Shown in pieces: positions 1-64,000 of a stretch of DNA of 64,000 bases. Both the position numbers and the translations under genes were made by a program. Below the pieces are notes generated by a model, which saw only the letters and a program-made list of their open reading frames with translations, was not told the DNA's origin and ran no database searches. The stretch lies in contig CAZMLK010000001.1 of NCBI GenBank assembly GCA_964567265.1, positions 395,723 through 459,722 on the forward strand, written 5' to 3'. Source of the stretch: an uncultured Candidatus Saccharibacteria bacterium. GTDB lineage: Bacteria; Patescibacteriota; Minisyncoccia; Phycocordibacterales; UBA12088. How positions within the stretch are numbered: position 1 is the stretch's first letter; each line of letters starts with the position of its first letter.

Positions 1-1
1 C

Positions 2-538
2 ATCTTCAATATCGACCGCCTCAATTGGTACAATCGCGAATACTTGAAACGGCTTCCGGAAGATGAGCGGCGGCGGTCGGTACTTGAGACGCTCGCGGAC
101 ATGCCGGCACTCGCAGAAGTGTTCGGGCGGAGTCCCTCGCTGGTTTCAGACGCCCTCGGCCGGGTGAATACCATTCTTGAGATCCGGTCACTTGCCGAAA
201 GCGGTGAATTCTCTTACTGCACCGAAAAGCCAAGCATAGAGAAGGAGAAGCTGCCTTGGAAGGGAGCGGATGCAGGGGACACCCGCCTTCACCTCACGGA
301 GGTGTGCACACGCATTGAATCGATTCCCGAAGATTCATTCAGTGCGGAGGCGGTAAAGACCGCAGTCATGCCGTATGCTGAAATGCAATTAGAAGGGAAG
401 GGGAAGGGGCTTGTCCTCTGGCCCATGCGCTATGCCCTTTCCGGACGAGACCGCTCCCCTGATCCATTTACGTTGTCAGAGGCGCTTGGAAGAAATGAGA
501 CACTTGCACGTCTTCAATCAGCAGTGGAACAACTATAG
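2..538 (+). CDS. gltX: glutamyl-tRNA synthetase, C-terminal part (5' end outside window)
   Basis: Frame is open from the window edge. IFNIDRLNWYNREYLK ... GLVLWPMRYALSGRDRSPDPF ... LGRNETLARL resembles the GluRS anticodon-binding C-terminus. Same frame as track ORF 44..538. Confidence 0.8.
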   Translation: MFNIDRLNWYNREYLKRLPEDERRRSVLETLADMPALAEVFGRSPSLVSDALGRVNTILEIRSLAESGEFSYCTEKPSIEKEKLPWKGADAGDTRLHLTEVCTRIESIPEDSFSAEAVKTAVMPYAEMQLEGKGKGLVLWPMRYALSGRDRSPDPFTLSEALGRNETLARLQSAVEQL

Positions 539-544
539 GCATCC

Positions 545-1882
545 ATGGGTGATCTCCGAATATACATATCAATCTGGGTTCTTTCGATGGGCCTTTTCCT
601 GATTCCAGCCACAGGCAAAATCTTTGCAGAGACGGTCGACGAGCTCAAGACTCGCATTGACGACCGTGCGTCGAAGATTGCGGAGCTGGAGGCGGACATT
701 AAGAAATACCAGGAACAGCTGCAGGAAGTCGGCAAGCAGAAACAGACACTCCAACAGGCTGTACAGACCATCGACATTTCCAGGAAAAAAATCTCTACGG
801 ACATCAAGATCACCGAGAACCGCATCCAGACCACGGCGGATCAGATTGCCGAGCTTTCATACCAGATCGGAGACAAGGAGACCACCATCTCGAAAGATAT
901 TTCAGCAGTCAAGGAGGCGCTTCGGAGCGTCGAGCTCCAAGAATCGAACTCCAATCTCGAGACATTCCTCGCGCACGACTCACTTTCTGATTATTGGGAT
1001 TCGCTCGAATCTCTCGAAGCCTTCCAGGGCGCGCTCCGGAGCGATATCGTCAGGCTCGTGACCAAGAAAGAGGAACTCGAAGGCGCGAAGAAAAGCACGG
1101 AAGAAAAGAAGCAGACGCTGACGAGCCTCCAGAACCAGCTCGGCGGACAAAAGTCCCTGCTCGATAACAACCGCCGCGAGAAGGATGCGCTCCTGGCGCA
1201 GACAAAGAACCAGGAATCGAATTATCAAAAAACGCTTGCAGAAAAAAAGAAGGCCAAGGAGCAATTTGAAAAGGAGCTTGCAGACTACGAGTCCAAGCTG
1301 AAGTTTGCACTCGACCCCTCCTCCATTCCAAAGGTCGGAGCGGGCGTGCTGTCCTGGCCGTTTGAAACGACCTACATGCAAGGGTGTACTGCTTTCCAAG
1401 GCGCGCTCGGCAACGCAAATTGCGTCACGCAGATGTTCGGCAATACCGCATTTGCCAAGGCCGGTGCCTACAGCGGCAAGGGTCATAATGGCATCGACTT
1501 CCGCGCCCCGACCGGCACCAAGATCCTTGCCGTCCTCTCAGGAACGGTCATCGGGACAGGGAATACGGATGAGGTCCGCGGATGCTATTCCTACGGGAAA
1601 TGGGTCCTAGTCCGCCATGGGAACGGCTTGACCTCCCTGTATGCCCATTTGTCCTATATCGGCGTCTCAGAGGGCCAGGCGGTCTCTACAGGCGATTCCT
1701 TGGGCTTCAGTGGGGCTACCGGCTATGCCACGGGCCCGCACCTTCATTTCGGCCTCTATGCGAGCCCTGGGGTAAAAATCATCCGCCTCACGGAATTCAC
1801 CGGCAAATCGACCCCATGCGGCAACGTGAAGCTTCCGGTTGCAGGGCTTGAAGCGTACCTGAACCCGCTCCTGTATCTCTAA
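545..1882 (+). CDS. M23 family metallopeptidase with N-terminal signal/anchor and long coiled coil (EnvC-like murein endopeptidase)
   Basis: C-terminus GHNGIDFRAPTGTKILAV ... YAHLSYIGV ... GPHLHFGLY matches the M23 signature. The N-terminal ~250 aa are heptad-like and K/E/Q-rich. Confidence 0.85.
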   Translation: MGDLRIYISIWVLSMGLFLIPATGKIFAETVDELKTRIDDRASKIAELEADIKKYQEQLQEVGKQKQTLQQAVQTIDISRKKISTDIKITENRIQTTADQIAELSYQIGDKETTISKDISAVKEALRSVELQESNSNLETFLAHDSLSDYWDSLESLEAFQGALRSDIVRLVTKKEELEGAKKSTEEKKQTLTSLQNQLGGQKSLLDNNRREKDALLAQTKNQESNYQKTLAEKKKAKEQFEKELADYESKLKFALDPSSIPKVGAGVLSWPFETTYMQGCTAFQGALGNANCVTQMFGNTAFAKAGAYSGKGHNGIDFRAPTGTKILAVLSGTVIGTGNTDEVRGCYSYGKWVLVRHGNGLTSLYAHLSYIGVSEGQAVSTGDSLGFSGATGYATGPHLHFGLYASPGVKIIRLTEFTGKSTPCGNVKLPVAGLEAYLNPLLYL

Positions 1883-2076
1883 AAATTTATACTGTTCGTT
1901 AAGAAATTCCCGAGGAATATCCCCGGGATTTTTTATTTTGCAGCAGGGAACATGAGGCGGATTTTTACGCTGACTTATCCACATACTGATTGCCGCCCAC
2001 GTAACCGGCTGCCGCATCGTTCTATACTTAGCCTGAGCCTGTCGGGCTCGCTTATAAGAAATTTCATATCGGTAAC

Positions 2077-2316
2077 ATGCACTCGAAGCTTCACATGGTG
2101 ACTTTTATTCTTCTCATCATCGGCGGACTCAACTGGCTGTTGTACGCGCTCGGCTACAATCTCGTCGGCATGGTATTCGGAGGATTCCTGAGTGGGATGC
2201 TTGAGGACCTTATCTACATACTCGTCGGCCTCTCAGCGATCTATGAAGCGGCGACGCACAAGAAAAATTGTCGCATGTGCGACCCAGGCGGAGATAAGCA
2301 GGCACCGGCAGCGTAA
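2077..2316 (+). CDS. DUF378-like small membrane protein
   Basis: IIGGLNWLLYALGYNLVGMVFG ... LIYILVGLSAIYE, a two-TM pattern typical of DUF378. Followed by a terminator hairpin. Confidence 0.65.
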   Translation: MHSKLHMVTFILLIIGGLNWLLYALGYNLVGMVFGGFLSGMLEDLIYILVGLSAIYEAATHKKNCRMCDPGGDKQAPAA

Positions 2317-2340
2317 GATTCTCTAAGCTAAAATGAAGCA

Positions 2341-2371
2341 ATGACCGGCAACTTGCCGGTCATTGCTTTTT
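2341..2371 (+). terminator. rho-independent terminator
   Basis: ATGACCGGC-aactt-GCCGGTCAT followed by TGCTTTTT. Confidence 0.7.
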
Positions 2372-2758
2372 AGCTCAGAATACGTGTGGAAAATCATTCG
2401 AAGCGGCTTTCAACGAAATGGAACAGATGCTGTGTCGAAGAATCGCAAGAATAGCAAGCCTACACCCGCACAACCCGATCTCGTCAACGCCCTCTGCGAA
2501 GTCTTATCCAACCGACACGACAAGAAGCGCGGACGCACCGTGACACCTCTTCTGGTCTATCTCGATGCATATGGATGGTATCGCATCGAAGATGCTGAGA
2601 ATAGAAAAGACTTGCGTTGCCGGATCAAGCTCGAGGTCAAAGAATATTCACTGACGGGGAATATTCCAGAAATAGTTTCAGAATTCTGTGCGCGCCAACT
2701 CAGATATTATTCGGGGAAGGGCGCGATCTACACTTCGAATAACGGACGGAAGGCCTAG
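2363..2758 (+). CDS. hypothetical protein (start uncertain)
   Basis: 131-aa ORF ending inside a strong hairpin terminator. No recognised motif. The TTG start overlaps the upstream terminator, so the true start may be downstream (GTG near 2384). Confidence 0.4.
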   Translation: MLFSSEYVWKIIRSGFQRNGTDAVSKNRKNSKPTPAQPDLVNALCEVLSNRHDKKRGRTVTPLLVYLDAYGWYRIEDAENRKDLRCRIKLEVKEYSLTGNIPEIVSEFCARQLRYYSGKGAIYTSNNGRKA

Positions 2759-2788
2759 CTGCAGCGCATGCAGACTAGGCCTTTATTT
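2751..2788 (+). terminator. rho-independent terminator
   Basis: AGGCCTAG ... CTAGGCCT with an inner CTGCA/TGCAG stem, then TTATTTC. Confidence 0.65.
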
Positions 2789-3078
2789 CACGCCCAATGG
2801 GTCGCAAAAGATATATTGTGCGACGCTTATGATTCTTCTTCCCTCGGGAGAAATACAGCCAAGAATTTCGTATTTCGACTTTTTGCATGCCCTGCTCTAC
2901 TTGAATGATTTGTCTGATTTTTTTGCGCGCATTATCATTGCGAAGATTCTTTTGCAGTTTTTTATTTTTTTAGAAATAAAAACTTCCCCTTTTTTGGGAA
3001 GTCCTTTTGGAATTCAGCGGGGAATACCCCTGGCATATTTTCATCACTTCCCCTTCCCTGTTATTCAAAATCGGGAAG

Positions 3079-3534
3079 TTAGGACTCCATCGAGATTATT
3101 TTTTTGAAGTGCTTTTCTGATACGGGCTGTACCGACAGCCGTGATCCCTGCGCGGTAACCGGCATCGTATTGAAGAACGGATCTGCCTTCAGCCGTACGA
3201 GCGCGATCGGCTGCTTGAATTTCCGTACGAATGCGATATCGACATTTTCCCAGATTGGCTTTTGGACTGACGCCTTCGCGTCATAGTGGCTGTCACTCCG
3301 ATCAAACTGCGTTGCGTCTAAATATGCAGTCCGTGCGACCTTGGCAACACCGACGATCGAGGGCTCGCCAGTGCTGGAATGGTAGAACAATACGCCGTCG
3401 TCTTTCTGCATCGCACGCATGAAATTCCTGGCTTGATAATTTCGAACGCCGCTCCATGCGGTTTTTTTATCGCGCCTGAGATCATCGATCGAGTAGCTGC
3501 CGGGTTCAGTCTTTACGAGCCAGTAGGTTGCCAT
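3079..3534 (-). CDS. EVE domain protein
   Basis: MATYWLVKTEPGSYSIDDL ... WSGVRNYQARNFMRAM..GD.VLFYHS is the classic EVE/PUA-like N-terminus. Start moved to the internal ATG of track ORF 3079..3672. Confidence 0.8.
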   Translation of the reverse strand: MATYWLVKTEPGSYSIDDLRRDKKTAWSGVRNYQARNFMRAMQKDDGVLFYHSSTGEPSIVGVAKVARTAYLDATQFDRSDSHYDAKASVQKPIWENVDIAFVRKFKQPIALVRLKADPFFNTMPVTAQGSRLSVQPVSEKHFKKIISMES

Positions 3535-3572
3535 AGAGAGAGGTGTTTGGTCAGTATATCGAATCCGCAAAT

Positions 3573-3610
3573 AACAAACCACCCGCCGAATACTCGGCGG
3601 GTGGTTTGTT
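3573..3610 (-). terminator. hairpin terminator of the lysozyme-like gene
   Basis: Perfect 16-bp inverted repeat AACAAACCACCCGCCG-aatact-CGGCGGGTGGTTTGTT just downstream of the stop at 3618. Confidence 0.7.
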
Positions 3611-3617
3611 ATGCGTC

Positions 3618-4016
3618 TTATTTCAGCGAAATCTGTACGGACGCTTCTACGGGCTGGCTTTTCTTCCAGCACTTCGCGGATGCATTCCAGGGCTTGGTAC
3701 CCTCGCGCTCATAGAGATAGCGAGCGTAGACCATGTTCCCTTCGAGGGTGTGGAGGTCGAGACCAAGCTTCTTTGCGGTCTCCAGATGGTAGCGCTCATT
3801 GATCTGCATGACGCCGACATCGGCCGGCACCACTTCGCCCCGGAAGACCTGCCCATCGAGGGTGGTCTGGCGGAAATGCGATTCACAGCGCGCGATTTCT
3901 TTCATGACCGGAATGTCTGCAAAGTACAGGGAGACTTTCTCCTCGACCGTATACGAATCAGAATTGAGGGTCGAACTCATGCCTTCAGTTGCGGTGAGCG
4001 CAACCGGGCGGGCCAT
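3618..4016 (-). CDS. lysozyme-like / lytic transglycosylase (SLT-type) domain protein, N-terminus uncertain
   Basis: IARCESHFRQ ... VGVMQINERYH is an SLT-like catalytic Glu-Ser and MQIN motif. See the finding on the signal-peptide-like sequence upstream of the ATG. Confidence 0.65.
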   Translation of the reverse strand: MARPVALTATEGMSSTLNSDSYTVEEKVSLYFADIPVMKEIARCESHFRQTTLDGQVFRGEVVPADVGVMQINERYHLETAKKLGLDLHTLEGNMVYARYLYEREGTKPWNASAKCWKKSQPVEASVQISLK

Positions 4017-4331
4017 AGAGGACGCGAATGCGATTGCAATGAATGCAAGAATGATAAGCCTTTTCCTATGTTGGTAGCAATAAAAAATCCCGGGCCGACA
4101 CCCGAGATATCCATAAGGCTACGCGCGCTGCCAAGAGGGGTCAATACAAGGCTATTGACAGCATTCGATTTTGGGTGAATATGGCTTATATTAAGGATAT
4201 TCTGACTTTTTTCTGTGCAATGATTTTTGAGAAAGTCTGAAAAGATTATGAGCATTGCGTCAGAAAATACTATTCGCCTGCCCTTTTCCCGATTATGGCG
4301 CTATAAATCGAAAATATGCTTATAGAGAGCC

Positions 4332-4359
4332 AAAAAATACCCTAGTGAGGGTATTTTTT
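4332..4359. terminator. bidirectional terminator
   Basis: AAAAA-ATACCCT-agtg-AGGGTAT-TTTTT, just downstream of the LOG gene stop. Confidence 0.7.
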
Positions 4360-4392
4360 GGCTGGCACGGCCCGGCAAGCTTTTTATCGATT

Positions 4393-5130
4393 TCAGTTAC
4401 AGAGACGCTGTACTGCCAGCTCGTAAGCTTCTTCGACCGTATCAACGACAGTGAAGAGCTCGAGGTCGGCCGCGTCAATCGTATGACGCTTTTCGGCCAG
4501 CTCGATCCGCATCCAATCAACGAGCGGTGTCCAAAAGTCCTTGCCGATCAGATACATCGGGACAGACTTGGTCTTCTTGGTCTGGACCAGCGTCAGGAGC
4601 TCGAAAAATTCATCGAGGGTGCCGATACCCCCTGGCATGTAGAAATACGCCTCTGACGCGAACATGAGCATCAGCTTCCGAACAAAGAAGTAGTGGAAAT
4701 GGGATGAATCCGTGACATAGGGATTCAGGATCTGCTCATGCGGGAGCTCGATATTGAGCCCGACCGAATTGCCGCCGGCTTCCTTGGCACCGCGCGCGGC
4801 GCCCTCCATGATTCCTCTCCCGCCGCCAGAAATGACGGTGAAGCCTGCGCCGACCAAGAGCGCTGCCAGCTTCCGCGCCGCTGCATAGTCTGGATGATCC
4901 TCCGGGATCCGTGCTGAGCCGAATATCGTCGCCGCGAGGCTGTATTTCTTCAAGACCTCGAAACCTTCCACGAATTCTGACATCATCTTGAGGATGCGCC
5001 AGGAGTTGATATCAGCTTTCTCGCCGCGAAGAAGATCCGTGTCGACGCGACAGAGATGCGCATCATCGATGCTGGGCTTTGGTTCCGATGGAATGGTCGG
5101 TGTGGATTCTGTGTCGGATGCTGGGTTCAT
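4393..5130 (-). CDS. LOG family (TIGR00730-type) Rossmann-fold nucleotide-binding protein
   Basis: VISGGGRGIMEGAARGAKEAGG.SVGLNIELPHEQ ... PGGIGTLDEFFE are the LOG family hallmarks. Confidence 0.85.
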   Translation of the reverse strand: MNPASDTESTPTIPSEPKPSIDDAHLCRVDTDLLRGEKADINSWRILKMMSEFVEGFEVLKKYSLAATIFGSARIPEDHPDYAAARKLAALLVGAGFTVISGGGRGIMEGAARGAKEAGGNSVGLNIELPHEQILNPYVTDSSHFHYFFVRKLMLMFASEAYFYMPGGIGTLDEFFELLTLVQTKKTKSVPMYLIGKDFWTPLVDWMRIELAEKRHTIDAADLELFTVVDTVEEAYELAVQRLCN

Positions 5131-5163
5131 ATGAATTTCAGTTATGGAGACAGTATAACATTC

Positions 5164-6462
5164 CTACAGCGACTTCTCCGGCACCCGGCCGCGGTCCCGC
5201 AGAGCCTCGGCAAGCCGCTCGACTCCGCGGAGAAATGCAGCATCACGGAGCGGGATGTTCCGGTTGGTATGGAGCTGCCATACGCCTTCAAAGGCGTCTT
5301 TCATGATCGGTTCCAATTTCGCCGCGATGTCTGCGCGCGACCAATAAAAGTGGGATCTATTCTGCACCCATTCGAAGTAGGATACGGTCACGCCGCCCGC
5401 ATTCGCAAGGATATCCGGTATGACGATGCATCCATTCTTCTCGAGGATCGCATCAGCTTCCGGCGTGGTAGGCCCATTTGCAAGCTCGAGAATGATTCCC
5501 GCCCGGACCTTCCCCGCATTCCCCGCATGGATCTGACCATCCAGGGCCGCAGGGATGAGGACGTCGCACGCAGCCTCGAGAAGCTCATCATTTGAAATAA
5601 AACGGACGTCCGTTCCCTTCAGGTCGCCGAAGCCATTTTTTGAAAGCTTCTCGAATGAGCCTGCTTTCTCTTTTTCCCCCGCGATCGCGATGGGATCGAA
5701 GCCCTTCTCGCACCAGAGTGCTCCGCTGCTGTCCGAAAGCCCGACGATGCGCGCGCCCTTCTCGTGCAGCAAGCGTGCCGCGTGGAATCCTGCGTTTCCA
5801 AAACCTTGGACTGCGACACAGAGCCCTTCGAAGGAGCGCTCCACTGACTCCAGGAGCGCTTCAAGTACATAGACACCTCCCTGTGCCGTGGCAGTATCCC
5901 TGCCACGGCTTCCGCCCACAGAAAGCGGCTTGCCGGTAATCATTCCTGGCTCGCTTTTTCCGACTACTTTTTCATATTCATCGAGCATGACCGCCATGAT
6001 GTGCGCGTTTGTGTAGACATCGGGCGCGGGAATATCGGTATCGACTCCGATATAGGGCGCAAATGCCCGAGCAAATGCCCGAGCGACGTTATTGATCTCG
6101 TCCGGAGTTGCTGATTTGGGATCGAACGCCACACCCCCTTTCGCGCCGCCAAGTGGAATTCCTACGACTGCGCATTTCATCGCCATCGCGGCAGCAAGCG
6201 CGGACACCTCATCCAGATCCGCTGCGGGATGGAACCGGATGCCACCCTTATAGGGACCGCGCGCGTTATTGAATTGTACGCGATATGCCTGGAGCTCCCG
6301 CGGCTCGCCGCCAATGATCACTGAAAGCGTTGCCGTCCGAACTGCATCGGGCTTCGAAAGAATATCTGCATATGCATTTCCCAAGCCAAGCGCTGCAAGC
6401 GCTTGCTCGAGACGGGTCAGATATTGCTCGAAAGCATTCTTGGAAACGGGAATTTCATCCAT
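5164..6462 (-). CDS. gdh: Glu/Leu/Phe/Val dehydrogenase family, probable glutamate dehydrogenase
   Basis: GPYKGGIRFHP, GIPLGGAKGGV and AVQGFGNAG (the NAD(P) fold). Confidence 0.9.
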   Translation of the reverse strand: MDEIPVSKNAFEQYLTRLEQALAALGLGNAYADILSKPDAVRTATLSVIIGGEPRELQAYRVQFNNARGPYKGGIRFHPAADLDEVSALAAAMAMKCAVVGIPLGGAKGGVAFDPKSATPDEINNVARAFARAFAPYIGVDTDIPAPDVYTNAHIMAVMLDEYEKVVGKSEPGMITGKPLSVGGSRGRDTATAQGGVYVLEALLESVERSFEGLCVAVQGFGNAGFHAARLLHEKGARIVGLSDSSGALWCEKGFDPIAIAGEKEKAGSFEKLSKNGFGDLKGTDVRFISNDELLEAACDVLIPAALDGQIHAGNAGKVRAGIILELANGPTTPEADAILEKNGCIVIPDILANAGGVTVSYFEWVQNRSHFYWSRADIAAKLEPIMKDAFEGVWQLHTNRNIPLRDAAFLRGVERLAEALRDRGRVPEKSL

Positions 6463-6497
6463 GGGAATATATTGAAGAAAATGCGTATAAGCGAAGT

Positions 6498-8090
6498 TTA
6501 CGAAACGCGCGCCTCATCCTCCTTCTCTTTCAGGAAATTAAAAAATGCGTCGATGGTCCCGAGCACTTTCTTGAACGGCGTTTCCACCAGTGTATCAAGA
6601 ATCAGGACGAAAAGATTCAGGCGCGAGAACCTGAGAGAAAGCGCTCTGCCGATGCGGACCAGCGGAAGCACGAAAAGCGCCCGGAGCGCCCCTCCCCTCC
6701 CCTCTGTGCCGGAGAATACGTACCAGCGCGTGGCAATGACATTCAGTCGGAATCCGAAGTATGCGACCAGCGTGAGGAATGAGAGGAAGAGGAGGATGCC
6801 GACGATATCGAACTGAAGGAGCCTGAGCCCAGAGATAATGAGCCCGATACTGAAGAGGAAGAGCGCCAGGTACAACGCGCCGATGAAGAGAGGGGTGCTG
6901 CCTTCCGTCGATTTGAGTCGAAGCGGCACAGGCTCCTCATCAAAAAGCGCGGCCGCGACGCCGCGGACGATTTCCTTCGTATTCCGGGCGCCTGGCTGCT
7001 TGAACGTTTGCGTGATTCCAAGGAGCAGAAGGGGGTGGAAAAGCGCGTTCGTCGCGAGCGGCAGGTACTGCGGTTTCCCGTACACGAGCTGCTCGAACGG
7101 GAATTCGATGACGCCCGTCAGGATGATCTTCGTACAGAGGAGATAGACAACCGCGCGTGCGCCACCCTGTTTCGCGCGTGCGTATTCGAGGGCATAGTGC
7201 TGCTTCGCAAGCGTTTCGACCTCGGCCGCAAGCAGCGCCTGATCGCGGAACACGCGCTCGACATCGAGCCCATACCGCCTGAGGAGATCGATGATGATGG
7301 AATAAAAAATGCAGTCGTTGTGCAGCCGACCAGCGATACGCCCGTGGAGCGCGTCCGCAAGCATCGTATCAATGCTGTCGAGGAGGCGGATCAGCGCCTG
7401 CCCTTTCGGCACGTCGAGGTCTTCACTCCGTTCGAAGCCTGTCGCGAATTTCGTGAAGAGCGCATAGCGGAGCGCCATGGCGTCCTCACGCAGGAGCGAT
7501 TCCCGTACCCCGATATAGAGCTGGATATCGAATGGGATCTCCTTCCCGGCAGGCTCCTCGTCTATGAGCATGCTTCCCTGGCGTTCATGATAGAGCGATT
7601 CTGCGGCGGCCTCCCCTTCAGGAAACGGGGTGAAGAAGCGGTCGAGCTCGCAGGCTGCGAGATCAAGCATCGCGTCTTCTGCGCGTTTCCACACACGCGC
7701 GGCCTTTGGCGCGTAGAACAGGAGCGCGAGGTATTTCGAAAGGACGCTGGAGACGTAGCCTGCGGCGCTTTCGGGAACGGTGCGATTCGGGAGATAGCCG
7801 CCGCTGATGAGTTCGCGGACAAGATGCTTCCCCGCTTTTTGGAGATCCATATCCGCATCGAAATGGCGCTTGAGGATGCGGCGGAGCGCATGGCGGCGGA
7901 TCAGGTGATCATCCTTGTAATCGAGCGCGTAGCGCAGGCGCTCATACATGACGCCTGTGCGCTCCGTAACGGAATGGACCTCAATGGTCGCTTCCCTCCC
8001 CCATTCTTCGCTACCTCGAAGAGCCGCGACACTGGCAAGCTGTCGTTCGTATTCGAATAGGAGATAGGAAAAAGGTGCGGATCGCTCCAT
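6498..8090 (-). CDS. hypothetical membrane protein (large soluble N-domain, C-terminal TM bundle)
   Basis: 530-aa ORF. The C-terminal ~200 aa contain several hydrophobic helices (FIGALYLALFLFSIGLIISGL, VGILLFLSFLTLVAYFGF). No family assigned with confidence. Confidence 0.6.
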   Translation of the reverse strand: MERSAPFSYLLFEYERQLASVAALRGSEEWGREATIEVHSVTERTGVMYERLRYALDYKDDHLIRRHALRRILKRHFDADMDLQKAGKHLVRELISGGYLPNRTVPESAAGYVSSVLSKYLALLFYAPKAARVWKRAEDAMLDLAACELDRFFTPFPEGEAAAESLYHERQGSMLIDEEPAGKEIPFDIQLYIGVRESLLREDAMALRYALFTKFATGFERSEDLDVPKGQALIRLLDSIDTMLADALHGRIAGRLHNDCIFYSIIIDLLRRYGLDVERVFRDQALLAAEVETLAKQHYALEYARAKQGGARAVVYLLCTKIILTGVIEFPFEQLVYGKPQYLPLATNALFHPLLLLGITQTFKQPGARNTKEIVRGVAAALFDEEPVPLRLKSTEGSTPLFIGALYLALFLFSIGLIISGLRLLQFDIVGILLFLSFLTLVAYFGFRLNVIATRWYVFSGTEGRGGALRALFVLPLVRIGRALSLRFSRLNLFVLILDTLVETPFKKVLGTIDAFFNFLKEKEDEARVS

Positions 8091-8093
8091 AGA

Positions 8094-8681
8094 TTACAGC
8101 CAGGGAATGTCGAATTGATCGAATTCCGGCAGGAGCTTCCGGTCATAGAGGAGGCGAGAGATCACTTCTGCATGTGAGAGCGCGCCTGTGAGCGCATTGT
8201 GCGGTTCCGGCTCGCTGGGGACACCGACGTAATTGAGAATCGCATCGAGATCGAGCGCTGAACGATTGTGCGCAAGGGGTGGCGTCTGTCCGCGTTTCAC
8301 CATGTGCATGTAGGCGAGGGTGTGGGTGTCGAGCGTGCGGTACGCGAGCGTCCAGTTCTCATGGACGCGAAGCGCTGCTGCTTTTAGGAAATCGCGATCG
8401 AAGGAGACGTTCTGGCCCGCGAGCGTGTGATCCTCGATCGGCTCCTTCCACGCGAGGAATTCACGGATCAAATCCCCTTCCGTCTCCTTGGTCGGGTCGG
8501 TGATCTCATCTTCCGAGAAGCCGTTGACGCGCATCGCATCCTCCATGACATGGGCACCCTCCCAGATGCGGCATTCGCGGTAAAAGCGATTCTCGGGATG
8601 GTGAAAATCAAGCGCACCCACGGAGACGATGGAATGCTTGTCGTAATTGGTGCCTGAGGCTTCGACGTCGACGACTATCAT
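8094..8681 (-). CDS. DEDDh-type 3'-5' exonuclease (DnaQ/RNase T-like)
   Basis: VVDVEASG (ExoI), AGQNVSFDRDFL (ExoII), HNALTGALSHAEV (ExoIII, H-x4-D-like). Confidence 0.8.
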   Translation of the reverse strand: MIVVDVEASGTNYDKHSIVSVGALDFHHPENRFYRECRIWEGAHVMEDAMRVNGFSEDEITDPTKETEGDLIREFLAWKEPIEDHTLAGQNVSFDRDFLKAAALRVHENWTLAYRTLDTHTLAYMHMVKRGQTPPLAHNRSALDLDAILNYVGVPSEPEPHNALTGALSHAEVISRLLYDRKLLPEFDQFDIPWL

Positions 8682-8699
8682 TGCCCTAGTATACGTGGA

Positions 8700-8981
8700 T
8701 TATTTGGATTCGTCCTTCCCTTCTTTTTCATCCCCTGGAAAGAGGCCGTCGGCTCCGAGCCGTTCCTCGATCTTGTCGAGGAAGGTGTCCAGGTGGCGAT
8801 GCTTCCCGCGGTAGGTGCGCATCCAGGTACGGAACTTCGGTGAGAATTTGGCGAGAAGGTACACGCCGATGATGAGGAAGAAAATACCTTGGAGGAAGGG
8901 CAAGAACAGCCCCACGACCCCGAGCGCTACGAAGAACCAGCCTGCTGCGAGCGCCAAAAGTCGTATCAGAAGCGGTGCCAT
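8700..8981 (-). CDS. small membrane protein (YbaN/DUF454-like)
   Basis: Two TM helices, GWFFVALGVVGLFLPFLQGIFFLIIGVYLLAKFSPKF. The family call is tentative. Confidence 0.5.
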   Translation of the reverse strand: MAPLLIRLLALAAGWFFVALGVVGLFLPFLQGIFFLIIGVYLLAKFSPKFRTWMRTYRGKHRHLDTFLDKIEERLGADGLFPGDEKEGKDESK

Positions 8982-8989
8982 TGCCGCTA

Positions 8990-9448
8990 TTATAACCCGG
9001 GACAGTTTGCAGCCTTGTGATACCCTGCGCTTTCAGCGGCAGCACTTGAGCTGAACCAGATCTTATTCTCATCCTTGATTCGTTTCGCACCGCTGCAACT
9101 CTCAAGATAGTAGGCACTCCCGTTCTTAGAGGCGACGTACCTCCCTCCTCCGGTTCGGAGAGTAGTTGCGCCCTGCGGGAGGGAATCTTTCTTCTCAGCT
9201 ATTGCTGCTTCCGGAAGGCTCCGGACTACGGCCGCTTCCTGGCTTTTTTGGTAGATTTTGACTGGTTCTTTCGGAGGCTTCATGGAGAGTCGCCCGAGCC
9301 CAAAGGAGGCTAATCCCACCAATACGACTATCAGGGCTATGAAAAAATCCCCTGAGAGGGCCGATTTGGCCATATTCTTGCCTTTCTGGACCATTTCTTG
9401 TATAGTCATGGGACAAAAGTATTTGACCAATAGTATAGCTTTAAACAA
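8990..9448 (-). CDS. membrane-anchored protein with small C-terminal Cys-containing domain
   Basis: One TM helix ([17 protein letters not shown]). C-terminus [28 protein letters not shown]...AESAGY.KAANC is a recurrent small Y..C...F.S...A...GY...C domain. Start uncertain. Confidence 0.5.
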
Positions 9449-9453
9449 GACTT

Positions 9454-9726
9454 ATGGCACATCGTAAAGCAGGAGGCACCGCGAGAAACCTACGCGATTC
9501 AAACCCGAAATACCTCGGTGTGAAGCTGTATGCCGGCGAGACTGCCAAGGTCGGATCCGTCATCCTTCGTCAGCGAGGTACCCGCTATGAGCCGGGAGCA
9601 AACGTCGGTCTCGGCAAGGACCATACCCTGTTCGCCCTCAAGCCAGGCGTCGTCTCCTTCCGCACAAAGCGTAAGACACGCTTCAACGGCCAGGTGGTCC
9701 GAAAGCAGGTCGTGGACGTGAAATAA
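9454..9726 (+). CDS. rpmA: 50S ribosomal protein L27
   Basis: [24 protein letters not shown] ... ILRQRGT ... [14 protein letters not shown]. Confidence 0.95.
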
Positions 9727-9748
9727 TCCTCAAATTTGAACAAAAAAA

Positions 9749-9774
9749 CCGCAGGCTCTCGCCTGCGGTTTTTT
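9749..9774 (+). terminator. rho-independent terminator of rpmA
   Basis: CCGCAGGC-tctc-GCCTGCGG followed by TTTTTT. Confidence 0.85.
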
Positions 9775-9846
9775 GCATATGCTTATCAAAAGGAAACCCC
9801 GTCGCGGCATGGCCGCGATGGGGTCTTGAGACCTCCTAGGAGGTCT

Positions 9847-10179
9847 TTAATGGCTCACGGATCGATCAGGAGAACGTGGAGTGGTGTCGAGAAGGATGCT
9901 GCAGTATTCCTCCGAAGTGACATACCTCTCGAGCGTTGTTCCCGGTCGTAGTTTCTGGAGCACAGACAGATGAGCAACGACATCATTTGCCAGTGCGATA
10001 CGGGACTCGCTGTTGTCCGGACGAAGAAGCCTATAGGTCCTCCACTTCTGGATTACTGTCTTAAGCCCGCGTTCTGCTTTGATTGCAGGCATCTCGACGG
10101 GCGGTGAGGCTAGCCTCCGCTCGCAGATTCTACCGACGAGTGCAGGGATGACGAACAGCATGACCGAAATCCTTTTCAT
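9847..10179 (-). CDS. hypothetical protein with N-terminal signal-like segment
   Basis: MKRISVMLFVIPALVGRI hydrophobic N-terminus. Hairpins lie downstream of the stop. No recognised motif. Confidence 0.45.
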   Translation of the reverse strand: MKRISVMLFVIPALVGRICERRLASPPVEMPAIKAERGLKTVIQKWRTYRLLRPDNSESRIALANDVVAHLSVLQKLRPGTTLERYVTSEEYCSILLDTTPRSPDRSVSH

Positions 10180-10240
10180 AGGAACGATTCATTGAAATAT
10201 AAACACGTATATACAGCAGTGTCAATGTATCAATTTTTGA

Positions 10241-10273
10241 CGAAATAAGAAACCGTGGCTTTGTCTGCCACGG
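10241..10273 (-). terminator. rho-independent terminator
   Basis: On the minus strand, CCGTGGC-agacaaa-GCCACGG followed by TTTCTTATTT. Confidence 0.7.
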
Positions 10274-10282
10274 CGCTTCTCG

Positions 10283-10609
10283 TCAGCTCTTCGATTGTTC
10301 GTGTATCCGGTGCAGCTCATCGAACGAGTCGGCCCATGTTTGGAGCGCAGCTCGTTTTATGGGATCCGGAACGACCTCTTCGAGCTTTTGCTCCTTCTCG
10401 ATACAGAGCGCGACGACAAGTGCTGCGGCTCGTGCTATTTCAAGCGGGCTCGGCTCTTCTTCCCTTCCCCGATACTTGGCGAGGCTCGCAAGAATGAGAT
10501 TGTAGGCCTTCAATGCCTCACGCGGAGTGGTCGGCTGTTTCTTTGCCAAGAAGCGGTACTCCGATGTTCGTGGCAGATTTGCCACAGGTGCCTGCACAGA
10601 TACAAACAT
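10283..10609 (-). CDS. hypothetical protein
   Basis: 108-aa ORF followed by a good terminator. No recognised motif. Confidence 0.45.
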   Translation of the reverse strand: MFVSVQAPVANLPRTSEYRFLAKKQPTTPREALKAYNLILASLAKYRGREEEPSPLEIARAAALVVALCIEKEQKLEEVVPDPIKRAALQTWADSFDELHRIHEQSKS

Positions 10610-10658
10610 CTTGAAGCACGACCGTCAATCGAGCTGTTCGAGAACTGTAGATGCCTTG

Positions 10659-11102
10659 TTACGCCTTTTGAATAGAAATGGTGAAGACTGCCGAACGCTT
10701 CTCGTACCACGCTTCAAGAGTATGGTCGCCGGTCGTCTTGAGTGGCGCGGCCAACTTGAGCGCGTCGCTTGGAAGCTTGATCTTGTATTCTGACTCGATC
10801 GCTTTCAGGATCTGATCCTTCTTGATGCCCTCGAAGAGATGGCCTTTTTCATTCGCTTTCGCTGCAATGATGACCTTGGCGCCGCGGAGCGCATCGATGT
10901 TCTGCATGAAGTACGCGCGGGTCGCCGCCTCGGCCTGAAGCGCCTGGTCCTTCTCGGCTTTTGCCGCGGCAATCTTCCCCGGCGTGGCCACTTCCGCTAC
11001 GCGCTTGGGAAAAAGGAAGTTATGGGCGTAGCCCTCAGAGACTTCCTTCACCTCATGCTTCCTGCCGACACCGCGCACGTCCTGGAGCAGAATTACTTTC
11101 AT
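10659..11102 (-). CDS. rplI: 50S ribosomal protein L9
   Basis: MKVILLQDVRGVGRKHEVKEVSEGYAHNFLFPKRVA. Start moved to the internal ATG of track ORF 10659..11144. Confidence 0.85.
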   Translation of the reverse strand: MKVILLQDVRGVGRKHEVKEVSEGYAHNFLFPKRVAEVATPGKIAAAKAEKDQALQAEAATRAYFMQNIDALRGAKVIIAAKANEKGHLFEGIKKDQILKAIESEYKIKLPSDALKLAAPLKTTGDHTLEAWYEKRSAVFTISIQKA

Positions 11103-11167
11103 ATGTGGTGATTGTATAGAACAGAGCCCCCGGATGCAACGCATCCGGGGGCTCTGTGTGGATCTGC

Positions 11168-12439
11168 CTAATTTCCAGTCTTCAGGTAGACTGCAGCGCG
11201 TTCGAGCTGGGTGTCGCGACCGAGCTTGAGATCGTCCTCAGTGAATGTGACCGGGATATCAGGCGTGAGGCCTCCGGCTGAGATGGAACGGCCATTCGGA
11301 GTGAGCCACTGCGCGACGGTCACCTTGAGCGAGGTTTCCGGAGTCACGTTGATGAGCTCCTGTACCGATCCCTTTCCAAAGCTGCGCTCGCCGATCAGCT
11401 TCGCTACTCCCTGCTCCTGGAGCGCGCCTGCGAGGATTTCTGATGCCGATGCGGAACCCTGGTTGATGAGGACCGCGACCTTGAAGTTGTTATTCCCGTA
11501 GATGTTGTAGCCCTTGCTGCGGTATGTGCGGTTCTCCTGTCCGCCTCCGAAGTGCTCCTCAACGACCACCTTTCCGGTCGGGAGGAACCATCCGGCCATA
11601 TCGACAGCAGCCTCGAGGAATCCTCCCGGATTACCGCGGAGGTCTATGACGAGCTTGTCGGACTTACTCTCGAGGAACTTGCGGATCGCGTCGCGGAAAT
11701 CATTCGCTGACGTGGCACCGAAGCTATAGAGGTGGATCACGTAGACATTGTCAGGACGGAGTTCCTGCGCGATCGTCGGGACCTTGATGGTATCGCGGAC
11801 GATGGTGACTTCGATCGGCTTGTCGGAGCCCTTGCGGATGAGCGTGAGCGTGACCTTGGTCCCGATCTTGCCGCGGATCTTCTTGACTGCTTCTTCGACA
11901 GAAAGGCCTTCCGTCGTGACGCCGTCAACCTTCGCGACGAGGTCTCCTGCCTTCACGCCGACCTTCTCCGCCGGTGAATCCTTGAGCGGAGTCACGACCG
12001 TGACAATGTCATTGCGGAGGCCGATCTCCATACCTACGCCACCGAAGCTGCCATTAATGTCATCGTTGAACTGCTGGTTCTTGACCGGTGGGAAGAAGAC
12101 CGTATACGGATCGCCCAGCGATTTCGCGAGCCCTTCGATGGCGCCCCAGACTTTGTCCTGGTCGTCGATGCGCGCTTCGAGCGCGGAGCTCGTAGATGTC
12201 GTCGCGGATGTCGCAGGAACGTAGCGCTGGTTGATTATCGCCCACGCCTTGTAGAGCGGCGCGAAATCGACTCCTTCTGGCGGCGCAGTATAATCGCTAC
12301 CGACGATGGTCATGGTACTCGCACGCGTCTCTTGGTAGTCGCCGATTGCGAGGCCTGCGAAGAATGCGACGGATACTAACACGAGGATAAACGAGTAACC
12401 GACGCCGCTCTTTCGGATATGCGCGAGTATTGTATTCAT
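11168..12439 (-). CDS. ctpA: S41 family C-terminal processing peptidase with PDZ domain
   Basis: GGVGMEIG, PDZ segment (SPAEKVGVKAGD), LINQGSASASEILAGAL, FGKGSVQ. Start set at the second Met (MNTILAHIRK) because a TTGACG-N17-GATACT promoter lies 8 nt upstream. Confidence 0.9.
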   Translation of the reverse strand: MNTILAHIRKSGVGYSFILVLVSVAFFAGLAIGDYQETRASTMTIVGSDYTAPPEGVDFAPLYKAWAIINQRYVPATSATTSTSSALEARIDDQDKVWGAIEGLAKSLGDPYTVFFPPVKNQQFNDDINGSFGGVGMEIGLRNDIVTVVTPLKDSPAEKVGVKAGDLVAKVDGVTTEGLSVEEAVKKIRGKIGTKVTLTLIRKGSDKPIEVTIVRDTIKVPTIAQELRPDNVYVIHLYSFGATSANDFRDAIRKFLESKSDKLVIDLRGNPGGFLEAAVDMAGWFLPTGKVVVEEHFGGGQENRTYRSKGYNIYGNNNFKVAVLINQGSASASEILAGALQEQGVAKLIGERSFGKGSVQELINVTPETSLKVTVAQWLTPNGRSISAGGLTPDIPVTFTEDDLKLGRDTQLERAAVYLKTGN

Positions 12440-12447
12440 TACTAGAC

Positions 12448-12476
12448 AGTATCGCAAAGGCGAACACTCTCGTCAA
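12448..12476 (-). promoter_or_regulatory. sigma70-like promoter of ctpA (leaderless-type)
   Basis: Minus strand: TTGACG-17 nt-GATACT-8 nt-ATG. Confidence 0.5.
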
Positions 12477-12550
12477 TTTGCGTGGAGTCGGGAAAACGCG
12501 TTGTCCTTCGATTTTGAATCACGCTATACTGAAGTTCTAATGAATTCGAA

Positions 12551-13465
12551 ATGATCACGAGGAACACGTACAAGAAGCTGTTGTGGATCGATCTCGAATC
12601 GCCGACTGCGGAGGAAGTGAAGGAAGTGATGGGGGAATTCTCGCTCGATCCCATGATCGCGGACGAGCTTCTCTTCCCCAGCCTGAAACCGAAAGTCGAG
12701 ATCGGAGGTGACTACCTGTATCTCGTGCTCCATTTCCCTGCTCTCAAGCACAGCCATAAGAGCGGGACTGCGCAGGAGATCGATTTCATCGTCGGCGAAT
12801 CATTCGTGATCACGACCCATTACGACACCATCGACCCCCTCCACAAGTTCGCGAAGATCTTCGAGGTGAATTCGATACTCGACCGGAGCGACATCGGCAC
12901 GAATGCCGGATATCTCTTCTACTACATGCTCAAGAAGCTGTACCAGTCCTTGGACCACGAGCTTGAATACATTTATGATGCGCTTCTTACTGCCGAGGCA
13001 GGCATATTCGAAGGACAGGAGAAACAGATGGTCCGGAAGCTCTCGCTCGTGAGCCGTGACCTCCTCAATATGCGCCAGGCGCTCGTGGGACACGCAGACA
13101 TCCTCCGCTCGCTCGAGCAGAGCGCGCCCGAGATATTCGGGAAGTCCATCACGAAGCGTATCCGCGACATCTCGACCGAGTATTACCGGATCGAGAATAC
13201 GATGAAATCCCACTCCGCGCTCCTCCTCGAACTCAGGGAAACGAACAACTCGCTGGTCTCGACGAAGCAGAACGAAGTCATGAAGACCTTCACCATCATG
13301 GCGTTCACGACGCTGCCGCTTTCCCTGATTGCAGCGGTGTTCGGCATGAACACGCAGTATACGCCGGTCTCCGGGCATCCATTTGACTTTTGGATCATCG
13401 TCGCCATGATGGTGGTAACGGCGCTTGCCTTCTTCGGATACTTCCGGCACAAGGGCTGGCTCTAA
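12551..13465 (+). CDS. corA: CorA family magnesium/cobalt transporter
   Basis: C-terminal two TM helices with FGMNTQY (GMN motif). Length is typical. Confidence 0.9.
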   Translation: MITRNTYKKLLWIDLESPTAEEVKEVMGEFSLDPMIADELLFPSLKPKVEIGGDYLYLVLHFPALKHSHKSGTAQEIDFIVGESFVITTHYDTIDPLHKFAKIFEVNSILDRSDIGTNAGYLFYYMLKKLYQSLDHELEYIYDALLTAEAGIFEGQEKQMVRKLSLVSRDLLNMRQALVGHADILRSLEQSAPEIFGKSITKRIRDISTEYYRIENTMKSHSALLLELRETNNSLVSTKQNEVMKTFTIMAFTTLPLSLIAAVFGMNTQYTPVSGHPFDFWIIVAMMVVTALAFFGYFRHKGWL

Positions 13466-13497
13466 GCCGGACCTGTAGGCGCTGACCCACCCTCCCG

Positions 13498-14970
13498 ATG
13501 TTTTTCCTATCACTCGACAAGCAAACGCCCCCGCCACCCCCTCCGAAACCGCCCCTGCGGCTCTGGAACACCCTTTCGGCTGCCAAGGAGATCTTCGTCC
13601 CGATCCGCGGCCCCAAGGTCACGATGTACAACTGCGGCCCCACGGTGTACGACCATCAGCACATAGGCAACCTGAAACCGTATGTCTTCGCGGATGTGCT
13701 CCGGCGCACGCTCGAATACAACGACTTCGAGGTGAAGCAGGTCATCAACATCACGGATGTAGGGCATCTCGTTTCCGACGCTGACGACGGCGAGGACAAG
13801 CTCGAGAAAGGCGCGAAGAAATTCGGGCTCACCGCGCAGGCGCTCGCGAAGCAGATCACTGTTGAATATAAGGACGACCTCGAGAAGGTCGATATCAAGA
13901 CGAAAAAAATTCAATTCACGAAGGCCACCGATTATATCGGTGAGCAGATCGCGCTCGTGCAGACGCTTGAAGAAAAAGGCTACACGTACCGCACCGACGA
14001 CGGCATCTATTTCGACACCTCCCGCTTCCCTTCGTACGGCAAGCTTGGCAATATCCACATCGAGGGTTTGAAGCCGGGTGCGCGCGTCGCTGGAGGCGAG
14101 AAGCGGCATCCGACCGATTTCGCGCTCTGGAAATTCTCAGCGAAAGGCGAGAAGCGTCAACAGGAATGGAAATCGCCATGGGGCATCGGCTTCCCGGGTT
14201 GGCACCTCGAATGCACCGCGATGATCTTCGCCGAGCTCGGCCGCCAGATCGATATTCATACCGGCGGCATCGACCACATACCGGTCCACCACAACAACGA
14301 GATCGCGCAAGCGGAGGCGGCGACCGGCAAGCAGTACGTGAAGTACTGGCTCCACAACGCATTCATCACGATCGAGGGCAAGAAGATCTCGAAGTCTCTC
14401 GGGAACACCATCCTTCTCCGCAATATCACTGACCGCGGCCTGAATCCGCTCGCCTATCGCATGTGGCTCCTCGGCGGGCACTACCGTTCGCCGATGAATT
14501 TCACTTGGGAAGCCGTGGAGGGTGCGAATACCGCGCTGTTGAAGCTGCATCGGTATTTCGTTGACGAGCTTCCCTCCCGCGCTGGCGGCAGCGTTGACGC
14601 TTCATACCAACTGCGGTTTCAGGAGGCTGTCAATGACGATCTTGATACGCCGAAAGCGCTCGCACTCTTGTTTGAGCTCGTGAAGGACGATTCCGTCACG
14701 GAAGCCGACAAGCGGGCGACTATCCTCGACTTCGACCGCGTGCTCGGCATCGGATTCATCGAGGGAAGGAAGAAAATGAAGGATGCCCTTTCGATCAACG
14801 TCCTCAGAGAAGGCGACATCCCGAAAGATATTCAGGGACTCATCACTGAGCGTGAAGCGGCACGTGCCGCAAAGAACTGGATGGAAGCCGATCGCCTCCG
14901 CGACCAGCTCGAACGGAAAGGATACACCGTCACGGACACGCCGAAAGGTTCCATGGTCGAGAGGGCTTGA
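13498..14970 (+). CDS. cysS: cysteinyl-tRNA synthetase (start uncertain)
   Basis: MYNCGPTVYDHQHIGN (HIGH), KISKSLGN (KMSKS), and WHLECTAM for zinc/cysteine binding. A ~20-aa Pro-rich N-terminal extension is unusual. Confidence 0.9.
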   Translation: MFFLSLDKQTPPPPPPKPPLRLWNTLSAAKEIFVPIRGPKVTMYNCGPTVYDHQHIGNLKPYVFADVLRRTLEYNDFEVKQVINITDVGHLVSDADDGEDKLEKGAKKFGLTAQALAKQITVEYKDDLEKVDIKTKKIQFTKATDYIGEQIALVQTLEEKGYTYRTDDGIYFDTSRFPSYGKLGNIHIEGLKPGARVAGGEKRHPTDFALWKFSAKGEKRQQEWKSPWGIGFPGWHLECTAMIFAELGRQIDIHTGGIDHIPVHHNNEIAQAEAATGKQYVKYWLHNAFITIEGKKISKSLGNTILLRNITDRGLNPLAYRMWLLGGHYRSPMNFTWEAVEGANTALLKLHRYFVDELPSRAGGSVDASYQLRFQEAVNDDLDTPKALALLFELVKDDSVTEADKRATILDFDRVLGIGFIEGRKKMKDALSINVLREGDIPKDIQGLITEREAARAAKNWMEADRLRDQLERKGYTVTDTPKGSMVERA

Positions 14971-15180
14971 GCCGGCATCTTTCCTGCCGTATGGTGCGAG
15001 GGCAGGAATCCGAACGAACAAGCGTACTTTGTCGCTTGGACTTCCCAATGTTCTGCCGAGGTCGTTTCCTGCGCAACGGTCACGTACGCTTCAGAGGACT
15101 CCTGCACTCCTCCCGTCTGCATGCATGCAGCGAGTTTTTTGTTTGAAATTCTTGACAGGTTCCACGGATTCCGGCATGGT

Positions 15181-15305
15181 TGGTAGCGGAGGGTGCGGTT
15201 ACATTCTTGACGCAGGTTTTTGAATGTTGCACTACCGCACCTTCCATATCGATCTTGTTGGCGTTTCCTCCCGACTTCGCCCGGCGCTTCGCGCCGGGCT
15301 TTTAT
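15181..15305 (+). ncRNA. candidate small structured RNA (unassigned)
   Basis: No credible ORF. 12-bp helix GGAGGGTGCGGT / ACCGCACCTTCC encloses an ACATTC/GAATGT hairpin, and a strong terminator sits at the 3' end. The TTGACA-N17-CATGGT promoter match upstream is weak. Confidence 0.2.
15279..15305 (+). terminator. rho-independent terminator
   Basis: GCCCGGCGC-ttc-GCGCCGGGC followed by TTTTATATT. Confidence 0.75.
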
Positions 15306-15390
15306 ATTCCTCGGACCTCCATTTTCTATACACACCTTAGGAACACGAAATCCCTATTTGGGGACTTCCCTGCCCCCAAACCCGACGTGC

Positions 15391-15396
15391 TAGAAT
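15391..15396 (+). promoter_or_regulatory. -10 box of dnaB (leaderless-type)
   Basis: TAGAAT-9 nt-ATG, with no Shine-Dalgarno sequence. Confidence 0.45.
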
Positions 15397-15405
15397 TGCC
15401 CTACC

Positions 15406-16788
15406 ATGGCAACCGCACCCGTACGCTCCCTTCGTATTCCTCCCCACAATCTCGATTCCGAGAAGGCGCTTCTTGGGGCGCTTATGTTGAAGCCGGATTC
15501 GCTCCACGACATCAGCGATCTCGTATCGCCGGAATCGTTCTACGCAGAGAAGCATCGCATGATCATGGTCGCGATCATGGAACTGTTCTCGAAGAGCGAA
15601 GGCATTGACCTCCTGACCGTTTCCTCCAAGCTCCGTGACCAGAAGCGGCTCGAGCAGATCGGCGGCGGAAGCTACCTTTCCGAGCTCATGAATACGGTTC
15701 CTGCGGCAGCAAACGCGAAGTTCTATGCCGAGATGGTCCAGAAGACGGCACTGCTTCGCGGCGTCATCGCAGCCGCCGAAGATATCGGCGAGATGGGCTA
15801 TGACCAGAATACTGCCGTAGACGAGATCCTCGATCGCGCTGAGAAGCGCATGTACCAGGTCGCGCACGCGACGTCTACCCGCAAATTCATTGCGCTCCGC
15901 GACGGGCTTGATGATGCATGGAACCGTCTCGACGCGCTCCATAACGCTAATGGCGCGACCCGCGGCGTCCCGACCGGATACAAGGATCTCGACAACCTCC
16001 TTTCCGGATTCCAGCCATCCGACCTCATCATCCTCGCAGCCCGTCCCTCGATCGGTAAGACCTCATTTGCCCTTGATATCGCGCGTCAGGCCGCGACCAT
16101 GCACAACGTGCCGGTCGGCATCTTCTCGCTTGAAATGAGCTCGCAGCAGCTCGTAGACCGCCTGCTCTCGGCCGAAGCACGCGTCGACGCCTGGAAGCTT
16201 CGAACGGGGAAGCTCTCGACCGACCAGGAGTTCGAGCAGATTCGCGGCGCGCTCGACCGCCTCGCCTCGGCGCCGATCTACATCGATGACCAGCCGTCCG
16301 CGAGCATCCTCACCATGCGCTCGGTCGCGCGCCGCCTCATGCGCGAGCATGGGCTCGGGCTCATCATCATCGACTACCTCCAGCTCATGGTCCCGACCAA
16401 CTCGCGCGCGACGGACAACCTCGTGCAGCAGGTCACCGAGATCTCACGCTCGCTGAAAGGCATGGCGCGCGAGCTCAACGTGCCTGTGCTCGCGCTCTCG
16501 CAGCTCTCGCGCGCCGTCGAGGCGCGCGGCGGCAAGCCGCGCCTCTCCGACCTCCGCGACTCCGGCTCGATCGAGCAGGACGCCGATGTCGTTATGTTCA
16601 TTCACCGCGATGACAAGATCAATCCGAACTCCGATCAGCCGAATATCGCCGAGATCATGATCGAGAAGCACCGCAACGGCCCGACCGGCAGCGTCAAGCT
16701 GTTCTTCGACAGCGCGAAGACCTCGTTCCTCCCGATCGAGAAGAGCGATTTCGGATCCTTCGAGACCGCGGTTGCCGACGACTTCTAA
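15406..16788 (+). CDS. dnaB: replicative DNA helicase DnaB
   Basis: PPHNLDSEKALLGALM, ARPSIGKTSFALD (Walker A), IIIDYLQLM, SQLSR, RDSGSIEQDADVV. Confidence 0.95.
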   Translation: MATAPVRSLRIPPHNLDSEKALLGALMLKPDSLHDISDLVSPESFYAEKHRMIMVAIMELFSKSEGIDLLTVSSKLRDQKRLEQIGGGSYLSELMNTVPAAANAKFYAEMVQKTALLRGVIAAAEDIGEMGYDQNTAVDEILDRAEKRMYQVAHATSTRKFIALRDGLDDAWNRLDALHNANGATRGVPTGYKDLDNLLSGFQPSDLIILAARPSIGKTSFALDIARQAATMHNVPVGIFSLEMSSQQLVDRLLSAEARVDAWKLRTGKLSTDQEFEQIRGALDRLASAPIYIDDQPSASILTMRSVARRLMREHGLGLIIIDYLQLMVPTNSRATDNLVQQVTEISRSLKGMARELNVPVLALSQLSRAVEARGGKPRLSDLRDSGSIEQDADVVMFIHRDDKINPNSDQPNIAEIMIEKHRNGPTGSVKLFFDSAKTSFLPIEKSDFGSFETAVADDF

Positions 16789-16798
16789 CCTCTTTCCC

Positions 16799-17419
16799 AT
16801 GAATACCATCGCCAAGCTCGCGGAGCTTTTTAACGAATTCCCTGGAATAGGGCCGCGCCAAGCGAAGCGGTTCGTGTATTTCCTCTTGACCAAGCATCCC
16901 CGATTCCTCGAGGAGCTCGCAGAGGCGCTGAAGACGCTCCAGCGGAGCGTCGCGATCTGCCCGTCCTGCTATCGCTACTTCACCCGGAATGGATCGCCCG
17001 AACCGCGTTGCGGAACCTGCGCTGACTCCTCGCGCTCGGAAGCCACCCTCATGATCGTTGAGAAGGATGTTGATTTCGAGAATATCGAGAAAAGCCGCGT
17101 CTATGACGGCAAGTATTTCATCCTCGGCGGGACCATCTCCTTGCTTGATAAGGAGCCGGAGACGAAGGTCCATTCACGGGAGCTCGCGCGGATCGTAGAC
17201 GAGCGCGGCAAGTCTGGAATATTGAAAGAGATTATCCTCGCGCTCTCAGCGAACGCAGATGGCGAAGAAACTGGAGATTATGTACGCGAAATACTGACTC
17301 CTGCAATCGAAGGGTATGGAATCAAGGTCTCACTTTTTGGCCGCGGACTCTCGACCGGCAGCGAGCTTGAGTATGCAGATTCGGAGACCATCAAGAATGC
17401 GTTCGCAAACCGAAAGTGA
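16799..17419 (+). CDS. recR: recombination protein RecR
   Basis: LAELFNEFPGIGPRQAKRF (HhH), C-x2-C ... C-x2-C zinc finger, and a Toprim-like segment. Start at the internal ATG just after the dnaB stop. Confidence 0.9.
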   Translation: MNTIAKLAELFNEFPGIGPRQAKRFVYFLLTKHPRFLEELAEALKTLQRSVAICPSCYRYFTRNGSPEPRCGTCADSSRSEATLMIVEKDVDFENIEKSRVYDGKYFILGGTISLLDKEPETKVHSRELARIVDERGKSGILKEIILALSANADGEETGDYVREILTPAIEGYGIKVSLFGRGLSTGSELEYADSETIKNAFANRK

Positions 17420-17442
17420 TTTTGGCCCAACCATGCATATGA

Positions 17443-17478
17443 AATGGAGACAGTTGTGGACGCAACTGTCTCCATTTT
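17443..17478. terminator. bidirectional terminator (recR / 17487 gene)
   Basis: 14-bp stem AATGGAGACAGTTG-tggacg-CAACTGTCTCCATT followed by TT. Confidence 0.75.
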
Positions 17479-17486
17479 CAATCCGC

Positions 17487-17852
17487 TCATTGCTTATACA
17501 CGAGCGGGAGGTTATTAGAAAGAGCGTATAGACAGGTGATGAGGAGATCCTTTCGATTGCCAACGGCCTCATCCTCCGGAGTACCGGCGGCGATCCTGAT
17601 GTAGTGCTCCCCTTCGTACTCTATAATCTGTACCCCCCAAACTGGAAGACGGAGGTGCTTCCCGTCCTCGAGGGCCGCCAATAGCATTCTCTGATGCTTT
17701 TTGGGGAGCGGCGAAAGGATGCGCAGCAATTGGAGCGACGATATCGGAGAGTATAAATAACGCCGGCCATCATCGTCTGCGATTCCGACGACTTGCTGAA
17801 GCCTCTCGAGCTCGAGGTGATAGTCCACATTCCTATCCATCACGGGCATCAC
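17487..17852 (-). CDS. hypothetical protein
   Basis: 121-aa ORF between two terminators. No recognised motif. Confidence 0.45.
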   Translation of the reverse strand: MMPVMDRNVDYHLELERLQQVVGIADDDGRRYLYSPISSLQLLRILSPLPKKHQRMLLAALEDGKHLRLPVWGVQIIEYEGEHYIRIAAGTPEDEAVGNRKDLLITCLYALSNNLPLVYKQ

Positions 17853-17941
17853 TCACTCGTTGGGTTACCTACCGTAGTTATAACAAGCGAGGGGCGAAAT
17901 GCAATCCGGCCCCGCGAGAGCGGGGCCGGTTGTTTAGGGAC

Positions 17942-18250
17942 TTAGTCGATGGTGACCTTGAGGAAAGGCTGGCGATGGCCGCGGTTCTTGAAGTAGCGGG
18001 CCTTCGGCTTGTACTTGATGACCGCGATCTTCTTGTGGCGTCCGACTTCTTTGATCGTGCCGACGACCTTGCCGCCGGAGACTGATGGGAGGCCGAGCTT
18101 GGTAGCCTTGCCGTCGTCCGTGAGGAGGACCTCCTCGAAGGTGACCTTGTCGCCCACCTTCAAATCACCCTTCATCTGCTCGATAGAAATGGTATCGCCC
18201 GAGGCGACCACGTACTGCTTTCCGCCTGTTTTGATTACTGAAAAATCCAT
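17942..18250 (-). CDS. rplU: 50S ribosomal protein L21
   Basis: FSVIKTGGKQYVV..GD.I..E ... KIAVIKYKPKARYFKNRGHRQPF. Confidence 0.9.
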   Translation of the reverse strand: MDFSVIKTGGKQYVVASGDTISIEQMKGDLKVGDKVTFEEVLLTDDGKATKLGLPSVSGGKVVGTIKEVGRHKKIAVIKYKPKARYFKNRGHRQPFLKVTID

Positions 18251-18313
18251 ATGTCGTATATAAGTCCGATAAATATAGCCTATTTCCTAGAAAATACAAG
18301 GGGGTATGGAAAT

Positions 18314-18339
18314 GGCCGCCCGCGAAGGTGCGGGCGGCC
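18314..18339 (-). terminator. GC-rich hairpin downstream of the 18368 gene
   Basis: GGCCGCCCGC-gaaggt-GCGGGCGGCC. The T-tract is weak. Confidence 0.5.
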
Positions 18340-18367
18340 AAGATTCAGAAGGAGCACAGTCTCAGGT

Positions 18368-18556
18368 CTAGAAAAGCTGCAAATTCCTCCGGTCTTTCTC
18401 CGCCCAGTACAGGGAGCGTTGTTCAGGAGTCATTTCTTGAACGATACGCCGCTCTTGCTCCGCGGAGCGGTCGAGCGCATCACCCAGATCTGACCAGAAG
18501 GCGCGACAGGACTCCTGGAAGCTCCGGAGGAGCTGTCGAATCCATTTGAAAGGCAT
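18368..18556 (-). CDS. hypothetical small protein (62 aa)
   Basis: Preceded by a TTGACA-N17-TATTAC promoter and a GAGGAGG RBS, and followed by a hairpin. Confidence 0.5.
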   Translation of the reverse strand: MPFKWIRQLLRSFQESCRAFWSDLGDALDRSAEQERRIVQEMTPEQRSLYWAEKDRRNLQLF

Positions 18557-18591
18557 GGTACCCTACCTCCTCTACAGACTTACTTTTTACA

Positions 18592-18620
18592 GTAATACAT
18601 ATTTAATTGCCATTTGTCAA
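18592..18620 (-). promoter_or_regulatory. sigma70-like promoter
   Basis: Minus strand: TTGACA-17 nt-TATTAC, then GAGGAGG about 9 nt before the ATG at 18556. Confidence 0.55.
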
Positions 18621-18681
18621 GTATCGAATGTGGAAAAGAGAACCGCCCCGAGGGGCGGTAAATGCTTTGTTTTTTGGCGCT

Positions 18682-18942
18682 TCAGAGTGCCCGGCGATAC
18701 TTTCTCAGCTTCTTCTCTTCTGGACTCTCCTGTTGTGGTGGGGATGGAGGTGCGCTCCACTTGTGAGATGGAGGCAACGCTCTCGGTACGAGTTGCAGCA
18801 TGTAGCGCCAATACGCAACGACGGTTCTGTAGTTGGCGTGCCACTGCAAAAGACAACGGGGTTGAAATTGGCCGAATGTCATTTGAACCACCCTTCTACG
18901 TAAAGCTGACCTTGTTGTAGGCCGATTTTTGAATGGTGTCAA
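18682..18942 (-). CDS. hypothetical small protein
   Basis: 86-aa ORF followed by hairpin ACCGCCCC/GGGGCGGT plus TCTCTTTTCC. No recognised motif. Confidence 0.35.
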   Translation of the reverse strand: MTPFKNRPTTRSALRRRVVQMTFGQFQPRCLLQWHANYRTVVAYWRYMLQLVPRALPPSHKWSAPPSPPQQESPEEKKLRKYRRAL

Positions 18943-18948
18943 TGCCAG

Positions 18949-20013
18949 CTATTCGTCGAGGTCAGGCTTTTCGAGCACGAGCACGCTCGCGGCGAGTCCT
19001 GCCGACTCACCAGTGATCCGGAGCACATCTTTGTCTATCTTCTTGAATTCCTTGCCGCTCGCCATGTAGTGATTCACCACCGTCGAGAGCGACACGCCCA
19101 GTTTCGCATGATAGTCGCCATACGCGCCGAGATGCTTCGAGAGCTCGGCGACGCGCTTGATGATGTCCTTTGCCGTTTCCTCGATCTGCATGGCCTTGAG
19201 CCCTTGGAGCACCGTCTGGAGGTACGCCAAGAATGAGGTCGGCGAGACGATGATGACTTTGTACTTCCCTGCCGCGCGCTGGATCAGGTTCTCGGTGTCG
19301 TCGGTGACCGCGCCGATCTTGTTGATGAGGAGATCATAATAGATCGCCTCATGCGGGATGAACATGAATGCGAATTCCATCGTCCCTTCTTCGGGACGGA
19401 TGTATTTCGACGTCTCCTGGATGCGGAGCTTGAGGTCGTTCGTGAACAGCTTCTCGAGCCGGTCCTTCTCTGAAGGATCCTTCGCTTCGATGAGACGGTT
19501 GTAGTTCTCGAGCGAGAATTTCGAGTCGATCGGGATGATCTTGTCCTTCACGAAAACGGCAGCGTCCACGATCTCGCCACTCTTGAACATGTACTGCATC
19601 TGGAAATTGCCGGGCGGCAGGACGTTCTGGAGGAGCGTCTCCAGGTAATACTCGCCGAGGATGCCGCGCTGCTTCGGGTTCTTGAGAATATCTTGGAGGG
19701 ATTGGAGCTGCTCCGCGAACCCTTGCGTCTGCCGGCCGATTTCCTTCACCGACGTGATCTCCTCGGTGATCTCACGGATCAAGCGCGACGATTCGCCGAG
19801 TTGGACGCGCATAGTCTCGTGGATCTGCGTATTCGACTCCCCCATGCGGCGGTCGAGCGTGGTGGAGAGCGACTGGAGTTCCTTCTGGAGGAGCAGCAAG
19901 CCTTCCATCTTGTCATCCTTCCCGTCGTCTTTCCGACGGAGGAGAAACCACACCAACCCTCCATTGAAGGCCGCGAACACGACGAAAAATATGATGAGTA
20001 TCCAGATCTCCAT
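18949..20013 (-). CDS. rmuC: DNA recombination protein RmuC
   Basis: N-terminal TM helix, coiled coil, then KQRGILGEYYLETLL ... FMFIPHEAIYY ... VIIVSPTSFLAYL, typical of the RmuC family. Confidence 0.85.
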   Translation of the reverse strand: MEIWILIIFFVVFAAFNGGLVWFLLRRKDDGKDDKMEGLLLLQKELQSLSTTLDRRMGESNTQIHETMRVQLGESSRLIREITEEITSVKEIGRQTQGFAEQLQSLQDILKNPKQRGILGEYYLETLLQNVLPPGNFQMQYMFKSGEIVDAAVFVKDKIIPIDSKFSLENYNRLIEAKDPSEKDRLEKLFTNDLKLRIQETSKYIRPEEGTMEFAFMFIPHEAIYYDLLINKIGAVTDDTENLIQRAAGKYKVIIVSPTSFLAYLQTVLQGLKAMQIEETAKDIIKRVAELSKHLGAYGDYHAKLGVSLSTVVNHYMASGKEFKKIDKDVLRITGESAGLAASVLVLEKPDLDE

Positions 20014-20022
20014 AGGGCTATC

Positions 20023-22734
20023 TTACGCTTCCGTAGCCTTTCTGCCAAAAAAAAGCAATTTTGTCGTCTCGATCGTCGCAAGGTTGAAAAACCCGATGCC
20101 AGCAAGGATGAGCACATCCGAATGCGAGAGCGGCACGAGATGGAGGAGGTGCGAAAGCGCGGGGATATTGAGGGCGCCGAGGAGCGCAGCGAAGCTCGCG
20201 GCGAGCGCCAGGAGAAGGAATCTATTCGAGAATATATTGATACGCCAGAGTGGCTGGCTGAGGCTCTTCATCGAGAACGCGAAGAAGATGGAATCGAGCG
20301 AGAGCGATATGAACATGATGGTCCGGATCTCCTCCTCCGGCATGCCTGTGAGCACGAGATAGATGTAGAGCGCGACCAGGAAGCTGCCGGAAATGAGGCT
20401 CGCGAGGATGATGAGCTTTTTCAAAGCAGGCGTCACGAGCGCGTTCTTAGAACGGGATCGCGGCTTGCGGCGCATGATTCCCTTCTCAGCCGGCTCGAAT
20501 GCGAATGCGAAATTCATAAGCCCTCCTTCGATGATATTGGTCCAGAGGAGCTGGGTCGGCAGGATCGGCAGCGGCGCCGCGAGCACCAAGGATCCCGTAA
20601 TGAGGAAGATGCTGCTGAAATTCGTCGCCAGCATGTAGGCAAAGATCTTGCGGAGGTTGTCGACGATACGGCGCCCTTCTTCGATCGCCGCGACCATGAT
20701 CGAGAAGCTGTTATCGAGGAGGATGAGATCGGATGCCTCTTTCGCGACTTCCGTACCGCTCCCGACCGCGACGCCGATGTCGGCGCTCCGGAGCGCAGGC
20801 GCGTCGTTGATGCCGTCTCCCGTCATCGCGACCACCTCGCCGGCATTCTTGAGGATGCGCACGATGCGGAGTTTCTGTTCTGGCGTCACGCGCGCGAACA
20901 CCTGCGCTTCACGGAGCGCGCGGAGGAGCGCCTCATCATCCATCTCCTCGAGCTTGGTGCCGGTGTACGATGAGAATTCCCCCTCCGCGACGCCCGCGTC
21001 GCGCGCGATCGCGCGAGCGGTCTCCTCGTTGTCGCCCGTGAGCATGATCACCGTCGCCCCCGCGCCCTTCACGGTCTTGATCGCTTCCGGCACGTCCTTG
21101 CGGATCGGATCGTGGAACGCCAGGAGGCCGACGAACGTGCTCCCATTGGTCAGCTTGTGATGCTCCTCGTCATCCTTTTCCGGAATCTTGTGCCAGGACA
21201 CTTCCTTGTACGCGACCGCGATGAAGCGCATGCCTTCGCGGCTGAGCGAGAGCTGTACCTGCTCGAATTGCCCGCGATCGTCACCCGTCATCGGGACCGC
21301 CTTTCCCTCGCGGTACACGTATTCAGCCCGCTCGAGGAATGCCTCCGGCGCACCGGTCATGATGAGCCGGCGCTCCTTTCCTTTCTGCTCATTGAGCGAC
21401 GCGCCGAACCGCCTCGAAGATTCGAAATGGAGGAAGTCTACTCGCTTCTGCTCGGCATGGAGGCCAGGCTGGGTGATTCCCTCCTTGAGGCCCGCATGCA
21501 ATATCGCTTTCTCGATGGGCCGGCCGTGGATGATGAATTTCGCTTCCCCTTCCTTCGCCTCGATGCCTGGATTCTCGAACTCCTCGATGAACGCGTCAGA
21601 TCCGAGGACTGCCATTCGGAGAAGATCCTTTGCATCTTCTTCCCACGCTTCGCCCGGGGCATGCGCGCGTGATTCGAGCGTGTAGACGGATGCCAGATCC
21701 ATGCGGGCTTCAGTCAGCGTGCCGGTCTTGTCAGTAAGGATCACCGTCGTCGCGCCGAGCGTCTCTGCCGCGAGCATGTTCCTCACTAATCCGCCGCGGC
21801 GGAGGATCGCTTCCATGCCGATCGCGAGCACTGCCGTGACTGCAGCAGGAAGGCCCTCGGGCACGACGGCAACAGCAATCGCGATCGCGATGAAGAGCAT
21901 CTCGATGAGCGGCTCGCCGCGCAGCAGCCCGAGGATGAAGATGACGGCGATGAGCACGACGACCAGGGATACGAGCATCGAAGCGATATGGTGGAGATTT
22001 TCCTGGAGCGGCGTCCGGCGCGTATCCGCGGACCCGAGCTCGCGCGCAATCGCGCCGACTTCCGTCTGCATGCCGACCGCGACCGCGACACCGAGGCCGG
22101 AACCGCCGACCACGAGCGTATTCGCGTATGCCATGTTGAGGCGTTCGGCGAGCGGCAGAGTATTCTCAAGCACTGCCGGATCCTTGGAGACCGGCAGCCA
22201 TTCGCCCGAGAGCGAAGCTTCGTTGACGGAGAGCGTGTGCACTTCAATCAACCGTACATCAGCGGGCACCGTATATCCGGCTTCCAAAACAACGATATCC
22301 CCGACGACCACTTCTTCAGAAGGAATGGTGACCTTCTCGCCATCGCGAATGACGATGGCGCGTTTGATCTCGGATGAACTGAGGAGCTGGAAGGCGCGGC
22401 TCGCCCGTCCCTCCTGGAAGAGCCCGATGCCGACATTGAGGATGAGCGCCGCGAAGATGACCGCACTGTCGGAAGTCTCATGGAGAAGGAGCGTCGCGAA
22501 GCCGGCAACCAGGAGCACTGCCGCGAGCGGATTCTCGAGCTGGCGGAGCACGCGATGGCCAGCGGTATCGGTATTCGTCGAGGTAAGGACGTTCCTCCCG
22601 AACGCTTCACGGAGCGTGGCGACCTGTGCATCGCTCTGGCCGGTCTCCGGGCTCACCTTGAAACGCGACAGCAGCGCGTCAACCGGCTCCGCGTGAGCAG
22701 GCGCTCCTTCCAGTGCATCTGTGCCTTTCGACAT
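20023..22734 (-). CDS. cation-transporting P-type ATPase (P2/Ca2+-Mg2+ type)
   Basis: DKTGTLT, TGDN, MTGDGINDAPAL, and about 10 TM helices. 903 aa. Confidence 0.9.
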   Translation of the reverse strand: MSKGTDALEGAPAHAEPVDALLSRFKVSPETGQSDAQVATLREAFGRNVLTSTNTDTAGHRVLRQLENPLAAVLLVAGFATLLLHETSDSAVIFAALILNVGIGLFQEGRASRAFQLLSSSEIKRAIVIRDGEKVTIPSEEVVVGDIVVLEAGYTVPADVRLIEVHTLSVNEASLSGEWLPVSKDPAVLENTLPLAERLNMAYANTLVVGGSGLGVAVAVGMQTEVGAIARELGSADTRRTPLQENLHHIASMLVSLVVVLIAVIFILGLLRGEPLIEMLFIAIAIAVAVVPEGLPAAVTAVLAIGMEAILRRGGLVRNMLAAETLGATTVILTDKTGTLTEARMDLASVYTLESRAHAPGEAWEEDAKDLLRMAVLGSDAFIEEFENPGIEAKEGEAKFIIHGRPIEKAILHAGLKEGITQPGLHAEQKRVDFLHFESSRRFGASLNEQKGKERRLIMTGAPEAFLERAEYVYREGKAVPMTGDDRGQFEQVQLSLSREGMRFIAVAYKEVSWHKIPEKDDEEHHKLTNGSTFVGLLAFHDPIRKDVPEAIKTVKGAGATVIMLTGDNEETARAIARDAGVAEGEFSSYTGTKLEEMDDEALLRALREAQVFARVTPEQKLRIVRILKNAGEVVAMTGDGINDAPALRSADIGVAVGSGTEVAKEASDLILLDNSFSIMVAAIEEGRRIVDNLRKIFAYMLATNFSSIFLITGSLVLAAPLPILPTQLLWTNIIEGGLMNFAFAFEPAEKGIMRRKPRSRSKNALVTPALKKLIILASLISGSFLVALYIYLVLTGMPEEEIRTIMFISLSLDSIFFAFSMKSLSQPLWRINIFSNRFLLLALAASFAALLGALNIPALSHLLHLVPLSHSDVLILAGIGFFNLATIETTKLLFFGRKATEA

Positions 22735-22743
22735 ATAGCTCTG

Positions 22744-22749
22744 AGTATA
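22744..22749 (-). promoter_or_regulatory. -10 box of the P-type ATPase gene (leaderless-type)
   Basis: Minus strand: TATACT-9 nt-ATG. Confidence 0.45.
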
Positions 22750-22788
22750 GCAAAGGGTCCCGTACTTTCAGAGGCATTTTTCATTTGG

Positions 22789-22794
22789 TATACT
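22789..22794 (+). promoter_or_regulatory. extended -10 box of the yqeY-like gene (leaderless-type)
   Basis: TGgTATACT-6 nt-ATG at 22801. Confidence 0.5.
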
Positions 22795-22800
22795 GCTCCC

Positions 22801-23250
22801 ATGATACAAACCCACATCCGCGAAGAGCTCTTGAAAGCCATGAAATCCAAGGAGGAACCGAAGCGGACGGTGCTTCGCGGCATCATCAGCGCCTTCACGA
22901 ACGAGCTCATCACCCTGAAGCGCTCTCCACAAGGAGAACTTACCGACCAGGAGGCCCTCGCCGTCATCCGCCGCGCCGTGAAGCAGCGCCGCGATTCGAT
23001 CGATCAGTTCCGGAAGGGTCATCGCGACGACCTCGCGCTTGCTGAGTCTGAGGAGCTCATGGTGCTCGAAGCATACGTGCCGCAGATGATGTCGAAAGAG
23101 GAGATCGTGCAGCATGCGCTCGCGAAGAAGGCGGAGCTCGGACTGACGGAGAAAGCGCAGGTCGGCCTCCTCATGGCGTCCTTGATGAAGGAACTCCACG
23201 GCAAGGCGGACGGCGCGGATGTAAAGGAAGTGGTTACTTCCCTATTCTAA
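22801..23250 (+). CDS. yqeY: GatB/YqeY domain protein
   Basis: IREELLKAMKSKE..R..LRGIISA ... AVIRRAVKQRRDSI..F ... E.E..VLEAYVP. Start at the internal ATG of track ORF 22480..23250. Confidence 0.8.
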   Translation: MIQTHIREELLKAMKSKEEPKRTVLRGIISAFTNELITLKRSPQGELTDQEALAVIRRAVKQRRDSIDQFRKGHRDDLALAESEELMVLEAYVPQMMSKEEIVQHALAKKAELGLTEKAQVGLLMASLMKELHGKADGADVKEVVTSLF

Positions 23251-23276
23251 GGAAGCGGGAGGTTCTAAAAGAAAAA

Positions 23277-23306
23277 GCCCCCGCGCCTTCGGCGCGGGGG
23301 CTTTTT
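23277..23306. terminator. bidirectional terminator
   Basis: AAAAA-GCCCCCGCGCC-ttc-GGCGCGGGGGC-TTTTT. Confidence 0.85.
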
Positions 23307-23324
23307 CTAATTCTCTTTCAAACG

Positions 23325-25730
23325 CTATGGAGTCGAAACTGCCCTGAGCATCGGCTCGATGCGGTCAGCAACCCGTGCATACCCGCTGGCATTCGGATGC
23401 ACCAAGTCGCTGCTCGTGAGGAACGGATTTCCCAGGACTCCTTTCAGGATATTCTCGACATACGCCGACTGCGTATCTCGTGCCACGTCCTTATACCGAT
23501 CATTGAGCGACGGGTTGAGGATGCCTCCGCCGAGACCGACCACGAGTACAACTGCTCCCTTCGCCTGGATGCGCTCCACAATGGTCTGCAGGTTCGAGAA
23601 TGTCTCAGCCCGTGAGACCGCGGGCACGCTGAGATTCGCGCCGATGCGGACAAGGATCAAGCGTATGCGTTCAGCAAAAGCCTTGTCGCCAATCGCGAGC
23701 GCTTCCTCATACATCCGGTGAAGCTCATCGTTCGCTCCGAGGAAGACAATGACGACTTTCGGATTCTTGGAAAGGACATCAGCGTCGAGGCGCGCGAGCG
23801 CCATCGAGGTATCGTTGCCGGACACGCCTGCATTCTGGATCGGCTTGCCGAGACGCTGCGAGAGCACGCTTACGTAGTCCTTTCCGGCAGGAGCACCGAC
23901 ACCGGAGGTCAGGCTGTCTCCGAGCGCGATAATATTCTGACCTTTTGATGGGTAGTTCTTGACCGGCCAGGGATTGCCTCCCGGATTCCCGCCGGTACCA
24001 CCCGTGGTTCCCCCGGTAGTACCGGTCGTTCCAGTAGTCCCTGTGGTGCCGGTCGTGCCTGTAGTTCCTGTAGTGCCCGTTGTCCCCGTGCTTCCGCCGC
24101 CGCCAACACGAATGCTGCCAGGACTCGCTCCAACTCGAGTGAACCCATCGTTGATGAATACGCGTGCCTCATAGATGCCATCAGCAAGTGAAGGAAAGGT
24201 CATCGATCCGGATGTTCCACCAGCTGGGATGTACTGCCATGCCGTGTACGAACGATCACCCTGCCCTGCTGCATAGATTCCCACCCAGTCTTTCGCATTG
24301 CGGCTCTGAGGTGCCTGCCAGTTCACGGTCACCGCGCCTCCAGACGGAACGGTTGCTGCTGCAAAGGCGACGGCATATCCGCCGGTACCGCCCGTCGTTC
24401 CTCCTGTGGTCCCTCCGGTCGTACCTGTGGTTCCCGTAGTACCGGTAGTTCCTGTCGTGCCTGTGGTTCCGGTAGTGCCCGTCGTTCCTGTGGTGCCAGT
24501 TGTCCCGCCCGTGGTGCCTCCCGTTCCTCCCATCGTAAATGCATTCGAGACCGCGACATGCGCACCCCCGCTGGTCACAAAATATCGTGCCTCATACACG
24601 CCCGGCTGGAAGCTTGTGAAATCAACGGCACCATCAGCAGATCCGATCGGAACATACTGCCACTTCCAATAGCCGCCATCGCTTCCAGAATTCGGCGTAT
24701 AGATGCCGATCCAGTCATGCGCTCCGACTGCAGGCGTGTGATAGGTCACATGCGCAACGCTGCCATTCACAGTAACTGAGAGCGAATATGAACCTCCGCC
24801 GCCGGTCGTTCCTCCTGTAGAGCCGCCCGTCGTACCTGTGGTTCCCGTAGTGCCCGTTGTCCCTGTCGTGCCAGTGGTCCCCGTCGTTCCAGTAGTACCA
24901 GTTGTGCCGGTTGTGCCCGTTCCGCCACCACCGCCAACACTGACAGAGCCAGGACTGGTCGCTGCACGCGTATATCCATTATTCAAATACAACCGCGCTT
25001 CATACTGGCCGTTCGCAAGTCCCGGAAAGCTGAGCGTTCCAGATGTCGCACCGCCGATGTACTGCCATGCCGTATACGAGCGATCTCCCTGGCCAGTCGC
25101 GTAAATGCCGACCCAATCTTGCGTACCGCGACTTGCGGGCGCCTGCCAGTTGACCACGACAGCACCTCCAGTCGGGACCGAAGCAGATGCGAACGAGACC
25201 GCATATCCTCCGGTACCGCCGGTGGTCCCGCCGGTAGTACCTCCCGTGGTCCCAGTTGTGCCGGTCGTTCCAGTCGTCCCCGTGGTACCGGTCGTGCCTG
25301 TTGTCCCAGATGTACCCGTCGTCCCAGTGGTTCCCGTAGTGCCTCCGGTTGTTCCCGTCCCTCCTCCGCCACCGTACGTGACCGAATTCGAGACTGCGAC
25401 ATGGCTATAGCCATTGGCGACAAGATACCGTGCTTCGTATGTGCCCGGATTGACGTTTAAGAAATCAATCGCTCCGTCTACCGCACCAGCCGGAACGTAC
25501 TGGTACAGGATGAATCCATGGTTGTCTGCTCCCACCGGAAAGAGTCCAATCCAATCCTGGTTGCCGGCCGTCGGCGCATGGTAGGTAACATGAATAATCC
25601 CGCCGGTGACAGTTGCATTCAACGTATAGCTTCCAACCTGCGCGTCAGCCCTTTCCACGGCTCCAAACCCAATGAGGGCGATCGCGGCTGAAAGAAGGAT
25701 TGTTGCCCTGATGGTGGTATGCATGGTCAT
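23325..25730 (-). CDS. secreted multidomain protein: 4 copies of a ~90-aa repeat (A-B-A-B) separated by Thr/Gly linkers, plus a C-terminal SGNH/GDSL hydrolase
   Basis: N-terminal signal-like ILLSAAIALIGFGAVERADA. The repeats carry DW[IV]G[IL][YF] and YEAR motifs. The C-terminal IIALGDSLTSG, SGND, FLGANDE and DLVHPN correspond to SGNH blocks I, II, III and V. Confidence 0.8.
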   Translation of the reverse strand: MTMHTTIRATILLSAAIALIGFGAVERADAQVGSYTLNATVTGGIIHVTYHAPTAGNQDWIGLFPVGADNHGFILYQYVPAGAVDGAIDFLNVNPGTYEARYLVANGYSHVAVSNSVTYGGGGGTGTTGGTTGTTGTTGTSGTTGTTGTTGTTGTTGTTGTTGGTTGGTTGGTGGYAVSFASASVPTGGAVVVNWQAPASRGTQDWVGIYATGQGDRSYTAWQYIGGATSGTLSFPGLANGQYEARLYLNNGYTRAATSPGSVSVGGGGGTGTTGTTGTTGTTGTTGTTGTTGTTGTTGTTGGSTGGTTGGGGSYSLSVTVNGSVAHVTYHTPAVGAHDWIGIYTPNSGSDGGYWKWQYVPIGSADGAVDFTSFQPGVYEARYFVTSGGAHVAVSNAFTMGGTGGTTGGTTGTTGTTGTTGTTGTTGTTGTTGTTGTTGGTTGGTTGGTGGYAVAFAAATVPSGGAVTVNWQAPQSRNAKDWVGIYAAGQGDRSYTAWQYIPAGGTSGSMTFPSLADGIYEARVFINDGFTRVGASPGSIRVGGGGSTGTTGTTGTTGTTGTTGTTGTTGTTGGTTGGTGGNPGGNPWPVKNYPSKGQNIIALGDSLTSGVGAPAGKDYVSVLSQRLGKPIQNAGVSGNDTSMALARLDADVLSKNPKVVIVFLGANDELHRMYEEALAIGDKAFAERIRLILVRIGANLSVPAVSRAETFSNLQTIVERIQAKGAVVLVVGLGGGILNPSLNDRYKDVARDTQSAYVENILKGVLGNPFLTSSDLVHPNASGYARVADRIEPMLRAVSTP
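23976..24104 (-). repeat. coding Thr/Gly (TTG)n linker 4, imperfect 9-bp periodic repeat
   Basis: Encodes GGGGSTGTTGTTGTTG... The antisense frame reads (VVP)n. Confidence 0.85.
24378..24530 (-). repeat. coding Thr/Gly (TTG)n linker 3
   Basis: Encodes GGTGGTTGGTTGTTGTTG...GGTTGGTGG. Confidence 0.85.
24792..24935 (-). repeat. coding Thr/Gly (TTG)n linker 2
   Basis: Encodes GGGGGTGTTGTTGTTG...GGSTGGTTGGGG. Confidence 0.85.
25206..25373 (-). repeat. coding Thr/Gly (TTG)n linker 1
   Basis: Encodes GGGGGTGTTGGTTGTTGTTGTSGTTG...GGTTGGTGG. Confidence 0.85.
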
Positions 25731-25862
25731 GATAGTGATGACTCGTATGATAACGGATTCTTTCTAAAGGGATTATGAAGACAGAAGTGGGTTACCCCGG
25801 CCGAGCTGCCTGATTTTTGCTCGGGCACACAATACAACGTTTTTGAGGGATTGCATAGGAAA

Positions 25863-25891
25863 AGAGGCCGCGCGAAGCGCGGCCTCTTTTT
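25863..25891. terminator. bidirectional terminator downstream of the beta-helix gene
   Basis: AGAGGCCGCGC-gaa-GCGCGGCCTCT flanked by A and T runs. Confidence 0.8.
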
Positions 25892-25911
25892 GCTACATCG
25901 CACCAATCCAA

Positions 25912-28848
25912 TTATCGCATCACTCCCCGCGTCAGCGTCCCAAAATAGCCAGTACCCGCAGAGAGTCCTGCTGGTTCGAGGATATCTGCGACATGCGCGT
26001 TCTGAAAGAGGATGAGGGCTGCCTTAGTAGCAGGTCCGAAGAAATCAGTCTCGAATCCTGGCGACCCTGCTCCTACAGCGGACACTGTAAATCCATGTAC
26101 ATTCAAGTACATCTGAAGCTGACGGACATCTTCCCCGCGAGATCTGACTCTGAGATTGCGCGGGAAAGTCACTGACGTCATGGCAGGCGTCGTTGTTGAT
26201 ACCGAAAGATTTCCAAACACTTCATTGAGTTTCGCCAGCGTCAGCGGGCCGACGACACCATAGCCGGTCGTGCTCGGTGTGCCCGTGGTGACGATACCGT
26301 ACTTCGCTTGGAATCGTCGTACTGCGGCTTCCGTCAGCGCACCATAGAATCCGTTGACAATGGCTTCCGGGTACAGGGCAGCGTCTGAGGCAAAGAGTTG
26401 TTGCAAGGTGCGGACGTCTGGGCCCTGCATGCCGGGGAAGAGCGCGTTCGTGAAGATTGGACTCCTGCCTGTCGACGGCATCAACGGGGCAGGTTGTTGA
26501 TTGGAAGTACCAGGAATGGTCACCGCAGCTGAACAGACTGAGAAGGCGTTGCAGTATTTCACATAGAGCGTGCTTGTAGTATCAGGCCATGGGAGCGAAC
26601 TGGTTGCATTCACGTAGGTTGCAGTAGCGAACGAAGGGTCCGTGGAAATGGCAATCTTCGTGATATCCGTTCCGAATGAGAATGTGAGGATCCGTCCTGA
26701 CGGGATTGGCGTCGTTGACGTGGCAGCAAATCCTCCAGATGGACCCGTAGGGACTGGTGCACTTCCACCTCCTCCGCCCGAGGGTGGCAGGACGATATTC
26801 ACCGTTCGCGTTGACACCGCACTGTTCCCTGCCGTATCGGTTGCCGTGTAGGTAATGCGGTATGTTCCGACCGTGCCCACCGTCACTGTGTCCCCACCTG
26901 TGGTGACCGACACTGTTCCATCGACATCATCGGTCGCCGATGCGCCCGGGTCCGCAAAGCCCTGGCCGATGGTTTGAGTGATGGAGGCAGCTCCCGAAAG
27001 CGTAATGGTCGGCGCGACCGAGTCGGTATATTCGTACGCACCGATATCGCAGACACCCTGACGACTGACACCATTTTTGTCTGTCGTTGGGCACAGAGAA
27101 TCCGTGCCCGCATTGATGGCTGGGGAAGATGCGAGGAGGCGGTAATCACCCCCTGACACATCAGCCAATACGGGATCACTAGTCAAAGAATGCGACCCTA
27201 GAGAAAATCCCGACCCAGAGACTGACGCCGTTGCCGTATGTGCAATGAGGCTATAGTCTTCACTCACACTCGTCGCACCGGTTGTTTTCGAGATACCCGT
27301 CGCAAATCCATATATCAAATTGTTACGCAACGTAACGTTCCCTGTTGATTGGAGCGACATCGCTACGCCTGACTGCGACGGATTGATGAGGGTGTTGTTA
27401 TAGAACGAGAGCGCGGCCGCATCAAGCAACGTTACCAGTGCATTTGTTCCTGCGACTGTGGTGTATCCGAATACGTTTCCATACGCGATAATTGACGAGT
27501 TTTCAATATTTGTGACTGCACTTTTTTTATTGCCCCAAGCATACGAATTGGTAAGCCTGCCCCCTGACGTCTCGTGCCATGAGAATCCGTCACCATCGGA
27601 ACCAGATCCATCGACTCCATTGTTTGTAGATGTAGCATGATCGATGTTGATTGTGGGTCCATTATGAAATCCAAATCCATCATTCGTGTTGCTATCTGCG
27701 GTTGAATTTAAAATCGTTACGGTACCGCCAGTACCCGCGACAGCAACCCCGTTGGAACCAGTGACCGTGCCATTACTGTTGAATGTCGAACCGGACAATG
27801 TAAGGGTGTCACTTGATCCTCCCATGGTGACATTGATGCCAGCAAGACCGTTTGAACCCACGGTGAGATTTGAAAATCTTGACCCAGTTGACCCTGCCAG
27901 CATCAATATGCCGTCAGACGTATTGTTGGAGACCGTCGTCGTAGCAATGATTGCATTTGTTGGCTTCGAATCGAATCGGATTCCACGAGCAGTATTCCCA
28001 GTAACGGTCGAGTTTTTAATCGAAATTCCACTTGCGGTATTCAATATATATATTCCGTTCGAGCCGCAGCCCTGAATGGTAACTCCATCAATGACTGCTG
28101 TGGTGACATTATTCAAGATGAGGCAATCTCCTGAACCGCCTGTGATCGTAGAGGAGGTAATGGTGATATTTGAGCCAGCAGCCACAGAACTTCCAAACTT
28201 CATGCCGCTTGTTGAGGCGGTGATCGTGAGGTTTGAAAAAGTATCTCCTTGCGACTTGGTACCATTCAAGTTTATGCCGGTTGTAAAACCACTGACCGTA
28301 ATGTTGTCATATGTGCTCGCGGTACTGGTAGCATTGGTACTGATGACGATGGCCTGCGTTGTTGTGCCGCTAATTGAGAGATGGTTGAAATTAAGTCCGG
28401 TAAACGTACCTGAAAATACAAAGATGCCTGATTCGGACGGACTTCGTAAGACAAGATTTTGAATCGTCAGATACGATGCGCTGTTGCGAATATCGAATAT
28501 CCTATTCTGGCTTCCGGCATTCAGAATGGGATTGGCACCAGTGCCGTATGCATCAAAAACAATTGGATTTCCAGATGTACCCGAATCGTCAAACAGCGTT
28601 ATCTTTATATTTGAGAACGTTTCACCTTTCTTGAATAAAATCTGGTCTCCTGCCACGAAAGTGCGCGCGTTGATTGGTGTAGCCGACTGCCACGGCGTTC
28701 CACTGCTCGTACCATTATTCGAATCGCTGCCAAGAGTGGCGTCCACATAGTATGTCGCCGCGCTTGCCAGCGACGGCACTGCAGTCACAGCAAACAACGC
28801 TATTGCTGCAAATACAAACGCGATGTTTTTTGGGTAATTTTGAGGCAT
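25912..28848 (-). CDS. secreted right-handed parallel beta-helix protein with Ig-like (DUF5011-type) domain and two C-terminal peptidoglycan-binding (PG_binding_1-like) repeats
   Basis: Signal-like N-terminus, then TYYVDATLGSDSNNGTS..PW. Many N.(T/S)I..(N/S) beta-helix rungs. GVCDIGAYEY (choice-of-anchor-Q-like). DVDGTVSVT...GTYRITYTATDTAGN (Ig-like). GPDVRTLQQLF...FYGALTEAAVRRFQ and GEDVRQLQMYL...FGPATKAALILFQ (PG-binding). Confidence 0.85.
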   Translation of the reverse strand: MPQNYPKNIAFVFAAIALFAVTAVPSLASAATYYVDATLGSDSNNGTSSGTPWQSATPINARTFVAGDQILFKKGETFSNIKITLFDDSGTSGNPIVFDAYGTGANPILNAGSQNRIFDIRNSASYLTIQNLVLRSPSESGIFVFSGTFTGLNFNHLSISGTTTQAIVISTNATSTASTYDNITVSGFTTGINLNGTKSQGDTFSNLTITASTSGMKFGSSVAAGSNITITSSTITGGSGDCLILNNVTTAVIDGVTIQGCGSNGIYILNTASGISIKNSTVTGNTARGIRFDSKPTNAIIATTTVSNNTSDGILMLAGSTGSRFSNLTVGSNGLAGINVTMGGSSDTLTLSGSTFNSNGTVTGSNGVAVAGTGGTVTILNSTADSNTNDGFGFHNGPTINIDHATSTNNGVDGSGSDGDGFSWHETSGGRLTNSYAWGNKKSAVTNIENSSIIAYGNVFGYTTVAGTNALVTLLDAAALSFYNNTLINPSQSGVAMSLQSTGNVTLRNNLIYGFATGISKTTGATSVSEDYSLIAHTATASVSGSGFSLGSHSLTSDPVLADVSGGDYRLLASSPAINAGTDSLCPTTDKNGVSRQGVCDIGAYEYTDSVAPTITLSGAASITQTIGQGFADPGASATDDVDGTVSVTTGGDTVTVGTVGTYRITYTATDTAGNSAVSTRTVNIVLPPSGGGGGSAPVPTGPSGGFAATSTTPIPSGRILTFSFGTDITKIAISTDPSFATATYVNATSSLPWPDTTSTLYVKYCNAFSVCSAAVTIPGTSNQQPAPLMPSTGRSPIFTNALFPGMQGPDVRTLQQLFASDAALYPEAIVNGFYGALTEAAVRRFQAKYGIVTTGTPSTTGYGVVGPLTLAKLNEVFGNLSVSTTTPAMTSVTFPRNLRVRSRGEDVRQLQMYLNVHGFTVSAVGAGSPGFETDFFGPATKAALILFQNAHVADILEPAGLSAGTGYFGTLTRGVMR

Positions 28849-28982
28849 GTAACAAATTCAATGAGTAAGCGTTTTGTATTCTCGAAGACGGATTTGAAAC
28901 GTAGTCATTGCCACTGATTCACTATACCAGCTGCATTACGACAGAGGTATTCCGAATGGGGATTACGGCGGAAAAAACGGAA

Positions 28983-29013
28983 AAAGGCGGCCGCGCTTCG
29001 CGCGGCCGCCTTT
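28983..29013 (-). terminator. rho-independent terminator of the 29023 gene
   Basis: Minus strand: AAAGGCGGCCGCG-cgaa-GCGCGGCCGCCTTT followed by TTCCGTTTTTT. Confidence 0.8.
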
Positions 29014-29022
29014 CGCCTCCAC

Positions 29023-30603
29023 CTACATCGTTATCTGCACCGCATTCCCCGCCTGATCGTATCCATTCGCCTTGAAGTAACGGATCTCGTAGCTGCCGGG
29101 AGTGACATTCTGGAATGTGTAGGTGCCCGATGGGCCGGTCGCATACGACCATGCAAGATACGAGCGGTTGCCTGCCCCGGTCGCATAGAGCCCGATCCAG
29201 TCGGTCGTCGTGAACGCAGTACTTGGGCCCACCCAGCTCGCGATGATTGTATTTCCAGATCTCGATGCGGAGAGTGAATATCCGGCTGCGGCAGAAAGAT
29301 CAGCTCGTGCGACTGCCGCCTTCGCCTGTACGGTGATTTCCGGAGTAACTGCAACTGATGTGTATTTATTATTCTTCAGATACCGGATCTCGAAGGTGCC
29401 GGTGCGGTCGAGCGTGAATGTCATGTCGCCGCTCGCAGCATCCCCGGTGTATTTCCAGGTCCCGTAGCTCCGGTTCGACGCGCCCTTCTCATAGATCGCG
29501 ATCCAGTCCTGCGTATTCGACGAGCCTCCTGGCGTCTGCCAGTGCACGGTCACGGTATCACTAACTCGCGGGGTCTGAGAGGAAATCGTGAGCGAGTATC
29601 CGGCTGCCGCTGCAGCGGAGCCCAGTGTATAGGTCGCTGAGGTCGCACGCCGGGTGTAGCCGTTGTTCTCGAAGGTACGCGCCTCATATGCGCCGGGCTC
29701 GAGCGAGTCTGTATTGAAACTGAGCGTTCCCGAATTGCCGGATGGAAGATACTGCCACAGAAGATAGGAGGAATCAGCAGCGCCGACCGGATAGAGCCCG
29801 ACCCAATCCCGCGAACTGCGGCCGGTCGGCGCCTCGAACCGCACCGAGAGCGTATTCCCGGAAATGCCATTGATGGCGAGTGCGTAGTTCCCTACGGGTG
29901 CAGCCGCAGCGCTTCCGGTCGTACCGGTGGTTCCGTCTTCTGTTCCCGTCCCGCCACCACCAGTCACGATCTCGCGCCACGGACCGCTGGGCACATTGCC
30001 CGCGTCCACGAACCGCCAAGACACCAGCATCTGGTCGCCGCCGTTCAAGCAGTCGCGCATGGCGGGAGAGAGATCGATGCCGATTGATTGGCGCGGTCCC
30101 GCGCTTCCGAATACGTACGCAATATCATCCTCACCGTATGGTCCGACATCTTCCCACTGGCCGTAGCAGGTCGCACCGTTCGAGGTGACCGCCACCCAAT
30201 GATTCTTGAGCTGCGAAACGCTCTTGCTCGCGCCGGATTGATACCACGGGATCTGGCTCGCGTTCGATTTCTGGGATCCGTTATTGCCGATGTCGTTATA
30301 CGGAAGCGCGATATAGAACGGATTCTCCTTCGGAGTGAACGCGCACGGGCGGTAGCCGCATCGATTGTCGGGATCGTCTTCCCCGCCGTAATGAGTTGCC
30401 CAGAGCTCGTCCCATGCGCTCGGGACGTTCGAGATGAAGCCGTTGTCTGAGGTCGCGCCTTCGCCTACCCAGAAGACAGTCGCGTTGACCGTTTTCGGGT
30501 TCGTTTCGGTCGCGGTGATGGCTGCTGCCGGGTATGGATAGGCTGCTCCGAGTAGAAGGAGGAATACGGCTAGCGATGCGGCTCTAATGCCCTTCCGATT
30601 CAT
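29023..30603 (-). CDS. secreted protein: N-terminal conserved module (possibly DPBB/barwin-like) plus 3 copies of the same ~90-aa repeat found in 23325..25730
   Basis: Signal-like LAVFLLLLGAAYPYPAAA. N-terminal module has VFWVGEGATSDN, ENPFYIALPYND and GIDLSPAMRD. The repeats carry DWVGLY...YEARTF, DWIAIY...FEIRYL and DWIGLY...YEIRYF. Confidence 0.75.
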   Translation of the reverse strand: MNRKGIRAASLAVFLLLLGAAYPYPAAAITATETNPKTVNATVFWVGEGATSDNGFISNVPSAWDELWATHYGGEDDPDNRCGYRPCAFTPKENPFYIALPYNDIGNNGSQKSNASQIPWYQSGASKSVSQLKNHWVAVTSNGATCYGQWEDVGPYGEDDIAYVFGSAGPRQSIGIDLSPAMRDCLNGGDQMLVSWRFVDAGNVPSGPWREIVTGGGGTGTEDGTTGTTGSAAAAPVGNYALAINGISGNTLSVRFEAPTGRSSRDWVGLYPVGAADSSYLLWQYLPSGNSGTLSFNTDSLEPGAYEARTFENNGYTRRATSATYTLGSAAAAAGYSLTISSQTPRVSDTVTVHWQTPGGSSNTQDWIAIYEKGASNRSYGTWKYTGDAASGDMTFTLDRTGTFEIRYLKNNKYTSVAVTPEITVQAKAAVARADLSAAAGYSLSASRSGNTIIASWVGPSTAFTTTDWIGLYATGAGNRSYLAWSYATGPSGTYTFQNVTPGSYEIRYFKANGYDQAGNAVQITM

Positions 30604-30612
30604 GAAGGGGTT

Positions 30613-30618
30613 ACTTTA
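30613..30618 (-). promoter_or_regulatory. extended -10 box of the 29023..30603 gene (leaderless-type)
   Basis: Minus strand: TGTAAAGT-9 nt-ATG. Confidence 0.4.
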
Positions 30619-30674
30619 CAATTTTTCGGGGGTGGGGGCAAGGGAGAAATACAAAATCACAGTACCTTGAAGCA

Positions 30675-31538
30675 TCACTGATTTCCAGCTTCAAGCTGTG
30701 GATCGAGATCGTCCATGATGTACCGCATGAATTGTTTTCCCAGTTCAGTGAGAACCTGTTGATCATCGTTGAATGGAGACTTGAGCGTCTTAGCTTGGGG
30801 ACCGGCTTTCTTTTTTGCGACTCTTCGTCGCCACTGCCCATCCGCATCCGATTCTCGAGGTTGGCGCATAACGTCAGCCATTTGGAGTTCGTGGAAAAGG
30901 AACTTGAACAAATCGGCCTTCGCCGAGTCATCCCTTGGTATCTCACCGAATATCTCCGTTGCGATATCGTAAGAAGATATACCCGGATTCTGGTACACCA
31001 GCCTGAGTATCTGGAAATGAAGCTCGTGGAATCGCTCCATAAATTCCACAAAGAGGCGGACCACATCGTCATCCACAACGCGCATGCCAGCGGCGTTAGT
31101 GATGAGTTTTCGCAAACTCTCCCTTTTCTCGGTGGTATCGGCGCCGTCCCAGACGCGGAAAGTCTTACGCACAAGATTCAGATATTCTGTCGACTCTATT
31201 CGCTCTTCCGTCTGAATTCCAAATATCTCCAAACGCTCAAAGACACGACGCATATCCGCTAGTAACTCGCGAAGCTTCAACTCGTGCTCTTGTACCCACA
31301 AGAAAAGGAGCTTGTTCGTTATGCCTTGCTCCTTCTCGGCTGATAGAGTGGCAGCAGCACTTAAGACGCTTCCAACCCACGGAATACCACTCAACGCCGC
31401 CATTGCAACGCGTCCGTATTTCTTCCAATTTCCACCCGTTAGTTGCTCAAGAATAGCCCGCTCTTTTTCATTCAATACAACTGCTTCGATGCGTTCCGGG
31501 AGTTTGTGGTCTGCCATGGGAATCAGTCTACTCCTCAT
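30675..31538 (-). CDS. hypothetical protein (orphan, AT-richer than its neighbours)
   Basis: 287-aa ORF, alternative start at 31517 (MADHKLPERI). No recognised motif. Visibly lower GC than the flanking genes. Confidence 0.55.
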   Translation of the reverse strand: MRSRLIPMADHKLPERIEAVVLNEKERAILEQLTGGNWKKYGRVAMAALSGIPWVGSVLSAAATLSAEKEQGITNKLLFLWVQEHELKLRELLADMRRVFERLEIFGIQTEERIESTEYLNLVRKTFRVWDGADTTEKRESLRKLITNAAGMRVVDDDVVRLFVEFMERFHELHFQILRLVYQNPGISSYDIATEIFGEIPRDDSAKADLFKFLFHELQMADVMRQPRESDADGQWRRRVAKKKAGPQAKTLKSPFNDDQQVLTELGKQFMRYIMDDLDPQLEAGNQ

Positions 31539-31634
31539 ATATTTATCAGCAAATTTCTCGTAACATGTAACGAAATATGATTTTGTGCCCCCGTCTAGCT
31601 TCAGTGTGGTCGTCGGTCCTTACAGGACCAGTAT

Positions 31635-31726
31635 CCCGATTGGATTTTTTAGTGCGGCCATAAATGGCCGACAAAAAATGCTCAATCGGGCTTCGACTCC
31701 CGGACGAAGTCTCCCCCGGAGACTTC
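31635..31726. other. structured intergenic element: long imperfect hairpin, inverted tRNA T-arm fragment and 9-bp hairpin
   Basis: CCCGATTG (31635) pairs with CAATCGGG (31683), enclosing T6/A6 and CGGCCA/TGGCCG stems. CGGGCTTCGACTCCCGG (31687-31703) is the reverse complement of the tRNA-Glu T-arm with 1 insertion. GAAGTCTCC-ccc-GGAGACTTC at 31706-31726. Confidence 0.5.
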
Positions 31727-31758
31727 TTAGGGTCCCAACTTTCGCTACGCTCAATTTG

Positions 31759-31830
31759 TGACCCTACCGGGAGTCGAACCCGGCTTTAGAGCTTGAGAAG
31801 CTCTCGTCCTAACCGATAGACGATAGGGCC
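31759..31830 (-). tRNA. tRNA-Glu (anticodon CUC)
   Basis: Hand-folded 72-nt cloverleaf: acceptor GGCCCTA/TAGGGTC, D-arm GTCT-ATCGGTTA-GGAC, anticodon arm AGAGC-TTCTCAA-GCTCT, 4-nt variable loop, T-arm CCGGG-TTCGACT-CCCGG. CCA is not encoded. Confidence 0.9.
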
Positions 31831-31861
31831 AATGTACACCGAAAGTACCACAGTTTCCCGA

Positions 31862-31898
31862 TTTTAAAAAGGTGAGGCCGCCCAAGACATGGGCGGCC
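31862..31898 (-). terminator. rho-independent terminator of the 31903 gene
   Basis: Minus strand: GGCCGCCCA-tgtct-TGGGCGGCC followed by TCACCTTTTTAAAAT. Confidence 0.75.
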
Positions 31899-31902
31899 CA
31901 CT

Positions 31903-32205
31903 TCATTGCTTTGCTGGTTCGACAAGCTCAAGCGCGTCTGGGTGATACGTCTTATCTCGGCCTGACAAATGTACCTGTCCGCGCGCGTCTACCGACTTTA
32001 CCTGGTACTCCTCCCATCCGCGCGCATCTACCAGGCGGACGATATCTCCCTTCTTGAACGTAACCACGACCTTGTTGGCTTTTTGGCCGTCAGCACGCGT
32101 CCGCTGGCGTTTTCTTGTGTCGCGCAAAATGTCAGAGATCGTCTCATTAATGATTCTCTGATGTACCGCTCCTGGCCGCCGCCTGTCTCCGCTGGCGATG
32201 TCCAT
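31903..32205 (-). CDS. hypothetical small protein (100 aa; basic N-terminus, beta-rich C-terminus)
   Basis: Own promoter, GGAGG RBS and terminator. Start moved to MDIASGD within track ORF 31903..32283. No recognised motif. Confidence 0.5.
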   Translation of the reverse strand: MDIASGDRRRPGAVHQRIINETISDILRDTRKRQRTRADGQKANKVVVTFKKGDIVRLVDARGWEEYQVKSVDARGQVHLSGRDKTYHPDALELVEPAKQ

Positions 32206-32231
32206 CGAACCTCCATTCGTTGATGCTTTCG

Positions 32232-32262
32232 ATATTAAGATGCATATATTGAGATGTGTCAA
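32232..32262 (-). promoter_or_regulatory. sigma70-like promoter of the 31903 gene
   Basis: Minus strand: TTGACA followed 17-19 nt later by CTTAAT/TAATAT. Confidence 0.45.
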
Positions 32263-32301
32263 ATATAAGACCCCCGCGCGCACCTCGGTGCGGCGGGGGT
32301 C
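32263..32301 (-). terminator. rho-independent terminator of the 32309 gene
   Basis: Minus strand: GACCCCCGC..GCAC-cgag-GTGC..GCGGGGGTC followed by TTATATTTG. Confidence 0.7.
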
Positions 32302-32308
32302 GGACGGC

Positions 32309-32635
32309 CTAGGCCATCTGCGGCCAGACGAGACCTCTCATGAGCGAGCTGAGATCAGGCGTCGGGACTAGTTGGGAGATGCTGTGGAGCAGGCGGCGTA
32401 CTTTCCGCCCGCCCCGGACAGCGTCAGTCTGGATCGGCGTGACGTGGGCCATTAGGAGGCCAGTCCCCGTAAGAAACACTCGGCAAATGCGCACTATGAT
32501 GCGTCGTTTGCCGTCGATCAGATATGCCGTAAGCGCGGCGCCGCTTTTCAGTTGCTCCTTGAAAAATCGAAGGAGCGGATTTGTTGCCCGAGCCCGGGTA
32601 CGGCGGCCGCTATTCGTGCAAATCTTCAACGTCAT
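32309..32635 (-). CDS. hypothetical small protein (108 aa)
   Basis: GGAGG RBS 7 nt before the ATG, with its own terminator. No recognised motif. Confidence 0.5.
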   Translation of the reverse strand: MTLKICTNSGRRTRARATNPLLRFFKEQLKSGAALTAYLIDGKRRIIVRICRVFLTGTGLLMAHVTPIQTDAVRGGRKVRRLLHSISQLVPTPDLSSLMRGLVWPQMA

Positions 32636-32721
32636 CTACAAACCTCCGCTGGTTTCAGAGAACAAATGCCCTCCCTGGGCACCTGAAGATAGTACCGAAA
32701 AATTGACTTTTTGAAAAGGTG

Positions 32722-32751
32722 GGTTGAAAAATACCCGGGCGTGAGCCCGGG
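32722..32751 (-). terminator. rho-independent terminator of the 32775 gene
   Basis: Minus strand: CCCGGGC-tcac-GCCCGGG followed by TATTTTTC. Confidence 0.75.
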
Positions 32752-32774
32752 CATTGGTCGGATGAAAATTCTCT

Positions 32775-33185
32775 TCAGGCAGGCACGACGCCCGCGATTT
32801 CGAGGAAGCGCTCACGAAGCCACGCAGGCGGTCGTGGTGTTTCCTCGCTTCCATCTGCTGCAATGATCACGTGCTGGCAGTTTGTGTCCGACATACCGAG
32901 CACATGTTCCCCAAGCGAACGCGCATACGCATCCATATATTGTCTCACGTGTCTTGCAGCGTCGCGTCGCCTCCGCGTACTGAGCGAGAGCGCCTTCCGC
33001 CAGAGATGCGAGGGCTTGAACCAGTCGCGTGTTTCAACATACAGGCAGACAACCGAGATCGGGCAAATGCCGTCTCGGTAAGACGGAGGCACGAATCGTA
33101 GGTGCGTACCATGTATGAGAACGGGGGTATAGCTTCCGTTGCAGATTGCTGTTTTAAGCGTTGAAAGGAATGTTTCGATATCCAC
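32775..33185 (-). CDS. hypothetical protein (136 aa, GTG start)
   Basis: Own TTGACT-N17-TATAAA promoter, GGGGAG RBS and terminator. No recognised motif. Confidence 0.5.
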   Translation of the reverse strand: MDIETFLSTLKTAICNGSYTPVLIHGTHLRFVPPSYRDGICPISVVCLYVETRDWFKPSHLWRKALSLSTRRRRDAARHVRQYMDAYARSLGEHVLGMSDTNCQHVIIAADGSEETPRPPAWLRERFLEIAGVVPA

Positions 33186-33220
33186 GAGTCTTCACTCCCC
33201 TAGTACTATTGACTGGAAAT

Positions 33221-33249
33221 TTTATACATTACGGAAACATTAAAGTCAA
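33221..33249 (-). promoter_or_regulatory. sigma70-like promoter of the 32775 gene
   Basis: Minus strand: TTGACT-17 nt-TATAAA, immediately after the murF stop. Confidence 0.55.
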
Positions 33250-33253
33250 GTTC

Positions 33254-34546
33254 CTACCTCCGGAGCCACTCTGCGTCCTGGCGGGCGAGAAGCTCTTCCT
33301 TGATCTGCGGATTCGCCATGAACTGCTCGATACAGCGCTCCATGCGGATGGACTGCGAGCCTTTGACGAAAATGACATCCCCTTCCTCCATCATGGACTC
33401 GATCATCTGTCCTGCCTCTTCCGCATCCCTGCATTCGAAAATAGTCTTCTTCTTCATGCCGGCTGCGTGCGCGCTCTTGGCTGAGAAATGCGCCCGCACA
33501 CCGACGGTGAGGAGTATATCCGCGACTTCCGCGAGCTGCTTCCCCGCGATCTTATGCGCTTCGATCGAGTACGAGCCGAGCTCGAGCATGTCGCCGAAGG
33601 CGACGATAGTGCGCCGGTGCGTGGTGAGGCTCTTCAGCGTGGCGACCGCTTCTTCGACCGCAACCGGTGAGGCATTGTAGGAATCATCAACGATCATCGT
33701 CCCCTTCTCTCCCTTCAAAATGCGCATACGGCCCGGCGACGGGATATGGTTCTGGAACGCGTCGCGGAGTTCAGAAAGCGTGACGCCTTCGAGCGTTCCC
33801 ATCGCGGTCGCGGCAAGAAGCGGGTATGCATGCTGGGCGCCAAGAACGCCCGGCAGCGTGAAGTTCGCCGTTTCTCCCCCCGCGTTCACGATGAGCGTGA
33901 TGCCGGAGGTGAGGACATCATTGGTGAGCACGTTCTGGAGCCCGCGACCTTGTATTTCGGAGCCTTCGTGGAATCCATAGGTCACCATCCTTCCTTTCCA
34001 TCCTGCTGCACGCTTCAGGATGTTGTGATCGTCCTTGTTGATGATGAGCGTGCCGTTCTCGGTGAGCGCATGCACGATCTTGAAATCCTCGTCGTTGACG
34101 GCGTCTGGCGAATCGAAATATTCCACATGAACCGGCAGGTCAGGAAAGCGCGTGAGGATGACGGCATCCACAGAGAGCCACTTTGCGAGTGCTTCGATAT
34201 CGCCCGGATGATCCGAACCGACTTCGAGCACCAGCCATTCCGGATACTGCTCCTTCACGAAAATAAGCACGAGCCCCGCGACAATGTTCTTCGTCCACAG
34301 GAACGGATTGTTCCATGCATTCGGCCGCCCGAGGATGGTGAGCGGCACGCCGATCTCGCTGTTGAAGCTCTTCTGGCTTTTCCGCACGAAGTATTTCTCG
34401 GAAAGCGCGACATACACGGCGTCCTTGGTGGACGTCTTTCCGACACTGCCAGAAACCGCGACGATGCGCGGTTTGTATTTCTTAAGGATCAGCCTGGCTT
34501 CGAAGGTCAGTATTGCAACCAGGATGCTGCGAAGAATGTGTTTCAT
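33254..34546 (-). CDS. murF: UDP-N-acetylmuramoyl-tripeptide--D-alanyl-D-alanine ligase
   Basis: Mur ligase P-loop VAVSGSVGKTSTKD and central/C-terminal Mur ligase domains (DDSYNASP). Sits in the division/cell-wall cluster. Confidence 0.9.
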   Translation of the reverse strand: MKHILRSILVAILTFEARLILKKYKPRIVAVSGSVGKTSTKDAVYVALSEKYFVRKSQKSFNSEIGVPLTILGRPNAWNNPFLWTKNIVAGLVLIFVKEQYPEWLVLEVGSDHPGDIEALAKWLSVDAVILTRFPDLPVHVEYFDSPDAVNDEDFKIVHALTENGTLIINKDDHNILKRAAGWKGRMVTYGFHEGSEIQGRGLQNVLTNDVLTSGITLIVNAGGETANFTLPGVLGAQHAYPLLAATAMGTLEGVTLSELRDAFQNHIPSPGRMRILKGEKGTMIVDDSYNASPVAVEEAVATLKSLTTHRRTIVAFGDMLELGSYSIEAHKIAGKQLAEVADILLTVGVRAHFSAKSAHAAGMKKKTIFECRDAEEAGQMIESMMEEGDVIFVKGSQSIRMERCIEQFMANPQIKEELLARQDAEWLRR

Positions 34547-34620
34547 TGTCGAGGAAGCTTAGCATCGGCCGGCAGATCGAAAGCCAGGGCGACGAAGCTT
34601 GGATGGAAGAGTTCAGCTGC

Positions 34621-36333
34621 TTAGCGGTCCGGCGGGAGGTCGTAGTAGTTGATGAGGAAGTCGGTCAGCTCCATGAACGGCTCGGTGAGCGTATGGGATG
34701 CGTATTCCACGCCCTTTGGTTCGACAGTGTAGAGGAAGATGATGAACTTGGGATCGTAGGCCGGAAAGTACCCGAAGAATGAGTGGAGGTACCTGTCATC
34801 ATAATAGCCTCGCGCGCCCTCCTTCGCAATCTGCGCGGTACCGGTTTTCGCGGCGATCGTGTAATGCTCATGCTTGTATTGGCCTCCGAGCAATGACTTA
34901 TCCACAACCTCGACGAGCATGCGCGTGATTTCCTCGGAGGTCTCCTTCTTGAGGACCGGTCCCTCCGGCGGATACACCAGCGCCTTCGAGACGCCTGACG
35001 AGAGCTCGATCTCTTTCCCAAGATGCGGGGTCGGGAGCATGCCGCCGTTCCCGAGGGACGCGAGCGCGCGGATGGTCTCGACCGGCGAGAGCGCGATTCC
35101 CTGTCCGAACGATGCAGTCGCGTATTCGACAGCACGCGGGCTTTCGAGGTTCGTTATGAGGCCTGCGGCTTCGTTCGGAAGGTCGATGCCGGTTTCCTTG
35201 CCGAGATCATAGGCACGCATGTATTTTGCAAAATCATTCCGGCCCATCTTGTCGACGACGAACGCAACGCCGGTATTCAGCGACTGGTTGAGGACTTCCT
35301 GCATCGAGACGACGCCGCGCGCCTTGTGGTCGTAATTCGAGATGGTGTATCCGTCGAGCGTGATATGCCCCATGTCGTTGTATGTCGTCGTTCGCTTCAC
35401 GGCGCCGGAATCGAGGCCAGCCGCCATGGTAAGCGGCTTGATGATCGAGCCCATTTCATACACGTGCTCGACGAGCGGCTGCGCGAAGACCGTGGCATCT
35501 TCTACCTGCTTGAAATTATTGAGATCGAAGGTCGGATTGACCGCGAGCGCGTAAATCGACCCGTCCTTCGGATTCATGATGATGCCACCCGTAAGACGCG
35601 AAGAGTATTTCTGCTCAACACCCTTCAGGATTCCTTCGAGATATTGCTGGACCGACGGCTCGAGCGTGGTTACCACGTCACCAGCCTGACGCTTGCCCGT
35701 CTCGAAGACCGCGCTCCCGATCGTCGAGAACACTTCCGCGAAGAAGTTCACGTCGACGTTCTCAGTGTCGCGCGCAAGAACATCGTTGTAGTACCGCTCG
35801 AGGCCGACGATACCGGTCTCCGTGTCGCCCTGGAATCCGACGAAGCCGAGCGTCTGCGCCCCCAGCATTCCTCCCGGATAGAACCGCCAGCGCTCGCGAT
35901 AGGCGTGCACGCCCGGGAGGTCGAGCCCGTCGATCTTGATTGCCGCATCTTCAGGGACATGATCGGCAATCTCCTCATAGGGATCCTCCTTCTTCGCGGC
36001 GTGCGCCATGAATTCAGCTCGATCGAGCGGCGTGAGCGCATTCAAGGCGGCGTACACCTTTTCAGGGTCGCTGATAAGCCGCGGGTCGATCGCGATTGTG
36101 AAGCCAGAGGCGAGCGTCGCGCCCGAGACCTTCTTCCCATCCTTCGTCTCGAAGAAGATGGTGCCGCGATCGTAAAGATCCTGGTTCGGCCGGACATATT
36201 GCCGGTTGCCCCGCTCCGAATAGACATCGCCATGGACGATTTGTATGAAATACAGCCGGCCGATGAGGACCAGGCCGAACAGCAGTATGAATCCGGCGAT
36301 GAGGCGGATCCGGAGTGTGAAGGCGTGTCGCAT
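34621..36333 (-). CDS. ftsI: penicillin-binding protein (FtsI/PBP3-type transpeptidase)
   Basis: N-terminal TM helix, then GSIIKP (SxxK) and KTGTAQ (KTG). Located between the ftsL-like gene and murF. Confidence 0.9.
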   Translation of the reverse strand: MRHAFTLRIRLIAGFILLFGLVLIGRLYFIQIVHGDVYSERGNRQYVRPNQDLYDRGTIFFETKDGKKVSGATLASGFTIAIDPRLISDPEKVYAALNALTPLDRAEFMAHAAKKEDPYEEIADHVPEDAAIKIDGLDLPGVHAYRERWRFYPGGMLGAQTLGFVGFQGDTETGIVGLERYYNDVLARDTENVDVNFFAEVFSTIGSAVFETGKRQAGDVVTTLEPSVQQYLEGILKGVEQKYSSRLTGGIIMNPKDGSIYALAVNPTFDLNNFKQVEDATVFAQPLVEHVYEMGSIIKPLTMAAGLDSGAVKRTTTYNDMGHITLDGYTISNYDHKARGVVSMQEVLNQSLNTGVAFVVDKMGRNDFAKYMRAYDLGKETGIDLPNEAAGLITNLESPRAVEYATASFGQGIALSPVETIRALASLGNGGMLPTPHLGKEIELSSGVSKALVYPPEGPVLKKETSEEITRMLVEVVDKSLLGGQYKHEHYTIAAKTGTAQIAKEGARGYYDDRYLHSFFGYFPAYDPKFIIFLYTVEPKGVEYASHTLTEPFMELTDFLINYYDLPPDR

Positions 36334-36352
36334 GCGTCGGTTGGCCTTATGC

Positions 36353-36667
36353 CTAGCGGCTCACTGACAACGAGAGTCCCTGACGGGTCACGAATTCCTT
36401 ATCCTTTACCGGCGCGAATCCCGACGCTTCCGCGCGTGCGAAATCGATCGCATCTTTTTTCTGCAAATATATGGCTTCGAGCGTCGCCACCTGGCTGTGC
36501 GTCTGTGCAACCTTTCGGTCCAACTCCTCGCGGAGGACGACGTTCACGATCGACATGCTGATGCCGTACATGTAGACGGCAATCGAAAATCCCCCAACGG
36601 CTATCAAAAGCCAGAAGAGGCGGTAGGGCGCGTTATGAAGGACTAGGGCTCGGACGTGCGATTTCAT
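36353..36667 (-). CDS. ftsL: FtsL-like small bitopic division protein
   Basis: 104 aa with a single TM helix (LFWLLIAVGGFSIAVYMYGI) followed by a helical segment. Positioned between rsmH and ftsI. Confidence 0.55.
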   Translation of the reverse strand: MKSHVRALVLHNAPYRLFWLLIAVGGFSIAVYMYGISMSIVNVVLREELDRKVAQTHSQVATLEAIYLQKKDAIDFARAEASGFAPVKDKEFVTRQGLSLSVSR

Positions 36668-36678
36668 AAGATGTGGAG

Positions 36679-37584
36679 CTAGTGTTTTTGGAAAATGCGG
36701 AGCTTCGCGCTGCGGGATGGCGGATTCGCCTTGAGCTCCTCGGGCGATGCGGTTATCGGCCGCTTCGGTATCAAGGAACCTACTCCCTCGCGTTCTGCAT
36801 CCTTGAACATCGTCTTCACGATACGGTCTTCGATGCTATGGAAGCTGATGATTGCGATGCGACCGTTTGGCGGAAGGATCTTGACCGCTTTCTCGATCGT
36901 CTCGCGCAGGGCTCCCAACTCATCGTTGGTGGCGATACGAAGCGCCTGGAAGGTCTTTGTGGCTGGATGGATGCGTCGTCTGCGGTACCATGCCGGCACG
37001 GCAGCTTCGATGATGGCGACGAGCTTTCCGGTCGTGTCGATCGGTGATTCCTCGCGCGCTTCGACGATGGCCTTCGCGATGCGCCTGGCGAACTGCTCCT
37101 CTCCGTAGCCGAAGATGATGTCCGCGATCGTCGCCTCGCTCCACTCGTTCACGATCATCGCTGCGGTGAAATCGGAATCGCCTGGTGTCTCTTGGTAGGT
37201 CATCAGGAGTGGCTCATCCTTTTGGAACGAGAACCCCCTTCCGACCTCTCCTTCGACTCCATCTATCTGATTCCGGCTCCACCCGAGGTCGAGGAGGAGC
37301 TTGTTCGGAGCACTGATGCCAAATCTCTGGGCTATCGCATCAAAGTTCCGAAAGTTGTCCTCAACCAGGTGTATGGCGGGCTTCGCGCCCTCCAGCCGCT
37401 TCTTGGTCTTCTCAAGCGCGCTTCTATCGAGATCGATCCCGATCAAGACGCCGCCGGTGCCAAGCTTCGAGGCGATCAGCTCGCTGTGCCCCCCTCCGTT
37501 CGCGGTGCCGTCGATGACGACGTCGTTCTCAGTGAGGGCCAGTCCGTCGATCGATTCGTTCAGAAGTACGGTGTAGTGGGACAT
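36679..37584 (-). CDS. rsmH: 16S rRNA (cytosine1402-N4)-methyltransferase RsmH/MraW
   Basis: HYTVLLNESIDGL ... DGTANGGGHS ... DLGWS..Q ... SFHSIEDRIVK. Start at the internal ATG abutting the mraZ stop. Confidence 0.9.
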   Translation of the reverse strand: MSHYTVLLNESIDGLALTENDVVIDGTANGGGHSELIASKLGTGGVLIGIDLDRSALEKTKKRLEGAKPAIHLVEDNFRNFDAIAQRFGISAPNKLLLDLGWSRNQIDGVEGEVGRGFSFQKDEPLLMTYQETPGDSDFTAAMIVNEWSEATIADIIFGYGEEQFARRIAKAIVEAREESPIDTTGKLVAIIEAAVPAWYRRRRIHPATKTFQALRIATNDELGALRETIEKAVKILPPNGRIAIISFHSIEDRIVKTMFKDAEREGVGSLIPKRPITASPEELKANPPSRSAKLRIFQKH

Positions 37585-37585
37585 G

Positions 37586-38020
37586 TTAGATGATTCCCAC
37601 TTCCCCGAGCTTCTCTGCCATCGAATCTGCCTGCTTCTCGATCCGCTTCTTGTAGTCCTGCCAGGTATCCACGTCCCAGACTTCGACTCGGGTCTCCACT
37701 CCAGCGAGTACGACTTTGTCTTTGAGCGCAGCAAACTCCTTGAGGAAGTCCGGGACGAGCATCCTGCCCACCTGGTCTACCTCGACCTCGACTGCTCCCG
37801 AAAAGAGGAAGCGGCTGAAGCCTCGAGTGTCGGCCTGACCCATGGGAAGGTTGCGGACCTTCTCGGTAATCGTCTTCCATTCCTTCAGCGAGTACACGAA
37901 GAGGCAGGCATCGAGGCCTTTGGTCATGATGACCGTCCGGCCCAGTTCTTTGCGGAATTTCGCCGGCAAAGACAAGCGCTTCTTCGGGTCCAATGTGTGG
38001 GTGTACTCGCCTATCAGCAT
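37586..38020 (-). CDS. mraZ: transcriptional regulator MraZ
   Basis: MLIGEYTHTLDPKKRLSLPAKFR and a second DxxxR-type repeat (VEVDQVGRMLVP). Confidence 0.9.
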   Translation of the reverse strand: MLIGEYTHTLDPKKRLSLPAKFRKELGRTVIMTKGLDACLFVYSLKEWKTITEKVRNLPMGQADTRGFSRFLFSGAVEVEVDQVGRMLVPDFLKEFAALKDKVVLAGVETRVEVWDVDTWQDYKKRIEKQADSMAEKLGEVGII

Positions 38021-38031
38021 GTAGCCAATTT

Positions 38032-38100
38032 ACCACTTCTTCCCACTTAGTCACAAGTGTATAACACTTCATCCCACCCGCCTACACCTGGGTTATCCAC
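38032..38100 (-). promoter_or_regulatory. putative MraZ operator boxes / mraZ promoter region
   Basis: Minus strand GTGG(G/T/A) boxes at 38032, 38042 (10-bp spacing), 38073 and 38096. AAGTGT-ata-ACACTT inverted repeat lies between them. Confidence 0.3.
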
Positions 38101-38115
38101 AGAAATGCGAAAAAC

Positions 38116-38144
38116 TTGACAGATTAATACCAATGATTTATGGT
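38116..38144 (+). promoter_or_regulatory. sigma70-like promoter, divergent from mraZ
   Basis: TTGACA-17 nt-TATGGT. Confidence 0.45.
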
Positions 38145-38150
38145 TTCGAA

Positions 38151-38340
38151 GTTGTGTTTTACAATACTGTTCCTTCGTCGAGGATGTACCTCACCCAGAA
38201 TTCCGAATGACGTGCTCACGACCGCAGTGCGTAGACTTCTTTTCGGGAAACTAGACTTCTACCGCTGTAGCATTCGTCAAACAAATCCGCGCAAGCGGTA
38301 GCCTGCCAAACGCGATAGCGTACGGCAGGCTTCTTTTTTA
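38151..38340 (+). ncRNA. candidate ~190-nt non-coding RNA (unassigned)
   Basis: Bounded by the promoter above and the terminator GCCTGCC...GGCAGGC-TTCTTTTTT. Only 8- and 15-codon ORFs lacking an RBS. Contains the GNRA hairpin CCGC-GCAA-GCGG and a TAGACTTCT direct repeat. Confidence 0.3.
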
Positions 38341-38361
38341 TTCGAGTATGAAAAATGGAAA

Positions 38362-38393
38362 GGCCCGGAATTTCCTGTCGGAAATTCCGGGCC
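38362..38393 (-). terminator. rho-independent terminator of the 38401 gene
   Basis: 14-bp stem GGCCCGGAATTTCC-tgtc-GGAAATTCCGGGCC, followed on the minus strand by TTTCCATTTTTC. Confidence 0.8.
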
Positions 38394-38400
38394 GTGTGCG

Positions 38401-38805
38401 CTACGAGGACCTTCGCGGCCCCGTGGATCGAAAATCAACTGCCATAGTGCCTGCGACTTTTCGTGATGCATGTACCCCGGCCACGCGTGCCGCCTTGCCC
38501 GATCGTGCAATGATTTCAATCGGACGCGTAAGCCGAGTCGGCTTCCCGTCCAAACCATCGAGCTTCACTGTCAGTCGAATACGGGGATTCGGAGAATCCG
38601 AGCCGCCTCCAGTTTGATATTCGACGTCCCCGACCGTGATCCCCGCAAGAAGGACTGCCTCTGATTCTGATCGGCAGAGATCAACAAGCGCCTGGCGCGT
38701 TGCCCGTTTCTTTTCTTCAAGGCTTCCGCGCGTTGTGCGAAAAATCGTAATCGCAACACCATCGATGCGGGCCAGTTGCGCCTTACGCTTCGGCACTTCG
38801 ACCAT
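38401..38805 (-). CDS. hypothetical protein (134 aa)
   Basis: GGAGG RBS 6 nt before the ATG and a strong terminator. No recognised motif. Confidence 0.5.
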   Translation of the reverse strand: MVEVPKRKAQLARIDGVAITIFRTTRGSLEEKKRATRQALVDLCRSESEAVLLAGITVGDVEYQTGGGSDSPNPRIRLTVKLDGLDGKPTRLTRPIEIIARSGKAARVAGVHASRKVAGTMAVDFRSTGPRRSS

Positions 38806-38865
38806 CGATCACCTCCATCTGTGATTTGGAATTCTCAGTGGAGAATACAACAACAAGATCATTCG

Positions 38866-40455
38866 TCAAGCAGAGACTTCACGGAGACGCGCCACAAGGA
38901 AGTCTCGGTCCAGGACAGAGAGGAACCAGCCTGCCTTCGGACCGGAATCCTTGCCGAGGAATGACTGATAGAGCGCGCCGAAGAATGCCTTTGCATCAAG
39001 TCCGCTTTCCTTCCGAATCTCGTGGAGCGCGGTGTGAAGTCCTTCCCCAGTGAGAACTTCATTTGATTCGACATATGCAAGCACCTTCCCGAGCGCCGCC
39101 TTCTGCTCGCCTGAAATATTCTTCGCGTCCTCAGGAACGTCGCCTGTCTGGAGCTCGAACTTGAAGTCATCGTCTGCGTACTTGTCGAGCCAGAAGCGCG
39201 CATATTTTGCACGGAGGGCGGCTTCTGCGCGATCGTCTTCGGTGAGCGGACTTCCTTTCATGCGTTCGACTTCCTGGTACAGATCCATGTGCGGCATCTG
39301 CACGATGAACGCGACCTGCGAGAATCGCGGCAAGAAATGCTCGGGGATCATTTCACGCTCCTCAGGGAAATGGATGAAGCGGAAGAGACGCGTATCATCG
39401 TCTTCAACGCCGCTCCACGCCTTCTCCGCGAGCTTGTCGAATTGGTCGAAGAGTATCGGGATCGTATCACCTGCTGGATCGACATTCACTTGCTGGTTGA
39501 TGTCCTTGCCGAGAAGCGCGAGGCGGAAGATATGGGGCGGCAGAAGATCAGCGACATCGCGTGCAGCAGACGCATTCCCTTTCGAAGAAGACATCTTCTT
39601 GCCGCCGATCAGGAAGAACTCGTACGGCACGTTGAATGGCGGCTCGTGGCCAAAGACTTGCTTCGAGATAGCGTTCGCGACCTCGCGTGAGCCACCTTTC
39701 GTGGAGTGGTCCTTCCCCGCACCTTCGATCGCGACATTCATGACTTTGAATTTCGCCGCCCACTCTACTTTCCACGGAAGCTTCGCGCGGCCGTCGAACG
39801 GCGAGACGCTTCCTTCATGCGCGCACCCTTCCGCCCACTTCACCATGTTCGGCATGCAGACATACGAAACCCTTTCACCATCAAATCCGGTGACCTTGGT
39901 GGTGCCGATCTTGCCGCAGTTCTCGCAGATGACCTGGAGCGGATACCAGTCGTCAGGCTTCACTGAGTTTGAAATTTCCTTGTAGAGACGGCGAATGACG
40001 TCTGCGTGTTCAAGCGCGAGGCGGATGACGTCGTTGAATTCGCCCGCGCGATACTTGTCGCTGAGGCGATAGTAGCTTGGGTGGAACCCGGCTTCCTCGA
40101 TGACACCGGTGAACTCGAGTCCGTAGTACTCGGCGAAATTCTTCGCGTTGCCGACGGGAGATGGGATCGTAAAGAGCGGCTGGCCCATGTACTTGCGATA
40201 GACGGCCTCATCGAGGTACGCCGGCATGCCGTCCATCGGGTCCATGTCGTTGATCTCATAGAAAAACTCGTTGTCGACGCCCGCTTCCGTAAGCGCCTCA
40301 GAAATGACTCCGTGGATGGCTGCGCCGCGCATCGAGCCCACGTGTACCCGACCAGAGGCAGTCTTCTCATCGCGTATGACGAGTTTCTCTCCCGCTTTGA
40401 TGCGGGTTGCCAGCTTTTCTTGTATGTCGCCCGTAAGGCGGTCTAGCCAGAACAT
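38866..40455 (-). CDS. lysK: lysyl-tRNA synthetase, class I
   Basis: ASGRVHVGSMRGAAIHG (HIGH-like) and GGKKMSSSKGN (KMSKS). The 529-aa architecture fits class I LysRS. Confidence 0.9.
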   Translation of the reverse strand: MFWLDRLTGDIQEKLATRIKAGEKLVIRDEKTASGRVHVGSMRGAAIHGVISEALTEAGVDNEFFYEINDMDPMDGMPAYLDEAVYRKYMGQPLFTIPSPVGNAKNFAEYYGLEFTGVIEEAGFHPSYYRLSDKYRAGEFNDVIRLALEHADVIRRLYKEISNSVKPDDWYPLQVICENCGKIGTTKVTGFDGERVSYVCMPNMVKWAEGCAHEGSVSPFDGRAKLPWKVEWAAKFKVMNVAIEGAGKDHSTKGGSREVANAISKQVFGHEPPFNVPYEFFLIGGKKMSSSKGNASAARDVADLLPPHIFRLALLGKDINQQVNVDPAGDTIPILFDQFDKLAEKAWSGVEDDDTRLFRFIHFPEEREMIPEHFLPRFSQVAFIVQMPHMDLYQEVERMKGSPLTEDDRAEAALRAKYARFWLDKYADDDFKFELQTGDVPEDAKNISGEQKAALGKVLAYVESNEVLTGEGLHTALHEIRKESGLDAKAFFGALYQSFLGKDSGPKAGWFLSVLDRDFLVARLREVSA

Positions 40456-40531
40456 TTCCCTATCCTAGCGATAATTGACTGAATAGTAAAATGATGGTTT
40501 TCTGTGTCGGGCAATCATACGGAGGTTCAGA

Positions 40532-40879
40532 ATGGCGACCAAGATGACGGTAAGCGCAGTCCTCGCTGAGGCGGCGGATGAACTCCAAGCTGAATTTTCC
40601 ACTGGGAATGCGATTCTGATCCGAATGCTTTGCACGGATCTGAGAGACATCCCAATAGAGCGAGGGCAAGATACACTCCTTAAGAAGATGGCGAAGGGCA
40701 TGCCCCGGTCGAGTTCGGATTCGGAAGTCAACTTGTATATGTATCTGATGATCCTGCGCCTATTCGCACAGTCCTTCAGGGTAGCAGCAGCGAGCCAGAG
40801 AATGGCAGAGCTCGAACAACGTGTCGGCGAGCTCGACAATCGGACTATGGGTGATTTTCGCGTCGGCAATGTCGGCTAG
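40532..40879 (+). CDS. hypothetical protein (115 aa)
   Basis: ACGGAGG RBS and a strong terminator downstream. No recognised motif. Confidence 0.5.
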   Translation: MATKMTVSAVLAEAADELQAEFSTGNAILIRMLCTDLRDIPIERGQDTLLKKMAKGMPRSSSDSEVNLYMYLMILRLFAQSFRVAAASQRMAELEQRVGELDNRTMGDFRVGNVG

Positions 40880-40888
40880 TGGCGTGTG

Positions 40889-40925
40889 GCGGAGTCCTTT
40901 CGGGACTCCGCTGCTTTCTTTTTTA
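40889..40925 (+). terminator. rho-independent terminator
   Basis: GCGGAGTCC-tttcg-GGACTCCGC followed by TGCTTTCTTTTTT. Confidence 0.8.
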
Positions 40926-40988
40926 CTTTGACAGTTTTTTCTGGAAGTGGTTTAAGAAAGCAAGACCCCGAGAAAGGAGTACGAGTGG

Positions 40989-41372
40989 ATGCATGGAGGA
41001 ACTATTTCTGTCAGGGACCTGCTTCGAGATATTGGAGACCCGGAGAAGCATTGGCATCGGGACGACAAGACGCGTGCTGAGCGTTTAGCACGGCTCGGCG
41101 AGGCACTCGACGAATCGGGCAGTCGTATGCTCTCCCCATACCAAGAAGGCGTCATCCGCGAGCAGTGTCGCTCGCTTTGGTTCGGCCCATCTCCTCGGGA
41201 AGCCGAAATTATCTTTCCAGCGATCGCAAGCATGATTGCCGCGTTCATATCGATGAACGGACACAGAATCCCCACGCGCATGTTGCGCGCCGCCAAAGGA
41301 CCGTCAGCCAATGGCTCGACACCCCATGTGAACCAGGACACTCGAGACGCTGCACGTCCTCCATTTATCTGA
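40989..41372 (+). CDS. hypothetical protein (127 aa)
   Basis: TTGACA-N17-TTTAAG promoter and AAAGGAG RBS upstream, hairpin downstream. No recognised motif. Confidence 0.5.
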   Translation: MHGGTISVRDLLRDIGDPEKHWHRDDKTRAERLARLGEALDESGSRMLSPYQEGVIREQCRSLWFGPSPREAEIIFPAIASMIAAFISMNGHRIPTRMLRAAKGPSANGSTPHVNQDTRDAARPPFI

Positions 41373-41393
41373 CGAGTTGCTGCGTTTGTCGCG

Positions 41394-41428
41394 TCGCCGC
41401 GAAGCCCCCGAGGGCTTCGCGGCGATTT
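41394..41428 (+). terminator. hairpin terminator
   Basis: 14-bp stem TCGCCGCGAAGCCC-ccga-GGGCTTCGCGGCGA followed by TTTGC. Confidence 0.65.
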
Positions 41429-41488
41429 GCATAAAAAAGCCCGCGCATCTCACGAGGAGAATGGCGGGCTAGGTCGAGCGAACTCTGG

Positions 41489-41611
41489 CTACTGGATTAG
41501 GTGCGCGAACACGGGTGCTCCGGCAAGGAGGAGAAGAATGATCAATCCGAGAAACTTATAGGATCTCGGCTTCCGGCACGGCAGGCCGATGACTTCATCC
41601 ATGATGGCCAT
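41489..41611 (-). CDS. possible 40-aa membrane micro-protein
   Basis: Translated by hand: MAIMDEVIGLPCRKPRSYKFLGLIILLLLAGAPVFAHLIQ. GAAGG lies adjacent to the ATG. Hairpin AGCCCGC...GCGGGCT plus TTTTTT lies downstream. Confidence 0.35.
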   Translation of the reverse strand: MAIMDEVIGLPCRKPRSYKFLGLIILLLLAGAPVFAHLIQ

Positions 41612-41675
41612 CCTTCACGAAAAGAACATGATACTACTGAACATGCTCTTTTGGAGAGGATATGTCAATTGTGGA

Positions 41676-41716
41676 AAACGAAACCGCGCGGTCAAAGCCC
41701 GCGCGGTTTCGTTTTA
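41676..41716. terminator. bidirectional terminator downstream of greA
   Basis: AAAAC-GAAACCGCGCGG-tcaaagc-CCGCGCGGTTTC-GTTTT. Confidence 0.8.
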
Positions 41717-41731
41717 GTACATTCAGTGAAC

Positions 41732-42202
41732 CTACTCGACCTCCGAGATCTTGTAGTACTGCTTGCCGTTCGGAGTCTCGAATGAAAACTTCTCCCCCTT
41801 CTTCTTCCCCATCATCGCCTCGCCAAGCGGTGAGAGATGCGAGATTTTCCGTTCAATCATGTTGGCCTCCTCGCTGCCCACGATCTCGTACTTGTGGAGA
41901 TCCTTGTCGCCTTCTTTTTGGATAGAGACGTGCGAGCCGATGGTCACCGCATCACCCTTCTTCGGAGAGACGATCTTCGCGGTCTGGAGGATGGTCTCGA
42001 GCTTCTTGATGCGCTCTTCAGTCGCGGCCTGGAGATCACGCGCTTCTTGATATTCCGCGTTCTCAGAGAGGTCGCCGAGCGAACGGGCATACTCAAGGCT
42101 CTCCGCGATCTCCTTGCGGCGCGTGGTTTTTAAATAATCGAGCTCTTTCTTGAGCTCTTCAAACTTCTCCTGCGATAGGTACTCGGTGTTGTTCTCAGTC
42201 AT
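41732..42202 (-). CDS. greA: transcription elongation factor GreA
   Basis: LKKELDYLKTTRRKEIAESLEYARSLGDLSENAEYQEARD and the C-terminal FKBP-like domain. Confidence 0.9.
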   Translation of the reverse strand: MTENNTEYLSQEKFEELKKELDYLKTTRRKEIAESLEYARSLGDLSENAEYQEARDLQAATEERIKKLETILQTAKIVSPKKGDAVTIGSHVSIQKEGDKDLHKYEIVGSEEANMIERKISHLSPLGEAMMGKKKGEKFSFETPNGKQYYKISEVE

Positions 42203-42258
42203 GAATATTTGTTGTTTTGAATGGGCATATTCTACACGAAATCGCCCGATTGTCGAGG

Positions 42259-43944
42259 CTAGCCTTCAAGGTATTCGGGGGTGTGGACAGCCATCCAATC
42301 GAGCAGTTGGCGCATCACGTAGACGCCGCCGAGCGTGTTCGTGACTGGCCCTCGCTCCATGAGGACGATGAAGGCGTAGCGTGGATGCTCATATGGGAAA
42401 AAACCGGTTGCCCATGAGTTCACGTGCTGCTTGTCGCGTCCGAGCTGCGCGGTTCCGGTCTTCGAGGCGACATGGATGCTGTCCTTGTTGAGCCCGACGC
42501 CGGTGCCCATGAGCACTCCTTGCCGCATACCCTCCTGCACCACCTTGAAATCCTCTGCCGGTATGTCCACCTTCGTGCCGGTTTGCGTGGTCGAGGCGAT
42601 CAACGAGGGCGTGAGGAGCGTGCCTCCGTTCGCGATCGATGCGATTGCGCGGAGCATCTGGATCGGTGTCACCTGGAACCCATACTGCCCGATGACCGTG
42701 TTGTACGTGTCACCGACGCGCCAGTCTTCCCCGTCGAACATCTTCTTCTTCCATTCCGGATTCGGGATCGTTCCCGATTCCTCGCCCGGAAGCTGGATGC
42801 CGGTCGGCGACGCGATACCGAAGAGACGCGCGTACTTCTCAACGTTCGCGATGCCCATGCCCTGCTGGCCCGGGAAGCCGCCGCCGATCTCATAGAAATA
42901 CACATCCGAGGAGACGGCGATCGCATCTCGCATATCCACCCAGCCATGCGCCTTCCAGTCATTGAACCGGGAGGGCCTCGAAGGATCGTATGGATTCGGG
43001 ACCGTGATGTAGCCCGCCGAGTAGATCTGCTTCTCAGGCGAGATGACGCCCTCCTGGAGCGCCCCGAGCGCCATGAAGGGCTTCACGATAGATCCCGGCG
43101 TGTAGAGGCCGGAGACCATCCGGTCGAGGAAGGGCTTCCGGGTATCGCTCATGTATTCCTGGACCGCAGCACGGTCGTCAGCGCTCGACATGACGCTCGG
43201 CCGGTACTCAGGATAGCTCGTGAGCGCGATCAGCTCGCCTGTGCGGACATCCATGATGGCACCTGCGCCTCCTGTGAATGGCACCTGGTCGGCAAGCCCC
43301 TTGATGAATCCATAGAAGGCTTCTTCCACGCGCGCATCGATCGAGAGCGTTACATTGCCGCCGTCCCTGGGCGGCGTCAGCACGCTCTCGGAGTGGACCG
43401 CACCATGCGCGTCCACCTCGATCATGCGCTTGCCATTCTCTCCGGAAAGCTGGTCATTGAAGGAGCGTTCAGTGCCGGCTACACCCTTGTACTCGACTTC
43501 ATAGAATTTGCCGGATGAATCCTTCTTAGGAAGCGTGATGTATCCGAGGATATGGCCGAATCCGGCTGCATCGATATATGAGCGGCTCGCGAACGGCTCC
43601 GGCGTATCGCGCGTATTCCATGCGAGCTCCGTCCCACGCCGATCGTAGAGGACGCCACGGCGCGCGAACACTGTCGATTCCTCGAGCCGGTTCTGCTCGC
43701 TCCGTTCCTTGTACGTGCTTCCCTCGGCTATCTGGAGGATAGAGAGCCGGCCCACGAGCGCGAGGAGGATGAGGACGGCGCCGCTTCCGACGATGAGGAA
43801 CGCCTGCTTGCGGATCGGCGTCTCGAGCCGTCCTTCCATCTGGGCAGTATTGAATTCGGGAAGATTGCGGGAATCAAGAAAAATCTCGTCGGGATCGATC
43901 TCGACGACGCGCGTTCGTTTCTTGCTGAAGAATGGGATGCGCAT
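42259..43944 (-). CDS. mrdA: penicillin-binding protein 2 (elongation transpeptidase)
   Basis: N-terminal TM helix, then GSIVKP (SxxK), SSD (SxN-like) and KTGTAQ. Directly downstream of mreBCD. Confidence 0.9.
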   Translation of the reverse strand: MRIPFFSKKRTRVVEIDPDEIFLDSRNLPEFNTAQMEGRLETPIRKQAFLIVGSGAVLILLALVGRLSILQIAEGSTYKERSEQNRLEESTVFARRGVLYDRRGTELAWNTRDTPEPFASRSYIDAAGFGHILGYITLPKKDSSGKFYEVEYKGVAGTERSFNDQLSGENGKRMIEVDAHGAVHSESVLTPPRDGGNVTLSIDARVEEAFYGFIKGLADQVPFTGGAGAIMDVRTGELIALTSYPEYRPSVMSSADDRAAVQEYMSDTRKPFLDRMVSGLYTPGSIVKPFMALGALQEGVISPEKQIYSAGYITVPNPYDPSRPSRFNDWKAHGWVDMRDAIAVSSDVYFYEIGGGFPGQQGMGIANVEKYARLFGIASPTGIQLPGEESGTIPNPEWKKKMFDGEDWRVGDTYNTVIGQYGFQVTPIQMLRAIASIANGGTLLTPSLIASTTQTGTKVDIPAEDFKVVQEGMRQGVLMGTGVGLNKDSIHVASKTGTAQLGRDKQHVNSWATGFFPYEHPRYAFIVLMERGPVTNTLGGVYVMRQLLDWMAVHTPEYLEG

Positions 43945-43950
43945 ATGGAT

Positions 43951-44253
43951 TTAGTTCCTGCCGATCTGGAGATACCGTCTCGAAAGCGGCACGAGGGAAG
44001 CGGCGAGGAGCGCGAGCGTCGTCATCAAAAAATGCGTCTCGATGCCCACGACCATGGTCCCGCCGTAGAGCACGTCCGCAACGACGGCAACGGCGATGAG
44101 CTCGTACCAGCCGAAGTATACCAGCGTTCCCAACGTCGCGGGGATCGCGAGCCACCACGGCGCCAGGAACGCGGCAGCGAAGAGCAGCGCATCAATGCCG
44201 ACTCTTCTTGGCAAACCGGAATCCTTTTTTTGCGGACGACGTCGTTCAAGCAT
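43951..44253 (-). CDS. mreD: MreD-like membrane protein
   Basis: 100-aa polytopic membrane ORF between mreC and mrdA. The call is positional. Confidence 0.55.
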   Translation of the reverse strand: MLERRRPQKKDSGLPRRVGIDALLFAAAFLAPWWLAIPATLGTLVYFGWYELIAVAVVADVLYGGTMVVGIETHFLMTTLALLAASLVPLSRRYLQIGRN

Positions 44254-44271
44254 GAGAAAACGGATGCTGCA

Positions 44272-45090
44272 TTACTGCGCGCTTGTCGAGGTCGCACCCG
44301 CGGGCGCGATTTCGACCGTACGGAGCTCGCGGATGTTGACGGGACTTTTCGCGAGCGCGGTCTCGAACGAATCAGCAGCCTTCGAGCGCAGCGCGCCGAC
44401 GAGCGCGACCAAGGAGCTCGTGATTCCAGGAAGCGCGATCGGAGAATTGGTAGCAGCGATCGTACCCCGCGGAAGCTGCACGATGAAATTCCCGCCGCCC
44501 TGCCCGATCAAGGAGACGGACACCGAGGTCGTCGCCTGGAGGATATCCGCGCTGGTGCTGACTCCGGGAGACGAATACAGCGTGACCCGCGCACGGCTCG
44601 GCCCCACCTCTTCGACCGTGCCGAGCGCGAGCGCGCCGTAGGCGTACACCTTGTCCCCTTTCCGGATGCCACTCTCCTGCCCCGCGTCGATGACGAGCGA
44701 ATCATACGGAATCTCGGGCGGCCGGAGCAGGATGCCCGCGCGGATGCGCGCCCTCTCGGGATTGCGTCCCGCGAATGCGCGCAGGGACTCGTTTTCAGCC
44801 TCAAGAAGTGTCATCGCGACGCTTTTCGCGTTTGCATCGCGGAGTTCCTGCTTCAGCGCGGCATTCTCGTCAACGAGCGCGCGCTTGGAGCGGAGGAGCT
44901 CGATGACGGTACCCGATGACGCGACCGTGCCCGATTCTATCGATGCGACCGGGCGGAGCACGCCGAACACGAGGTTCTCGAGGAACGCCGGCGGCTTCGC
45001 GAAGAAGAAAAGCGCAACGACCAAAAGCGCTCCCATCACTGCGAGCTTGTAGCGGCTGAATGCTGTTTTACGTTCCTGGAGAGAGCGCAT
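44272..45090 (-). CDS. mreC: rod shape-determining protein MreC
   Basis: N-terminal TM helix, coiled coil (LKQELRDANAK), and beta-barrel repeats (GIRKGD.V, GLIGQ-like). Position after mreB. Confidence 0.85.
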   Translation of the reverse strand: MRSLQERKTAFSRYKLAVMGALLVVALFFFAKPPAFLENLVFGVLRPVASIESGTVASSGTVIELLRSKRALVDENAALKQELRDANAKSVAMTLLEAENESLRAFAGRNPERARIRAGILLRPPEIPYDSLVIDAGQESGIRKGDKVYAYGALALGTVEEVGPSRARVTLYSSPGVSTSADILQATTSVSVSLIGQGGGNFIVQLPRGTIAATNSPIALPGITSSLVALVGALRSKAADSFETALAKSPVNIRELRTVEIAPAGATSTSAQ

Positions 45091-46141
45091 CTTCGCTTTC
45101 TATGAGCACGTCCGTATGCTGGTCGAGGGTTTCAATGATAACACCGGTTCCGCGCACGACGGAGGTCAACGGATCGTTCGAGCGGTACACCGGGATCTTG
45201 AGGATCGCCGTCAAAAATTCGGGCATGCCGCGGATGAGCGCGCCGCCGCCGACCAAGTGGATGCCGCGCTGCATCACGTCCGCCAGGACTTCAGGCGGCG
45301 TGGTCTCGAGGACCTCGCGGACGGATTCGACCAAGGTATCGATGGAATGGGAAATCGCTTCGCGGATATCGGCGTCTGTAATGACGACCTCACGCGGGAG
45401 GCCGGTCACGAGATCGCGGCCGCGTACGGTCGCTTCGATCGGCGCATCGCCCGGAGATACGGAACAAGCAGCAATCTTGAGCTCCTCCGAGGTCTTCTCG
45501 CCGATCAATATCTTGAATTCGCTCCGGATGTAGGAGGCGATGTCGGCATTCAGCTTGTCGCCCGCGACGCGGAGATTCTTCGCGCGCACGATGCCGGAAA
45601 GCGAGATGACGGCGATATCGGTCGTGCCGCCGCCGATGTCTATGATCATGCTGCCGATCGGCGCATGGATCGGCAGCTTGATGCCGATCGCGGCAGCCAT
45701 CGGCTCCTCGACGATGTAGACCTCGCGGGCGCCGGCATTCTTCGCTGCATCGCGGACCGCCCGCGTCTCGACGTTCGTGATGCCAGACGGCACGCCGATG
45801 ACGACGCGCGGGCCGAAGATCGTGCGGCGTCCTTCCTGCGCTTTGTTGAGGAGGTATGAAAGCATCTCTTCGGTGACCTCGAAGTCCGAGATCACGCCAT
45901 CAACGAGAGGGCGGACGGCCGTGATGTGGGTCGGCGTGCGGCCGAGCATGTCCTTCGCCTGCGCTCCGACGGCGACCACCTGGCCCGTCTTCTGGTTGAT
46001 GGCGACGACGGAGGGCTCATTGAGGACGATGCCCTTGCCGCGAACATACACGAGCGTGTTCGCCGTGCCGAGATCGATGCCGATGTCATTCGAGAAGAGG
46101 TGCGAGAACCTCCCGAACATTTTTTTGAGTCTTTCTACCAT
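45068..46141 (-). CDS. mreB: rod shape-determining protein MreB
   Basis: IGIDLGTANTLVYVRGKGIVLNEPSVVA, DIGGGTTD and GGGALIRG, the actin/MreB fold motifs. Confidence 0.95.
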   Translation of the reverse strand: MVERLKKMFGRFSHLFSNDIGIDLGTANTLVYVRGKGIVLNEPSVVAINQKTGQVVAVGAQAKDMLGRTPTHITAVRPLVDGVISDFEVTEEMLSYLLNKAQEGRRTIFGPRVVIGVPSGITNVETRAVRDAAKNAGAREVYIVEEPMAAAIGIKLPIHAPIGSMIIDIGGGTTDIAVISLSGIVRAKNLRVAGDKLNADIASYIRSEFKILIGEKTSEELKIAACSVSPGDAPIEATVRGRDLVTGLPREVVITDADIREAISHSIDTLVESVREVLETTPPEVLADVMQRGIHLVGGGALIRGMPEFLTAILKIPVYRSNDPLTSVVRGTGVIIETLDQHTDVLIESEDALSPGT

Positions 46142-46231
46142 GGTGGTGTGTATGGGGGGATCGGTGAGGTGATGGGCGCAAAGGGTCGATCCGTCGTTCC
46201 GAGGATAGGAAAAGGCGGCAGCGGTACGAAT

Positions 46232-47482
46232 TTATCTCTGAACGAACGACGCGAGCTCCTCGAGGGTCACTTTTGAGATTTCTCCTGTCGCGCGCTCGAC
46301 GACTTCGATCTTCCCGTCGGCGATGGTCTTCGCGGATACGACGGCACGGAACGGCATGCCGAGGAGATCGCTGTCGGCGAACTTCTCGCCTGCACGGAGA
46401 TCGCGATCGTCGTAGAGCACCTCGATGCCGCTCGCGGAAAGCGCTGCGTACAACTCCTCAGCCGCCTTCACCACCGCCTCGTCATTGCCGAGCTGCACCA
46501 CATGGATCTTGAACGGCGCGACTTCGAGGGGCCAGACGATGCCGTTCTCATCTGAAAGCGTTTCAACAATCGTACCCATGACGCGGGAGGGCCCGAGGCC
46601 ATAGCATCCCATCACGACCGGCACGTCCTCCCCTTCCTCATTCTTGTAGAGGAGGCCGAGTGCCTCCGAGAAACGAGTTCCGAGCGTGAAAATATTTCCC
46701 GTTTCAATCGCCTTCCGCTCGACCAGCTTCGCTTTGTCGAGCCCGAGATCTGCGATGACTTCGTCCGTATAGACTTCCTTGTTGAGCGCGATTCCGCGCT
46801 CCTCGTCGACATAAATCAAATCTTCGCCTGCATCAGACACCGTCTGGAATTCCTCGCTGTATTTCGAGAAGATGCCGCCCGCCGCGAACGTGACGAAGGT
46901 CCGATCGCCGAGACCTATGCGCTCAAAGATTTTCTTGTATGCGCGCTTAATCTTTTCGTAGAGTTCTTTGTGTTCCTCATCAGAGCGCGCGAACGAATAC
47001 ATATCCTTCATAAAAAATTCGCGTCCGCGCATGATGCCCGATTTCGCACGCGTTTCATTGCGGAACTTCTCCTGGACCTGGTAGGCCATGACTGGAAGAT
47101 CGCGATAGGAATGGATGAAGTCGGTCATGATGCGCGTCACCGGCTCCTCGTGCGTGATGCCGAGCCCGACGGTCCCGCCCACCTTGAGTTCAGTCTTGAA
47201 CCAATTGTCGACTTTTGCATCGTCCCACCGATCCGTCTTCTCCCAGAGCGTCTTATCCTGGAACACGGTCATGAGCAACTCCTGGCCGCCGATAGCGTCC
47301 ATTTCTTCTCGCACGATGCGGCAGATATTATTGAAAGTGCGGAGGCCGAGCGGCAGAAGCGTGTAGACGCCGGCCATCTCCTTATGGATGTAACCGCCGC
47401 GGATCAGGAGTTCTGCATTCTTGGCGACCTCGTCTTTCGGCGCTTCCTTGCGGGTTTTGGTGAAAAGTGCGGATTGGCGCAT
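46232..47482 (-). CDS. proS: prolyl-tRNA synthetase (short form without insertion/editing domain)
   Basis: MRQSALFTKTRKEAPKDEVAKNAELLIRGGYI ... FRNE.R...G..R.REF.MKD (class II motifs). Start set at the Met preceded by the TTGACC-N16-TACAAT promoter. Track ORF extends to 47833. Confidence 0.9.
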   Translation of the reverse strand: MRQSALFTKTRKEAPKDEVAKNAELLIRGGYIHKEMAGVYTLLPLGLRTFNNICRIVREEMDAIGGQELLMTVFQDKTLWEKTDRWDDAKVDNWFKTELKVGGTVGLGITHEEPVTRIMTDFIHSYRDLPVMAYQVQEKFRNETRAKSGIMRGREFFMKDMYSFARSDEEHKELYEKIKRAYKKIFERIGLGDRTFVTFAAGGIFSKYSEEFQTVSDAGEDLIYVDEERGIALNKEVYTDEVIADLGLDKAKLVERKAIETGNIFTLGTRFSEALGLLYKNEEGEDVPVVMGCYGLGPSRVMGTIVETLSDENGIVWPLEVAPFKIHVVQLGNDEAVVKAAEELYAALSASGIEVLYDDRDLRAGEKFADSDLLGMPFRAVVSAKTIADGKIEVVERATGEISKVTLEELASFVQR

Positions 47483-47833
47483 ATGTAGAGGCAATTGTAC
47501 AGGAAAAGGGTGCCTGGTCAAAAAGGAAAATGGCCGCTCTCCTTCGGGGAGCGGCCAGCTTGAAACGGGTGTCGGCAGGGTATGCCCGCCATCAGGAGGC
47601 ATCGGGGCGAGGTCGATGGTCGCCTCAAGAAGTATTTCTGCGATCGTGAAGAGTACGACAAGCGACCAGAGAAGCATGAACAGCGTCGCGAAGACGATGA
47701 GACGGAATTGAGTATCAACCGCGATGATGTAAATCGTTGGCGCGCAGAGAATAGTTGCGGCAACGAAACAGACACAGACGATGAGCTGGGTGTCACGCGA
47801 AAGCCCGGACATGGCTAATCTCCATGAAATCAC
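47483..47833 (-). CDS. possible small 2-TM membrane protein ORF with no stop codon of its own (in frame with proS)
   Basis: LIVCVCFVAATILCAPTIYIIAV and LIVFATLFMLLWSLVVLFTIAEILL. The frame runs through a terminator and a promoter into the proS ATG. Confidence 0.3.
47494..47521 (-). promoter_or_regulatory. sigma70-like promoter of proS
   Basis: Minus strand: TTGACC-16 nt-TACAAT-11 nt-ATG (47482). Confidence 0.6.
47522..47556 (-). terminator. rho-independent terminator inside the extended proS ORF
   Basis: Minus strand: GGCCGCTCCC-cgaa-GGAGAGCGGCC followed by ATTTTCCTTTTT. Confidence 0.7.
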
Positions 47834-47893
47834 TCTGTTCTTGTCTCAAAATAGGCGCTCCCTGGATGCGTGTCAAACGGACGCACCGAATGT

Positions 47894-48196
47894 CTAGTGG
47901 AGCGACCGGTCACGAATCACCTCGAGGTCTTCCATGATCTCGGCGAGATCTTCTGGGGTATAGACTTGCTTCTCTGAATGATCCTCTGTCCACAACCTGA
48001 ACGCTTCCGCCATGCCGCTTTCAATCCACTCCGCCATCGCGTCACGAGCGGTTGCGGTGCCATCCTTTGAGAGCTCAGGATGCTCTTCGGCAAAATACAT
48101 GATGAGCTGCTTCTGAAGACCCATCTGCTCGCGAAAATTCTCAGGATGGAATTCCTGCCCGCCGTCGCTCTCTTTCGGCCATTCACTTGGACTCAT
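47894..48196 (-). CDS. hypothetical acidic protein (100 aa)
   Basis: Start set at MSPSEWPK to avoid overlap with rseP. No recognised motif. Confidence 0.45.
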   Translation of the reverse strand: MSPSEWPKESDGGQEFHPENFREQMGLQKQLIMYFAEEHPELSKDGTATARDAMAEWIESGMAEAFRLWTEDHSEKQVYTPEDLAEIMEDLEVIRDRSLH

Positions 48197-48206
48197 GCCG
48201 TGATTC

Positions 48207-49316
48207 TTAGAATAACCGGACGATATCCTGGTACGTAATAGCGGCCATGAGGACAAGAAGAAGGATAAGGCCGCCTGCATTGAGAAAGTTCGCAATCTTA
48301 GGGGAAATCGGAGTTCCTTTCACCGCCTCGATGAGGACGAAGAGGAGCCGGCCGCCGTCCAAAGCCGGGAATGGGAGCACGTTGATCACGGCCAGGTTCA
48401 GCGAGATGAATGCGGTGAAAGTGATCAGATAGACGAGGCCGAGGCGGGACGCATCGCCGACGAGCCCGACGATGCCGACGGGGCCGGTCACCTGCGAGAG
48501 ATCGGCCTTGAGGACGAATGCACTCTTGAAGAAGGTCACGAGGCCTGCCGCGACTTCATACGTCTTCTGTCCCGTCATGATCGCGCCTTCATAGAGCGCG
48601 CGCACCGGATTGTATTTCAAGGTTGCCGTGAGCGCCATCACGATACCGGCAGCGGCACGATCAGGCTCATCCTTGATGATGCCTTTTACCGGAGTCACGG
48701 TCAGGATTCCCGATTCATTGGCGCGTTCGTACGAAACGACCAACGGCAGGTTACCGTGGCTCGCGATGAAACGGAGGACGGAATCGGGACTAAGCGCGTT
48801 CCCTTCAAGCGACTCGGCGGAACCTGCCTCTATTTTTGAAATCACGTCACCCGGCTTGAGGCCTGCCTCGGATCCCGGCGCATCCGGAACGACTGCGACG
48901 ATCTCTACCTTCGCATCCGGAACGGTGTCACGGTCTTCAGGTGCGAGCGAGGTCGGCATGCCGATCATGAACCCGAGCGAAAATAGGAGCCACGCGAAGA
49001 GGATGTTGCCGATGATGCCTGCGAGGAGGATCAGCGCCTGGACCCATTTCGGCTTGTTCGGAAAACTCCGCGCGCTGTCGGGCCCGGCAAGTGACGCATC
49101 GTCAGGATCCTCGCCGAAGATCTTCACGTAGCCGCCGATCGGGAGGAGGTTGAGGACGTAGCGCGTCTCGCCCCGCTTGATACTCGCGACCTTCGGCGGG
49201 AAACCGAGCGCGAATTCATCGACGCGGACGCCGAGCTTCTTGGCGGTGATGAAATGCCCGAACTCGTGGACAAAGACCAGGGTGCCGAGCACGAGGAGGA
49301 AGAGGACTATGGACAT
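48207..49316 (-). CDS. rseP: RIP metalloprotease RseP (M50 site-2 protease) with PDZ domain
   Basis: VHEFGHFITAKK (HExxH), PDZ segment (GLKPGDVI), and NVLPFPALDGG. Confidence 0.9.
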   Translation of the reverse strand: MSIVLFLLVLGTLVFVHEFGHFITAKKLGVRVDEFALGFPPKVASIKRGETRYVLNLLPIGGYVKIFGEDPDDASLAGPDSARSFPNKPKWVQALILLAGIIGNILFAWLLFSLGFMIGMPTSLAPEDRDTVPDAKVEIVAVVPDAPGSEAGLKPGDVISKIEAGSAESLEGNALSPDSVLRFIASHGNLPLVVSYERANESGILTVTPVKGIIKDEPDRAAAGIVMALTATLKYNPVRALYEGAIMTGQKTYEVAAGLVTFFKSAFVLKADLSQVTGPVGIVGLVGDASRLGLVYLITFTAFISLNLAVINVLPFPALDGGRLLFVLIEAVKGTPISPKIANFLNAGGLILLLVLMAAITYQDIVRLF

Positions 49317-49319
49317 GTG

Positions 49320-49871
49320 TTATTCGCTTATTTCTGCGTCCTTCTTTTCGGCCAGGAGTTCGAGCGCCTGATTGCCCTTATCGATGAGTTTTTGCATATC
49401 TTCTTTCGCGCGGAACTTCTCGTCCTCGCTCATCTCGCCCGCCTTCTCTTTTTTCTGGATGTCGTTCCATGCCTCGTCACGGCCCGAGCGGAGCGCGATC
49501 CGCGCTTCCTCAAGCTTCCCTTTCGAGAGCTTCACGAGCATGCCGCGGCGCTCTGAGGTCAGCTCTGGGAATGAGACGCGGACACCGCGATCGTCGGCGC
49601 CGACGGAGACGCCCATGTCTGCGGCAGTAATCGCCTTCTCGATCTCCTTCGCTTGCGACATATCCCACGGAGAGATGCGGATGGTGCGCGCATCCTCGAC
49701 GGAAATATTCCCGACCTGATTCAGCGGGACCTTCGAGCCGTACGAATCGACGCGGATATTGTCGAGCAGCTGCGGGGTCGCGCGGCCAGTCCTGATGCCC
49801 GAATATTCCCGCTTCAGCCAGTCTTCTGTTTCTGCGATTTTCTTCTTGAGTGGTGTGAAATCGTATGCCAT
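49320..49871 (-). CDS. frr: ribosome recycling factor
   Basis: LKREYSGIRTGRATPQLLD.I.VD.YG...PL.Q ... SE..R.....IQK. Start at the internal ATG of track ORF 49320..50069, with TAGAAT 8 nt upstream. Confidence 0.9.
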   Translation of the reverse strand: MAYDFTPLKKKIAETEDWLKREYSGIRTGRATPQLLDNIRVDSYGSKVPLNQVGNISVEDARTIRISPWDMSQAKEIEKAITAADMGVSVGADDRGVRVSFPELTSERRGMLVKLSKGKLEEARIALRSGRDEAWNDIQKKEKAGEMSEDEKFRAKEDMQKLIDKGNQALELLAEKKDAEISE

Positions 49872-49914
49872 ATGGGGCCATTCTAACGTAGATTCCGCTT
49901 CCTGTGTATGGAAA

Positions 49915-50227
49915 ACAAAAACGCTCCGACATGGGAGTCGAAGACGTTGGTTGGGATGGAGGGGTTGCGCATGGGCAACCGCCTCCTCCCTGATCTGTAT
50001 GGATATGCTCGGGCCTGAACACGGTATGAGCGTCTCAGGAAGTCCGATGATTCCAAGGGTGACACACACCCTTTCATAAGGCCTGACCGGATGTATAACC
50101 CGGCAACGGGGTCCAGAGATTCTACTTCATGGCACATCTCCTCGGCTGCGTCCGGCCTGAGACCGGTTGTAGCGCTTGGTGTTGCAGTCGTGGCTGGTTT
50201 GGCCTTCCTCCTATATTTGCTGGAAAA
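49915..50227 (-). ncRNA. candidate ~300-nt structured RNA (unassigned)
   Basis: Part of a 440-nt interval with no credible ORF. Minus-strand TTGACA-N17-TATCTT promoter at 50228-50256 and a T-run (GAGCGTTTTTGTTTTCC) near 49915. Contains a 15-bp hairpin at about 49953-49990 and several shorter hairpins. Confidence 0.3.
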
Positions 50228-50256
50228 AAGATATCACGTGATTGACTTATTGTCAA
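50228..50256 (-). promoter_or_regulatory. sigma70-like promoter of the candidate RNA
   Basis: Minus strand: TTGACA-17 nt-TATCTT. It overlaps a plus-strand TTGACT as a face-to-face -35 palindrome, TTGACTTATTGTCAA. Confidence 0.45.
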
Positions 50257-50312
50257 GCTCATTTTCTATTGTGGGATTTGGGGCAGATGAGTCATACATA
50301 GAGCCGTTTTTT

Positions 50313-51023
50313 CTACTGTTCAAAAAACGGACAGATGAGCGCGACATATTCGAGGAGGATCTTCGGCGAGGCGCCCGGGTCGGAGATGTGGCGCTTCGCG
50401 AGCATGACGGCTTCCAGCGTTTCCTGGAGCGCTTGGCTCGGGACCCCCCCGCTCGCCGCGAGGCGGATCCTCGCGGCGAGCGCCTGCTCAAGTCCGCCGA
50501 GGAAATCGACTGCGTGCGATCGGTCCTTCGTATCCGAAATCGTACCGAGGAGCTTCTTCAACTTGTCGAGGCGATTTGCAGGAGTGAGTGCAAGAAATTG
50601 CATTGCCGCTTCCGTGTCGCTGACATGCGGCATCGAAATGATCTGCATGCGCGAGCGGATGGTCGGGAGGACAAGGTCGGCGTTCGGGACGAGGAGAAAA
50701 AAATGAAGGCCCTGTGGCGGCTCTTCGAGGATCTTGAGGAGCGCGTTCTGCGCCTGCGCCGTCAGGATCTTCGCGCCGATCACGAACACGCGCCGCGCTC
50801 CGAGGGGGCGAATATATGCATCTTCCTTGAGTTCCCTGCTTTCTTCAACGCTCAGGGTCTCGAACATGCGGCCATAGTAATCGGGATTTCCAATGACAGA
50901 GCCCTTCAGGACCTCCTCGACGAAGGAAATGACGAGGGGCTCGTTGACCATAAGATCGCCCGGCACCAAGTACGCATGATGCAAGCTGCCTGTTTCCCGA
51001 TACTGCTTTCGAAGCTGCTCCAT
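50313..51023 (-). CDS. holB: DNA polymerase III delta-prime subunit-like (clamp loader AAA+ without intact P-loop)
   Basis: GSLHHAYLV.G ... NALLKILEEPP.G..FFLL ... LPTIRSR. Start at MEQLRKQ, with TATGCT 9 nt upstream. Confidence 0.7.
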   Translation of the reverse strand: MEQLRKQYRETGSLHHAYLVPGDLMVNEPLVISFVEEVLKGSVIGNPDYYGRMFETLSVEESRELKEDAYIRPLGARRVFVIGAKILTAQAQNALLKILEEPPQGLHFFLLVPNADLVLPTIRSRMQIISMPHVSDTEAAMQFLALTPANRLDKLKKLLGTISDTKDRSHAVDFLGGLEQALAARIRLAASGGVPSQALQETLEAVMLAKRHISDPGASPKILLEYVALICPFFEQ

Positions 51024-51118
51024 TACCGCTCCAGCATACTGGAGATATGCACTTTGCTGAAATTGACACACTTCATGAAAGTTGTATGTTGAAGAGAGCA
51101 CATGAAAGGAGTTGCGAC

Positions 51119-51256
51119 ATGTCCGCAGCTACGAGTCATCAGATCGGGGTCCCCGTTGGACAGCCGATCGCGAGTTCCGTGAACGACCTGGCAGTATTTC
51201 TCGTCGTCGCGGGTATAGTCGGCAGCATTGCACTCCTGTTCTTCGGCGTCAAATAA
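51119..51256 (+). CDS. 45-aa tail-anchored membrane micro-protein
   Basis: AAAGGAG RBS 7 nt before the ATG. MSAATSHQIGVPVGQPIASSVNDLAVFLVVAGIVGSIALLFFGVK. A 15-bp hairpin follows. Confidence 0.5.
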   Translation: MSAATSHQIGVPVGQPIASSVNDLAVFLVVAGIVGSIALLFFGVK

Positions 51257-51267
51257 CGACGCAGTAT

Positions 51268-51300
51268 TCGGCACGGATTCCCTTCGGGAATCCGTGCCGA
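51268..51300 (+). terminator. hairpin terminator
   Basis: 15-bp stem TCGGCACGGATTCCC-ttc-GGGAATCCGTGCCGA. The T-tract is weak. Confidence 0.6.
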
Positions 51301-51398
51301 AATTATTATCGCGGAACTCTCGCCATGCGCGCGCATTTACAAAAATGAATTTTAAGCATCTAATGTCAGCAGAACATCGCTCTTGAGAGGGGCCGTTG

Positions 51399-51938
51399 AT
51401 GCCGCATACCCCGGTGAATGCAAGCGTTCCTGCAATCTATTACGGCGAGCAGTATGCAATTGAAAGGATCGTGGATGCACGCAAAGTCGAGCGTGACATT
51501 TTCAGGAGGCGTGTGGGCGGGATGATCGTCGAACCTACGGACGGGACCCTGTTCCAGTTGCTCACTCCGAATGCCGCATGGCAACATCCGGAGCGTCCTT
51601 TTTCGCTTCGGGAGTGCCTGACATTCCGGAGCGTGCCCGCATGGGACCCCTCTGATCCAGGGGGCAACCCGATCCGAGGCTTCGTTCGAGCCAATAGAAC
51701 GGAGTGGGAAGATCATATCTCTTCAGGGGCCATCCCGCTCGGGCATTTCTTGGGCGCGATCGTAGTGCCGATCCTCCCCGCCAAAGCTGGCGGAACGCCT
51801 GACCTGCTCACGACGCCTTCGATTCCCCAAAAAACAAGGAATGCCGGCGTCGACCCGGCATGGAGGGCTAGAGTCGGGTGCGCGATCATCGTCGCACTCC
51901 TTCTCTTTTACCTACTGAACCTCTTGCCCAAAAGTTAA
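51399..51938 (+). CDS. hypothetical protein with C-terminal TM anchor (179 aa)
   Basis: GAGAGGGG RBS 6 nt before the ATG. C-terminal VGCAIIVALLLFYLLNLL. Terminator downstream. No recognised motif. Confidence 0.5.
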   Translation: MPHTPVNASVPAIYYGEQYAIERIVDARKVERDIFRRRVGGMIVEPTDGTLFQLLTPNAAWQHPERPFSLRECLTFRSVPAWDPSDPGGNPIRGFVRANRTEWEDHISSGAIPLGHFLGAIVVPILPAKAGGTPDLLTTPSIPQKTRNAGVDPAWRARVGCAIIVALLLFYLLNLLPKS

Positions 51939-51968
51939 ACCCCGCACATCCATGCGGGGTTCTTTCTT
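51939..51968 (+). terminator. rho-independent terminator
   Basis: ACCCCGCA-catcca-TGCGGGGT followed by TCTTTCTTAT. Confidence 0.75.
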
Positions 51969-54777
51969 ATATGATTTTCGGAGGCGATACTGGAAGCGTC
52001 GACTCCTTGCGGTAGCGCGCGAGGATATCTTCCTCCACGAGCGAGCGCGCCTTTCCATATTTGAGATATGAGAGCTGCTTCAGCGCTTCCGCATTCTCAG
52101 GATTCCCCGCCTTCGGTGCCATTGTCCTGATATTGAACGGCTTTGCCGGCCTCCCTTCAGCGAGAATCTTGAGGTACGCGTTCCGGTTGTCGATATTCAT
52201 GATGTCGCTCGCAGCGAAGGTCGGCGCGAACTGCGGCTCGAAGAATTTCGCATCCTCGGCGCCGACGCGGAACACCGCCATCGATCCGACGTTGCCGAAG
52301 ATCGAATCCCGGATGCCCTCCTGGAGCTGCGCGATGAACTGGTGCGCCACCGTGAGCCCGAGCTTGTACTTGCGCGCTTCGGAAAGGATGGTCGAGATGG
52401 AATCGGTGGTGACATTCTGGAATTCGTCGATATAGAGATAGAACGGCGGCATCTCCTTCCCACTGCCGAACGCGTCCACGCGCGAGAGCGCTGCCATGAG
52501 GATCTTGCCGACCAGGATGAGGCCGAGGAGATTCGCGTTGATGTCGCCGAGCCGGCCCTTCGAGAGGTTCACGAGGAGGATCTTCTTCGAATCCATCACC
52601 TCGCGGAAATTGAACGCGGATTTTTCCTGCGCGATGATCGGGCGCATGTACTCGTTCGCGGTGAAGACATCGAACTTGTTCGTGATATACGGCACGATGT
52701 TCGCGAGCGATGCTTCCCCCTGTGCCTTCGTGGCGATCTCCTGCCAGAACTGGAGGACGACCGGGTTCTTGCAGTGTGAGAGCTTGAGCGCGCGATACTT
52801 CGCGTCCGCGAGGACGCGGGACACATCGAGCAAGGTCATGCCGCTCTCGGGGTGCTCGAGGACGAGCAGCGTCGCGTTGCGGAAATACTGCTCGAATGCA
52901 GGGCCCATCGACTCGGGAGAGCCGGCGTACAACTTCTTGAAGATGCTGAAAAGCTCATTGACCACGAAGGTCTTCTGTTCCGGGAACCGGGGATCGTATT
53001 CGAGCATGTTGAGGCCCATCACGCGCTCCATGTATGCGGGATCGAAGTAGATGACGTCTTCCGCGCGCTCGGGCGGGATCGCGGCGAGGATATCCTGCAC
53101 ATCGCTACCATGCGGATCGATGAAACAGACGCCTGCGCCCTCCTCTATGTCCTGGATGATCATGTTCTTGAGGAGCGTCGTCTTACCGGTACCCGTCTGC
53201 CCGATCACGTAGAAATGTCGGAGGCGATCCTCTGGCGCGAGATACGCTTTCGTTTCCGCATTACGGAATGAATTGATGCCGAGAAGCGTCCCCGTTGCTG
53301 AGAGCCCGAGCGGCGGCGGCGCGTCAGCGGATTTCGACTGCCGGAATTCGGGCGAGGATTTCACGACGCCTGTCGGGAAGTGGAGCACAGTCGCAAGCTC
53401 GCGGAGCGAAAACGGGAACGATTCGGCGGCGCCGAAATCACGGAAGGTGAAGCGTGTCAGGAGCGCACGAAGCGCGCCGCCCGTCGCCCGTACGAATTCG
53501 AAGCGATTGCCATCCGCATGATGGAATTGATGGAAGCTCGATTCGATGTCGCGAAGGATGCCTTCAGCGCGCGCCTGGTCAGTCGCGGATACCACGATGC
53601 GGACATTGACCGGCACAATGAAGGATTCCCTCTTTTTCCTGATCGCTTCAAGGGCGACCTTGTCGACAATCTTTTCCTCAGGCGCCTCTTTTGCTTCAGC
53701 CGGCTTCGAGGAGAGGAGTGCGCCTTTGAGCGCGCCGCCGATCGCGAATGCGGCACTTCCGAGAAGGCTCGATTCGACTTCGCGATACACGATCTTTGGC
53801 TTCTCACCCTTCTCGATACGCTTCTCGATGCGGAGGTAGCGCCCGAGATAATCGTCACGGCCAGGTCGGATCACGAACTGGATCGACGCACCTGCTCCCT
53901 CCTTCTCGATTTTCGAGAACGCATTCAAAAGCACTGAGAGCGGATCGACATCAAATGCATCGTAGGTTTTTATCGGATAGATCGGGAGTTCTGCAAGGCG
54001 CGCGGTCGAAGCCAGTGTCACGCCGTTCTCTACGAAGATGTTGTAGTCGCCTTTTTCCTCGCGGAGATGCGCATGCGGGAAGAGCGACAAGAGCTGCTTC
54101 TCGAACAGCTCTGCCTTGGTGGTCGGCACCGATACATAGAAGACGATTTCCTGGCTTGCTGATGAAACGGCGACTTCGAAGACGAAGACCTCGCCGGTGT
54201 CATTCTCGCGAGATCCCGTGCCGAAGAGTCCCGAATAGAATTGTTCCATCACAGAGACCAGCTCCTTGATGGTCTTCCGCTTCGCGCTTCCGGCATCCTC
54301 ATCCTGATTGATGGAAGGCAGTGTCACTTCGTACAAGGTCATGTTGAGCTCGCGCCAGACCGGCTCATTTTCCTTCACCCCCGGCACTGGATATCCGGCA
54401 TGGATGTATTGCACGAGGACGCGGTGGAAATCGTCGGCGATATGCGGGCTATCCATGCGGTCAGCGACCGTGAGCGCATTCTTGAGTCCCTTGTCGCGCA
54501 TGACGCCAAGAAGCTCGCCCATGATGGCGTCGTCCTTCTCAGGCGGCAGGTCGAGGATGATGTCATCCACTTGCTCGGCAGTGAGGATGCGTTCCTGTGG
54601 GAGCACTGATTCCGAAAGCGCGCGTCGGTATTCCTCGATATGCGCGCTTGTTGCCGCTTCCTTGGAGACCGGATAGCCGATTTCTGCCATGGCACGCTCC
54701 TTCTCCGCGATCTGGCCGCGCAGATACTGAATCTCCTCCTCAGGAGAGGAGAATTTCTCGTTCACTGGGAATTCCAT
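51967..54777 (-). CDS. VirD4/TraD-like (type IV coupling protein family) P-loop NTPase with a ~480-aa soluble N-terminal domain and no TM segments
   Basis: HFYVIGQTGTGKTTLL (Walker A), CFIDPHGSD, FYLYIDEFQNV (Walker B), RKYKLGLTVAHQFIAQL. These resemble the TrwB/TraD/VirD4 ATPase core. The N-terminal half has no motif I recognise. Confidence 0.75.
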   Translation of the reverse strand: MEFPVNEKFSSPEEEIQYLRGQIAEKERAMAEIGYPVSKEAATSAHIEEYRRALSESVLPQERILTAEQVDDIILDLPPEKDDAIMGELLGVMRDKGLKNALTVADRMDSPHIADDFHRVLVQYIHAGYPVPGVKENEPVWRELNMTLYEVTLPSINQDEDAGSAKRKTIKELVSVMEQFYSGLFGTGSRENDTGEVFVFEVAVSSASQEIVFYVSVPTTKAELFEKQLLSLFPHAHLREEKGDYNIFVENGVTLASTARLAELPIYPIKTYDAFDVDPLSVLLNAFSKIEKEGAGASIQFVIRPGRDDYLGRYLRIEKRIEKGEKPKIVYREVESSLLGSAAFAIGGALKGALLSSKPAEAKEAPEEKIVDKVALEAIRKKRESFIVPVNVRIVVSATDQARAEGILRDIESSFHQFHHADGNRFEFVRATGGALRALLTRFTFRDFGAAESFPFSLRELATVLHFPTGVVKSSPEFRQSKSADAPPPLGLSATGTLLGINSFRNAETKAYLAPEDRLRHFYVIGQTGTGKTTLLKNMIIQDIEEGAGVCFIDPHGSDVQDILAAIPPERAEDVIYFDPAYMERVMGLNMLEYDPRFPEQKTFVVNELFSIFKKLYAGSPESMGPAFEQYFRNATLLVLEHPESGMTLLDVSRVLADAKYRALKLSHCKNPVVLQFWQEIATKAQGEASLANIVPYITNKFDVFTANEYMRPIIAQEKSAFNFREVMDSKKILLVNLSKGRLGDINANLLGLILVGKILMAALSRVDAFGSGKEMPPFYLYIDEFQNVTTDSISTILSEARKYKLGLTVAHQFIAQLQEGIRDSIFGNVGSMAVFRVGAEDAKFFEPQFAPTFAASDIMNIDNRNAYLKILAEGRPAKPFNIRTMAPKAGNPENAEALKQLSYLKYGKARSLVEEDILARYRKESTLPVSPPKII

Positions 54778-54785
54778 GTGCGTCT

Positions 54786-54791
54786 ATTATA
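54786..54791 (-). promoter_or_regulatory. -10 box of the VirD4-like ATPase gene (leaderless-type)
   Basis: Minus strand: TATAAT-8 nt-ATG. Confidence 0.5.
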
Positions 54792-54825
54792 GTACGCCGC
54801 GCGCCGTCGGCGCGCGGCGGTTTGT

Positions 54826-54876
54826 GAATAGCAAGAAAGAAGCGGCCGGCATTCGCCAAAAAGGCGAATGCCGGCC
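54826..54876 (-). terminator. rho-independent terminator of the 54884 gene
   Basis: Minus strand: 14-bp stem GGCCGGCATTCGCC-ttttt-GGCGAATGCCGGCC followed by GCTTCTTTCTT. Confidence 0.75.
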
Positions 54877-54883
54877 AGAGCTG

Positions 54884-55519
54884 CTAGCGATGTCTGTCGA
54901 AGCGCGCGTCGCCAGTATCATGCGCGATAAAGAATGCGGTGTGGTTGCCGAAGAGGCATTCGCCCAACTCTCCCAGCTCCGGAATGCGCGGACGCTGGAT
55001 TGTGTAGAAGGGATCGATACCATACCGATGACGAGTCACCTTCCCTCCCGTTACCTCAAGCGCTCGCGCTACCGCATCCCATACGTGCTGCGGCACGCCC
55101 GGGTCAAGATAGTTGAGTGCCGGTACCGCTTCAGCTCTCCACCAATCGGGCCCATGTTTCGTATCGGGATGGAAAATCATCAGCTGTCGGTTGTAGATCT
55201 GGAACCCGACGAAACTGACGCACACAACCCCCACCCATCCTACGGCCGTCATGGCCGGACCCCAGGATGCGAAGATAAGGAACAGCGATGCAAGCATCAG
55301 CCACGCGAGTACTGGCCGATTGAGGTGCGCGCGGAGCAGAAATGCACCATATCGACTTTGCATCTTCGAGTACATGAAGCCCCGGCAGCAGTCACCGCGC
55401 ATGACATTGAGGCCCTGTGCCGATATGCAGGCATCGAATGCACTTCGCGTAAATAGCGAAAAGGATGGAAACCGAGGAATTGAGTCTCCGAGCAGTCTAG
55501 TGGCGATGGCGGCGGTCAT
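54884..55519 (-). CDS. hypothetical membrane protein (2 TM helices plus a ~110-aa C-terminal domain)
   Basis: GGGAGGG RBS 7 nt before MTAAIATRLL. TM helices VLAWLMLASLFLIFASW and AVGWVGVVCVSFVGFQIY. No recognised motif. Confidence 0.5.
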   Translation of the reverse strand: MTAAIATRLLGDSIPRFPSFSLFTRSAFDACISAQGLNVMRGDCCRGFMYSKMQSRYGAFLLRAHLNRPVLAWLMLASLFLIFASWGPAMTAVGWVGVVCVSFVGFQIYNRQLMIFHPDTKHGPDWWRAEAVPALNYLDPGVPQHVWDAVARALEVTGGKVTRHRYGIDPFYTIQRPRIPELGELGECLFGNHTAFFIAHDTGDARFDRHR

Positions 55520-55618
55520 GAATAGACCCTCCCAACGTGTCGAAGGCGTCTGCCTTCGATTCCATATATAAAAATGAGGCACGAGGTGCCCTGAGTCAAG
55601 CAACGCGCAGCCTATGAG

Positions 55619-56632
55619 CTACCGCTTCGCGATGATGCTCTTCTTGTAGACGTCGAGATGGTTGAGCGCGATGCCGGTCCCCTTCACCACGCAATACGGG
55701 GCCTCTTTCGCAAGAACCGCCTTCACGCCCGTGCGACGGAGCACGAGTTCCGGGAAATTGCGAAGCTGCGAGGTGCCGCCGGTCATGATGATGCCCTTGT
55801 CGATGATGTCGGAGGCAAGCTCGGGCGGCGTCTCCTGGAGCACATCCTTGATCGCCTTGATCATTTCCCGCAAGTCGCGCGCGGTCGCTTTCACGATCTC
55901 ATTCGTCTTCACTTCTGCAGTGCGCGGAAGGCCGGTCAAGAGATCCCGGCCGCGGATCGACATGATGAGTTCCTCTTCAAGAGGGACGGCCGAGCCGACC
56001 TCGATCTTTATGCGCTCAGCGGTCTTGTCGCCGATCGCGAGATTGAAGGTCTTCTTCACATAATCGGTGATCGCATGATCGAGGCGGTTCCCGGCGCATT
56101 TCACGGACGTCGAGGCGACGATGCCGCCGAGCGAGATCACGGCGACGTCGATCGTGCCGCCGCCGATGTCGACGATCATATGCCCACGCGGCTCATGGAT
56201 CGGAATGCCGGCGCCGATTGCCGCAAGAATCGGTTCCTTGACCACGTACGCATTCTTCGCACCCGCGTTCACTGCGGCTTCGACGACGGCGCGGCGCTCG
56301 GTCGAAGTGACGCCCGCTGGAACCGAGATCATCACGTCCGGGCGGAACAGCGTCCACTTCCCCATCGATTTGCGGATATAGTAGCGGAGCATCGCTTCGG
56401 TGACGCGATAATCGGCGATGACGCCATCTTTCATCGGGCGGTACGCGATGATCGATTCCGGAGTGCGTCCGATCATCTCCTTCGCGTCGTTGCCGACCGC
56501 GAGGATCTTGTTGTCGCTGACGGAGACGGCGACCACCGACGGCTCATTGAGCACGATGCCCGCGCCCGGCACGAAGACGAGTGTCGTCGTGGTCCCGAGG
56601 TCGATCCCGATTTTCTTGGTGAAAAATGACAT
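55619..56632 (-). CDS. second MreB-like actin-family protein (paralog)
   Basis: KIGIDLGTTTTLVFVPGAGIVLNEPSVVAV, DIGGGTID and MTGGTSQLRN. Start at the internal ATG of track ORF 55619..56719. Confidence 0.85.
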   Translation of the reverse strand: MSFFTKKIGIDLGTTTTLVFVPGAGIVLNEPSVVAVSVSDNKILAVGNDAKEMIGRTPESIIAYRPMKDGVIADYRVTEAMLRYYIRKSMGKWTLFRPDVMISVPAGVTSTERRAVVEAAVNAGAKNAYVVKEPILAAIGAGIPIHEPRGHMIVDIGGGTIDVAVISLGGIVASTSVKCAGNRLDHAITDYVKKTFNLAIGDKTAERIKIEVGSAVPLEEELIMSIRGRDLLTGLPRTAEVKTNEIVKATARDLREMIKAIKDVLQETPPELASDIIDKGIIMTGGTSQLRNFPELVLRRTGVKAVLAKEAPYCVVKGTGIALNHLDVYKKSIIAKR

Positions 56633-56677
56633 GGTGTCGCCTAGGCAGTATACCTGCTTGCGCTTTGCTGGTCGTTG

Positions 56678-56706
56678 TTGACATATTGGACTTAATATGT
56701 TTTTAT
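56678..56706 (+). promoter_or_regulatory. sigma70-like promoter of the 56737 gene
   Basis: TTGACA-17 nt-TTTTAT, then AGGAGG 7 nt before the TTG start. Confidence 0.4.
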
Positions 56707-56736
56707 ATCTCTCAGACAAACACAGGAGGACCTCCC

Positions 56737-57033
56737 TTGCCTAGAAATCTTGTTGCGTACATAGCAATAATCGGGGATCCGGCTCGCAAAACCGTTCGGA
56801 AGCATCAATTACCAGATACAGATACCTACTATGCTGAGGATCTCGTCGGAGAGATATTCCGTATCCCTCTTACGACCGCTGAATATGTAGTCAGTGTTGG
56901 TAATGCGCAGATGAACTATTGGCAATCCAGTCTTCACAAGACTGGAGAATTATGTTCAGGCATCCCGTGGGATATTATTGCGAGGGAAATTCTTTTGTTT
57001 CGCGACCCGAAAAATAGACCCGAGCGCCTATAA
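56737..57033 (+). CDS. hypothetical small protein (98 aa, TTG start)
   Basis: AGGAGG RBS and a terminator homologous to that of the next gene. AT-richer. No recognised motif. Confidence 0.45.
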   Translation: MPRNLVAYIAIIGDPARKTVRKHQLPDTDTYYAEDLVGEIFRIPLTTAEYVVSVGNAQMNYWQSSLHKTGELCSGIPWDIIAREILLFRDPKNRPERL

Positions 57034-57076
57034 CTCCGACGGAAGCTCCGGCTTTCGGTCGGGGTTTCTGTTTTTG
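57034..57076 (+). terminator. rho-independent terminator (repeat family copy 1)
   Basis: TAACTCCGACGGAAGCTCCGGCTTTCGGTCGGGGTTTCTGTTTTT. Confidence 0.7.
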
Positions 57077-57146
57077 GCGGCACATCCTTGACTTTATATT
57101 TGCGGATTGTACTGTTCTTTTAGAAATCCTTGGAGAGGAGAATGTC

Positions 57147-57680
57147 TTGAGACCACGTCTGCAAATAGTAGATATAGGGAATCGGACGCACGCGACGATC
57201 ATAGCGGAAGCACGACGATTGTCGGTAGGCGTGGAGATGCGCGGCAAGGAGCGGACAGCATTTGTTGGCATCGAATTCGATCTCGGAACGCTTACGATGC
57301 TTTCTCCCTTGTTCCGGCACATGGACACTCTCGGGGACGAGCCGAGAGTTTATGTCTTCAATGAGCACCTTGAAGCACCAGATCTCTGCGTCATTTTTTT
57401 GACGCACACGACTGGCACCAAACTCTTAGAGGAGATCATGGGTCGAAACGACCTTGCAGGGTTTCAATCACCCCCAGATACGACAATCTTTGCGACCGCG
57501 GAGGCAAACATCCCGATGGCGGGGTCACTTGATGACTTCCTCGCAATCTATGCTGGCAGAGGATTTGCGAAAGTACTGATCCTCGAATCACTTGATCGGG
57601 TGTCCGAGCGCGTACCCTTCTACACGTTCCCTACAGCGCCCGTATCCAGACGCAACCCCCTGGATGAAATGAAAACCTAA
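57147..57680 (+). CDS. hypothetical protein (177 aa, TTG start)
   Basis: GGAGAGGAG RBS and a terminator. No recognised motif. Confidence 0.5.
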   Translation: MRPRLQIVDIGNRTHATIIAEARRLSVGVEMRGKERTAFVGIEFDLGTLTMLSPLFRHMDTLGDEPRVYVFNEHLEAPDLCVIFLTHTTGTKLLEEIMGRNDLAGFQSPPDTTIFATAEANIPMAGSLDDFLAIYAGRGFAKVLILESLDRVSERVPFYTFPTAPVSRRNPLDEMKT

Positions 57681-57719
57681 CCCCGACGAAGCCCCGGCTT
57701 CGTCGGGGTTTCTCTTTTC
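57681..57719. terminator. bidirectional terminator (repeat family copy 2)
   Basis: CCCCGACGAAGC-cccg-GCTTCGTCGGGG followed by TTTCTCTTTT. Confidence 0.8.
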
Positions 57720-57724
57720 AAGAG

Positions 57725-58000
57725 CTATTCAATCGGGTCGACCGTGTCCACAAGCGCGGCTTCAAGGCTTACGATGCGCTCCCACGCATCCTTGTTACTC
57801 GCGGAGAGCGCGAGCATCTTCGCGGCGAAGGTCGCCTGGATGAACGGGATCACCCATGGATCCTTCTCGAACAGGTCCTTGAGGTGATCGAGCGTCTCGG
57901 CATCCTGTCCTGATTTGATCAACTCGAAGAGCATCTCCTTCTCATCCTCAAGGAGCGGGGATGTATCAATTGATTTCTTGATAGAGTCCAGCGTTTTCAT
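57725..58000 (-). CDS. hypothetical helical protein, module gene B copy 1 (91 aa)
   Basis: Paralog of 58746..59015. Shared motifs are IKKSID.S.LL..EKE, a central PW, and AAK.LA. Confidence 0.5.
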   Translation of the reverse strand: MKTLDSIKKSIDTSPLLEDEKEMLFELIKSGQDAETLDHLKDLFEKDPWVIPFIQATFAAKMLALSASNKDAWERIVSLEAALVDTVDPIE

Positions 58001-58006
58001 ACAGTG

Positions 58007-58336
58007 CTATTGGAAATCAGCCGCGTTGATTTCGAGAGATTGCTCGCCTCCGAGCTTGGCAGCGACGAGCGATACCGGGTTCCCGTCCGCGTCGACGACG
58101 TAAGTAATCGTGACTTCGCGCCCCCCGTACGTGACGACACGCTCCGCGGTCTCTCTGCCGAACTCGAATCCACTGCTCCGCTCTGCTGCAGGAGCCGTGA
58201 GCGCCCGAAGGAGCGAGGTGAGTGCTGCGCGTTCAGGCTCGCCTTCATGCAACCCGAGCACTTCTGCTTCCGCGACCTCAAGCATGGCGGGGTCGAATTC
58301 GTTTGAATATGGGATTCCCTCTTTCATAGCGGACAT
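58007..58336 (-). CDS. hypothetical protein, module gene A copy 1 (109 aa)
   Basis: Paralog of 59029..59508. Shares the N-terminal M.EGIP and a C-terminal V..T......D..G...V......L....AA.F pattern. Preceded by a TTGCAG-N17-TAGTAT promoter. Confidence 0.5.
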   Translation of the reverse strand: MSAMKEGIPYSNEFDPAMLEVAEAEVLGLHEGEPERAALTSLLRALTAPAAERSSGFEFGRETAERVVTYGGREVTITYVVDADGNPVSLVAAKLGGEQSLEINAADFQ

Positions 58337-58353
58337 AGTACCAGTATCTCGGA

Positions 58354-58382
58354 ATACTAGCGAACCGGATTTTCACCTGCAA
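58354..58382 (-). promoter_or_regulatory. sigma70-like promoter of the A1-B1 module
   Basis: Minus strand: TTGCAG-17 nt-TAGTAT. Confidence 0.5.
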
Positions 58383-58407
58383 GGTTCATGAAAAAAGCGC
58401 GGCCGGA

Positions 58408-58436
58408 TTGACAGCACTCTTGAAAAACGTTTTTAT
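58408..58436 (+). promoter_or_regulatory. sigma70-like promoter of the 58469 gene
   Basis: TTGACA-17 nt-TTTTAT, then GGAGGAGG before the ATG. Confidence 0.45.
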
Positions 58437-58468
58437 CGCATATGGAACTTGTACGGAGGAGGTGTGTA

Positions 58469-58687
58469 ATGCGAATCCACGAACTGCCGGTGCCGACAAC
58501 TCCACATGTAGACACTATTCCCTCATCGGATTGTGGTCCTGGCGACGACGAAGGCTTGCTACGCCGGGATCCGAGCCAGTGCGATCATCTCTGGATACCA
58601 ACCACCGACGACGGCACGGAAGGCTGCCCGTTCTGCAGTTCTCAGAGGCGTGGAGAGCCGGTGATGGAAGTGCCCGACGAGAGATAG
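58469..58687 (+). CDS. hypothetical small Cys-rich (zinc-ribbon-like) protein (72 aa)
   Basis: GGAGGAGG RBS. Cysteines at SDCGPG, SQCDH and GCPFC. Terminator downstream. Confidence 0.45.
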   Translation: MRIHELPVPTTPHVDTIPSSDCGPGDDEGLLRRDPSQCDHLWIPTTDDGTEGCPFCSSQRRGEPVMEVPDER

Positions 58688-58706
58688 AGAGTATTCGAGG
58701 ACCATT

Positions 58707-58737
58707 CACCGCTCCCAGGGGGCGGTGTTTTCTTTTT
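58707..58737 (+). terminator. rho-independent terminator
   Basis: CACCGC-tcccagggg-GCGGTG followed by TTTTCTTTTT. Confidence 0.7.
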
Positions 58738-58745
58738 GGAAAATG

Positions 58746-59015
58746 TTATTCGATGCTCGCGACCAGGTTCCGCTCGAATTCGAGGATGCGCATGAGCGCG
58801 TCGGAGTTCTCGTTCTCGATCGCAAGCGACTTCGCGGCGAGCGTCATGAACAGGGTCGAGACCATCCACGGATGCGCTTCGAGAAGTGCGGCGAGATCGG
58901 CGAGATACGTCTCTTCCAAATCGCCTTCAGTGAGCGCGACCAGCAAGGCCTCCTTCTCGTGCGGCAGGAGCTGCGACTCGTCTATGCTTTTCTTGATGCG
59001 TGCCTTTGGTTCCAT
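58746..59015 (-). CDS. hypothetical helical protein, module gene B copy 2 (89 aa)
   Basis: MEPKARIKKSIDESQLLPHEKEALL ... HPWMV ... LAAKSLA. Start could instead be 59045. Confidence 0.5.
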   Translation of the reverse strand: MEPKARIKKSIDESQLLPHEKEALLVALTEGDLEETYLADLAALLEAHPWMVSTLFMTLAAKSLAIENENSDALMRILEFERNLVASIE

Positions 59016-59028
59016 GCAAATGTTGCCC

Positions 59029-59508
59029 TTAGACGAATGCAGCAAGATCGAGGACCATGTCCGGCATACCCACGCGCTTCACGACAATCTTCTCCGTCGC
59101 TTCGCCGCCGTCATCGGAAGCGAGCACGGTATGCTCGACCTGCGTTCCATCTTGATATTCCTGCTCGAGCGCGCTGTGGCGCTGATTGCCACCACCAAAC
59201 GCTTTCCTCAGTACGGGCGCGAGATTGATGCGGGTTGTCCTTCCGGGAATGTAATTCGGATTCTCCTTGTAATGCGTCACTGCTGGGCGGGATTCGAACG
59301 AGGATTTATATTCCACATGCATGCCGGTGCAGGCGCTGGTCATGAGCGCGAGCGCGCCAGCTGCCGCCAGCTTCAGCTTTGAATTGCCATGTTCCGCGAG
59401 ATTGGCCTCGCCTTCTGAAAAGTGCGCGAACGATTCCGTGAACGGACCTCTCTCGACATCAGACACTTCCGCTTCAATCGGTATTTCGTTTGGGATCCCT
59501 TCGTGCAT
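59029..59508 (-). CDS. hypothetical protein, module gene A copy 2 (159 aa) with an internal lipobox-like segment
   Basis: MHEGIPNEIP ... KLKLAAAGALALMTSAC ... VLDLAAFV. Starts 13 nt after the murA stop, with CATAAT overlapping that stop. Confidence 0.5.
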   Translation of the reverse strand: MHEGIPNEIPIEAEVSDVERGPFTESFAHFSEGEANLAEHGNSKLKLAAAGALALMTSACTGMHVEYKSSFESRPAVTHYKENPNYIPGRTTRINLAPVLRKAFGGGNQRHSALEQEYQDGTQVEHTVLASDDGGEATEKIVVKRVGMPDMVLDLAAFV

Positions 59509-59521
59509 GATGTGTTCTCAA

Positions 59522-60826
59522 TTATGCGCACATCCTCGTGCGTTCTATATGAACGCCGATCGATCGGAGGCGTGCCTCGATGTTCGCGTATCCTCGGTCG
59601 ATGAAGTACGCGTTATTAATAGTCGAATTCCCTTTCGCTATGATACCGGCGATCAGGAACGCGAGTCCAGCGCGGATGTCCGGGCCGTCGACTTCCCTTC
59701 CCTTAAGGAGCGTTGGGCCCTTCACGGTCGCGCGGTGCGCATCCCATACCTTTATGTCGGCGCCCATGTGGACCAGATCCTGCGCGTAGTTGAGGCGATT
59801 CTCGTAGATCGTCTCGAACACCAGCCCCTCGCCGCTCGACTGCGTGAGGAACACCGTCATCGGCGCCTGGAGGTCGGTCGGGAATCCCGGATACTCATGC
59901 GTTTTCAAATCGAAGGAAGTAAAGTCCGAATTCGCAATCTTCCCGTTCCCGCTAATCTGAATGAAGTCGGCACCAATCTCCATCGGGACGCTGGCACTCT
60001 GGAGTGTCCGAATCACGCTCCACGCGTGATTCGGATTGCAGTTCGAAATCCGAAGATTGTCGGCCGCAAGCGCACCGAGGACGAGGAAGCTCCCCAGCTC
60101 AATGCGATCAGGAATAATGCGGTACTGCTTTCCCTCCGATTTCAGAAGCGCGCCGCCTTCGATCTCGATGGTCGGCGAACCAGCGCCGGTGATCTTGGCG
60201 CCACAGGAGTTCAGAAATTCAGCGAGGTCGGCAATCTCCGGCTCCATCGCCGCATTCCGAAGCGTGGTCTTCCCTTCTGCGAGCACTGCGGCAAGCATGA
60301 GCGCTTCGGTTGCGGTTACGCTCATTACCGTAAAAAATATATCAGCTCCGCGGAGCTTGCCGTCTTTCGCGGCAATCTCGTAGTGAGAATCATGTGTGGT
60401 AATCGTCGCACCCATCGCTTTGTACGCGGACAGGAAGAGATCGATCGGCCGCGGACCGATGACACACCCGCCTGGATGTGGAAAAGAGACTTTGCCGAAG
60501 CGGCCAAGAAGGGGTCCGGTCAAGATCACAGAAGCGCGCATGCGCTTGGCGGCGTCCGCATCGATGACGGTCTCGAACAAATCCTCCGTTGCAACCTCGA
60601 TGGTATCTCCCGATTGCGTGGTTCCTGCGCCGAGCTTTTCAAGAATCTCTCCCATCCGCTTCACATCCTCGATTACGGGAACATTCGTGAGTGTGAGCGT
60701 GTCCGAAAAAACGATTGCTGAAGCGAGCGCCGGAAGTACCGAATTCTTTGCGCCGCCGATCACCACTTCACCGGATAGGGTCTTCTCACCACCGAGGCCA
60801 GTGATATGGAATGATTCTTTGTTCAT
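59522..60826 (-). CDS. murA: UDP-N-acetylglucosamine 1-carboxyvinyltransferase
   Basis: GGAKNSVLP, the catalytic-loop region (PGGCVIGPRPIDL), and DIRAGLAFLIAG. Start at the internal ATG (MNKESFHITG) of track ORF 59522..60922. Confidence 0.9.
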   Translation of the reverse strand: MNKESFHITGLGGEKTLSGEVVIGGAKNSVLPALASAIVFSDTLTLTNVPVIEDVKRMGEILEKLGAGTTQSGDTIEVATEDLFETVIDADAAKRMRASVILTGPLLGRFGKVSFPHPGGCVIGPRPIDLFLSAYKAMGATITTHDSHYEIAAKDGKLRGADIFFTVMSVTATEALMLAAVLAEGKTTLRNAAMEPEIADLAEFLNSCGAKITGAGSPTIEIEGGALLKSEGKQYRIIPDRIELGSFLVLGALAADNLRISNCNPNHAWSVIRTLQSASVPMEIGADFIQISGNGKIANSDFTSFDLKTHEYPGFPTDLQAPMTVFLTQSSGEGLVFETIYENRLNYAQDLVHMGADIKVWDAHRATVKGPTLLKGREVDGPDIRAGLAFLIAGIIAKGNSTINNAYFIDRGYANIEARLRSIGVHIERTRMCA

Positions 60827-61198
60827 GTCGGAACAATTGTACGGGCAGGCGAGACTTGGCACAAATCGCCCGCCGGTTGGGCCCTTGGCCCAACCGGCGG
60901 GCGTCCCTTGCACTATCCCCACACTTGTTGCCTAAACCGCTCTATGCTACATTGACGACGTAGCAGACAACGGAGGTATGCTCATTATGTTGAGCTTGCG
61001 GTCGACTTATCGTGCCGATACCCACCTCCCCTCGAAGGAGACCGATTTCGTCCAGGAAGCCCTGGATATTCCACCGAGAGACCCGCTCTTCGATCATCCA
61101 ATCGGCGATTAACGCTAATCGCCCCACGCCGACCCGCACTCGTGCGGGTCTCACCTAGAGGGTGAACGGGCTCTGTTTCTCCCCGTTCAAAGCCTTCG

Positions 61199-61239
61199 GC
61201 CCTGCTGACCCATTTTTGGTCAGCAGGGCTTTCTACTTT
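61199..61239 (+). terminator. rho-independent terminator upstream of priA
   Basis: 12-bp stem GCCCTGCTGACC-cattttt-GGTCAGCAGGGC followed by TTTCTACTTT. Confidence 0.75.
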
Positions 61240-61243
61240 CAGG

Positions 61244-61249
61244 TATGCT
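61244..61249 (+). promoter_or_regulatory. -10 box of the priA-like gene (leaderless-type)
   Basis: TATGCT-6 nt-ATG. The same GTATGCT motif precedes holB. Confidence 0.4.
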
Positions 61250-61255
61250 AGGAAG

Positions 61256-63154
61256 ATGCGCCTTTTGCACGTCTATCCCATCTCAAGGGGTATCGCCAAG
61301 GATGAACTGACCTATTTCACGTCAATCGAGGCGGCGCCCGGTTCGATTGTCTCTGTCCCGCTCCGCTCGAAGACCATCCCCGCGCTCATCATCTCCTCCG
61401 AGGACGTGAGCGACGCGCGCGCCGAGCTCCGGCAATCCGATTTCGCGCTCCGGAAGATCGCGGCCCGTTCAGCGCGCGCGCTCTTCTTCCCCGCCTACGT
61501 CGATGCGATCCTGAGGTCGGCTGAATACTATGCGGCCGCGCCCGGCGCGCTCTTCGCTGCGACCATCCCCTCGACCCTTTTCAAGGAACCCTTGAAGCTC
61601 TCGCTTCCCGAAAAAATCCTTGAGAGCAGGACGGGCGGCGTCATCGGCGAGAAGCTGATCTTCCAGGGCGGCCCGACCGAGCGCCTCGAGCATCATAAGA
61701 ATCTCGTACGGGAAGAATTCGCGCGGAACCGCTCCGTATTCATCCTCGTGCCGACCGTGCGCGACCTCGAGCGGCTGGATGTATTCCTTTCCCGCGGCAT
61801 TCCTGACTTCGTCTTCGCACTCCATGGCTCGCTTCCGGAAAAGGAAATGCGCGCGCGCTGGAACAAGGCGGTGACCCTCGACCATCCCGTCGTCATCATC
61901 GGGACGGGATCATTCCTCTCGATTCCCCGCTCTGACATCGGCACCATCATCGTCGAGCGCGAGAGCGCAGGCTCGTACAAAGCGATGTCGCGCCCGTTCA
62001 CCGACATGCGCGTCGTCGCTGAGCGTCTGGCAGAAGCCCTCCACGCACGGTTCATCCTTGCGGATCTGCCGCTCCGGGTCGAGAGCGTCCACCGCTTCCG
62101 CGTCGGCGATTTCGACGAGCGCACGCCGATCCGCACGCGCGCCGTGGCCACCGCCGAGGCGACGCTCGTCGACATGCGGGAGGAGAAATCACCAGACAAG
62201 AAGGAGAAGTTCGTCGTGCTCAGCCAGACACTGATCAATGGAATCAAGGAGACCCTCGCGGCAAAAGAGAATGTCTTCCTCTTCACGGTGCGCCGCGGCA
62301 TGTCCCCCCTCACCGTCTGCGAGGACTGCGGGAACACGGTGCTCTGCGACGTCACGAAGACGCCGGTCACGCTCCACAAGGGGCCGAAAGGAAATGTCTT
62401 CGTCTGCCATTCCTGCGGCGCGATCCGTCCGGGCGACGAGCGCTGCCGGTTCTGCAATTCGTGGCGCCTGCAGTCGCTGGGCATCGGGAGCCAATTCGTT
62501 GAAGAGTTGGTGCGGAAGACCTTTCCAGAAGCAGAACTTTTTGCAATCGACCGCGATCGCACGAAAACCCATCGCGAAGCGACGAAGGTGGGCGAGAAAT
62601 TTGCCGCCGCGGAAGGAGCGATTCTCCTTGGTACAGAGATGGCGCTTCCGTATCTCCCTGACACCGTGGCACTCGCCGGCGTCGTCTCCATCGATTCCCT
62701 GCTCTCGCTTCCCGAATGGAACGCGTTCGAGCGCGTGTTTGGCATCATCACGCGCCTCCGGAGCGCAGCATCGAAGAAGCTGATCCTCCAGAGCCGGAAG
62801 ACCGAAGCCGATGTGCTCGAGTTCGCGCTTCGCGGCAATACCAGCGATTTTTATAAGGGCGAGCTCGATGCGCGGAAACAGTTCGGCTATCCGCCGTTCA
62901 CGATGTTCATAAAGATCACTTGCGAGGGAACTGCGGCCAAGGCATCATCCGACATGAAAGACGTCGAGAACGCATTCGAGCCCTATGGTTTCAGCGGCCG
63001 TTCGCACCTCATGCATACCGGCAAAGGCCGCTACGTGGTCCACGGATTCCTCCGCATCCCCAAGAAGGACTGGCCGAATCCAGAAATTGTTTCACTGCTC
63101 CGCTCCCTTCCCCCGCATATCACGGTCACTGTTGACCCTGACAGTATTTTGTAG
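61256..63154 (+). CDS. priA: primosomal protein N' (PriA)-like with degenerate helicase motifs
   Basis: Cys-rich zinc region CEDCGN...C...CHSCG...CRFCNS, C-terminal GYPPF, and overall PriA colinearity. Walker A is replaced by QGGPTERLE and DExH by VERES. Confidence 0.8.
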   Translation: MRLLHVYPISRGIAKDELTYFTSIEAAPGSIVSVPLRSKTIPALIISSEDVSDARAELRQSDFALRKIAARSARALFFPAYVDAILRSAEYYAAAPGALFAATIPSTLFKEPLKLSLPEKILESRTGGVIGEKLIFQGGPTERLEHHKNLVREEFARNRSVFILVPTVRDLERLDVFLSRGIPDFVFALHGSLPEKEMRARWNKAVTLDHPVVIIGTGSFLSIPRSDIGTIIVERESAGSYKAMSRPFTDMRVVAERLAEALHARFILADLPLRVESVHRFRVGDFDERTPIRTRAVATAEATLVDMREEKSPDKKEKFVVLSQTLINGIKETLAAKENVFLFTVRRGMSPLTVCEDCGNTVLCDVTKTPVTLHKGPKGNVFVCHSCGAIRPGDERCRFCNSWRLQSLGIGSQFVEELVRKTFPEAELFAIDRDRTKTHREATKVGEKFAAAEGAILLGTEMALPYLPDTVALAGVVSIDSLLSLPEWNAFERVFGIITRLRSAASKKLILQSRKTEADVLEFALRGNTSDFYKGELDARKQFGYPPFTMFIKITCEGTAAKASSDMKDVENAFEPYGFSGRSHLMHTGKGRYVVHGFLRIPKKDWPNPEIVSLLRSLPPHITVTVDPDSIL

Positions 63155-63182
63155 GGCCATTCCCCGAATACGAAAAATTGGC

Positions 63183-63188
63183 TAGAAT
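63183..63188 (+). promoter_or_regulatory. -10 box of def (leaderless-type)
   Basis: TAGAAT-7 nt-ATG at 63196. Confidence 0.45.
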
Positions 63189-63195
63189 CCTCCAT

Positions 63196-63744
63196 ATGAC
63201 CCCAAAGATAGTCCAGAAGGGCGACCCCGTGCTCGGAAAGAAAGCAGCCGAGGTCCCCATTTCCGAGATCACCTCGAAAAAGATCAAGAAGATCGTCGCC
63301 GACATGAAGGCGGCGCTTTCGAAGGAAGCGGATGGCGCGGCGATCGCCGCGCCGCAGATCGGGCACTCGCTCCGCATTTTCGTTGTGTCCGGCCGCATCC
63401 TCGCGAAGGACGATGGCAGCGAGGGCGTCGCTCCCGACATCACCTTCATCAACCCCGTCATTACCAAGCTCTCGAAGACCAAGAAGCCGCTCGACGAGGG
63501 CTGCCTCTCGGTCCGCGGCTACTATGGCATCATCGAGCGCTCGACCAAGGCGACCGTGAAAGCCTATGACGAGTGGGGCAAATCGTTCATGCGCGGCGGC
63601 AGCGGCCTCTTGGCGCAGGTGTTCCAGCACGAATGCGACCACCTCGATGGAATCCTTTTTGTCGAGAAGGCGAAGGATTTCTGGCTCGTTCCTGCCGAAA
63701 CCAAGGGCGGTAAGACGAAGAAATCCGCCGAAAAAAAGAAATGA
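63196..63744 (+). CDS. def: peptide deformylase
   Basis: GAAIAAPQIG (motif 1), EGCLSVRG (motif 2), HECDHLDG (motif 3). Track ORF starts at TTG 63178. Confidence 0.9.
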   Translation: MTPKIVQKGDPVLGKKAAEVPISEITSKKIKKIVADMKAALSKEADGAAIAAPQIGHSLRIFVVSGRILAKDDGSEGVAPDITFINPVITKLSKTKKPLDEGCLSVRGYYGIIERSTKATVKAYDEWGKSFMRGGSGLLAQVFQHECDHLDGILFVEKAKDFWLVPAETKGGKTKKSAEKKK

Positions 63745-64000
63745 TGAAGAATCTCAAAATCGTCTTCTTCGGATCGCCGCCCCTTGCGCAGATTACGCTT
63801 AAAGAATTGAAAGAAGCCGGGATCCTTCCGGTACTCATCGTCACGATGCCGGACGCGAGCGAGGGGCGGCGCGGCGAAGCGCTTCCCGCTCCGATCCGCC
63901 TCTGGGCGGAAGCGGAAGGTATCGACCTCCTCCAGCCCACTGATATCAATGACGAAGCGCTCCAGGACGCGCTCCGGAATACAGAATGGGACCTCTTCGT
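63741..64000 (+). CDS. fmt: methionyl-tRNA formyltransferase, N-terminal part (3' end outside window)
   Basis: ATGA overlap with the def stop. KIVFFGSPPLAQITLKEL..AG..PVLIVT.PD is typical of the Fmt N-terminus. Confidence 0.85.
   Translation, partial: MMKNLKIVFFGSPPLAQITLKELKEAGILPVLIVTMPDASEGRRGEALPAPIRLWAEAEGIDLLQPTDINDEALQDALRNTEWDLF

Follow-up and report, generated by a model that had tools for sequence, protein, structure and literature searches.

Conserved genes that run without a stop codon into their own terminator are very rare, and the described cases, arfA and brfA, are regulatory genes that sense trans-translation. In Escherichia coli arfA, a hairpin lies within the coding frame and the mature mRNA is stop-less (PMC10107115). 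In Bacillus subtilis brfA, a rho-independent terminator lies inside the ORF and the stop codon lies 9 codons past the termination point; internal termination has been demonstrated, the non-stop mRNA is translated, and the product is SsrA tagged (PMC6881298). Two other systems bear on a locus where the next gene encodes an aminoacyl-tRNA synthetase (aaRS). Cyanobacterial CAAD-aaRSs carry two transmembrane (TM) helices on an aaRS; at least one of these proteins probably came from the fusion of an aaRS gene with the small membrane protein gene next to it, and all of the enzymes in which CAAD has been seen are monomeric and of class I (PMC4893482). In attenuators such as those of trp, his, and pheST, a leader ORF is translated up to or into an intrinsic terminator just ahead of the regulated gene. 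E. coli pheST, for example, is controlled by a Phe-rich leader peptide.

The locus that we compared with these systems lies on the minus strand of a 64-kb window, by which we mean the whole stretch of DNA that was analyzed. An earlier annotation made from the letters alone (the sequence-only reading) had pointed to an ORF that adds 117 aa, with two TM helices, in frame before the prolyl-tRNA synthetase (ProRS) and is separated from it by a terminator and a promoter. Two explanations had been offered: a small membrane protein gene that lacks its own stop codon, or a spurious extension with coincidental hydrophobicity. Under the first, transcripts ending at the terminator would be non-stop, or some would read through and give a membrane-anchored ProRS. 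The ORF is present as described (46232..47833, minus strand; GTG start; 533 aa). Reading along the minus strand, the gene order is rseP (encoding an M50 protease; 48207-49316), orf100 (47894..48196), the region in question, proS, and mreB (45068-46141). The upstream neighbor, orf100, is without a terminator of its own, and family searches with it gave no match. Synteny of rseP, proS, and mreB is the rule among ProRS relatives. The gap between rseP and proS varies among them from 8 nt to about 2.9 kb and is therefore a variable slot.

How does this locus resemble the known systems? As in arfA and brfA, a terminator or hairpin lies inside the coding frame; here, a conserved hairpin and U-tract fall within a conserved frame of 97 codons, before any stop. 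However, arfA and brfA encode small, soluble, basic-tailed rescue factors, whereas the product here is a predicted two-helix membrane hairpin with an acidic, Pro-rich tail, and searches of Pfam, NCBIfam, and PDB gave no similarity of the small protein to ArfA or BrfA. The next in-frame stop is also more distant than in brfA: it comes 65 codons on in the related contig L161, within the gene that follows, or about 430 codons on in the window, where that gene ends. In its layout, the locus is of the natural non-stop kind but encodes an unrelated protein; by analogy, the mRNA 3' end would fall inside the ORF, and the product would be tagged or regulated by trans-translation. The likeness to CAAD-aaRSs is that a small membrane protein gene and an aaRS gene are in-frame neighbors in the window. 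CAAD, however, is a conserved, integral part of a single ORF, whereas here a terminator and a promoter intervene between the membrane and synthetase parts, L161 departs from the frame relation, the CAAD/CURT1 Pfam family is not matched, and ProRS is a class II enzyme by Pfam (tRNA-synt_2b). ProRS is also dimeric. The likeness to attenuators lies in a translated ORF that ends at or in an intrinsic terminator, with cognate (Pro) codons conserved ahead of the hairpin, 5' of proS. Classical leaders have 14 to 30 codons, a stop before the terminator, and a promoterless downstream gene; none of this holds here, where the ORF has at least 97 codons and no stop and proS has its own conserved promoter. 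Their antiterminator pairing also appears to have no conserved counterpart here. On balance, we lean toward two transcription units laid out in one frame: a stop-less membrane protein gene with a non-stop mRNA, followed by an ordinary proS.

Homologs of the small ORF were found neither by a word-indexed protein search nor by tblastn against 160 ProRS loci. An exhaustive HMMER scan of 1.84 billion representatives returned a sole homolog, P0001 (161 aa; 61% identical over residues 1 to 99; E = 6e-31), and a profile search beyond P0001 added nothing further. P0001 comes from L161, a 1250-nt contig with orf100 and the small ORF, the hairpin and promoter, and proS. Its ProRS is 98% identical to that of the window, with a dS of about 0.8 to 0.9, and its orf100 differs from that of the window in a manner that indicates purifying selection (pN, 0.087; pS, 0.81). 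Two more alleles, L162 and L165/L166, emerged when MreB and the ProRS cluster were used for exact look-ups. L162 comes from a strain 96.35% identical to the window over 9.6 kb, and L165/L166 carries the public protein P0125. Another public call, P0005 (526 aa), equals the window translation from ATG 47812, as judged by the printed sequences; exact look-ups in the contig index gave no record for the window proS forms, P0005, or orf100. In what follows, the four alleles are those of the window, L161, L162, and L165, which are independent assemblies from different samples. So far, the small gene appears to be restricted to one genus-level clade. Between the window and L162, no other 300-nt stretch is as diverged as the small ORF (57 mismatches; median, 7). 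The helices of L162 are L161-like, which makes L162 a recombinant mosaic.

The frame in question is open for 121 codons 5' of the ProRS ATG (47482), back to a TGA at 47848-47846. This is the second longest such stretch among the 160 proS loci (median, 12 codons); the top values in relatives are 133, 102, 102, and 89 codons. An open frame alone is thus rare upstream of proS, yet it has parallels at other loci. The comparative data show that the stretch is not a matter of chance: a conserved ORF lies upstream of proS in L161, L162, and L165 as well. From ATG 47812 to the T-run (291 nt), the four alleles show zero indels, despite nucleotide divergence of up to about 38%. No allele has a stop in this frame, whereas the other sense and antisense frames are each stopped in at least one allele. 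dN/dS lies well below 1 in frame 0 only. Pairwise values for the small ORF are 0.14 to 0.26, with the Pro-rich tail counted in as far as the hairpin, and the helices reach 0.07 between L162 and L161. Substitutions pile up at third codon positions (27, 19, and 56 by position, for example), and the tail follows this pattern, with differences of 6, 0, and 14 by codon position between the window and L165 (pS, 0.82; pN, 0.15). The small ORF evolves fast, with a dN of 0.23 to 0.29 versus 0.009 for proS. An antisense 78-aa ORF (47582..47818, plus strand) was considered and discarded, as its frame has stops in other alleles and a dN/dS near 1.

The conserved start is ATG 47812 rather than GTG 47833, because the GTG is missing in L161 whereas the ATG is kept with its Shine-Dalgarno (SD) sequence in all four alleles. 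ATG 47812 lies 110 codons upstream of the ProRS ATG, and the product including ProRS has 526 aa. The SD-like motif, GGAGA (47819..47823, minus strand), stands 6 nt 5' of the ATG and reads GGAGA or GGGGA in each allele; few other genes in the 64-kb window have such a motif at their start. Further upstream, a promoter scan located a promoter-like site for the small gene, which we call P1 (TTGACA-17-TATTTT; 47848..47876, minus strand; 10 of 12 positions matched). In the four alleles, its -35 TTGACA is invariant, its -10 is TATTTT or TACTTT, and the spacing is always 17 nt, while the intergenic DNA around it is only about 60% identical. P1 would therefore be expected to function as a promoter. Because the shared frame, the substitution pattern, the start signals, and the predicted helical hairpin all agree, we conclude that the upstream ORF is a genuine protein-coding gene under purifying selection. 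The suggestion of a spurious extension is thus rejected for the ORF itself.

Codons 1 to 97 of the small gene run from ATG 47812 to the T-run without an in-frame stop (47522..47812, minus strand). Both TM helices seen in the sequence-only reading were borne out: Kyte-Doolittle windows reach 2.06, and AlphaFold2 predicts a helical hairpin with helices at about residues 6 to 32 and 34 to 67 (47612..47797, minus strand; pLDDT 70 to 82). Two or more such hydrophobic segments occur in just 1.2% of 70-aa open-frame windows across the 64 kb, and these are mostly from genuine membrane protein genes. The tail that follows, codons 68 to 85 (47558..47611, minus strand), is acidic and Pro-rich and is predicted by AlphaFold2 to be disordered. 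Its residues P70, P72, P73, D74, G75, G76, P80, and P82 are invariant amid many synonymous changes in the four alleles. Pfam offered no family for the 117-aa extension at E <= 0.1, CAAD/CURT1 included, and the small protein matched nothing in Pfam, NCBIfam, or PDB. The codon usage of the hydrophobic 67 codons is gene-like (score, +22, reached by 1.8% of off-frame windows). That of the last 43 codons looks non-coding, which is contradicted by the substitution pattern. An end of coding near 47610, with an untranslated tail, had seemed indicated by codon usage; the shared frame and the third-position bias overturned it.

A terminator at the junction had also been claimed. We found a hairpin, GGCCGCTCCCCGAAGGAGAGCGGCC (47532..47556, minus strand), inside codons W86 to P94 of the ORF, and directly 3' of it a U-tract, ATTTTCCTTTTT (47520..47531, minus strand). 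The hairpin is unique within the window and, with 10 pairs and one C.A mismatch, has a computed folding energy of -18.5 to -20.9 kcal/mol. In L162 and L165, the stem is a perfect 11 bp (-24.8 kcal/mol). In L161, a compensatory C-G to U-A change preserves the pairing at the cost of an E-to-K replacement. Equivalent hairpins occupy the same place 5' of proS in L002, L006, L009, L053, and L164. Given the stable fold, the compensatory change, and the presence of the same module before proS in distant relatives, the terminator can be taken as real, and its hairpin is conserved as a structure. One weak resemblance was noted outside the junction: GGGAGCGCCTATTTT (47862-47848) is somewhat like the 3' half of the terminator and is the sole hint of flanking repeats or a mobile insertion.

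In all four alleles, the hairpin and U-tract fall in codons 86 to 98 of the stop-less frame, and no stop was found before or in the terminator. Sequencing error is excluded as the cause of the missing stop, because four independent assemblies from different samples agree. Restoration of the off-frame TGA at 47594 by a 1-nt indel in the CCCC run was likewise refuted, there being no indel across the four alleles. At ordinary Paceibacteria terminator-promoter junctions, the picture differs: in L002, the one relative that we read base by base, the upstream gene has a normal stop before the hairpin, whereas in the genus of the window the ORF runs through. L002 has a weak orf100 homolog directly 5' of its terminator-promoter module. 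The junction itself is thus ancestral and ordinary; what is unusual is what precedes it. We found no convincing case of another ORF passing through a strong terminator in the 64-kb window, and therefore stop-less run-through is not a genome-wide habit.

The gene downstream is an independent one. proS (46232..47482, minus strand) encodes a 416-aa ProRS with the Pfam domains tRNA-synt_2b (PF00587) and HGTP_anticodon (PF03129). NCBIfam ProRS profiles align from residue 1 of this form, and the start is homologous to M1 of MRQSALF in 160 of 160 loci. By its ProRS relatives, the window belongs to Patescibacteria (Paceibacteria/Parcubacteria); the best ProRS matches in two large collections are only about 70% identical. 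The promoter previously proposed, TTGACC-16-TACAAT, was confirmed at 47494..47521 (minus strand; promoter scan, 10 of 12 positions matched). In this promoter, P2, the -35 overlaps the U-tract, and 11 nt separate the -10 from the ProRS ATG. Neither hexamer differs among the four alleles, while the spacer varies. A P2-type module also occurs in L164 and L002. More generally, the relatives with equivalent hairpins (L002, L006, L009, L053, and L164) share a TTGACC-like -35 that the T-run overlaps, followed by a TAnnnT 6 to 11 nt before the ATG. Of 155 relatives, 128 have a TANNNT that ends 5 to 12 nt upstream of the proS start codon, versus 31 of 155 at a control position. No SD sequence is present at proS in the window, and an SD-like motif was seen in 9 of 155 relatives. 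Because the -10 adjoins the ATG so widely and SD-like motifs are rare, proS is taken to be transcribed from a promoter at its start codon and is probably leaderless. A search of 47300-48300 with Rfam cmscan at E <= 10 gave chance-level matches only, with no T-box or other leader among them.

What, then, of the in-frame relation to proS? The last T5 of the U-tract (47524-47520) sets the frame. The window, L162, and L165 all have T5, which carries the ORF in frame into proS and yields 526-aa calls. L161 has T6, and its ORF enters proS out of frame and meets a stop 52 codons in, giving the 161-aa product. Since the three T5 alleles do not differ at all between the hairpin and proS, they weigh about as much as a single observation with a 1-in-3 prior. 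Because the L161 ORF is out of frame yet strongly constrained, the fusion appears to be incidental, a by-product of T-run length rather than a selected feature. Junction peptides of the fusion would contain …RPFSFLTRHPFPVQLPLHMRQSALF… or …FSFLTRHPFPVQLPLHMRQ…. Among about 155 more distant relatives, none has an N-terminal ProRS extension. Nor did we find small TM ORFs running into proS in distant relatives, where ORFs across the proS start look spurious. A programmed frameshift to the TGA inside TTGACC was also considered; the alignment shows that it would need +1 in the window and -1 in L161, so it is not conserved. The first of the two original explanations has therefore fared unevenly. Its stop-less small membrane protein gene is upheld by four assemblies and by purifying selection. 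A conserved link to ProRS is not, given the frame in L161, the relatives, and the separate promoter of proS.

Together, these comparisons show two units with a conserved terminator and a conserved promoter between them: a real ORF conserved without a stop, and an independent, ordinary proS. In the account that we favor, the first unit is the small, lineage-restricted gene with P1, its SD sequence, and ATG 47812; it may double as the last cistron of a frr-rseP-orf100 transcript. Its product would be a two-helix membrane hairpin with a disordered, Pro-rich tail. Since the frame runs stop-less into the intrinsic terminator that would end this unit, most of its transcripts would end in the U-tract near 47524 and be non-stop mRNAs. 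Ribosomes would reach the mRNA 3' end after about 96 codons, and their release would require rescue. Rescue and tagging, not normal termination, would then determine how much of the small protein is present. The second unit is proS, transcribed from P2 and translated from ATG 47482 into a soluble, 416-aa ProRS. Read-through transcripts, a minority, would encode a 2-TM-ProRS fusion in the window genome, L162, and L165 and a 161-aa protein with an out-of-frame tail in L161; a membrane-anchored ProRS is possible only as such a by-product. The sites at which transcripts and translation end are our projection from the layout. A ribosome coupled closely behind the polymerase could suppress termination, and read-through would then be the main route. 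Constitutive output of a protein bound for tagging also seems wasteful, unless it is regulatory or kept at a low level. ARAGORN detected no tmRNA gene within the 64-kb window.

Within this account, the stop-less state could be selected or merely tolerated. Selection is a tentative proposal to which we give only modest credence. It would make the gene a third independently evolved non-stop class after arfA and brfA, the first for a membrane protein and the first in the Patescibacteria with their reduced genomes, with protein abundance reporting ribosome-rescue capacity; or else ribosome speed over the conserved Pro codons could gate the terminator that overlaps the proS promoter. Tolerance is a possibility that we also hold to be rather improbable: the gene would be real and young, and its stop would have been lost once in the common ancestor, leaving a state without function. 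One mutation separates the GAA in the hairpin loop, for example, from TAA. The stop-less state would persist because the transcript ends 20 to 30 nt on and rescue is cheap at low expression. The clade is shallow, with four alleles only, three of them identical from the hairpin to proS, and hence the stop-less state may reflect a single recent loss. The orphan status of the gene, its fast evolution relative to proS, its place as the most diverged segment between strains, and the normal stop ahead of the terminator in L002 are all in keeping with this. L164, where a TGA in the hairpin loop closes one frame, may fit too, though only as a putative homolog, its contig being cut 92 nt upstream. Against mere tolerance, a pS of 0.4 to 0.7 among the alleles represents ample time to regain a stop, and none of the four did so. 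The tolerated form differs from the favored account only in selection; the mechanics are the same.

We consider it unlikely that the in-frame arrangement is a functional fusion, in which translation would suppress the terminator and a membrane-anchored ProRS would be made beside the soluble enzyme from P2, as a young counterpart of the CAAD-aaRSs. Three of the four alleles are in frame with proS, gene callers annotate the 526-aa protein, and the disordered, Pro-rich tail is a plausible linker. Two-TM, membrane-anchored aaRSs do exist, at least one of them probably by neighbor-gene fusion (PMC4893482). However, the out-of-frame L161 retains strong purifying selection on its small ORF, and the three in-frame alleles, identical from hairpin to proS, are essentially one observation with a 1-in-3 prior. 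A fusion would also contain, within its linker, a terminator conserved through compensatory change and a conserved promoter. The extension is absent from all of the roughly 155 relatives, and the CAAD precedent is confined to monomeric class I enzymes, whereas ProRS belongs to class II.

It is quite doubtful that the small ORF has in its tail a proline-sensing leader that controls proS in cis. With ample Pro-tRNA(Pro), the ribosome, which no stop releases, would pass through the hairpin behind RNA polymerase, termination would fail, and read-through would occlude the overlapping P2; when Pro-tRNA(Pro) is scarce, a stall upstream would let the hairpin form, transcription would terminate, and P2 would be free to supply more ProRS. 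The element lies immediately 5' of the prolyl-tRNA synthetase gene, the P2 -35 overlaps the U-tract, and such a model itself demands the absence of a stop; the Phe-rich leader of pheST offers a precedent. Five Pro codons precede the hairpin, including an EF-P-dependent PPD motif, and three more lie inside it. The five are invariant despite synonymous changes, while most neighboring residues vary (Fisher P = 0.05). Yet these Pro codons are dispersed rather than clustered, and the C-rich hairpin arm explains part of the Pro content. A leader peptide would have no need of the 67-residue two-helix part, which is under purifying selection. RNAalifold on two sequences gave the terminator and weak, short, local stems but no conserved antiterminator pairing. 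A 20-nt long-range repeat (47862-47843 with 47566-47547) is 75% complementary, which is not above chance. Rfam recognized neither a T-box nor another leader, and distant relatives have the terminator-P2 module without such an ORF.

That the ORF is an artefact, whether a non-coding, open hydrophobic stretch or an error of sequencing or assembly that deleted a stop, is highly improbable: the non-coding-like usage of the last 43 codons, an off-frame TGA (47594-47592) that one base would bring in frame, and open stretches of 102 to 133 codons 5' of proS in 3 of 159 relatives are outweighed by a frame that is common to four independent assemblies of different sample origin and free of indels and stops in each, by a dN/dS well below 1 in frame 0 only, and by conserved start signals.

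One practical consequence concerns annotation. In the public 526-aa ProRS calls, P0005 and P0125, an orphan membrane protein gene is joined to the 416-aa proS, and the two should be annotated separately. A conserved case under selection, in a candidate-phyla bacterium and with a membrane protein unrelated to ArfA and BrfA, would either extend the arfA/brfA principle or reveal how far a minimal cell puts up with stop-less translation. The locus is also a snapshot of a possible fusion between a small membrane protein gene and an aaRS gene, in which one base of the T-run decides the frame.

We note finally two features of gene 5' ends. From the proS -10 to codon 23, a 95-nt block (47506-47412) is free of substitutions between the window and L161, although pS for the same pair is 0.54 elsewhere in proS (P of about 6e-6 for the invariant block); no conserved RNA structure was found in it across 20 relatives. 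In addition, many genes of the window have a -10-like hexamer right before the ATG, without an SD sequence.

Between the window and L162, a strain that is otherwise closely related (96.35% identical over 9.6 kb), no 300-nt stretch has diverged more than the small ORF, the two-helix membrane-protein gene upstream of proS that runs without a stop codon into the terminator hairpin. We counted 57 mismatches between window positions 47553-47852 and L162 positions 2600-2900, against a median of 7 per 300-nt stretch. The helix-coding part of the L162 gene resembles that of L161, the more distant allele. From this pattern of sequence similarity, we conclude that small-ORF alleles have evidently been swapped between strains by recombination.

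Window positions 47843-47862 and 47547-47566 form a long-range, 20-nt inverted repeat that is 75% complementary, and GGGAGCGCCTATTTT, which lies just before the small ORF, is similar to the terminator's 3' half (GAGAGCGGCCATTTT). The repeat may be what is left of an older terminator that followed orf100, a duplication made when the small gene was inserted, or a product of chance.

The upstream gene orf100 (47894-48196, minus strand) encodes a hydrophilic protein of 100 aa for which no family match was found. Comparison with L161 indicates that it is under purifying selection, and L002, a more distant relative with the same terminator-promoter module before proS, carries a weak homolog at the same position (28% identity, E about 3e-6). 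Lacking its own terminator, orf100 probably shares a transcript with the small ORF.

Around the proS start, 95 nt (47412-47506, minus strand) show no substitutions relative to L161 (P about 6e-6), while synonymous divergence (pS) across the remainder of proS is 0.54. This block takes in the proS -10 element, the spacer of 11 nt, the start codon and codons 1-23; a comparison of 20 relatives revealed no conserved RNA structure in it. Constraint on a leaderless 5' end and a recent recombination tract are both possible explanations. In L164, whose ProRS is 81% identical, the proS start reads TTGACC-16-TACAAT-9-ATG and a hairpin, GCCCCCGCCTCC…GGAGCGGGGGC (-21.9 kcal/mol; within L164 1-95), lies where the window has its own but differs in sequence. 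One of the frames upstream, closing with …IKPPPPS-TGA, has its stop inside the hairpin loop; the contig is cut 92 nt upstream, which leaves this frame as no more than a possible homologue of the small ORF.

A TANNNT hexamer 6-10 nt before the ATG, without a Shine-Dalgarno sequence, marks the majority of gene starts across the window, for example 8681(-), 20013(-), 22734(-), 15406(+) and 54777(-). This prevalence suggests that leaderless mRNAs are the norm for the genome. For proS, the TANNNT-before-ATG pattern recurs in 128 of 155 Paceibacteria relatives (loci L001-L160). The conserved GGAGA sets the small ORF apart from the window's usual gene starts.

Between mreC and the PBP2 gene lies a small hydrophobic ORF (43951-44271, minus strand; L162 counterpart, 6256-6519), for which gene calls in relatives give 87 aa; although no Pfam match is recorded, this ORF is probably mreD. 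The GC-rich hairpins at 9750-9768, 23279-23299, 25866-25884 and 57677-57710 are perfectly paired and have T-runs on both strands; they are apparently bidirectional terminators.

Follow-up and report, generated by a model that had tools for sequence, protein, structure and literature searches.

A putative small RNA gene with a conserved, structured 3' domain in the holB-frr spacer of a Patescibacteria genome

Among the described RNAs that come closest to the subject of this report are the trans-acting sRNAs of the RsaE/RoxS type and of the alpha-proteobacterial mmgR type, which are independent promoter-to-terminator units in intergenic spacers, and 6S RNA, which is fast-evolving, defined by its structure and often missed by sequence searches. 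In the CPR (Patescibacteria), whose genomes are very small and contain hardly any non-coding DNA, regulatory RNAs are almost unexplored, which makes a candidate from this group of moderate interest. To our knowledge no regulatory RNA of the CPR has been characterised by experiment, and a literature search on ncRNAs of the group found nothing relevant. The locus analysed here lies in a 64,000-nt stretch of a Patescibacteria genome of the Paceibacteria type (the window), where the spacer between holB and frr is 440 nt long (49872-50312) and has no credible ORF.

An earlier note made from the bare sequence had called this interval gene-free. Pfam searches confirm both flanks: frr (49320-49871, minus strand) matches RRF (E 1.8e-52) and the holB-like gene (50313-51023 or 50313-51101, minus strand) matches DNA_pol3_delta2 (E 1e-19). 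The order on the minus strand is DUF8128/DUF87 ATPase gene (51967-54777), holB-like gene, the 440-nt interval, frr, rseP (48207-49316), a small ORF and proS. The holB ORF is listed from a GTG at 51101; the N-termini of its relatives (M..L...Y...G.LHHAY) match the ATG at 51023 (MEQLRKQYRETGSLHHAY), and holB is therefore probably 26 codons shorter. The 865 nt between the DUF8128/DUF87 gene and holB (51102-51966) have no alignable counterpart in the 288-384 nt that relatives have at this place. The stretch holds plus-strand ORFs, at 51047-51256 (69 aa, with a hydrophobic tail) and 51396-51938 (180 aa), each with a strong hairpin behind it (51267-51301 and 51938-51961), and may be an inserted gene pair. 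Within the holB coding sequence an inverted repeat, perfect over 14 bp and closed by a loop of 5 nt (50450-50482; CGCTCGCCGCGAGG / CCTCGCGGCGAGCG), is the source of chance Rfam matches, and an AU-rich hairpin, CCGTTTTTT-GAACAGTAG-AAAAAACGG, read by eye, lies across the stop codon (50304-50330). A weak direct repeat of the holB 3' end just past the stop was considered as a duplication and is not convincing (it scores 10, where shuffles average 6.5 and reach 12).

Scanning confirmed two signals that the earlier note had placed on the minus strand, a TTGACA-N17-TATCTT promoter at 50228-50256 and a T-run closing a span of roughly 310 nt. The promoter is of the sigma-70 type, with a -35 box TTGACA (50256..50251), a 17-nt spacer and an extended -10 region TGaTATCTT whose -10 box is at 50233..50228; it has 10 of 12 consensus matches and a TG before the -10 box. 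The promoter scan found two sites in the region, against 0.6 expected. The terminator scanner called a hairpin at 49943..49924 followed by CGTTTTTGTT; the complete intrinsic terminator has its stem at 49948..49920 and its T-run at 49919..49911, and a conserved ACCAACGUC box leads into it (49911..49952). The predicted transcript, of about 310 nt (49911..50221, minus strand), would start near 50221, 7 nt past the -10 box, and end within the T-run. The interval thus has features generally expected of an sRNA gene: its own promoter and an intrinsic terminator on one strand, and no coding capacity.

The closest frr relatives in the genome collection were all Patescibacteria MAGs and at most 67% identical, and closer ones were obtained by an frr protein search followed by contig look-ups (metagenomic contigs). 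In four of these, L034, L035, L036 and L037 (frr 76, 75, 75 and 70% identical to that of the window), the holB-frr spacer is gene-free and 254, 384, 592 and 637 nt long, respectively. The spacer is 45 nt in L045 (frr 69% identical) and 110 nt in L047 (68%), while in L038 (72%) 29 nt separate frr from a truncated upstream ORF. The synteny DUF8128 gene-holB-spacer-frr-rseP is common to L034, L035 and L037; L036 is a short contig ending just upstream of the spacer, so that the frr-rseP side alone is visible. The window spacer aligns to that of L037 with 65% identity over 149 nt (E 2e-9) and shares with L036 a colinear series of blocks, namely the promoter, CGGACTTCC and CCATCCCA(A)CCAACGTCTT. The predicted transcript is colinear with the first of two units in L037 (about 310 nt) and with a unit of about 460 nt in L036. 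Read by eye, the promoters of these two have the same layout about 55 nt past the holB stop (TTGACA-17-TGtTAACTT in L036, TTGACA-17-TGtTAATTT in L037); their -10 boxes are weak, with 3 of 6 matches rescued by the TG extension only, and fall under the scanner threshold. The terminator is retained in all three sequences. The -35 box of the RNA unit lies inside a palindrome, TTGACAnnnnGTCAA, in the window (50242-50256) and in L036 (gap 51-65) and not in L037; this palindrome could be an operator.

The interval had been described as highly structured, which proves true of one half of the unit and not of the other. Folded whole and compared with shuffles, the 440 nt give z = -2.63 on the minus strand and -2.95 on the plus strand. 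The 3' 163 nt (49911-50073) reach z = -5.45 on the minus strand, where none of 200 shuffles was as good, and -3.20 on the plus strand, whereas the 5' 149 nt fold no better than shuffles (z = +0.24). The homologues behave in the same way: the 3' domains of L036 and L037 have z = -4.05 and -4.90, and the 5' arm of L037 has z = -0.13. Conservation, like structure, is confined to the 3' ~165 nt (49911-50073). The variable 5' arm (50074..50221, minus strand) aligns poorly between homologues, is about 150 nt long in the window and about 225 nt in L036, and showed no consistent structure with MAFFT variants and alifold. It has an AGGAGG box, read from the sequence, with no start codon behind it. The hairpin CCCG-GCAA-CGGG singled out by the earlier note is present and falls in this non-conserved half, outside any supported structure.

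The 3' domain consists of four hairpins (H1, P2, H3 and the terminator), the same in the single-sequence folds of the window, L036 and L037. The first, H1 (50055..50073, minus strand), is AAGGGUG-UGUGU-CACCCUU and was predicted separately in all three. P2 (50009..50047, minus strand), which takes the same fold in each sequence, rises from a 4-bp base (yCGG/CCGr) through a conserved 4x1 internal loop, in which AyUU faces C, to an upper stem of 9 bp whose sequence varies; its flanks, CGGAyUUCC and GGCCCG, are invariant. A single-stranded GAUCA linker (49991..49995, minus strand), invariant in the three-sequence alignment, precedes H3 (49953..49990, minus strand), the 15-bp element of the earlier note (GGGAGGAGGcGGUUGC-CCAUGC-GCAACCCCUCCaUCCC), which begins with CAGGGAG and carries a 62-nt insertion in its loop in L036. 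Conserved sequence lies at junctions and linkers (CGGAyUUCC...GGCCCG, GAUCA, CAGGGAG and ACCAACGUC). Of the 47 loci searched for ACCAACGTCYT, L036 and L037 alone have it.

For the covariation analysis the three 3' domains (window, L036 and L037) were aligned by hand, module by module, with N for gaps. There are 44 pairs, of which 18 differ on both sides, and standard pairs fill 99.2% of the cells; the count is biased towards the structure, because the alignment was fitted to it and comprises three sequences. In the controls none of 500 shuffles reached any of five measures, and partners slid by 1-3 columns paired in only 38-50% of cases. The pairs changed on both sides are spread over the hairpins: four of seven in H1 (100% of cells paired), five of nine in the upper stem of P2 and one of four in its base, five of 15 in H3 (helices 4 and 5; 100% of cells paired) and three of nine in the terminator stem. 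The 15-bp hairpin at 49953-49990 and the AAGGGTG/CACCCTT hairpin at 50055-50073, both picked out in the earlier note, are real and are conserved with compensatory changes. An uncurated MAFFT pairwise alignment with RNAalifold recovered the helices only partly, and the counts accordingly depend on the alignment; the independent single-sequence folds are alignment-free support for the modelled structure. Four G-U cells become A-C mismatches if read on the plus strand, so that promoter, T-run, better z-score and G-U cells all point to the minus strand as the RNA strand.

How strong is this conservation at the distances involved? Fourfold-degenerate sites of frr are 33-41% identical among these genomes and hence saturated, so that neutral DNA would no longer align, whereas the 3' domain is 52-67% identical. 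Sequence and structure are thus conserved above the neutral level, as judged from three sequences in a hand alignment. Conservation and covariation in relatives had been named as a check on the ncRNA proposal, and a homologous unit with compensatory changes (in that same hand alignment, n = 3) occurs at the same locus in two of them.

A covariance model of the 3' domain, R1 (175 positions, 44 pairs), scores the three known members at 148, 141 and 57 bits, the 57 bits being those of L036 with its large insertions. Run on the window and 32 loci, R1 detected neither a second copy nor anything in L034 or L035; a 16-bit match in L020 was rejected as a generic hairpin plus terminator lacking P2. Searches of 33 genome-scan loci (20 from Patescibacteria) with the spacer by blastn and nhmmer found nothing. 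A three-block pattern run on the metagenome collection gave two chance matches in high-GC coding DNA and no new member; the viral scans gave nine chance matches and none, and R1 rejected all nine. The frr homologues P0019 and P0023 have short spacers.

L034, L035 and L038 have no window-type unit at the locus, and R1 found none elsewhere in the loci fetched; since these relatives are equally close, the unit is dispensable. L034 and L035 have other promoter-to-terminator units, not alignable to that of the window, and L037 has two units in tandem, the first homologous to the window unit and the second (promoter 2755-2782, terminator 2938-2957) aligning to the L034 unit. By frr identity L037 is nearer to L034 (83%) than to the window (70%), which implies that the ancestor of the clade had the window-type unit and that some descendants have lost or replaced it. 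The second unit (L037:2745-3000, L034:2747-3000) is about 170 nt long, is unrelated to the first, has a CCUCCC box just ahead of its terminator and shows a weak, sub-threshold likeness to mmgR/suhB (E 0.21) and sbrA (E 0.4). A third type of unit, in L035 (2617-3000; TTGACA-16-TAATAT, about 230 nt), ends in a long perfect hairpin terminator and is followed by a short hairpin and T-run resembling the terminator of the window unit, possibly a remnant of a lost window-type unit.

On this comparative evidence we consider that the minus-strand segment from about 50221 to 49911 is probably a stand-alone sRNA gene of about 310 nt, belonging to an undescribed, lineage-restricted family. The proposal of a ~300-nt minus-strand ncRNA in the earlier note is supported by the covarying unit in two relatives, the lack of any matching Rfam family and the lack of a conserved small protein. 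Most likely the unit represents a new family of a known kind, the sRNA genes, and this family is seen in no more than three genomes. Transcription would begin at an extended -10 sigma-70 promoter, some 90 nt past the holB stop, and the intrinsic terminator would end the transcript about 40 nt before frr. Comparison with the two relatives divides the predicted RNA into a 5' arm that evolves fast and a conserved 3' domain with four hairpins. It might act in trans as a regulatory or protein-binding RNA, in which the 3' domain could serve as a stable scaffold or protein-binding module and the variable 5' arm or the ACCAACGUC box could contact targets; these roles are conjectural. Invariant junctions and linkers combined with covarying stems would fit a protein-binding or tertiary-folded scaffold better than an antisense seed. 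When the window and nearby genes were searched for complements of the ACCAACGUC box, no consistent match appeared; the analysis yielded neither a target nor a partner protein nor any conserved complementarity. As an accessory gene, it would have been present in the ancestor of a small clade of Paceibacteria and later lost or replaced in some members. The putative sRNA gene is a concrete candidate: its coordinates are exact, it has two homologues and a structure model, and it can be checked in metatranscriptomes. Its impact is limited, because no more than three genomes show it, close relatives do without it and no target is proposed for it.

A bolder version of this proposal, which we put forward tentatively and think doubtful, is that the unit would be the first representative of a new structured RNA class in the CPR, a protein-binding three-hairpin scaffold with a hypervariable 5' arm, and that the holB-frr spacer is a site for sRNA cassettes. 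If so, unrelated small RNA genes would be gained, duplicated and swapped there: one unit in the window, L036 and L037, a second in L037 and L034, and another in L035. The junction is highly variable in the 20 Patescibacteria genomes, with holB adjoining frr or separated from it by an nth-like 220-aa gene or other small ORFs. The nth-like gene is found in L001, L002, L005, L006 and L007, small ORFs in L004, L008 and the Kaiserbacteria L039-L042, no spacer in L038, L045 and L047, and RNA-like promoter-to-terminator units in L034-L037. A pseudogene remnant was rejected, as tblastn with the nth-like and other junction genes of relatives left no trace in the window interval.

This same variability speaks for the likeliest rival to an sRNA gene, namely that the spacer is non-functional, what is left of an old insertion decaying where recombination is frequent, and that its hairpins and promoter-like boxes mean nothing as a unit. 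The loss of the unit in L034, L035 and L038 and the unstructured, unconserved 5' half fit it too. We nevertheless judge it unlikely: conservation of the 3' domain is far above that of saturated synonymous sites, the changes in its stems are compensatory, and promoter and terminator are kept in three sequences out of three. A 440-nt spacer with a promoter, a terminator and a covarying fold in a tiny genome is probably functional.

Because its terminator lies only about 40 nt before frr, the structured domain could instead be a cis-acting leader or attenuator, of riboswitch or T-box type, for a frr-rseP-proS operon, with the 3' domain as sensor and the terminator as expression platform; an aminoacyl-tRNA synthetase gene, proS, does lie downstream in the same direction. 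The arrangement of frr makes this improbable. The promoter scan found a promoter TACACA-17-TAGAAT for frr itself (49880..49908, minus strand), which is the downstream boundary of the RNA unit and not part of it, and whose -10 box ends 8 nt before the frr ATG (49871). Nearly all the Patescibacteria relatives (L001-L047), spacerless ones among them, have a -10-like box (TAGAAT, TATACT, TATAAT or TACAAT) that ends 6-9 nt before the frr ATG, and they lack a Shine-Dalgarno sequence there; in L036 the promoter reads TTGAAA-16-TAGAAT. With a -10 box so near the ATG and no Shine-Dalgarno sequence, the frr mRNA has apparently its own promoter and no leader, and leaderless frr mRNA appears to be the rule across this group of Patescibacteria. 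A literature search on leaderless mRNAs in Patescibacteria found nothing relevant. The frr promoter and the position of the second L037 unit, which rather than frr comes next after the RNA, argue against a cis leader; besides, no conserved antiterminator alternative was found by eye, no T-box or riboswitch family matched in Rfam, and neither the shared 5' UTR promoter nor the aptamer or T-box sequence that would place the unit among riboswitches or T-boxes was found.

A very divergent housekeeping RNA, that is, RNase P RNA on the plus strand, 6S RNA, SRP RNA or tmRNA, is compatible with the size of the unit and is nevertheless very improbable. At the gathering score, Rfam matched only a tRNA (31759-31830) in the whole window. 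At E<=10 there were only chance, microRNA-type matches in 49700-50500 on both strands and only chance matches in the four homologous loci (L034-L037); the RNase P, tmRNA, 6S and SRP models, which the earlier note had wanted run, were no exception. ARAGORN found no tRNA or tmRNA in 49000-51500 and nothing in L034-L037. The note had also pointed to plus-strand strings reminiscent of RNase P RNA, while declining to assign it on account of their spacing. The strings exist, one of them, GGAAGUCCG, resembling CR-I, but only this one recurs in the homologues, as GGAArTCCG, which is the reverse complement of the conserved minus-strand CGGAyUUCC; TCATAAGG and ATAACCCGGCAA are specific to the window and missing from the homologues. 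Declining was right, as there is no covariance-model match and the boxes are about 55 nt apart.

RNase P RNA was rejected because Rfam gave no RNase P match in the window region (both strands) or in L034-L037; in a test for CR-I and CR-V (P4) no homologue had ACAGAAnCCGG or GGAAAGTCC, the CR-I-like GGAArUCCG alone being conserved, and a unit absent from the locus in L034, L035 and L038 is unlike a housekeeping gene. tmRNA was rejected since ARAGORN and Rfam were negative for a tRNA-like domain or tag frame, 6S RNA since Rfam gave no match and the covariation fits four separate hairpins and not a rod with a central bubble, and SRP RNA since Rfam gave no match and P2, which does have a 4x1 loop, conserves neither its upper stem nor its loop sequence. 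Promoter, T-run, z-score and G-U pairs indicate the opposite strand from that of the RNase P-like strings. The RNase P lead can therefore be dropped, and the analogy in size with RNase P RNA, tmRNA and 6S RNA leads nowhere.

That the spacer encodes a small protein, either the 84-aa ORF (49883-50137, minus strand), a 29-aa ORF starting in the H3 loop with a GGAGG 9 nt before its AUG (read from the sequence), or a plus-strand ORF from 50091 with a transmembrane-like segment, is hardly credible, since none of these is conserved, the minus-strand ORFs run across both the terminator and the frr promoter, the 29-aa ORF lacks its start codon and has a frame-shifting 5-nt deletion in L037 and is broken by the 62-nt insertion in L036, and the plus-strand ORF is antisense to holB and open until 51092. 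The lack of coding character that had been ascribed to the 84-aa ORF and to a 106-aa ORF (49759-50079, plus strand) holds: the homologous spacers keep neither of them, a Pfam search with the 84-aa ORF gave no match, and tblastx among the spacers gave no conserved ORF, only short stop-containing matches in several frames on both strands.

How, then, does the putative sRNA compare with known systems? It shares with RNase P RNA a size range and, on the plus strand, the CR-I-like GGAAGUCCG, and differs in having no CR-V/P4 partner, in motifs about 55 nt apart as against about 250 nt or more, in strand, in its absence from close relatives and in matching no covariance model. With 6S RNA it has in common the fast evolution under a structural definition referred to at the outset; unlike 6S RNA it is made of consecutive hairpins and not of a long rod with a central bubble, is 310-460 nt long and has no Rfam match. 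The tracrRNA/sgRNA-like and omega RNAs resemble it in architecture, a variable arm being joined to a conserved scaffold of several hairpins with a terminator at its end; the unit, however, has no nuclease or transposase gene nearby and no repeat array, and its variable arm, at about 150 nt (about 225 nt in L036), is far above guide length. Its likeness to the trans-acting sRNAs of the RsaE/RoxS and mmgR types extends beyond the independent promoter-to-terminator unit in an intergenic spacer to a conserved single-stranded box just ahead of the terminator, to the C-rich CCCCUCC and to an accessory, lineage-restricted distribution. From these sRNAs it differs in being longer than most, at about 310 nt, in matching no Rfam family and in conserving a three-hairpin scaffold rather than a short seed.

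Follow-up and report, generated by a model that had tools for sequence, protein, structure and literature searches.

Does the interval between murA and holB encode one apparatus, or do accessory genes unrelated to one another simply lie together there? The sequence-only reading of the window (the whole stretch of DNA analysed, 64,000 nucleotides) had listed eleven genes without a housekeeping role here and had left room for either answer. The 8-kb interval is probably a patchwork on a housekeeping backbone rather than one molecular machine. Only in one lineage did two conserved core genes, mreB2 and a secretion-type ATPase gene, come to lie side by side, amid small membrane-protein and orphan genes that evolve fast (Table 1). 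The supposed lack of a housekeeping role is wrong for mreB2 and the ATPase, which are both class-conserved core genes. The genome itself is an ultra-small one (Patescibacteria).

Table 1 Features of the murA-holB interval (positions in the window; handles beginning with L denote loci of relatives)
Feature	Position	Strand	Basis
holB (DNA polymerase III delta'), backbone flank	50313..51101	-	matches DNA_pol3_delta2 genes of L081, L083, L166
45-aa tail-anchored peptide gene	51119..51256	+	codon score 0.24, TM residues 23-41
179-aa tail-anchored ORFan	51399..51938	+	TM at 160-178; 84% aa identity in L084
936-aa soluble P-loop ATPase	51967..54777	-	T4CP/TraD/TrwB profile matches
Strong intrinsic-terminator hairpin, 15-bp stem, between 2-TM and ATPase genes	54843..54877	-	terminator scan
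2-TM protein gene, 163 aa from MYSKMQ...	54884..55375	-	TM at 25-43, 49-67
mreB2, 337-aa MreB paralogue	55619..56632	-	Pfam MreB_Mbl, dN/dS 0.01, synteny
Conserved non-coding stretch upstream of mreB2	56633..57054		97% identity to L167
p177, species-level ORFan, 177 aa (or 147 aa from internal ATG 57237)	57147..57680	+	dN/dS 0.11
A1 (58007-58336, 109 aa, no signal segment) and B1 (57725-58000, 91 aa), 6-nt gap	57725..58336	-	selection, codon scores
72-aa four-Cys small protein gene	58469..58687	+	GGAGGAGG RBS; terminator 58707-58727
A2 (59029-59508, 159 aa) and B2 (58746-59015, 89 aa)	58746..59508	-	dN/dS 0.14 and 0.07
murA, backbone flank	59522..60922	-	66-72% identical to EPSP_synthase-family genes of L081, L083

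Native codon usage or purifying selection was seen for 11 of the 12 listed ORFs. The exception was a 135-aa plus-strand ORF (56626-57033), previously counted as an orphan gene, which is non-coding (codon score -0.16, dN/dS 3.7, substitutions 7/4/2 by codon position). The non-coding stretch upstream of mreB2 showed zero differences from L167 within 56633-56781; it had no Rfam match, and RNA folding was unconvincing (z -1.1 and -2.4). Rfam and tRNA scans of the whole region returned nothing. The other plus-strand orphan, p177, proved to be a gene (substitutions 23/17/75) with only two homologues among 5.8e9 proteins, and a bidirectional hairpin at 57679-57710 is common to it and B1.

An extremely constrained element of the backbone is the second MreB, which was correctly recognised from the sequence and is 43% identical to the mreB at 45068-46141. 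It matched MreB families full-length and above the curated cut-offs (PF06723, 1.2e-130, 435 bits vs 27; NF010539, 3e-132, 440 vs 293). In relatives it is 87-93% identical, where mreB1 is 62-88% identical and the ATPase only 61-62%. The mreB2 gene lies between murA and holB and not with mreC, mreD or pbp2; mreB1 (45068-46141) occupies the elongasome-type position, together with a PBP2-type gene (42259-43944) and an MreC gene assigned by synteny with L083. Among 21 informative metagenome loci with mreB2 orthologues (61-82% identical), holB followed mreB2 within 1.2 kb and with no ATPase in 17, and the ATPase was present in only two; murA adjoined mreB2 in many orthologue loci. These loci show that the ancestral order in this part of Paceibacteria was priA-murA-mreB2-holB-frr-rseP-(aa-tRNA synthetase)-mreB1-mreC-mreD-pbp2. 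The mreB2 gene is an old MreB paralogue tied to murA. The arrangement resembles the MreB/Mbl/MreBH sets of Firmicutes in that one of two paralogues (43% identical) sits in an mreBCD-pbp2 operon and the other elsewhere, beside murA; it differs in that mreB2 is more constrained than mreB1. An ultra-conserved second MreB linked to murA across the class is a useful by-product of the analysis.

The ATPase is likewise a core gene of the class Paceibacteria. Its family occurs in at least 574 GTDB species representatives (574 of 600 scanned matches) at 51-62% identity over the full length, and comprises 962 protein clusters; an exact look-up of the window protein gave no match. A helical N-terminus (residues 1-130) is followed by a DUF8128 domain (about 130-485) and then by a P-loop domain of T4CP/TrwB-like type that contains a helical insert (about 500-925); in this last domain, Walker A (GQTGTGKT, 526-533) and the DE of Walker B (D784-E785) are invariant. 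The DUF8128 domain has the VirB4 N-domain fold. The label "VirD4/TraD-like" fits the T4CP-like C-terminal half and not the N-terminal half, which has this VirB4-type fold and no TM anchor: a hydropathy scan found no TM in residues 1-500, the sole hydrophobic stretch (746-764) lies inside the NBD, and the model of the N-region is soluble, helical and alpha/beta. By profile, PF02534 was matched at 1.2e-5 (24.8 bits, cut-off 20.1), PF12696 and PF10412 barely over cut-off, and SXT_TraD at 4e-12, yet far under its curated cut-off. VirB4 family models were unmatched (TIGR00929, E 0.012, 13.8 bits vs 643; VirB4_plasma, E 0.0015, 16 bits vs 590; no CagE_TrbE_VirB Pfam match), and the protein was similar to HerA and the FtsK superfamily.

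The ATPase was also compared with characterised motors. TrwB was the sole PDB match by sequence (E 6e-4) and aligned with the ATPase model at a TM-score of 0.6-0.68. The TrwB/VirD4/TraD proteins (PDB 1e9r, 1gki) share a motor with Walker A and B and an inserted helical domain; the window ATPase differs in lacking an N-terminal TM segment and a relaxase/conjugation cluster, and in its extra 500-residue N-terminal region. VirB4/TrwK, the R388 T4SS ATPase (PDB 7o42, 8rtd), differs in its sequence, with about 10% identity and family HMMs far under cut-off; the window gene has no adjoining VirB3, VirB6 or VirB8 genes, and its motor sequence is closer to T4CPs. The orphan T4CPs of Patescibacteria (Microb Genom 2025, PMC12102498) are alike in their P-loop matches (T4SS-DNA_transf, TraG-D_C, TrwB_AAD_bind, TraD), in being far from any virB4 and near-universal in the phylum, and in having no relaxase nearby. 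That study detected homologues of VirD4-type T4CPs in 2,918 of its 3,035 Patescibacteria genomes (96%, vs 80% for VirB4), and only 148 of 5,713 homologues lay near virB4. The window ATPase family may be among those 5,713, for which the study gives no domain architecture; the window ATPase has DUF8128 and no N-terminal TM anchor.

Fold and literature together suggest that the ATPase would be a soluble, probably hexameric, NTP-driven translocation motor with a VirB4-type docking N-domain and a coupling-protein-type motor domain. It would most likely act in trans with a membrane complex encoded elsewhere, for which the simplest candidate may be the chromosomal, non-conjugative T4SS-like apparatus carried by most Patescibacteria, and its window neighbours are probably not its partners. 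Weighing against this account, a T4CP homologue in Southlakia epibionticum (class Saccharimonadia), which may or may not be of the DUF8128 family, was reported to be dispensable for epibiotic growth, and the T4SS genes to be essential (PMC12102498). The VirB4 N-domain fold of the uncharacterised DUF8128 domain, in a near-universal Paceibacteria ATPase, offers a concrete structural hypothesis for the "orphan T4CP" puzzle of Patescibacteria, namely a soluble motor that docks like VirB4. Literature searches on DUF8128 and on MreB paralogues in CPR gave nothing usable.

The genomic contexts of the ATPase often place it among housekeeping genes. Of 78 genome loci, 39 had Map or Ndk no more than three genes away, and SecY, Adk and ribosomal proteins lay upstream. 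No relaxase or T4SS cluster was linked to the ATPase in the 78 loci; its neighbours there were Map, Ndk, SecY, Adk, RNase J-like, YqeY, RmuC or orphans. MreB lay within 10 kb in only 7 of 80. No second VirB4/VirD4-like gene was present in the window, and virB3, virB6, virB8 and pilin Pfam families were found neither in the window region nor in the precomputed annotations of L081-L084 and L166-L169. Adjacency of mreB2 and the ATPase was seen in 14 loci and the window, and the mreB2 genes linked to the ATPase occupy a derived part of the mreB2 tree. The comparison shows that in a single clade, with Kaiserbacteria-labelled genomes among its members, the class-wide ATPase gene left its usual secY-adk-map or ndk surroundings for the gap between mreB2 and holB, where it has since been passed on vertically. 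Some selective linkage of the two genes within the clade is possible, because the adjacency persists though the ATPases are only 52-62% identical.

The small membrane-protein genes around this pair are real but evolve fast. The 45-aa peptide was confirmed, with a 10/12 sigma-70 match (51063-51090) and a 16-bp hairpin (51267-51301), and a homologue search found none. The 179-aa protein was also upheld (dN/dS 0.19 vs L084, substitutions 18/16/49 by codon position); it had no Pfam, NCBIfam, PADLOC or PHROG match, and its gene shares a hairpin (51938-51961) with the convergent ATPase gene. Homology of p180 to the tail-anchored MCRYSLEH protein of L083 and L166 was considered and rejected. TM prediction bore out the 2-TM protein, whose gene has a weak codon score (0.03). 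The segment that holds it (54877-55540) is unalignable between flanks that are 90-92% DNA-identical to L084 and L167, and the protein is only 26% identical between strains with 97% identical ATPases; the gene is a hypervariable or replaced cassette. A 2-TM or tail-anchored small membrane protein stands beside the ATPase in several, not all, of the mreB2-ATPase genomes.

In canonical systems, the VirB4-type N-domain binds the small hairpin-TM protein VirB3. The window recalls the VirB3-VirB4 pair in having a small hairpin-TM gene directly upstream of, and co-directional with, an ATPase gene whose product bears a VirB4-type N-domain. One could picture a lineage-specific apparatus of MreB2, small membrane protein and VirB4/T4CP-like ATPase in this clade, in which the ATPase N-domain would be tethered by the membrane protein in the way that VirB3 tethers VirB4, MreB2 filaments would position the complex, and A-B would be surface or substrate components. 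The mreB2-ATPase adjacency in 14 related loci and the window, the N-domain fold, the 2-TM hairpin gene that, in the window, L084 and L167, immediately precedes the ATPase gene and shares its strand, and the tail-anchored proteins at that place in L083 and L166 all speak for it. However, the genes are apart outside the clade, A-B is found elsewhere without mreB2 or the ATPase, and nothing lies between mreB2 and the ATPase in L041 and L072, while other relatives have unrelated proteins there, encoded on either strand. The 2-TM protein matches no VirB3, VirB6 or VirB8 profile and has no sequence similarity to VirB3; it is absent in most relatives, it diverges to a degree odd for an obligate partner, and a strong terminator separates its gene from that of the ATPase. 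Such an apparatus is unlikely. Its boldest form, in which the ATPase docks on a fast-diversifying VirB3-like hairpin protein and is positioned by MreB2 as a minimal cytoskeleton-guided translocation site for host-cell contact in this Paceibacteria clade, is very unlikely; if true, the membrane subunit would owe its hypervariability to an arms race fought at the cell surface. With the ATPase found by map or ndk, mreB2 with holB and no ATPase, and A-B elsewhere, the apparatus reading is therefore unsupported, and the collection allowed by the sequence-only reading comes closer, with the correction that the ATPase and mreB2 are core and not accessory. The scattering that it had named as evidence against a joint system was largely what was found, as the ATPase, mreB2 and B-family loci are mostly separate outside the clade.

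A less likely explanation is that the ATPase is not T4SS-related in function and was instead exapted for housekeeping translocation of DNA or nucleoprotein, such as chromosome segregation at division or DNA uptake. This would account for its ribosomal-operon and cell-wall/division contexts, and agrees with its housekeeping neighbours, its HerA and FtsK-superfamily similarity and the near-universal presence of T4CP homologues relative to VirB4; the authors of PMC12102498 themselves raised exaptation for the Patescibacteria homologues. Against it, a DNA-binding domain was not found in the ATPase, and the N-domain is specifically of the type seen in VirB4, where it docks onto membrane subunits of the T4SS. 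It is extremely improbable that the non-backbone genes (ATPase, membrane proteins, p177, A-B and the zinc-ribbon-like gene) are what is left of a mobile element, prophage or defence island inserted between murA and holB. The ATPase does match PADLOC mad8 (9.6e-14), HerA weakly and PHROG 5156 (1e-69), with distant homologues in Bacillus and Geobacillus phages; the codon scores of the tm gene, p177 and p180 are atypical, and a cassette has been replaced. However, the phage matches are just 20-25% identical, none of nine ATPase neighbours matches any PADLOC model, which leaves Mads and HerA-type systems without their partner genes, and an integrase, tRNA, flanking repeat and Rfam element are all absent from the region, as is the same block with att sites or integrase from all 170 loci examined. 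Throughout the class the ATPase shows vertical conservation in a ribosomal-operon context (codon score 0.34, native usage; dN/dS 0.02), and A-B has native codon usage (0.21-0.32) and lies directly behind murA in three genera.

The organisation of the interval accords with a patchwork. Almost every gene had been credited with its own promoter and hairpin terminator; terminators were enriched (18 found vs 7.5 +/- 2.9 in shuffles), with strong ones bounding most genes, whereas promoter-like sites did not exceed chance (7 vs 3.7 +/- 2.2). Among relatives, murA and holB lie as little as about 1.1 kb and as much as about 15 kb apart. The mreB2-holB and murA-mreB2 gaps are both expansion hot-spots with orphan content that differs in every genus; gap neighbours in L034, L041, L056, L072, L081, L083 and L166 were unrelated orphans with no Pfam matches. 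ORF calling in relatives was crude, and weakly conserved small partners may have escaped it. A conserved backbone interrupted by orphan-gene hot-spots is ordinary for a patescibacterial genome, and as a "system" the neighbourhood is of no importance.

The A-B genes, in contrast to the claim of a tandem duplicated module, are demonstrably duplicated only in part: B1 and B2 are paralogues (38-43% identical, E 1e-10 to 1e-14), whereas homology between A1 and A2 was undetected (BLASTP E 1.6), and these have in common only position, strand, spacing and terminal motifs. No DNA-level repeats were found between the copies, so the duplication is old. A1 and B1 are under purifying selection (dN/dS 0.05 and 0.01; codon scores 0.21 and 0.32), and B1 matched the B-family profile at E 6e-37. 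That profile collects 97 family representatives, nearly all of 85-100 aa and without a Pfam family match, and each B gene is preceded by an A-like gene, in contexts that include the position after fusA and near SHMT/dUTPase, with no ATPase or MreB. L083 and L166 carry one orthologous pair after murA; L165 and L167-169 carry two pairs. These loci show A-B to be a self-contained two-gene module, present at unrelated loci too and here anciently duplicated behind murA. A2, which starts 13 nt past the murA stop, has a polar N-extension and then a hydrophobic segment ending ...LMTSAC. Unusual extensions of this kind (25-45 aa) are shared by the A proteins of L083, L166 and L171, and A1 is without the segment. 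The SAC motif of the A family aligns and forms part of a putative lipobox, L-x-x-C (...LSAC in L083 and L166, ...LTSAC in L171, and in A2 with T at -3). A may be exported and lipid- or membrane-anchored on the cell surface, B would be its small acidic, cytoplasmic, helical partner, and the pair is possibly co-transcribed with murA in an envelope-related role. The c26 family, a 96-aa helical protein adjoining the ATPase in other clades, was rejected as a relative of B (hhalign probability 0.4%), and P0159, a 1217-aa protein matched by the B profile, was set aside for its eukaryote-like context. With about 100 family representatives, the putatively exported A and the 89-aa helical B constitute a previously uncurated two-gene module.

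The gene between the two A-B pairs had been called zinc-ribbon-like. It is real (dN/dS 0.26, substitutions 6/5/20), but the zinc ribbon did not stand: its 72-aa product has one CxxC only rather than two CxxC-type knuckles, and no Pfam match. A 48-aa minus-strand ORF opposite this gene was rejected, as substitutions land on its first codon position. All four cysteines (C-x16-C-x14-CxxC) and the -35 TTGACA are conserved in L167, and the protein could possibly bind a metal.

The window is part of a Patescibacteria (CPR) chromosome of the class Paceibacteria (~56% G+C), and the nearest relatives of its genes are found in 'Parcubacteria', 'Paceibacterota' and 'Kaiserbacteria' MAGs. Between holB (50313-51101, minus strand) and murA (59522-60922, minus strand), 11 real genes were supported by codon statistics, for which the long genes of the window served as training set, and by dN/dS against the close relatives L084 and L167 (~86-92% DNA-identical to the window). 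The inventory of the sequence-only reading was largely right, except for a plus-strand orphan at 56626-57033 that was rejected as non-coding (codon score -0.16, dN/dS 3.7, substitutions 7/4/2 by codon position). That reading had also given almost every gene its own promoter-like element and hairpin terminator; hairpin terminators were indeed above expectation (18 vs 7.5 +/- 2.9) and bound most genes, one with a 15-bp stem separating the gene for the two-transmembrane-segment (2-TM) protein from the ATPase gene, whereas promoter-like matches in the region showed no excess over chance.

Genes between holB and murA, with window positions and supporting evidence
Gene	Position	Strand	Evidence
45-aa tail-anchored peptide	51119-51256	+	codon score 0.24
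179-aa tail-anchored protein	51399-51938	+	dN/dS 0.19
936-aa ATPase	51967-54777	-	dN/dS 0.02
2-TM protein	54884-55375	-	TM scan
mreB2 (second MreB)	55619-56632	-	dN/dS 0.01
p177 (177-aa orphan)	57147-57680	+	dN/dS 0.11
B1 (small helical protein)	57725-58000	-	dN/dS 0.01
A1	58007-58336	-	dN/dS 0.05
72-aa four-Cys protein	58469-58687	+	dN/dS 0.26, GGAGGAGG RBS, terminator
B2 (small helical protein)	58746-59015	-	dN/dS 0.07
A2	59029-59508	-	dN/dS 0.14

An ATPase relative (full-length identity 51-57%) was encoded by 574 of 600 pattern hits among GTDB species representatives, and ATPase contexts were compared in 80 loci from such representatives. Using tblastn with all window proteins, MreB was found ≤10 kb from the ATPase in only 7/80 loci, and none of the window's small proteins was detected in them. 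Neighbours were clustered de novo and then confirmed with Pfam; the commonest context was L18-S5-L15-SecY-Adk-(UMP-kinase-like)-Map, then the ATPase, then Ndk-membrane protein-RNase J-like, with Map or Ndk ≤3 genes away in 39/78 loci, while a YqeY/RmuC context was seen in 7/78, and in 10/78 a pair of genes for a coiled-coil protein and a 96-aa helical protein. In another Paceibacteria clade this pair (the coiled-coil protein being 420-500 aa) flanks the ATPase on either side (L005, L012, L016, L039, L044, L066, L073 and others); it showed no relationship to the B family by hhalign, and could be a genuine ATPase partner module.

The contexts of mreB2 were taken from 80 metagenome loci around its relatives, 31 of which had orthologues 61-82% identical; of these 31, 21 extended far enough to be informative. 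In 17/21, holB lies ≤1.2 kb downstream of mreB2 and the ATPase is absent (it is present in 2/21). The backbone is therefore priA-murA-mreB2-holB-frr-rseP-tRNA synthetase-mreB1-mreC-mreD-pbp2, which is wholly housekeeping, and the class-wide linkage of mreB2 is to murA, not to the ATPase. The order mreB2-ATPase-holB was found in 14 loci besides the window (among them L007, L034, L041, L056, L068, L072, L081-L083, L099, L101, L166 and L167), and ATPase-linked mreB2 genes occupy a derived part of the mreB2 NJ tree, so the ATPase moved into the mreB2-holB gap in one clade and was inherited afterwards. Plain-backbone loci have about 1.1-1.7 kb between murA and holB, versus 5.7-15 kb in the derived clade, where the filling is genus-specific and without Pfam matches; the murA-mreB2 and mreB2-holB gaps are orphan-gene hot-spots.

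With MreB near the ATPase in so few loci and mreB2-holB usually lacking the ATPase, the proposal that these genes form an apparatus is unsupported. The alternative of unrelated accessory genes comes closest, except that the two best-annotated genes, the ATPase and mreB2, are core; as a neighbourhood, the region is unremarkable. That mreB2, a membrane protein and the ATPase are functionally coupled in this one clade is conceivable from the inherited gene order, but quite unlikely. The window is collinear with L084 and L167 (86-92% DNA identity) save for an unalignable stretch at 54877-55540, and the 2-TM products (163 and 170 aa), although alike in topology and in scattered motifs, reach only 26% identity. 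At the same position L083 and L166 encode an unrelated protein, tail-anchored and on the opposite strand, and L041 and L072 have no gene; the slot takes hypervariable surface genes and does not hold a conserved ATPase partner.

The C-terminal half of the ATPase (about 500-925) matches T4SS-DNA_transf, TraG-D_C, TrwB_AAD_bind and DUF87, with matches to the TraD and VirD4-like NCBIfams far under trusted cut-offs and TrwB as the sole PDB match by sequence. Across 40 homologues, neither Walker A (GQTGTGKT, 526-533) nor Walker B (D784-E785) varies. PF26449 (DUF8128), of which no mention was found in the literature, occupies the N-terminal half in 120/120 homologues among the matches listed. The full-length AlphaFold model (pLDDT 77.8) gave TrwK/VirB4 as best Foldseek match (E 6e-16, ~930 columns), followed by HerA, Cag-beta and TrwB (motor domain TM 0.6-0.68 to target), and a TM scan found no N-terminal TM segment. 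The ATPase is thus a soluble hybrid whose N-domain is of the VirB4 type and whose motor is of the T4CP type; it falls outside the T4CPs (no TM anchor, no relaxase or T4SS linkage) and outside VirB4 (family models far under cut-off, no adjoining virB3, virB6 or virB8). The most useful result is that DUF8128, the N-terminal domain of a nearly universal orphan ATPase, has a predicted VirB4-like fold.

In a published survey, 2,918/3,035 Patescibacteria genomes carry VirD4-type T4CP homologues (5,713 genes in total), only 148/5,713 lie near virB4, and exaptation cannot be excluded according to the authors (PMC12102498); the window ATPase fits this orphan-T4CP observation. It would act in trans as a hexameric translocation motor for a membrane complex whose genes lie elsewhere, the simplest candidate being the chromosomal T4SS-like apparatus. 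The main rival to a motor acting in trans is a housekeeping DNA translocase. Matches to PADLOC mad8 and, weakly, HerA, to PHROG 5156 (1e-69) and to Bacillus and Geobacillus phage proteins (20-25% identical) show that the ATPase has distant relatives in phages and defence systems; the region contains no genes for the partners that such systems have.

The mreB2 product is a bona fide MreB, 43% identical to that of mreB1 (45068-46141, in the mreBCD-pbp2 cluster), and is strikingly constrained: its identity is 93% in L083 and 87% in L081, compared with 61-62% for the ATPase and 66-72% for murA. The non-coding stretch upstream (56633-57054) is 97% identical to L167, with zero differences in 56633-56781; dS in the flanking genes is 0.4-1.0. 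It had no match in an Rfam scan and a plus-strand fold z of only -2.4, and may be a regulatory element or small RNA. A TATACT conserved in the window (56633-56660), L166 and L083 lies ~14 nt before the mreB2 ATG without a Shine-Dalgarno, suggesting a nearly leaderless mRNA.

The A-B module had been described as a tandem duplication, which holds for B1 and B2 (clear paralogues), whereas A1 and A2 resemble each other only in position and short terminal motifs. A word-indexed search gave only six B proteins; a full hmmsearch with a six-sequence profile gave 97 among 1.84 billion representatives, nearly all 85-100 aa with end-to-end matches and none belonging to a Pfam family. In every readable context B is preceded by a co-directional small A-like protein with a polar N-extension, a hydrophobic segment often ending in a lipobox-like ...L(T/S)SAC, and a C-domain rich in Thr and Gly. 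Since the contexts vary (murA-A-B in L083 and L166, fusA-A-B in L170, A-A-B between SHMT and dUTPase genes in L171, a 103-aa protein then B in L172), A-B is an autonomous pair, doubled in the window's species (L165, L167-169). The first copy begins 13 nt past murA, suggesting a murA-A2-B2 operon; although A1 no longer has the hydrophobic segment, it is still strongly constrained. In L172 (3580-5222 and 7636-8242) an A-like/B pair has four T4SS_pilin (PF18895) genes in tandem ~3 kb away.

The priA-mreB2 slot is occupied either by a murA on the same strand (47-72% identity with the window gene; L041, L056, L068, L072, L085, L086, L101, L109, L110) or by an opposite-strand EPSP-synthase-family gene (only 26-31%; L034, L083, L090, L091), a pattern that resembles replacement in situ by a distant paralogue. 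Against L167, murA (59515-60714) is a mosaic, 65-83% nt identical in the 5′ two-thirds and 91-98% at the 3′ end, suggesting recombination within the gene. Elsewhere, 20023-22734 encodes a P-type cation ATPase, and 23325-30603 three large surface-type proteins: one with a GDSL lipase and SKICH-like repeats, another with a beta-helix, an Ig-like domain and a peptidoglycan-binding domain, and a third that is SKICH-like.
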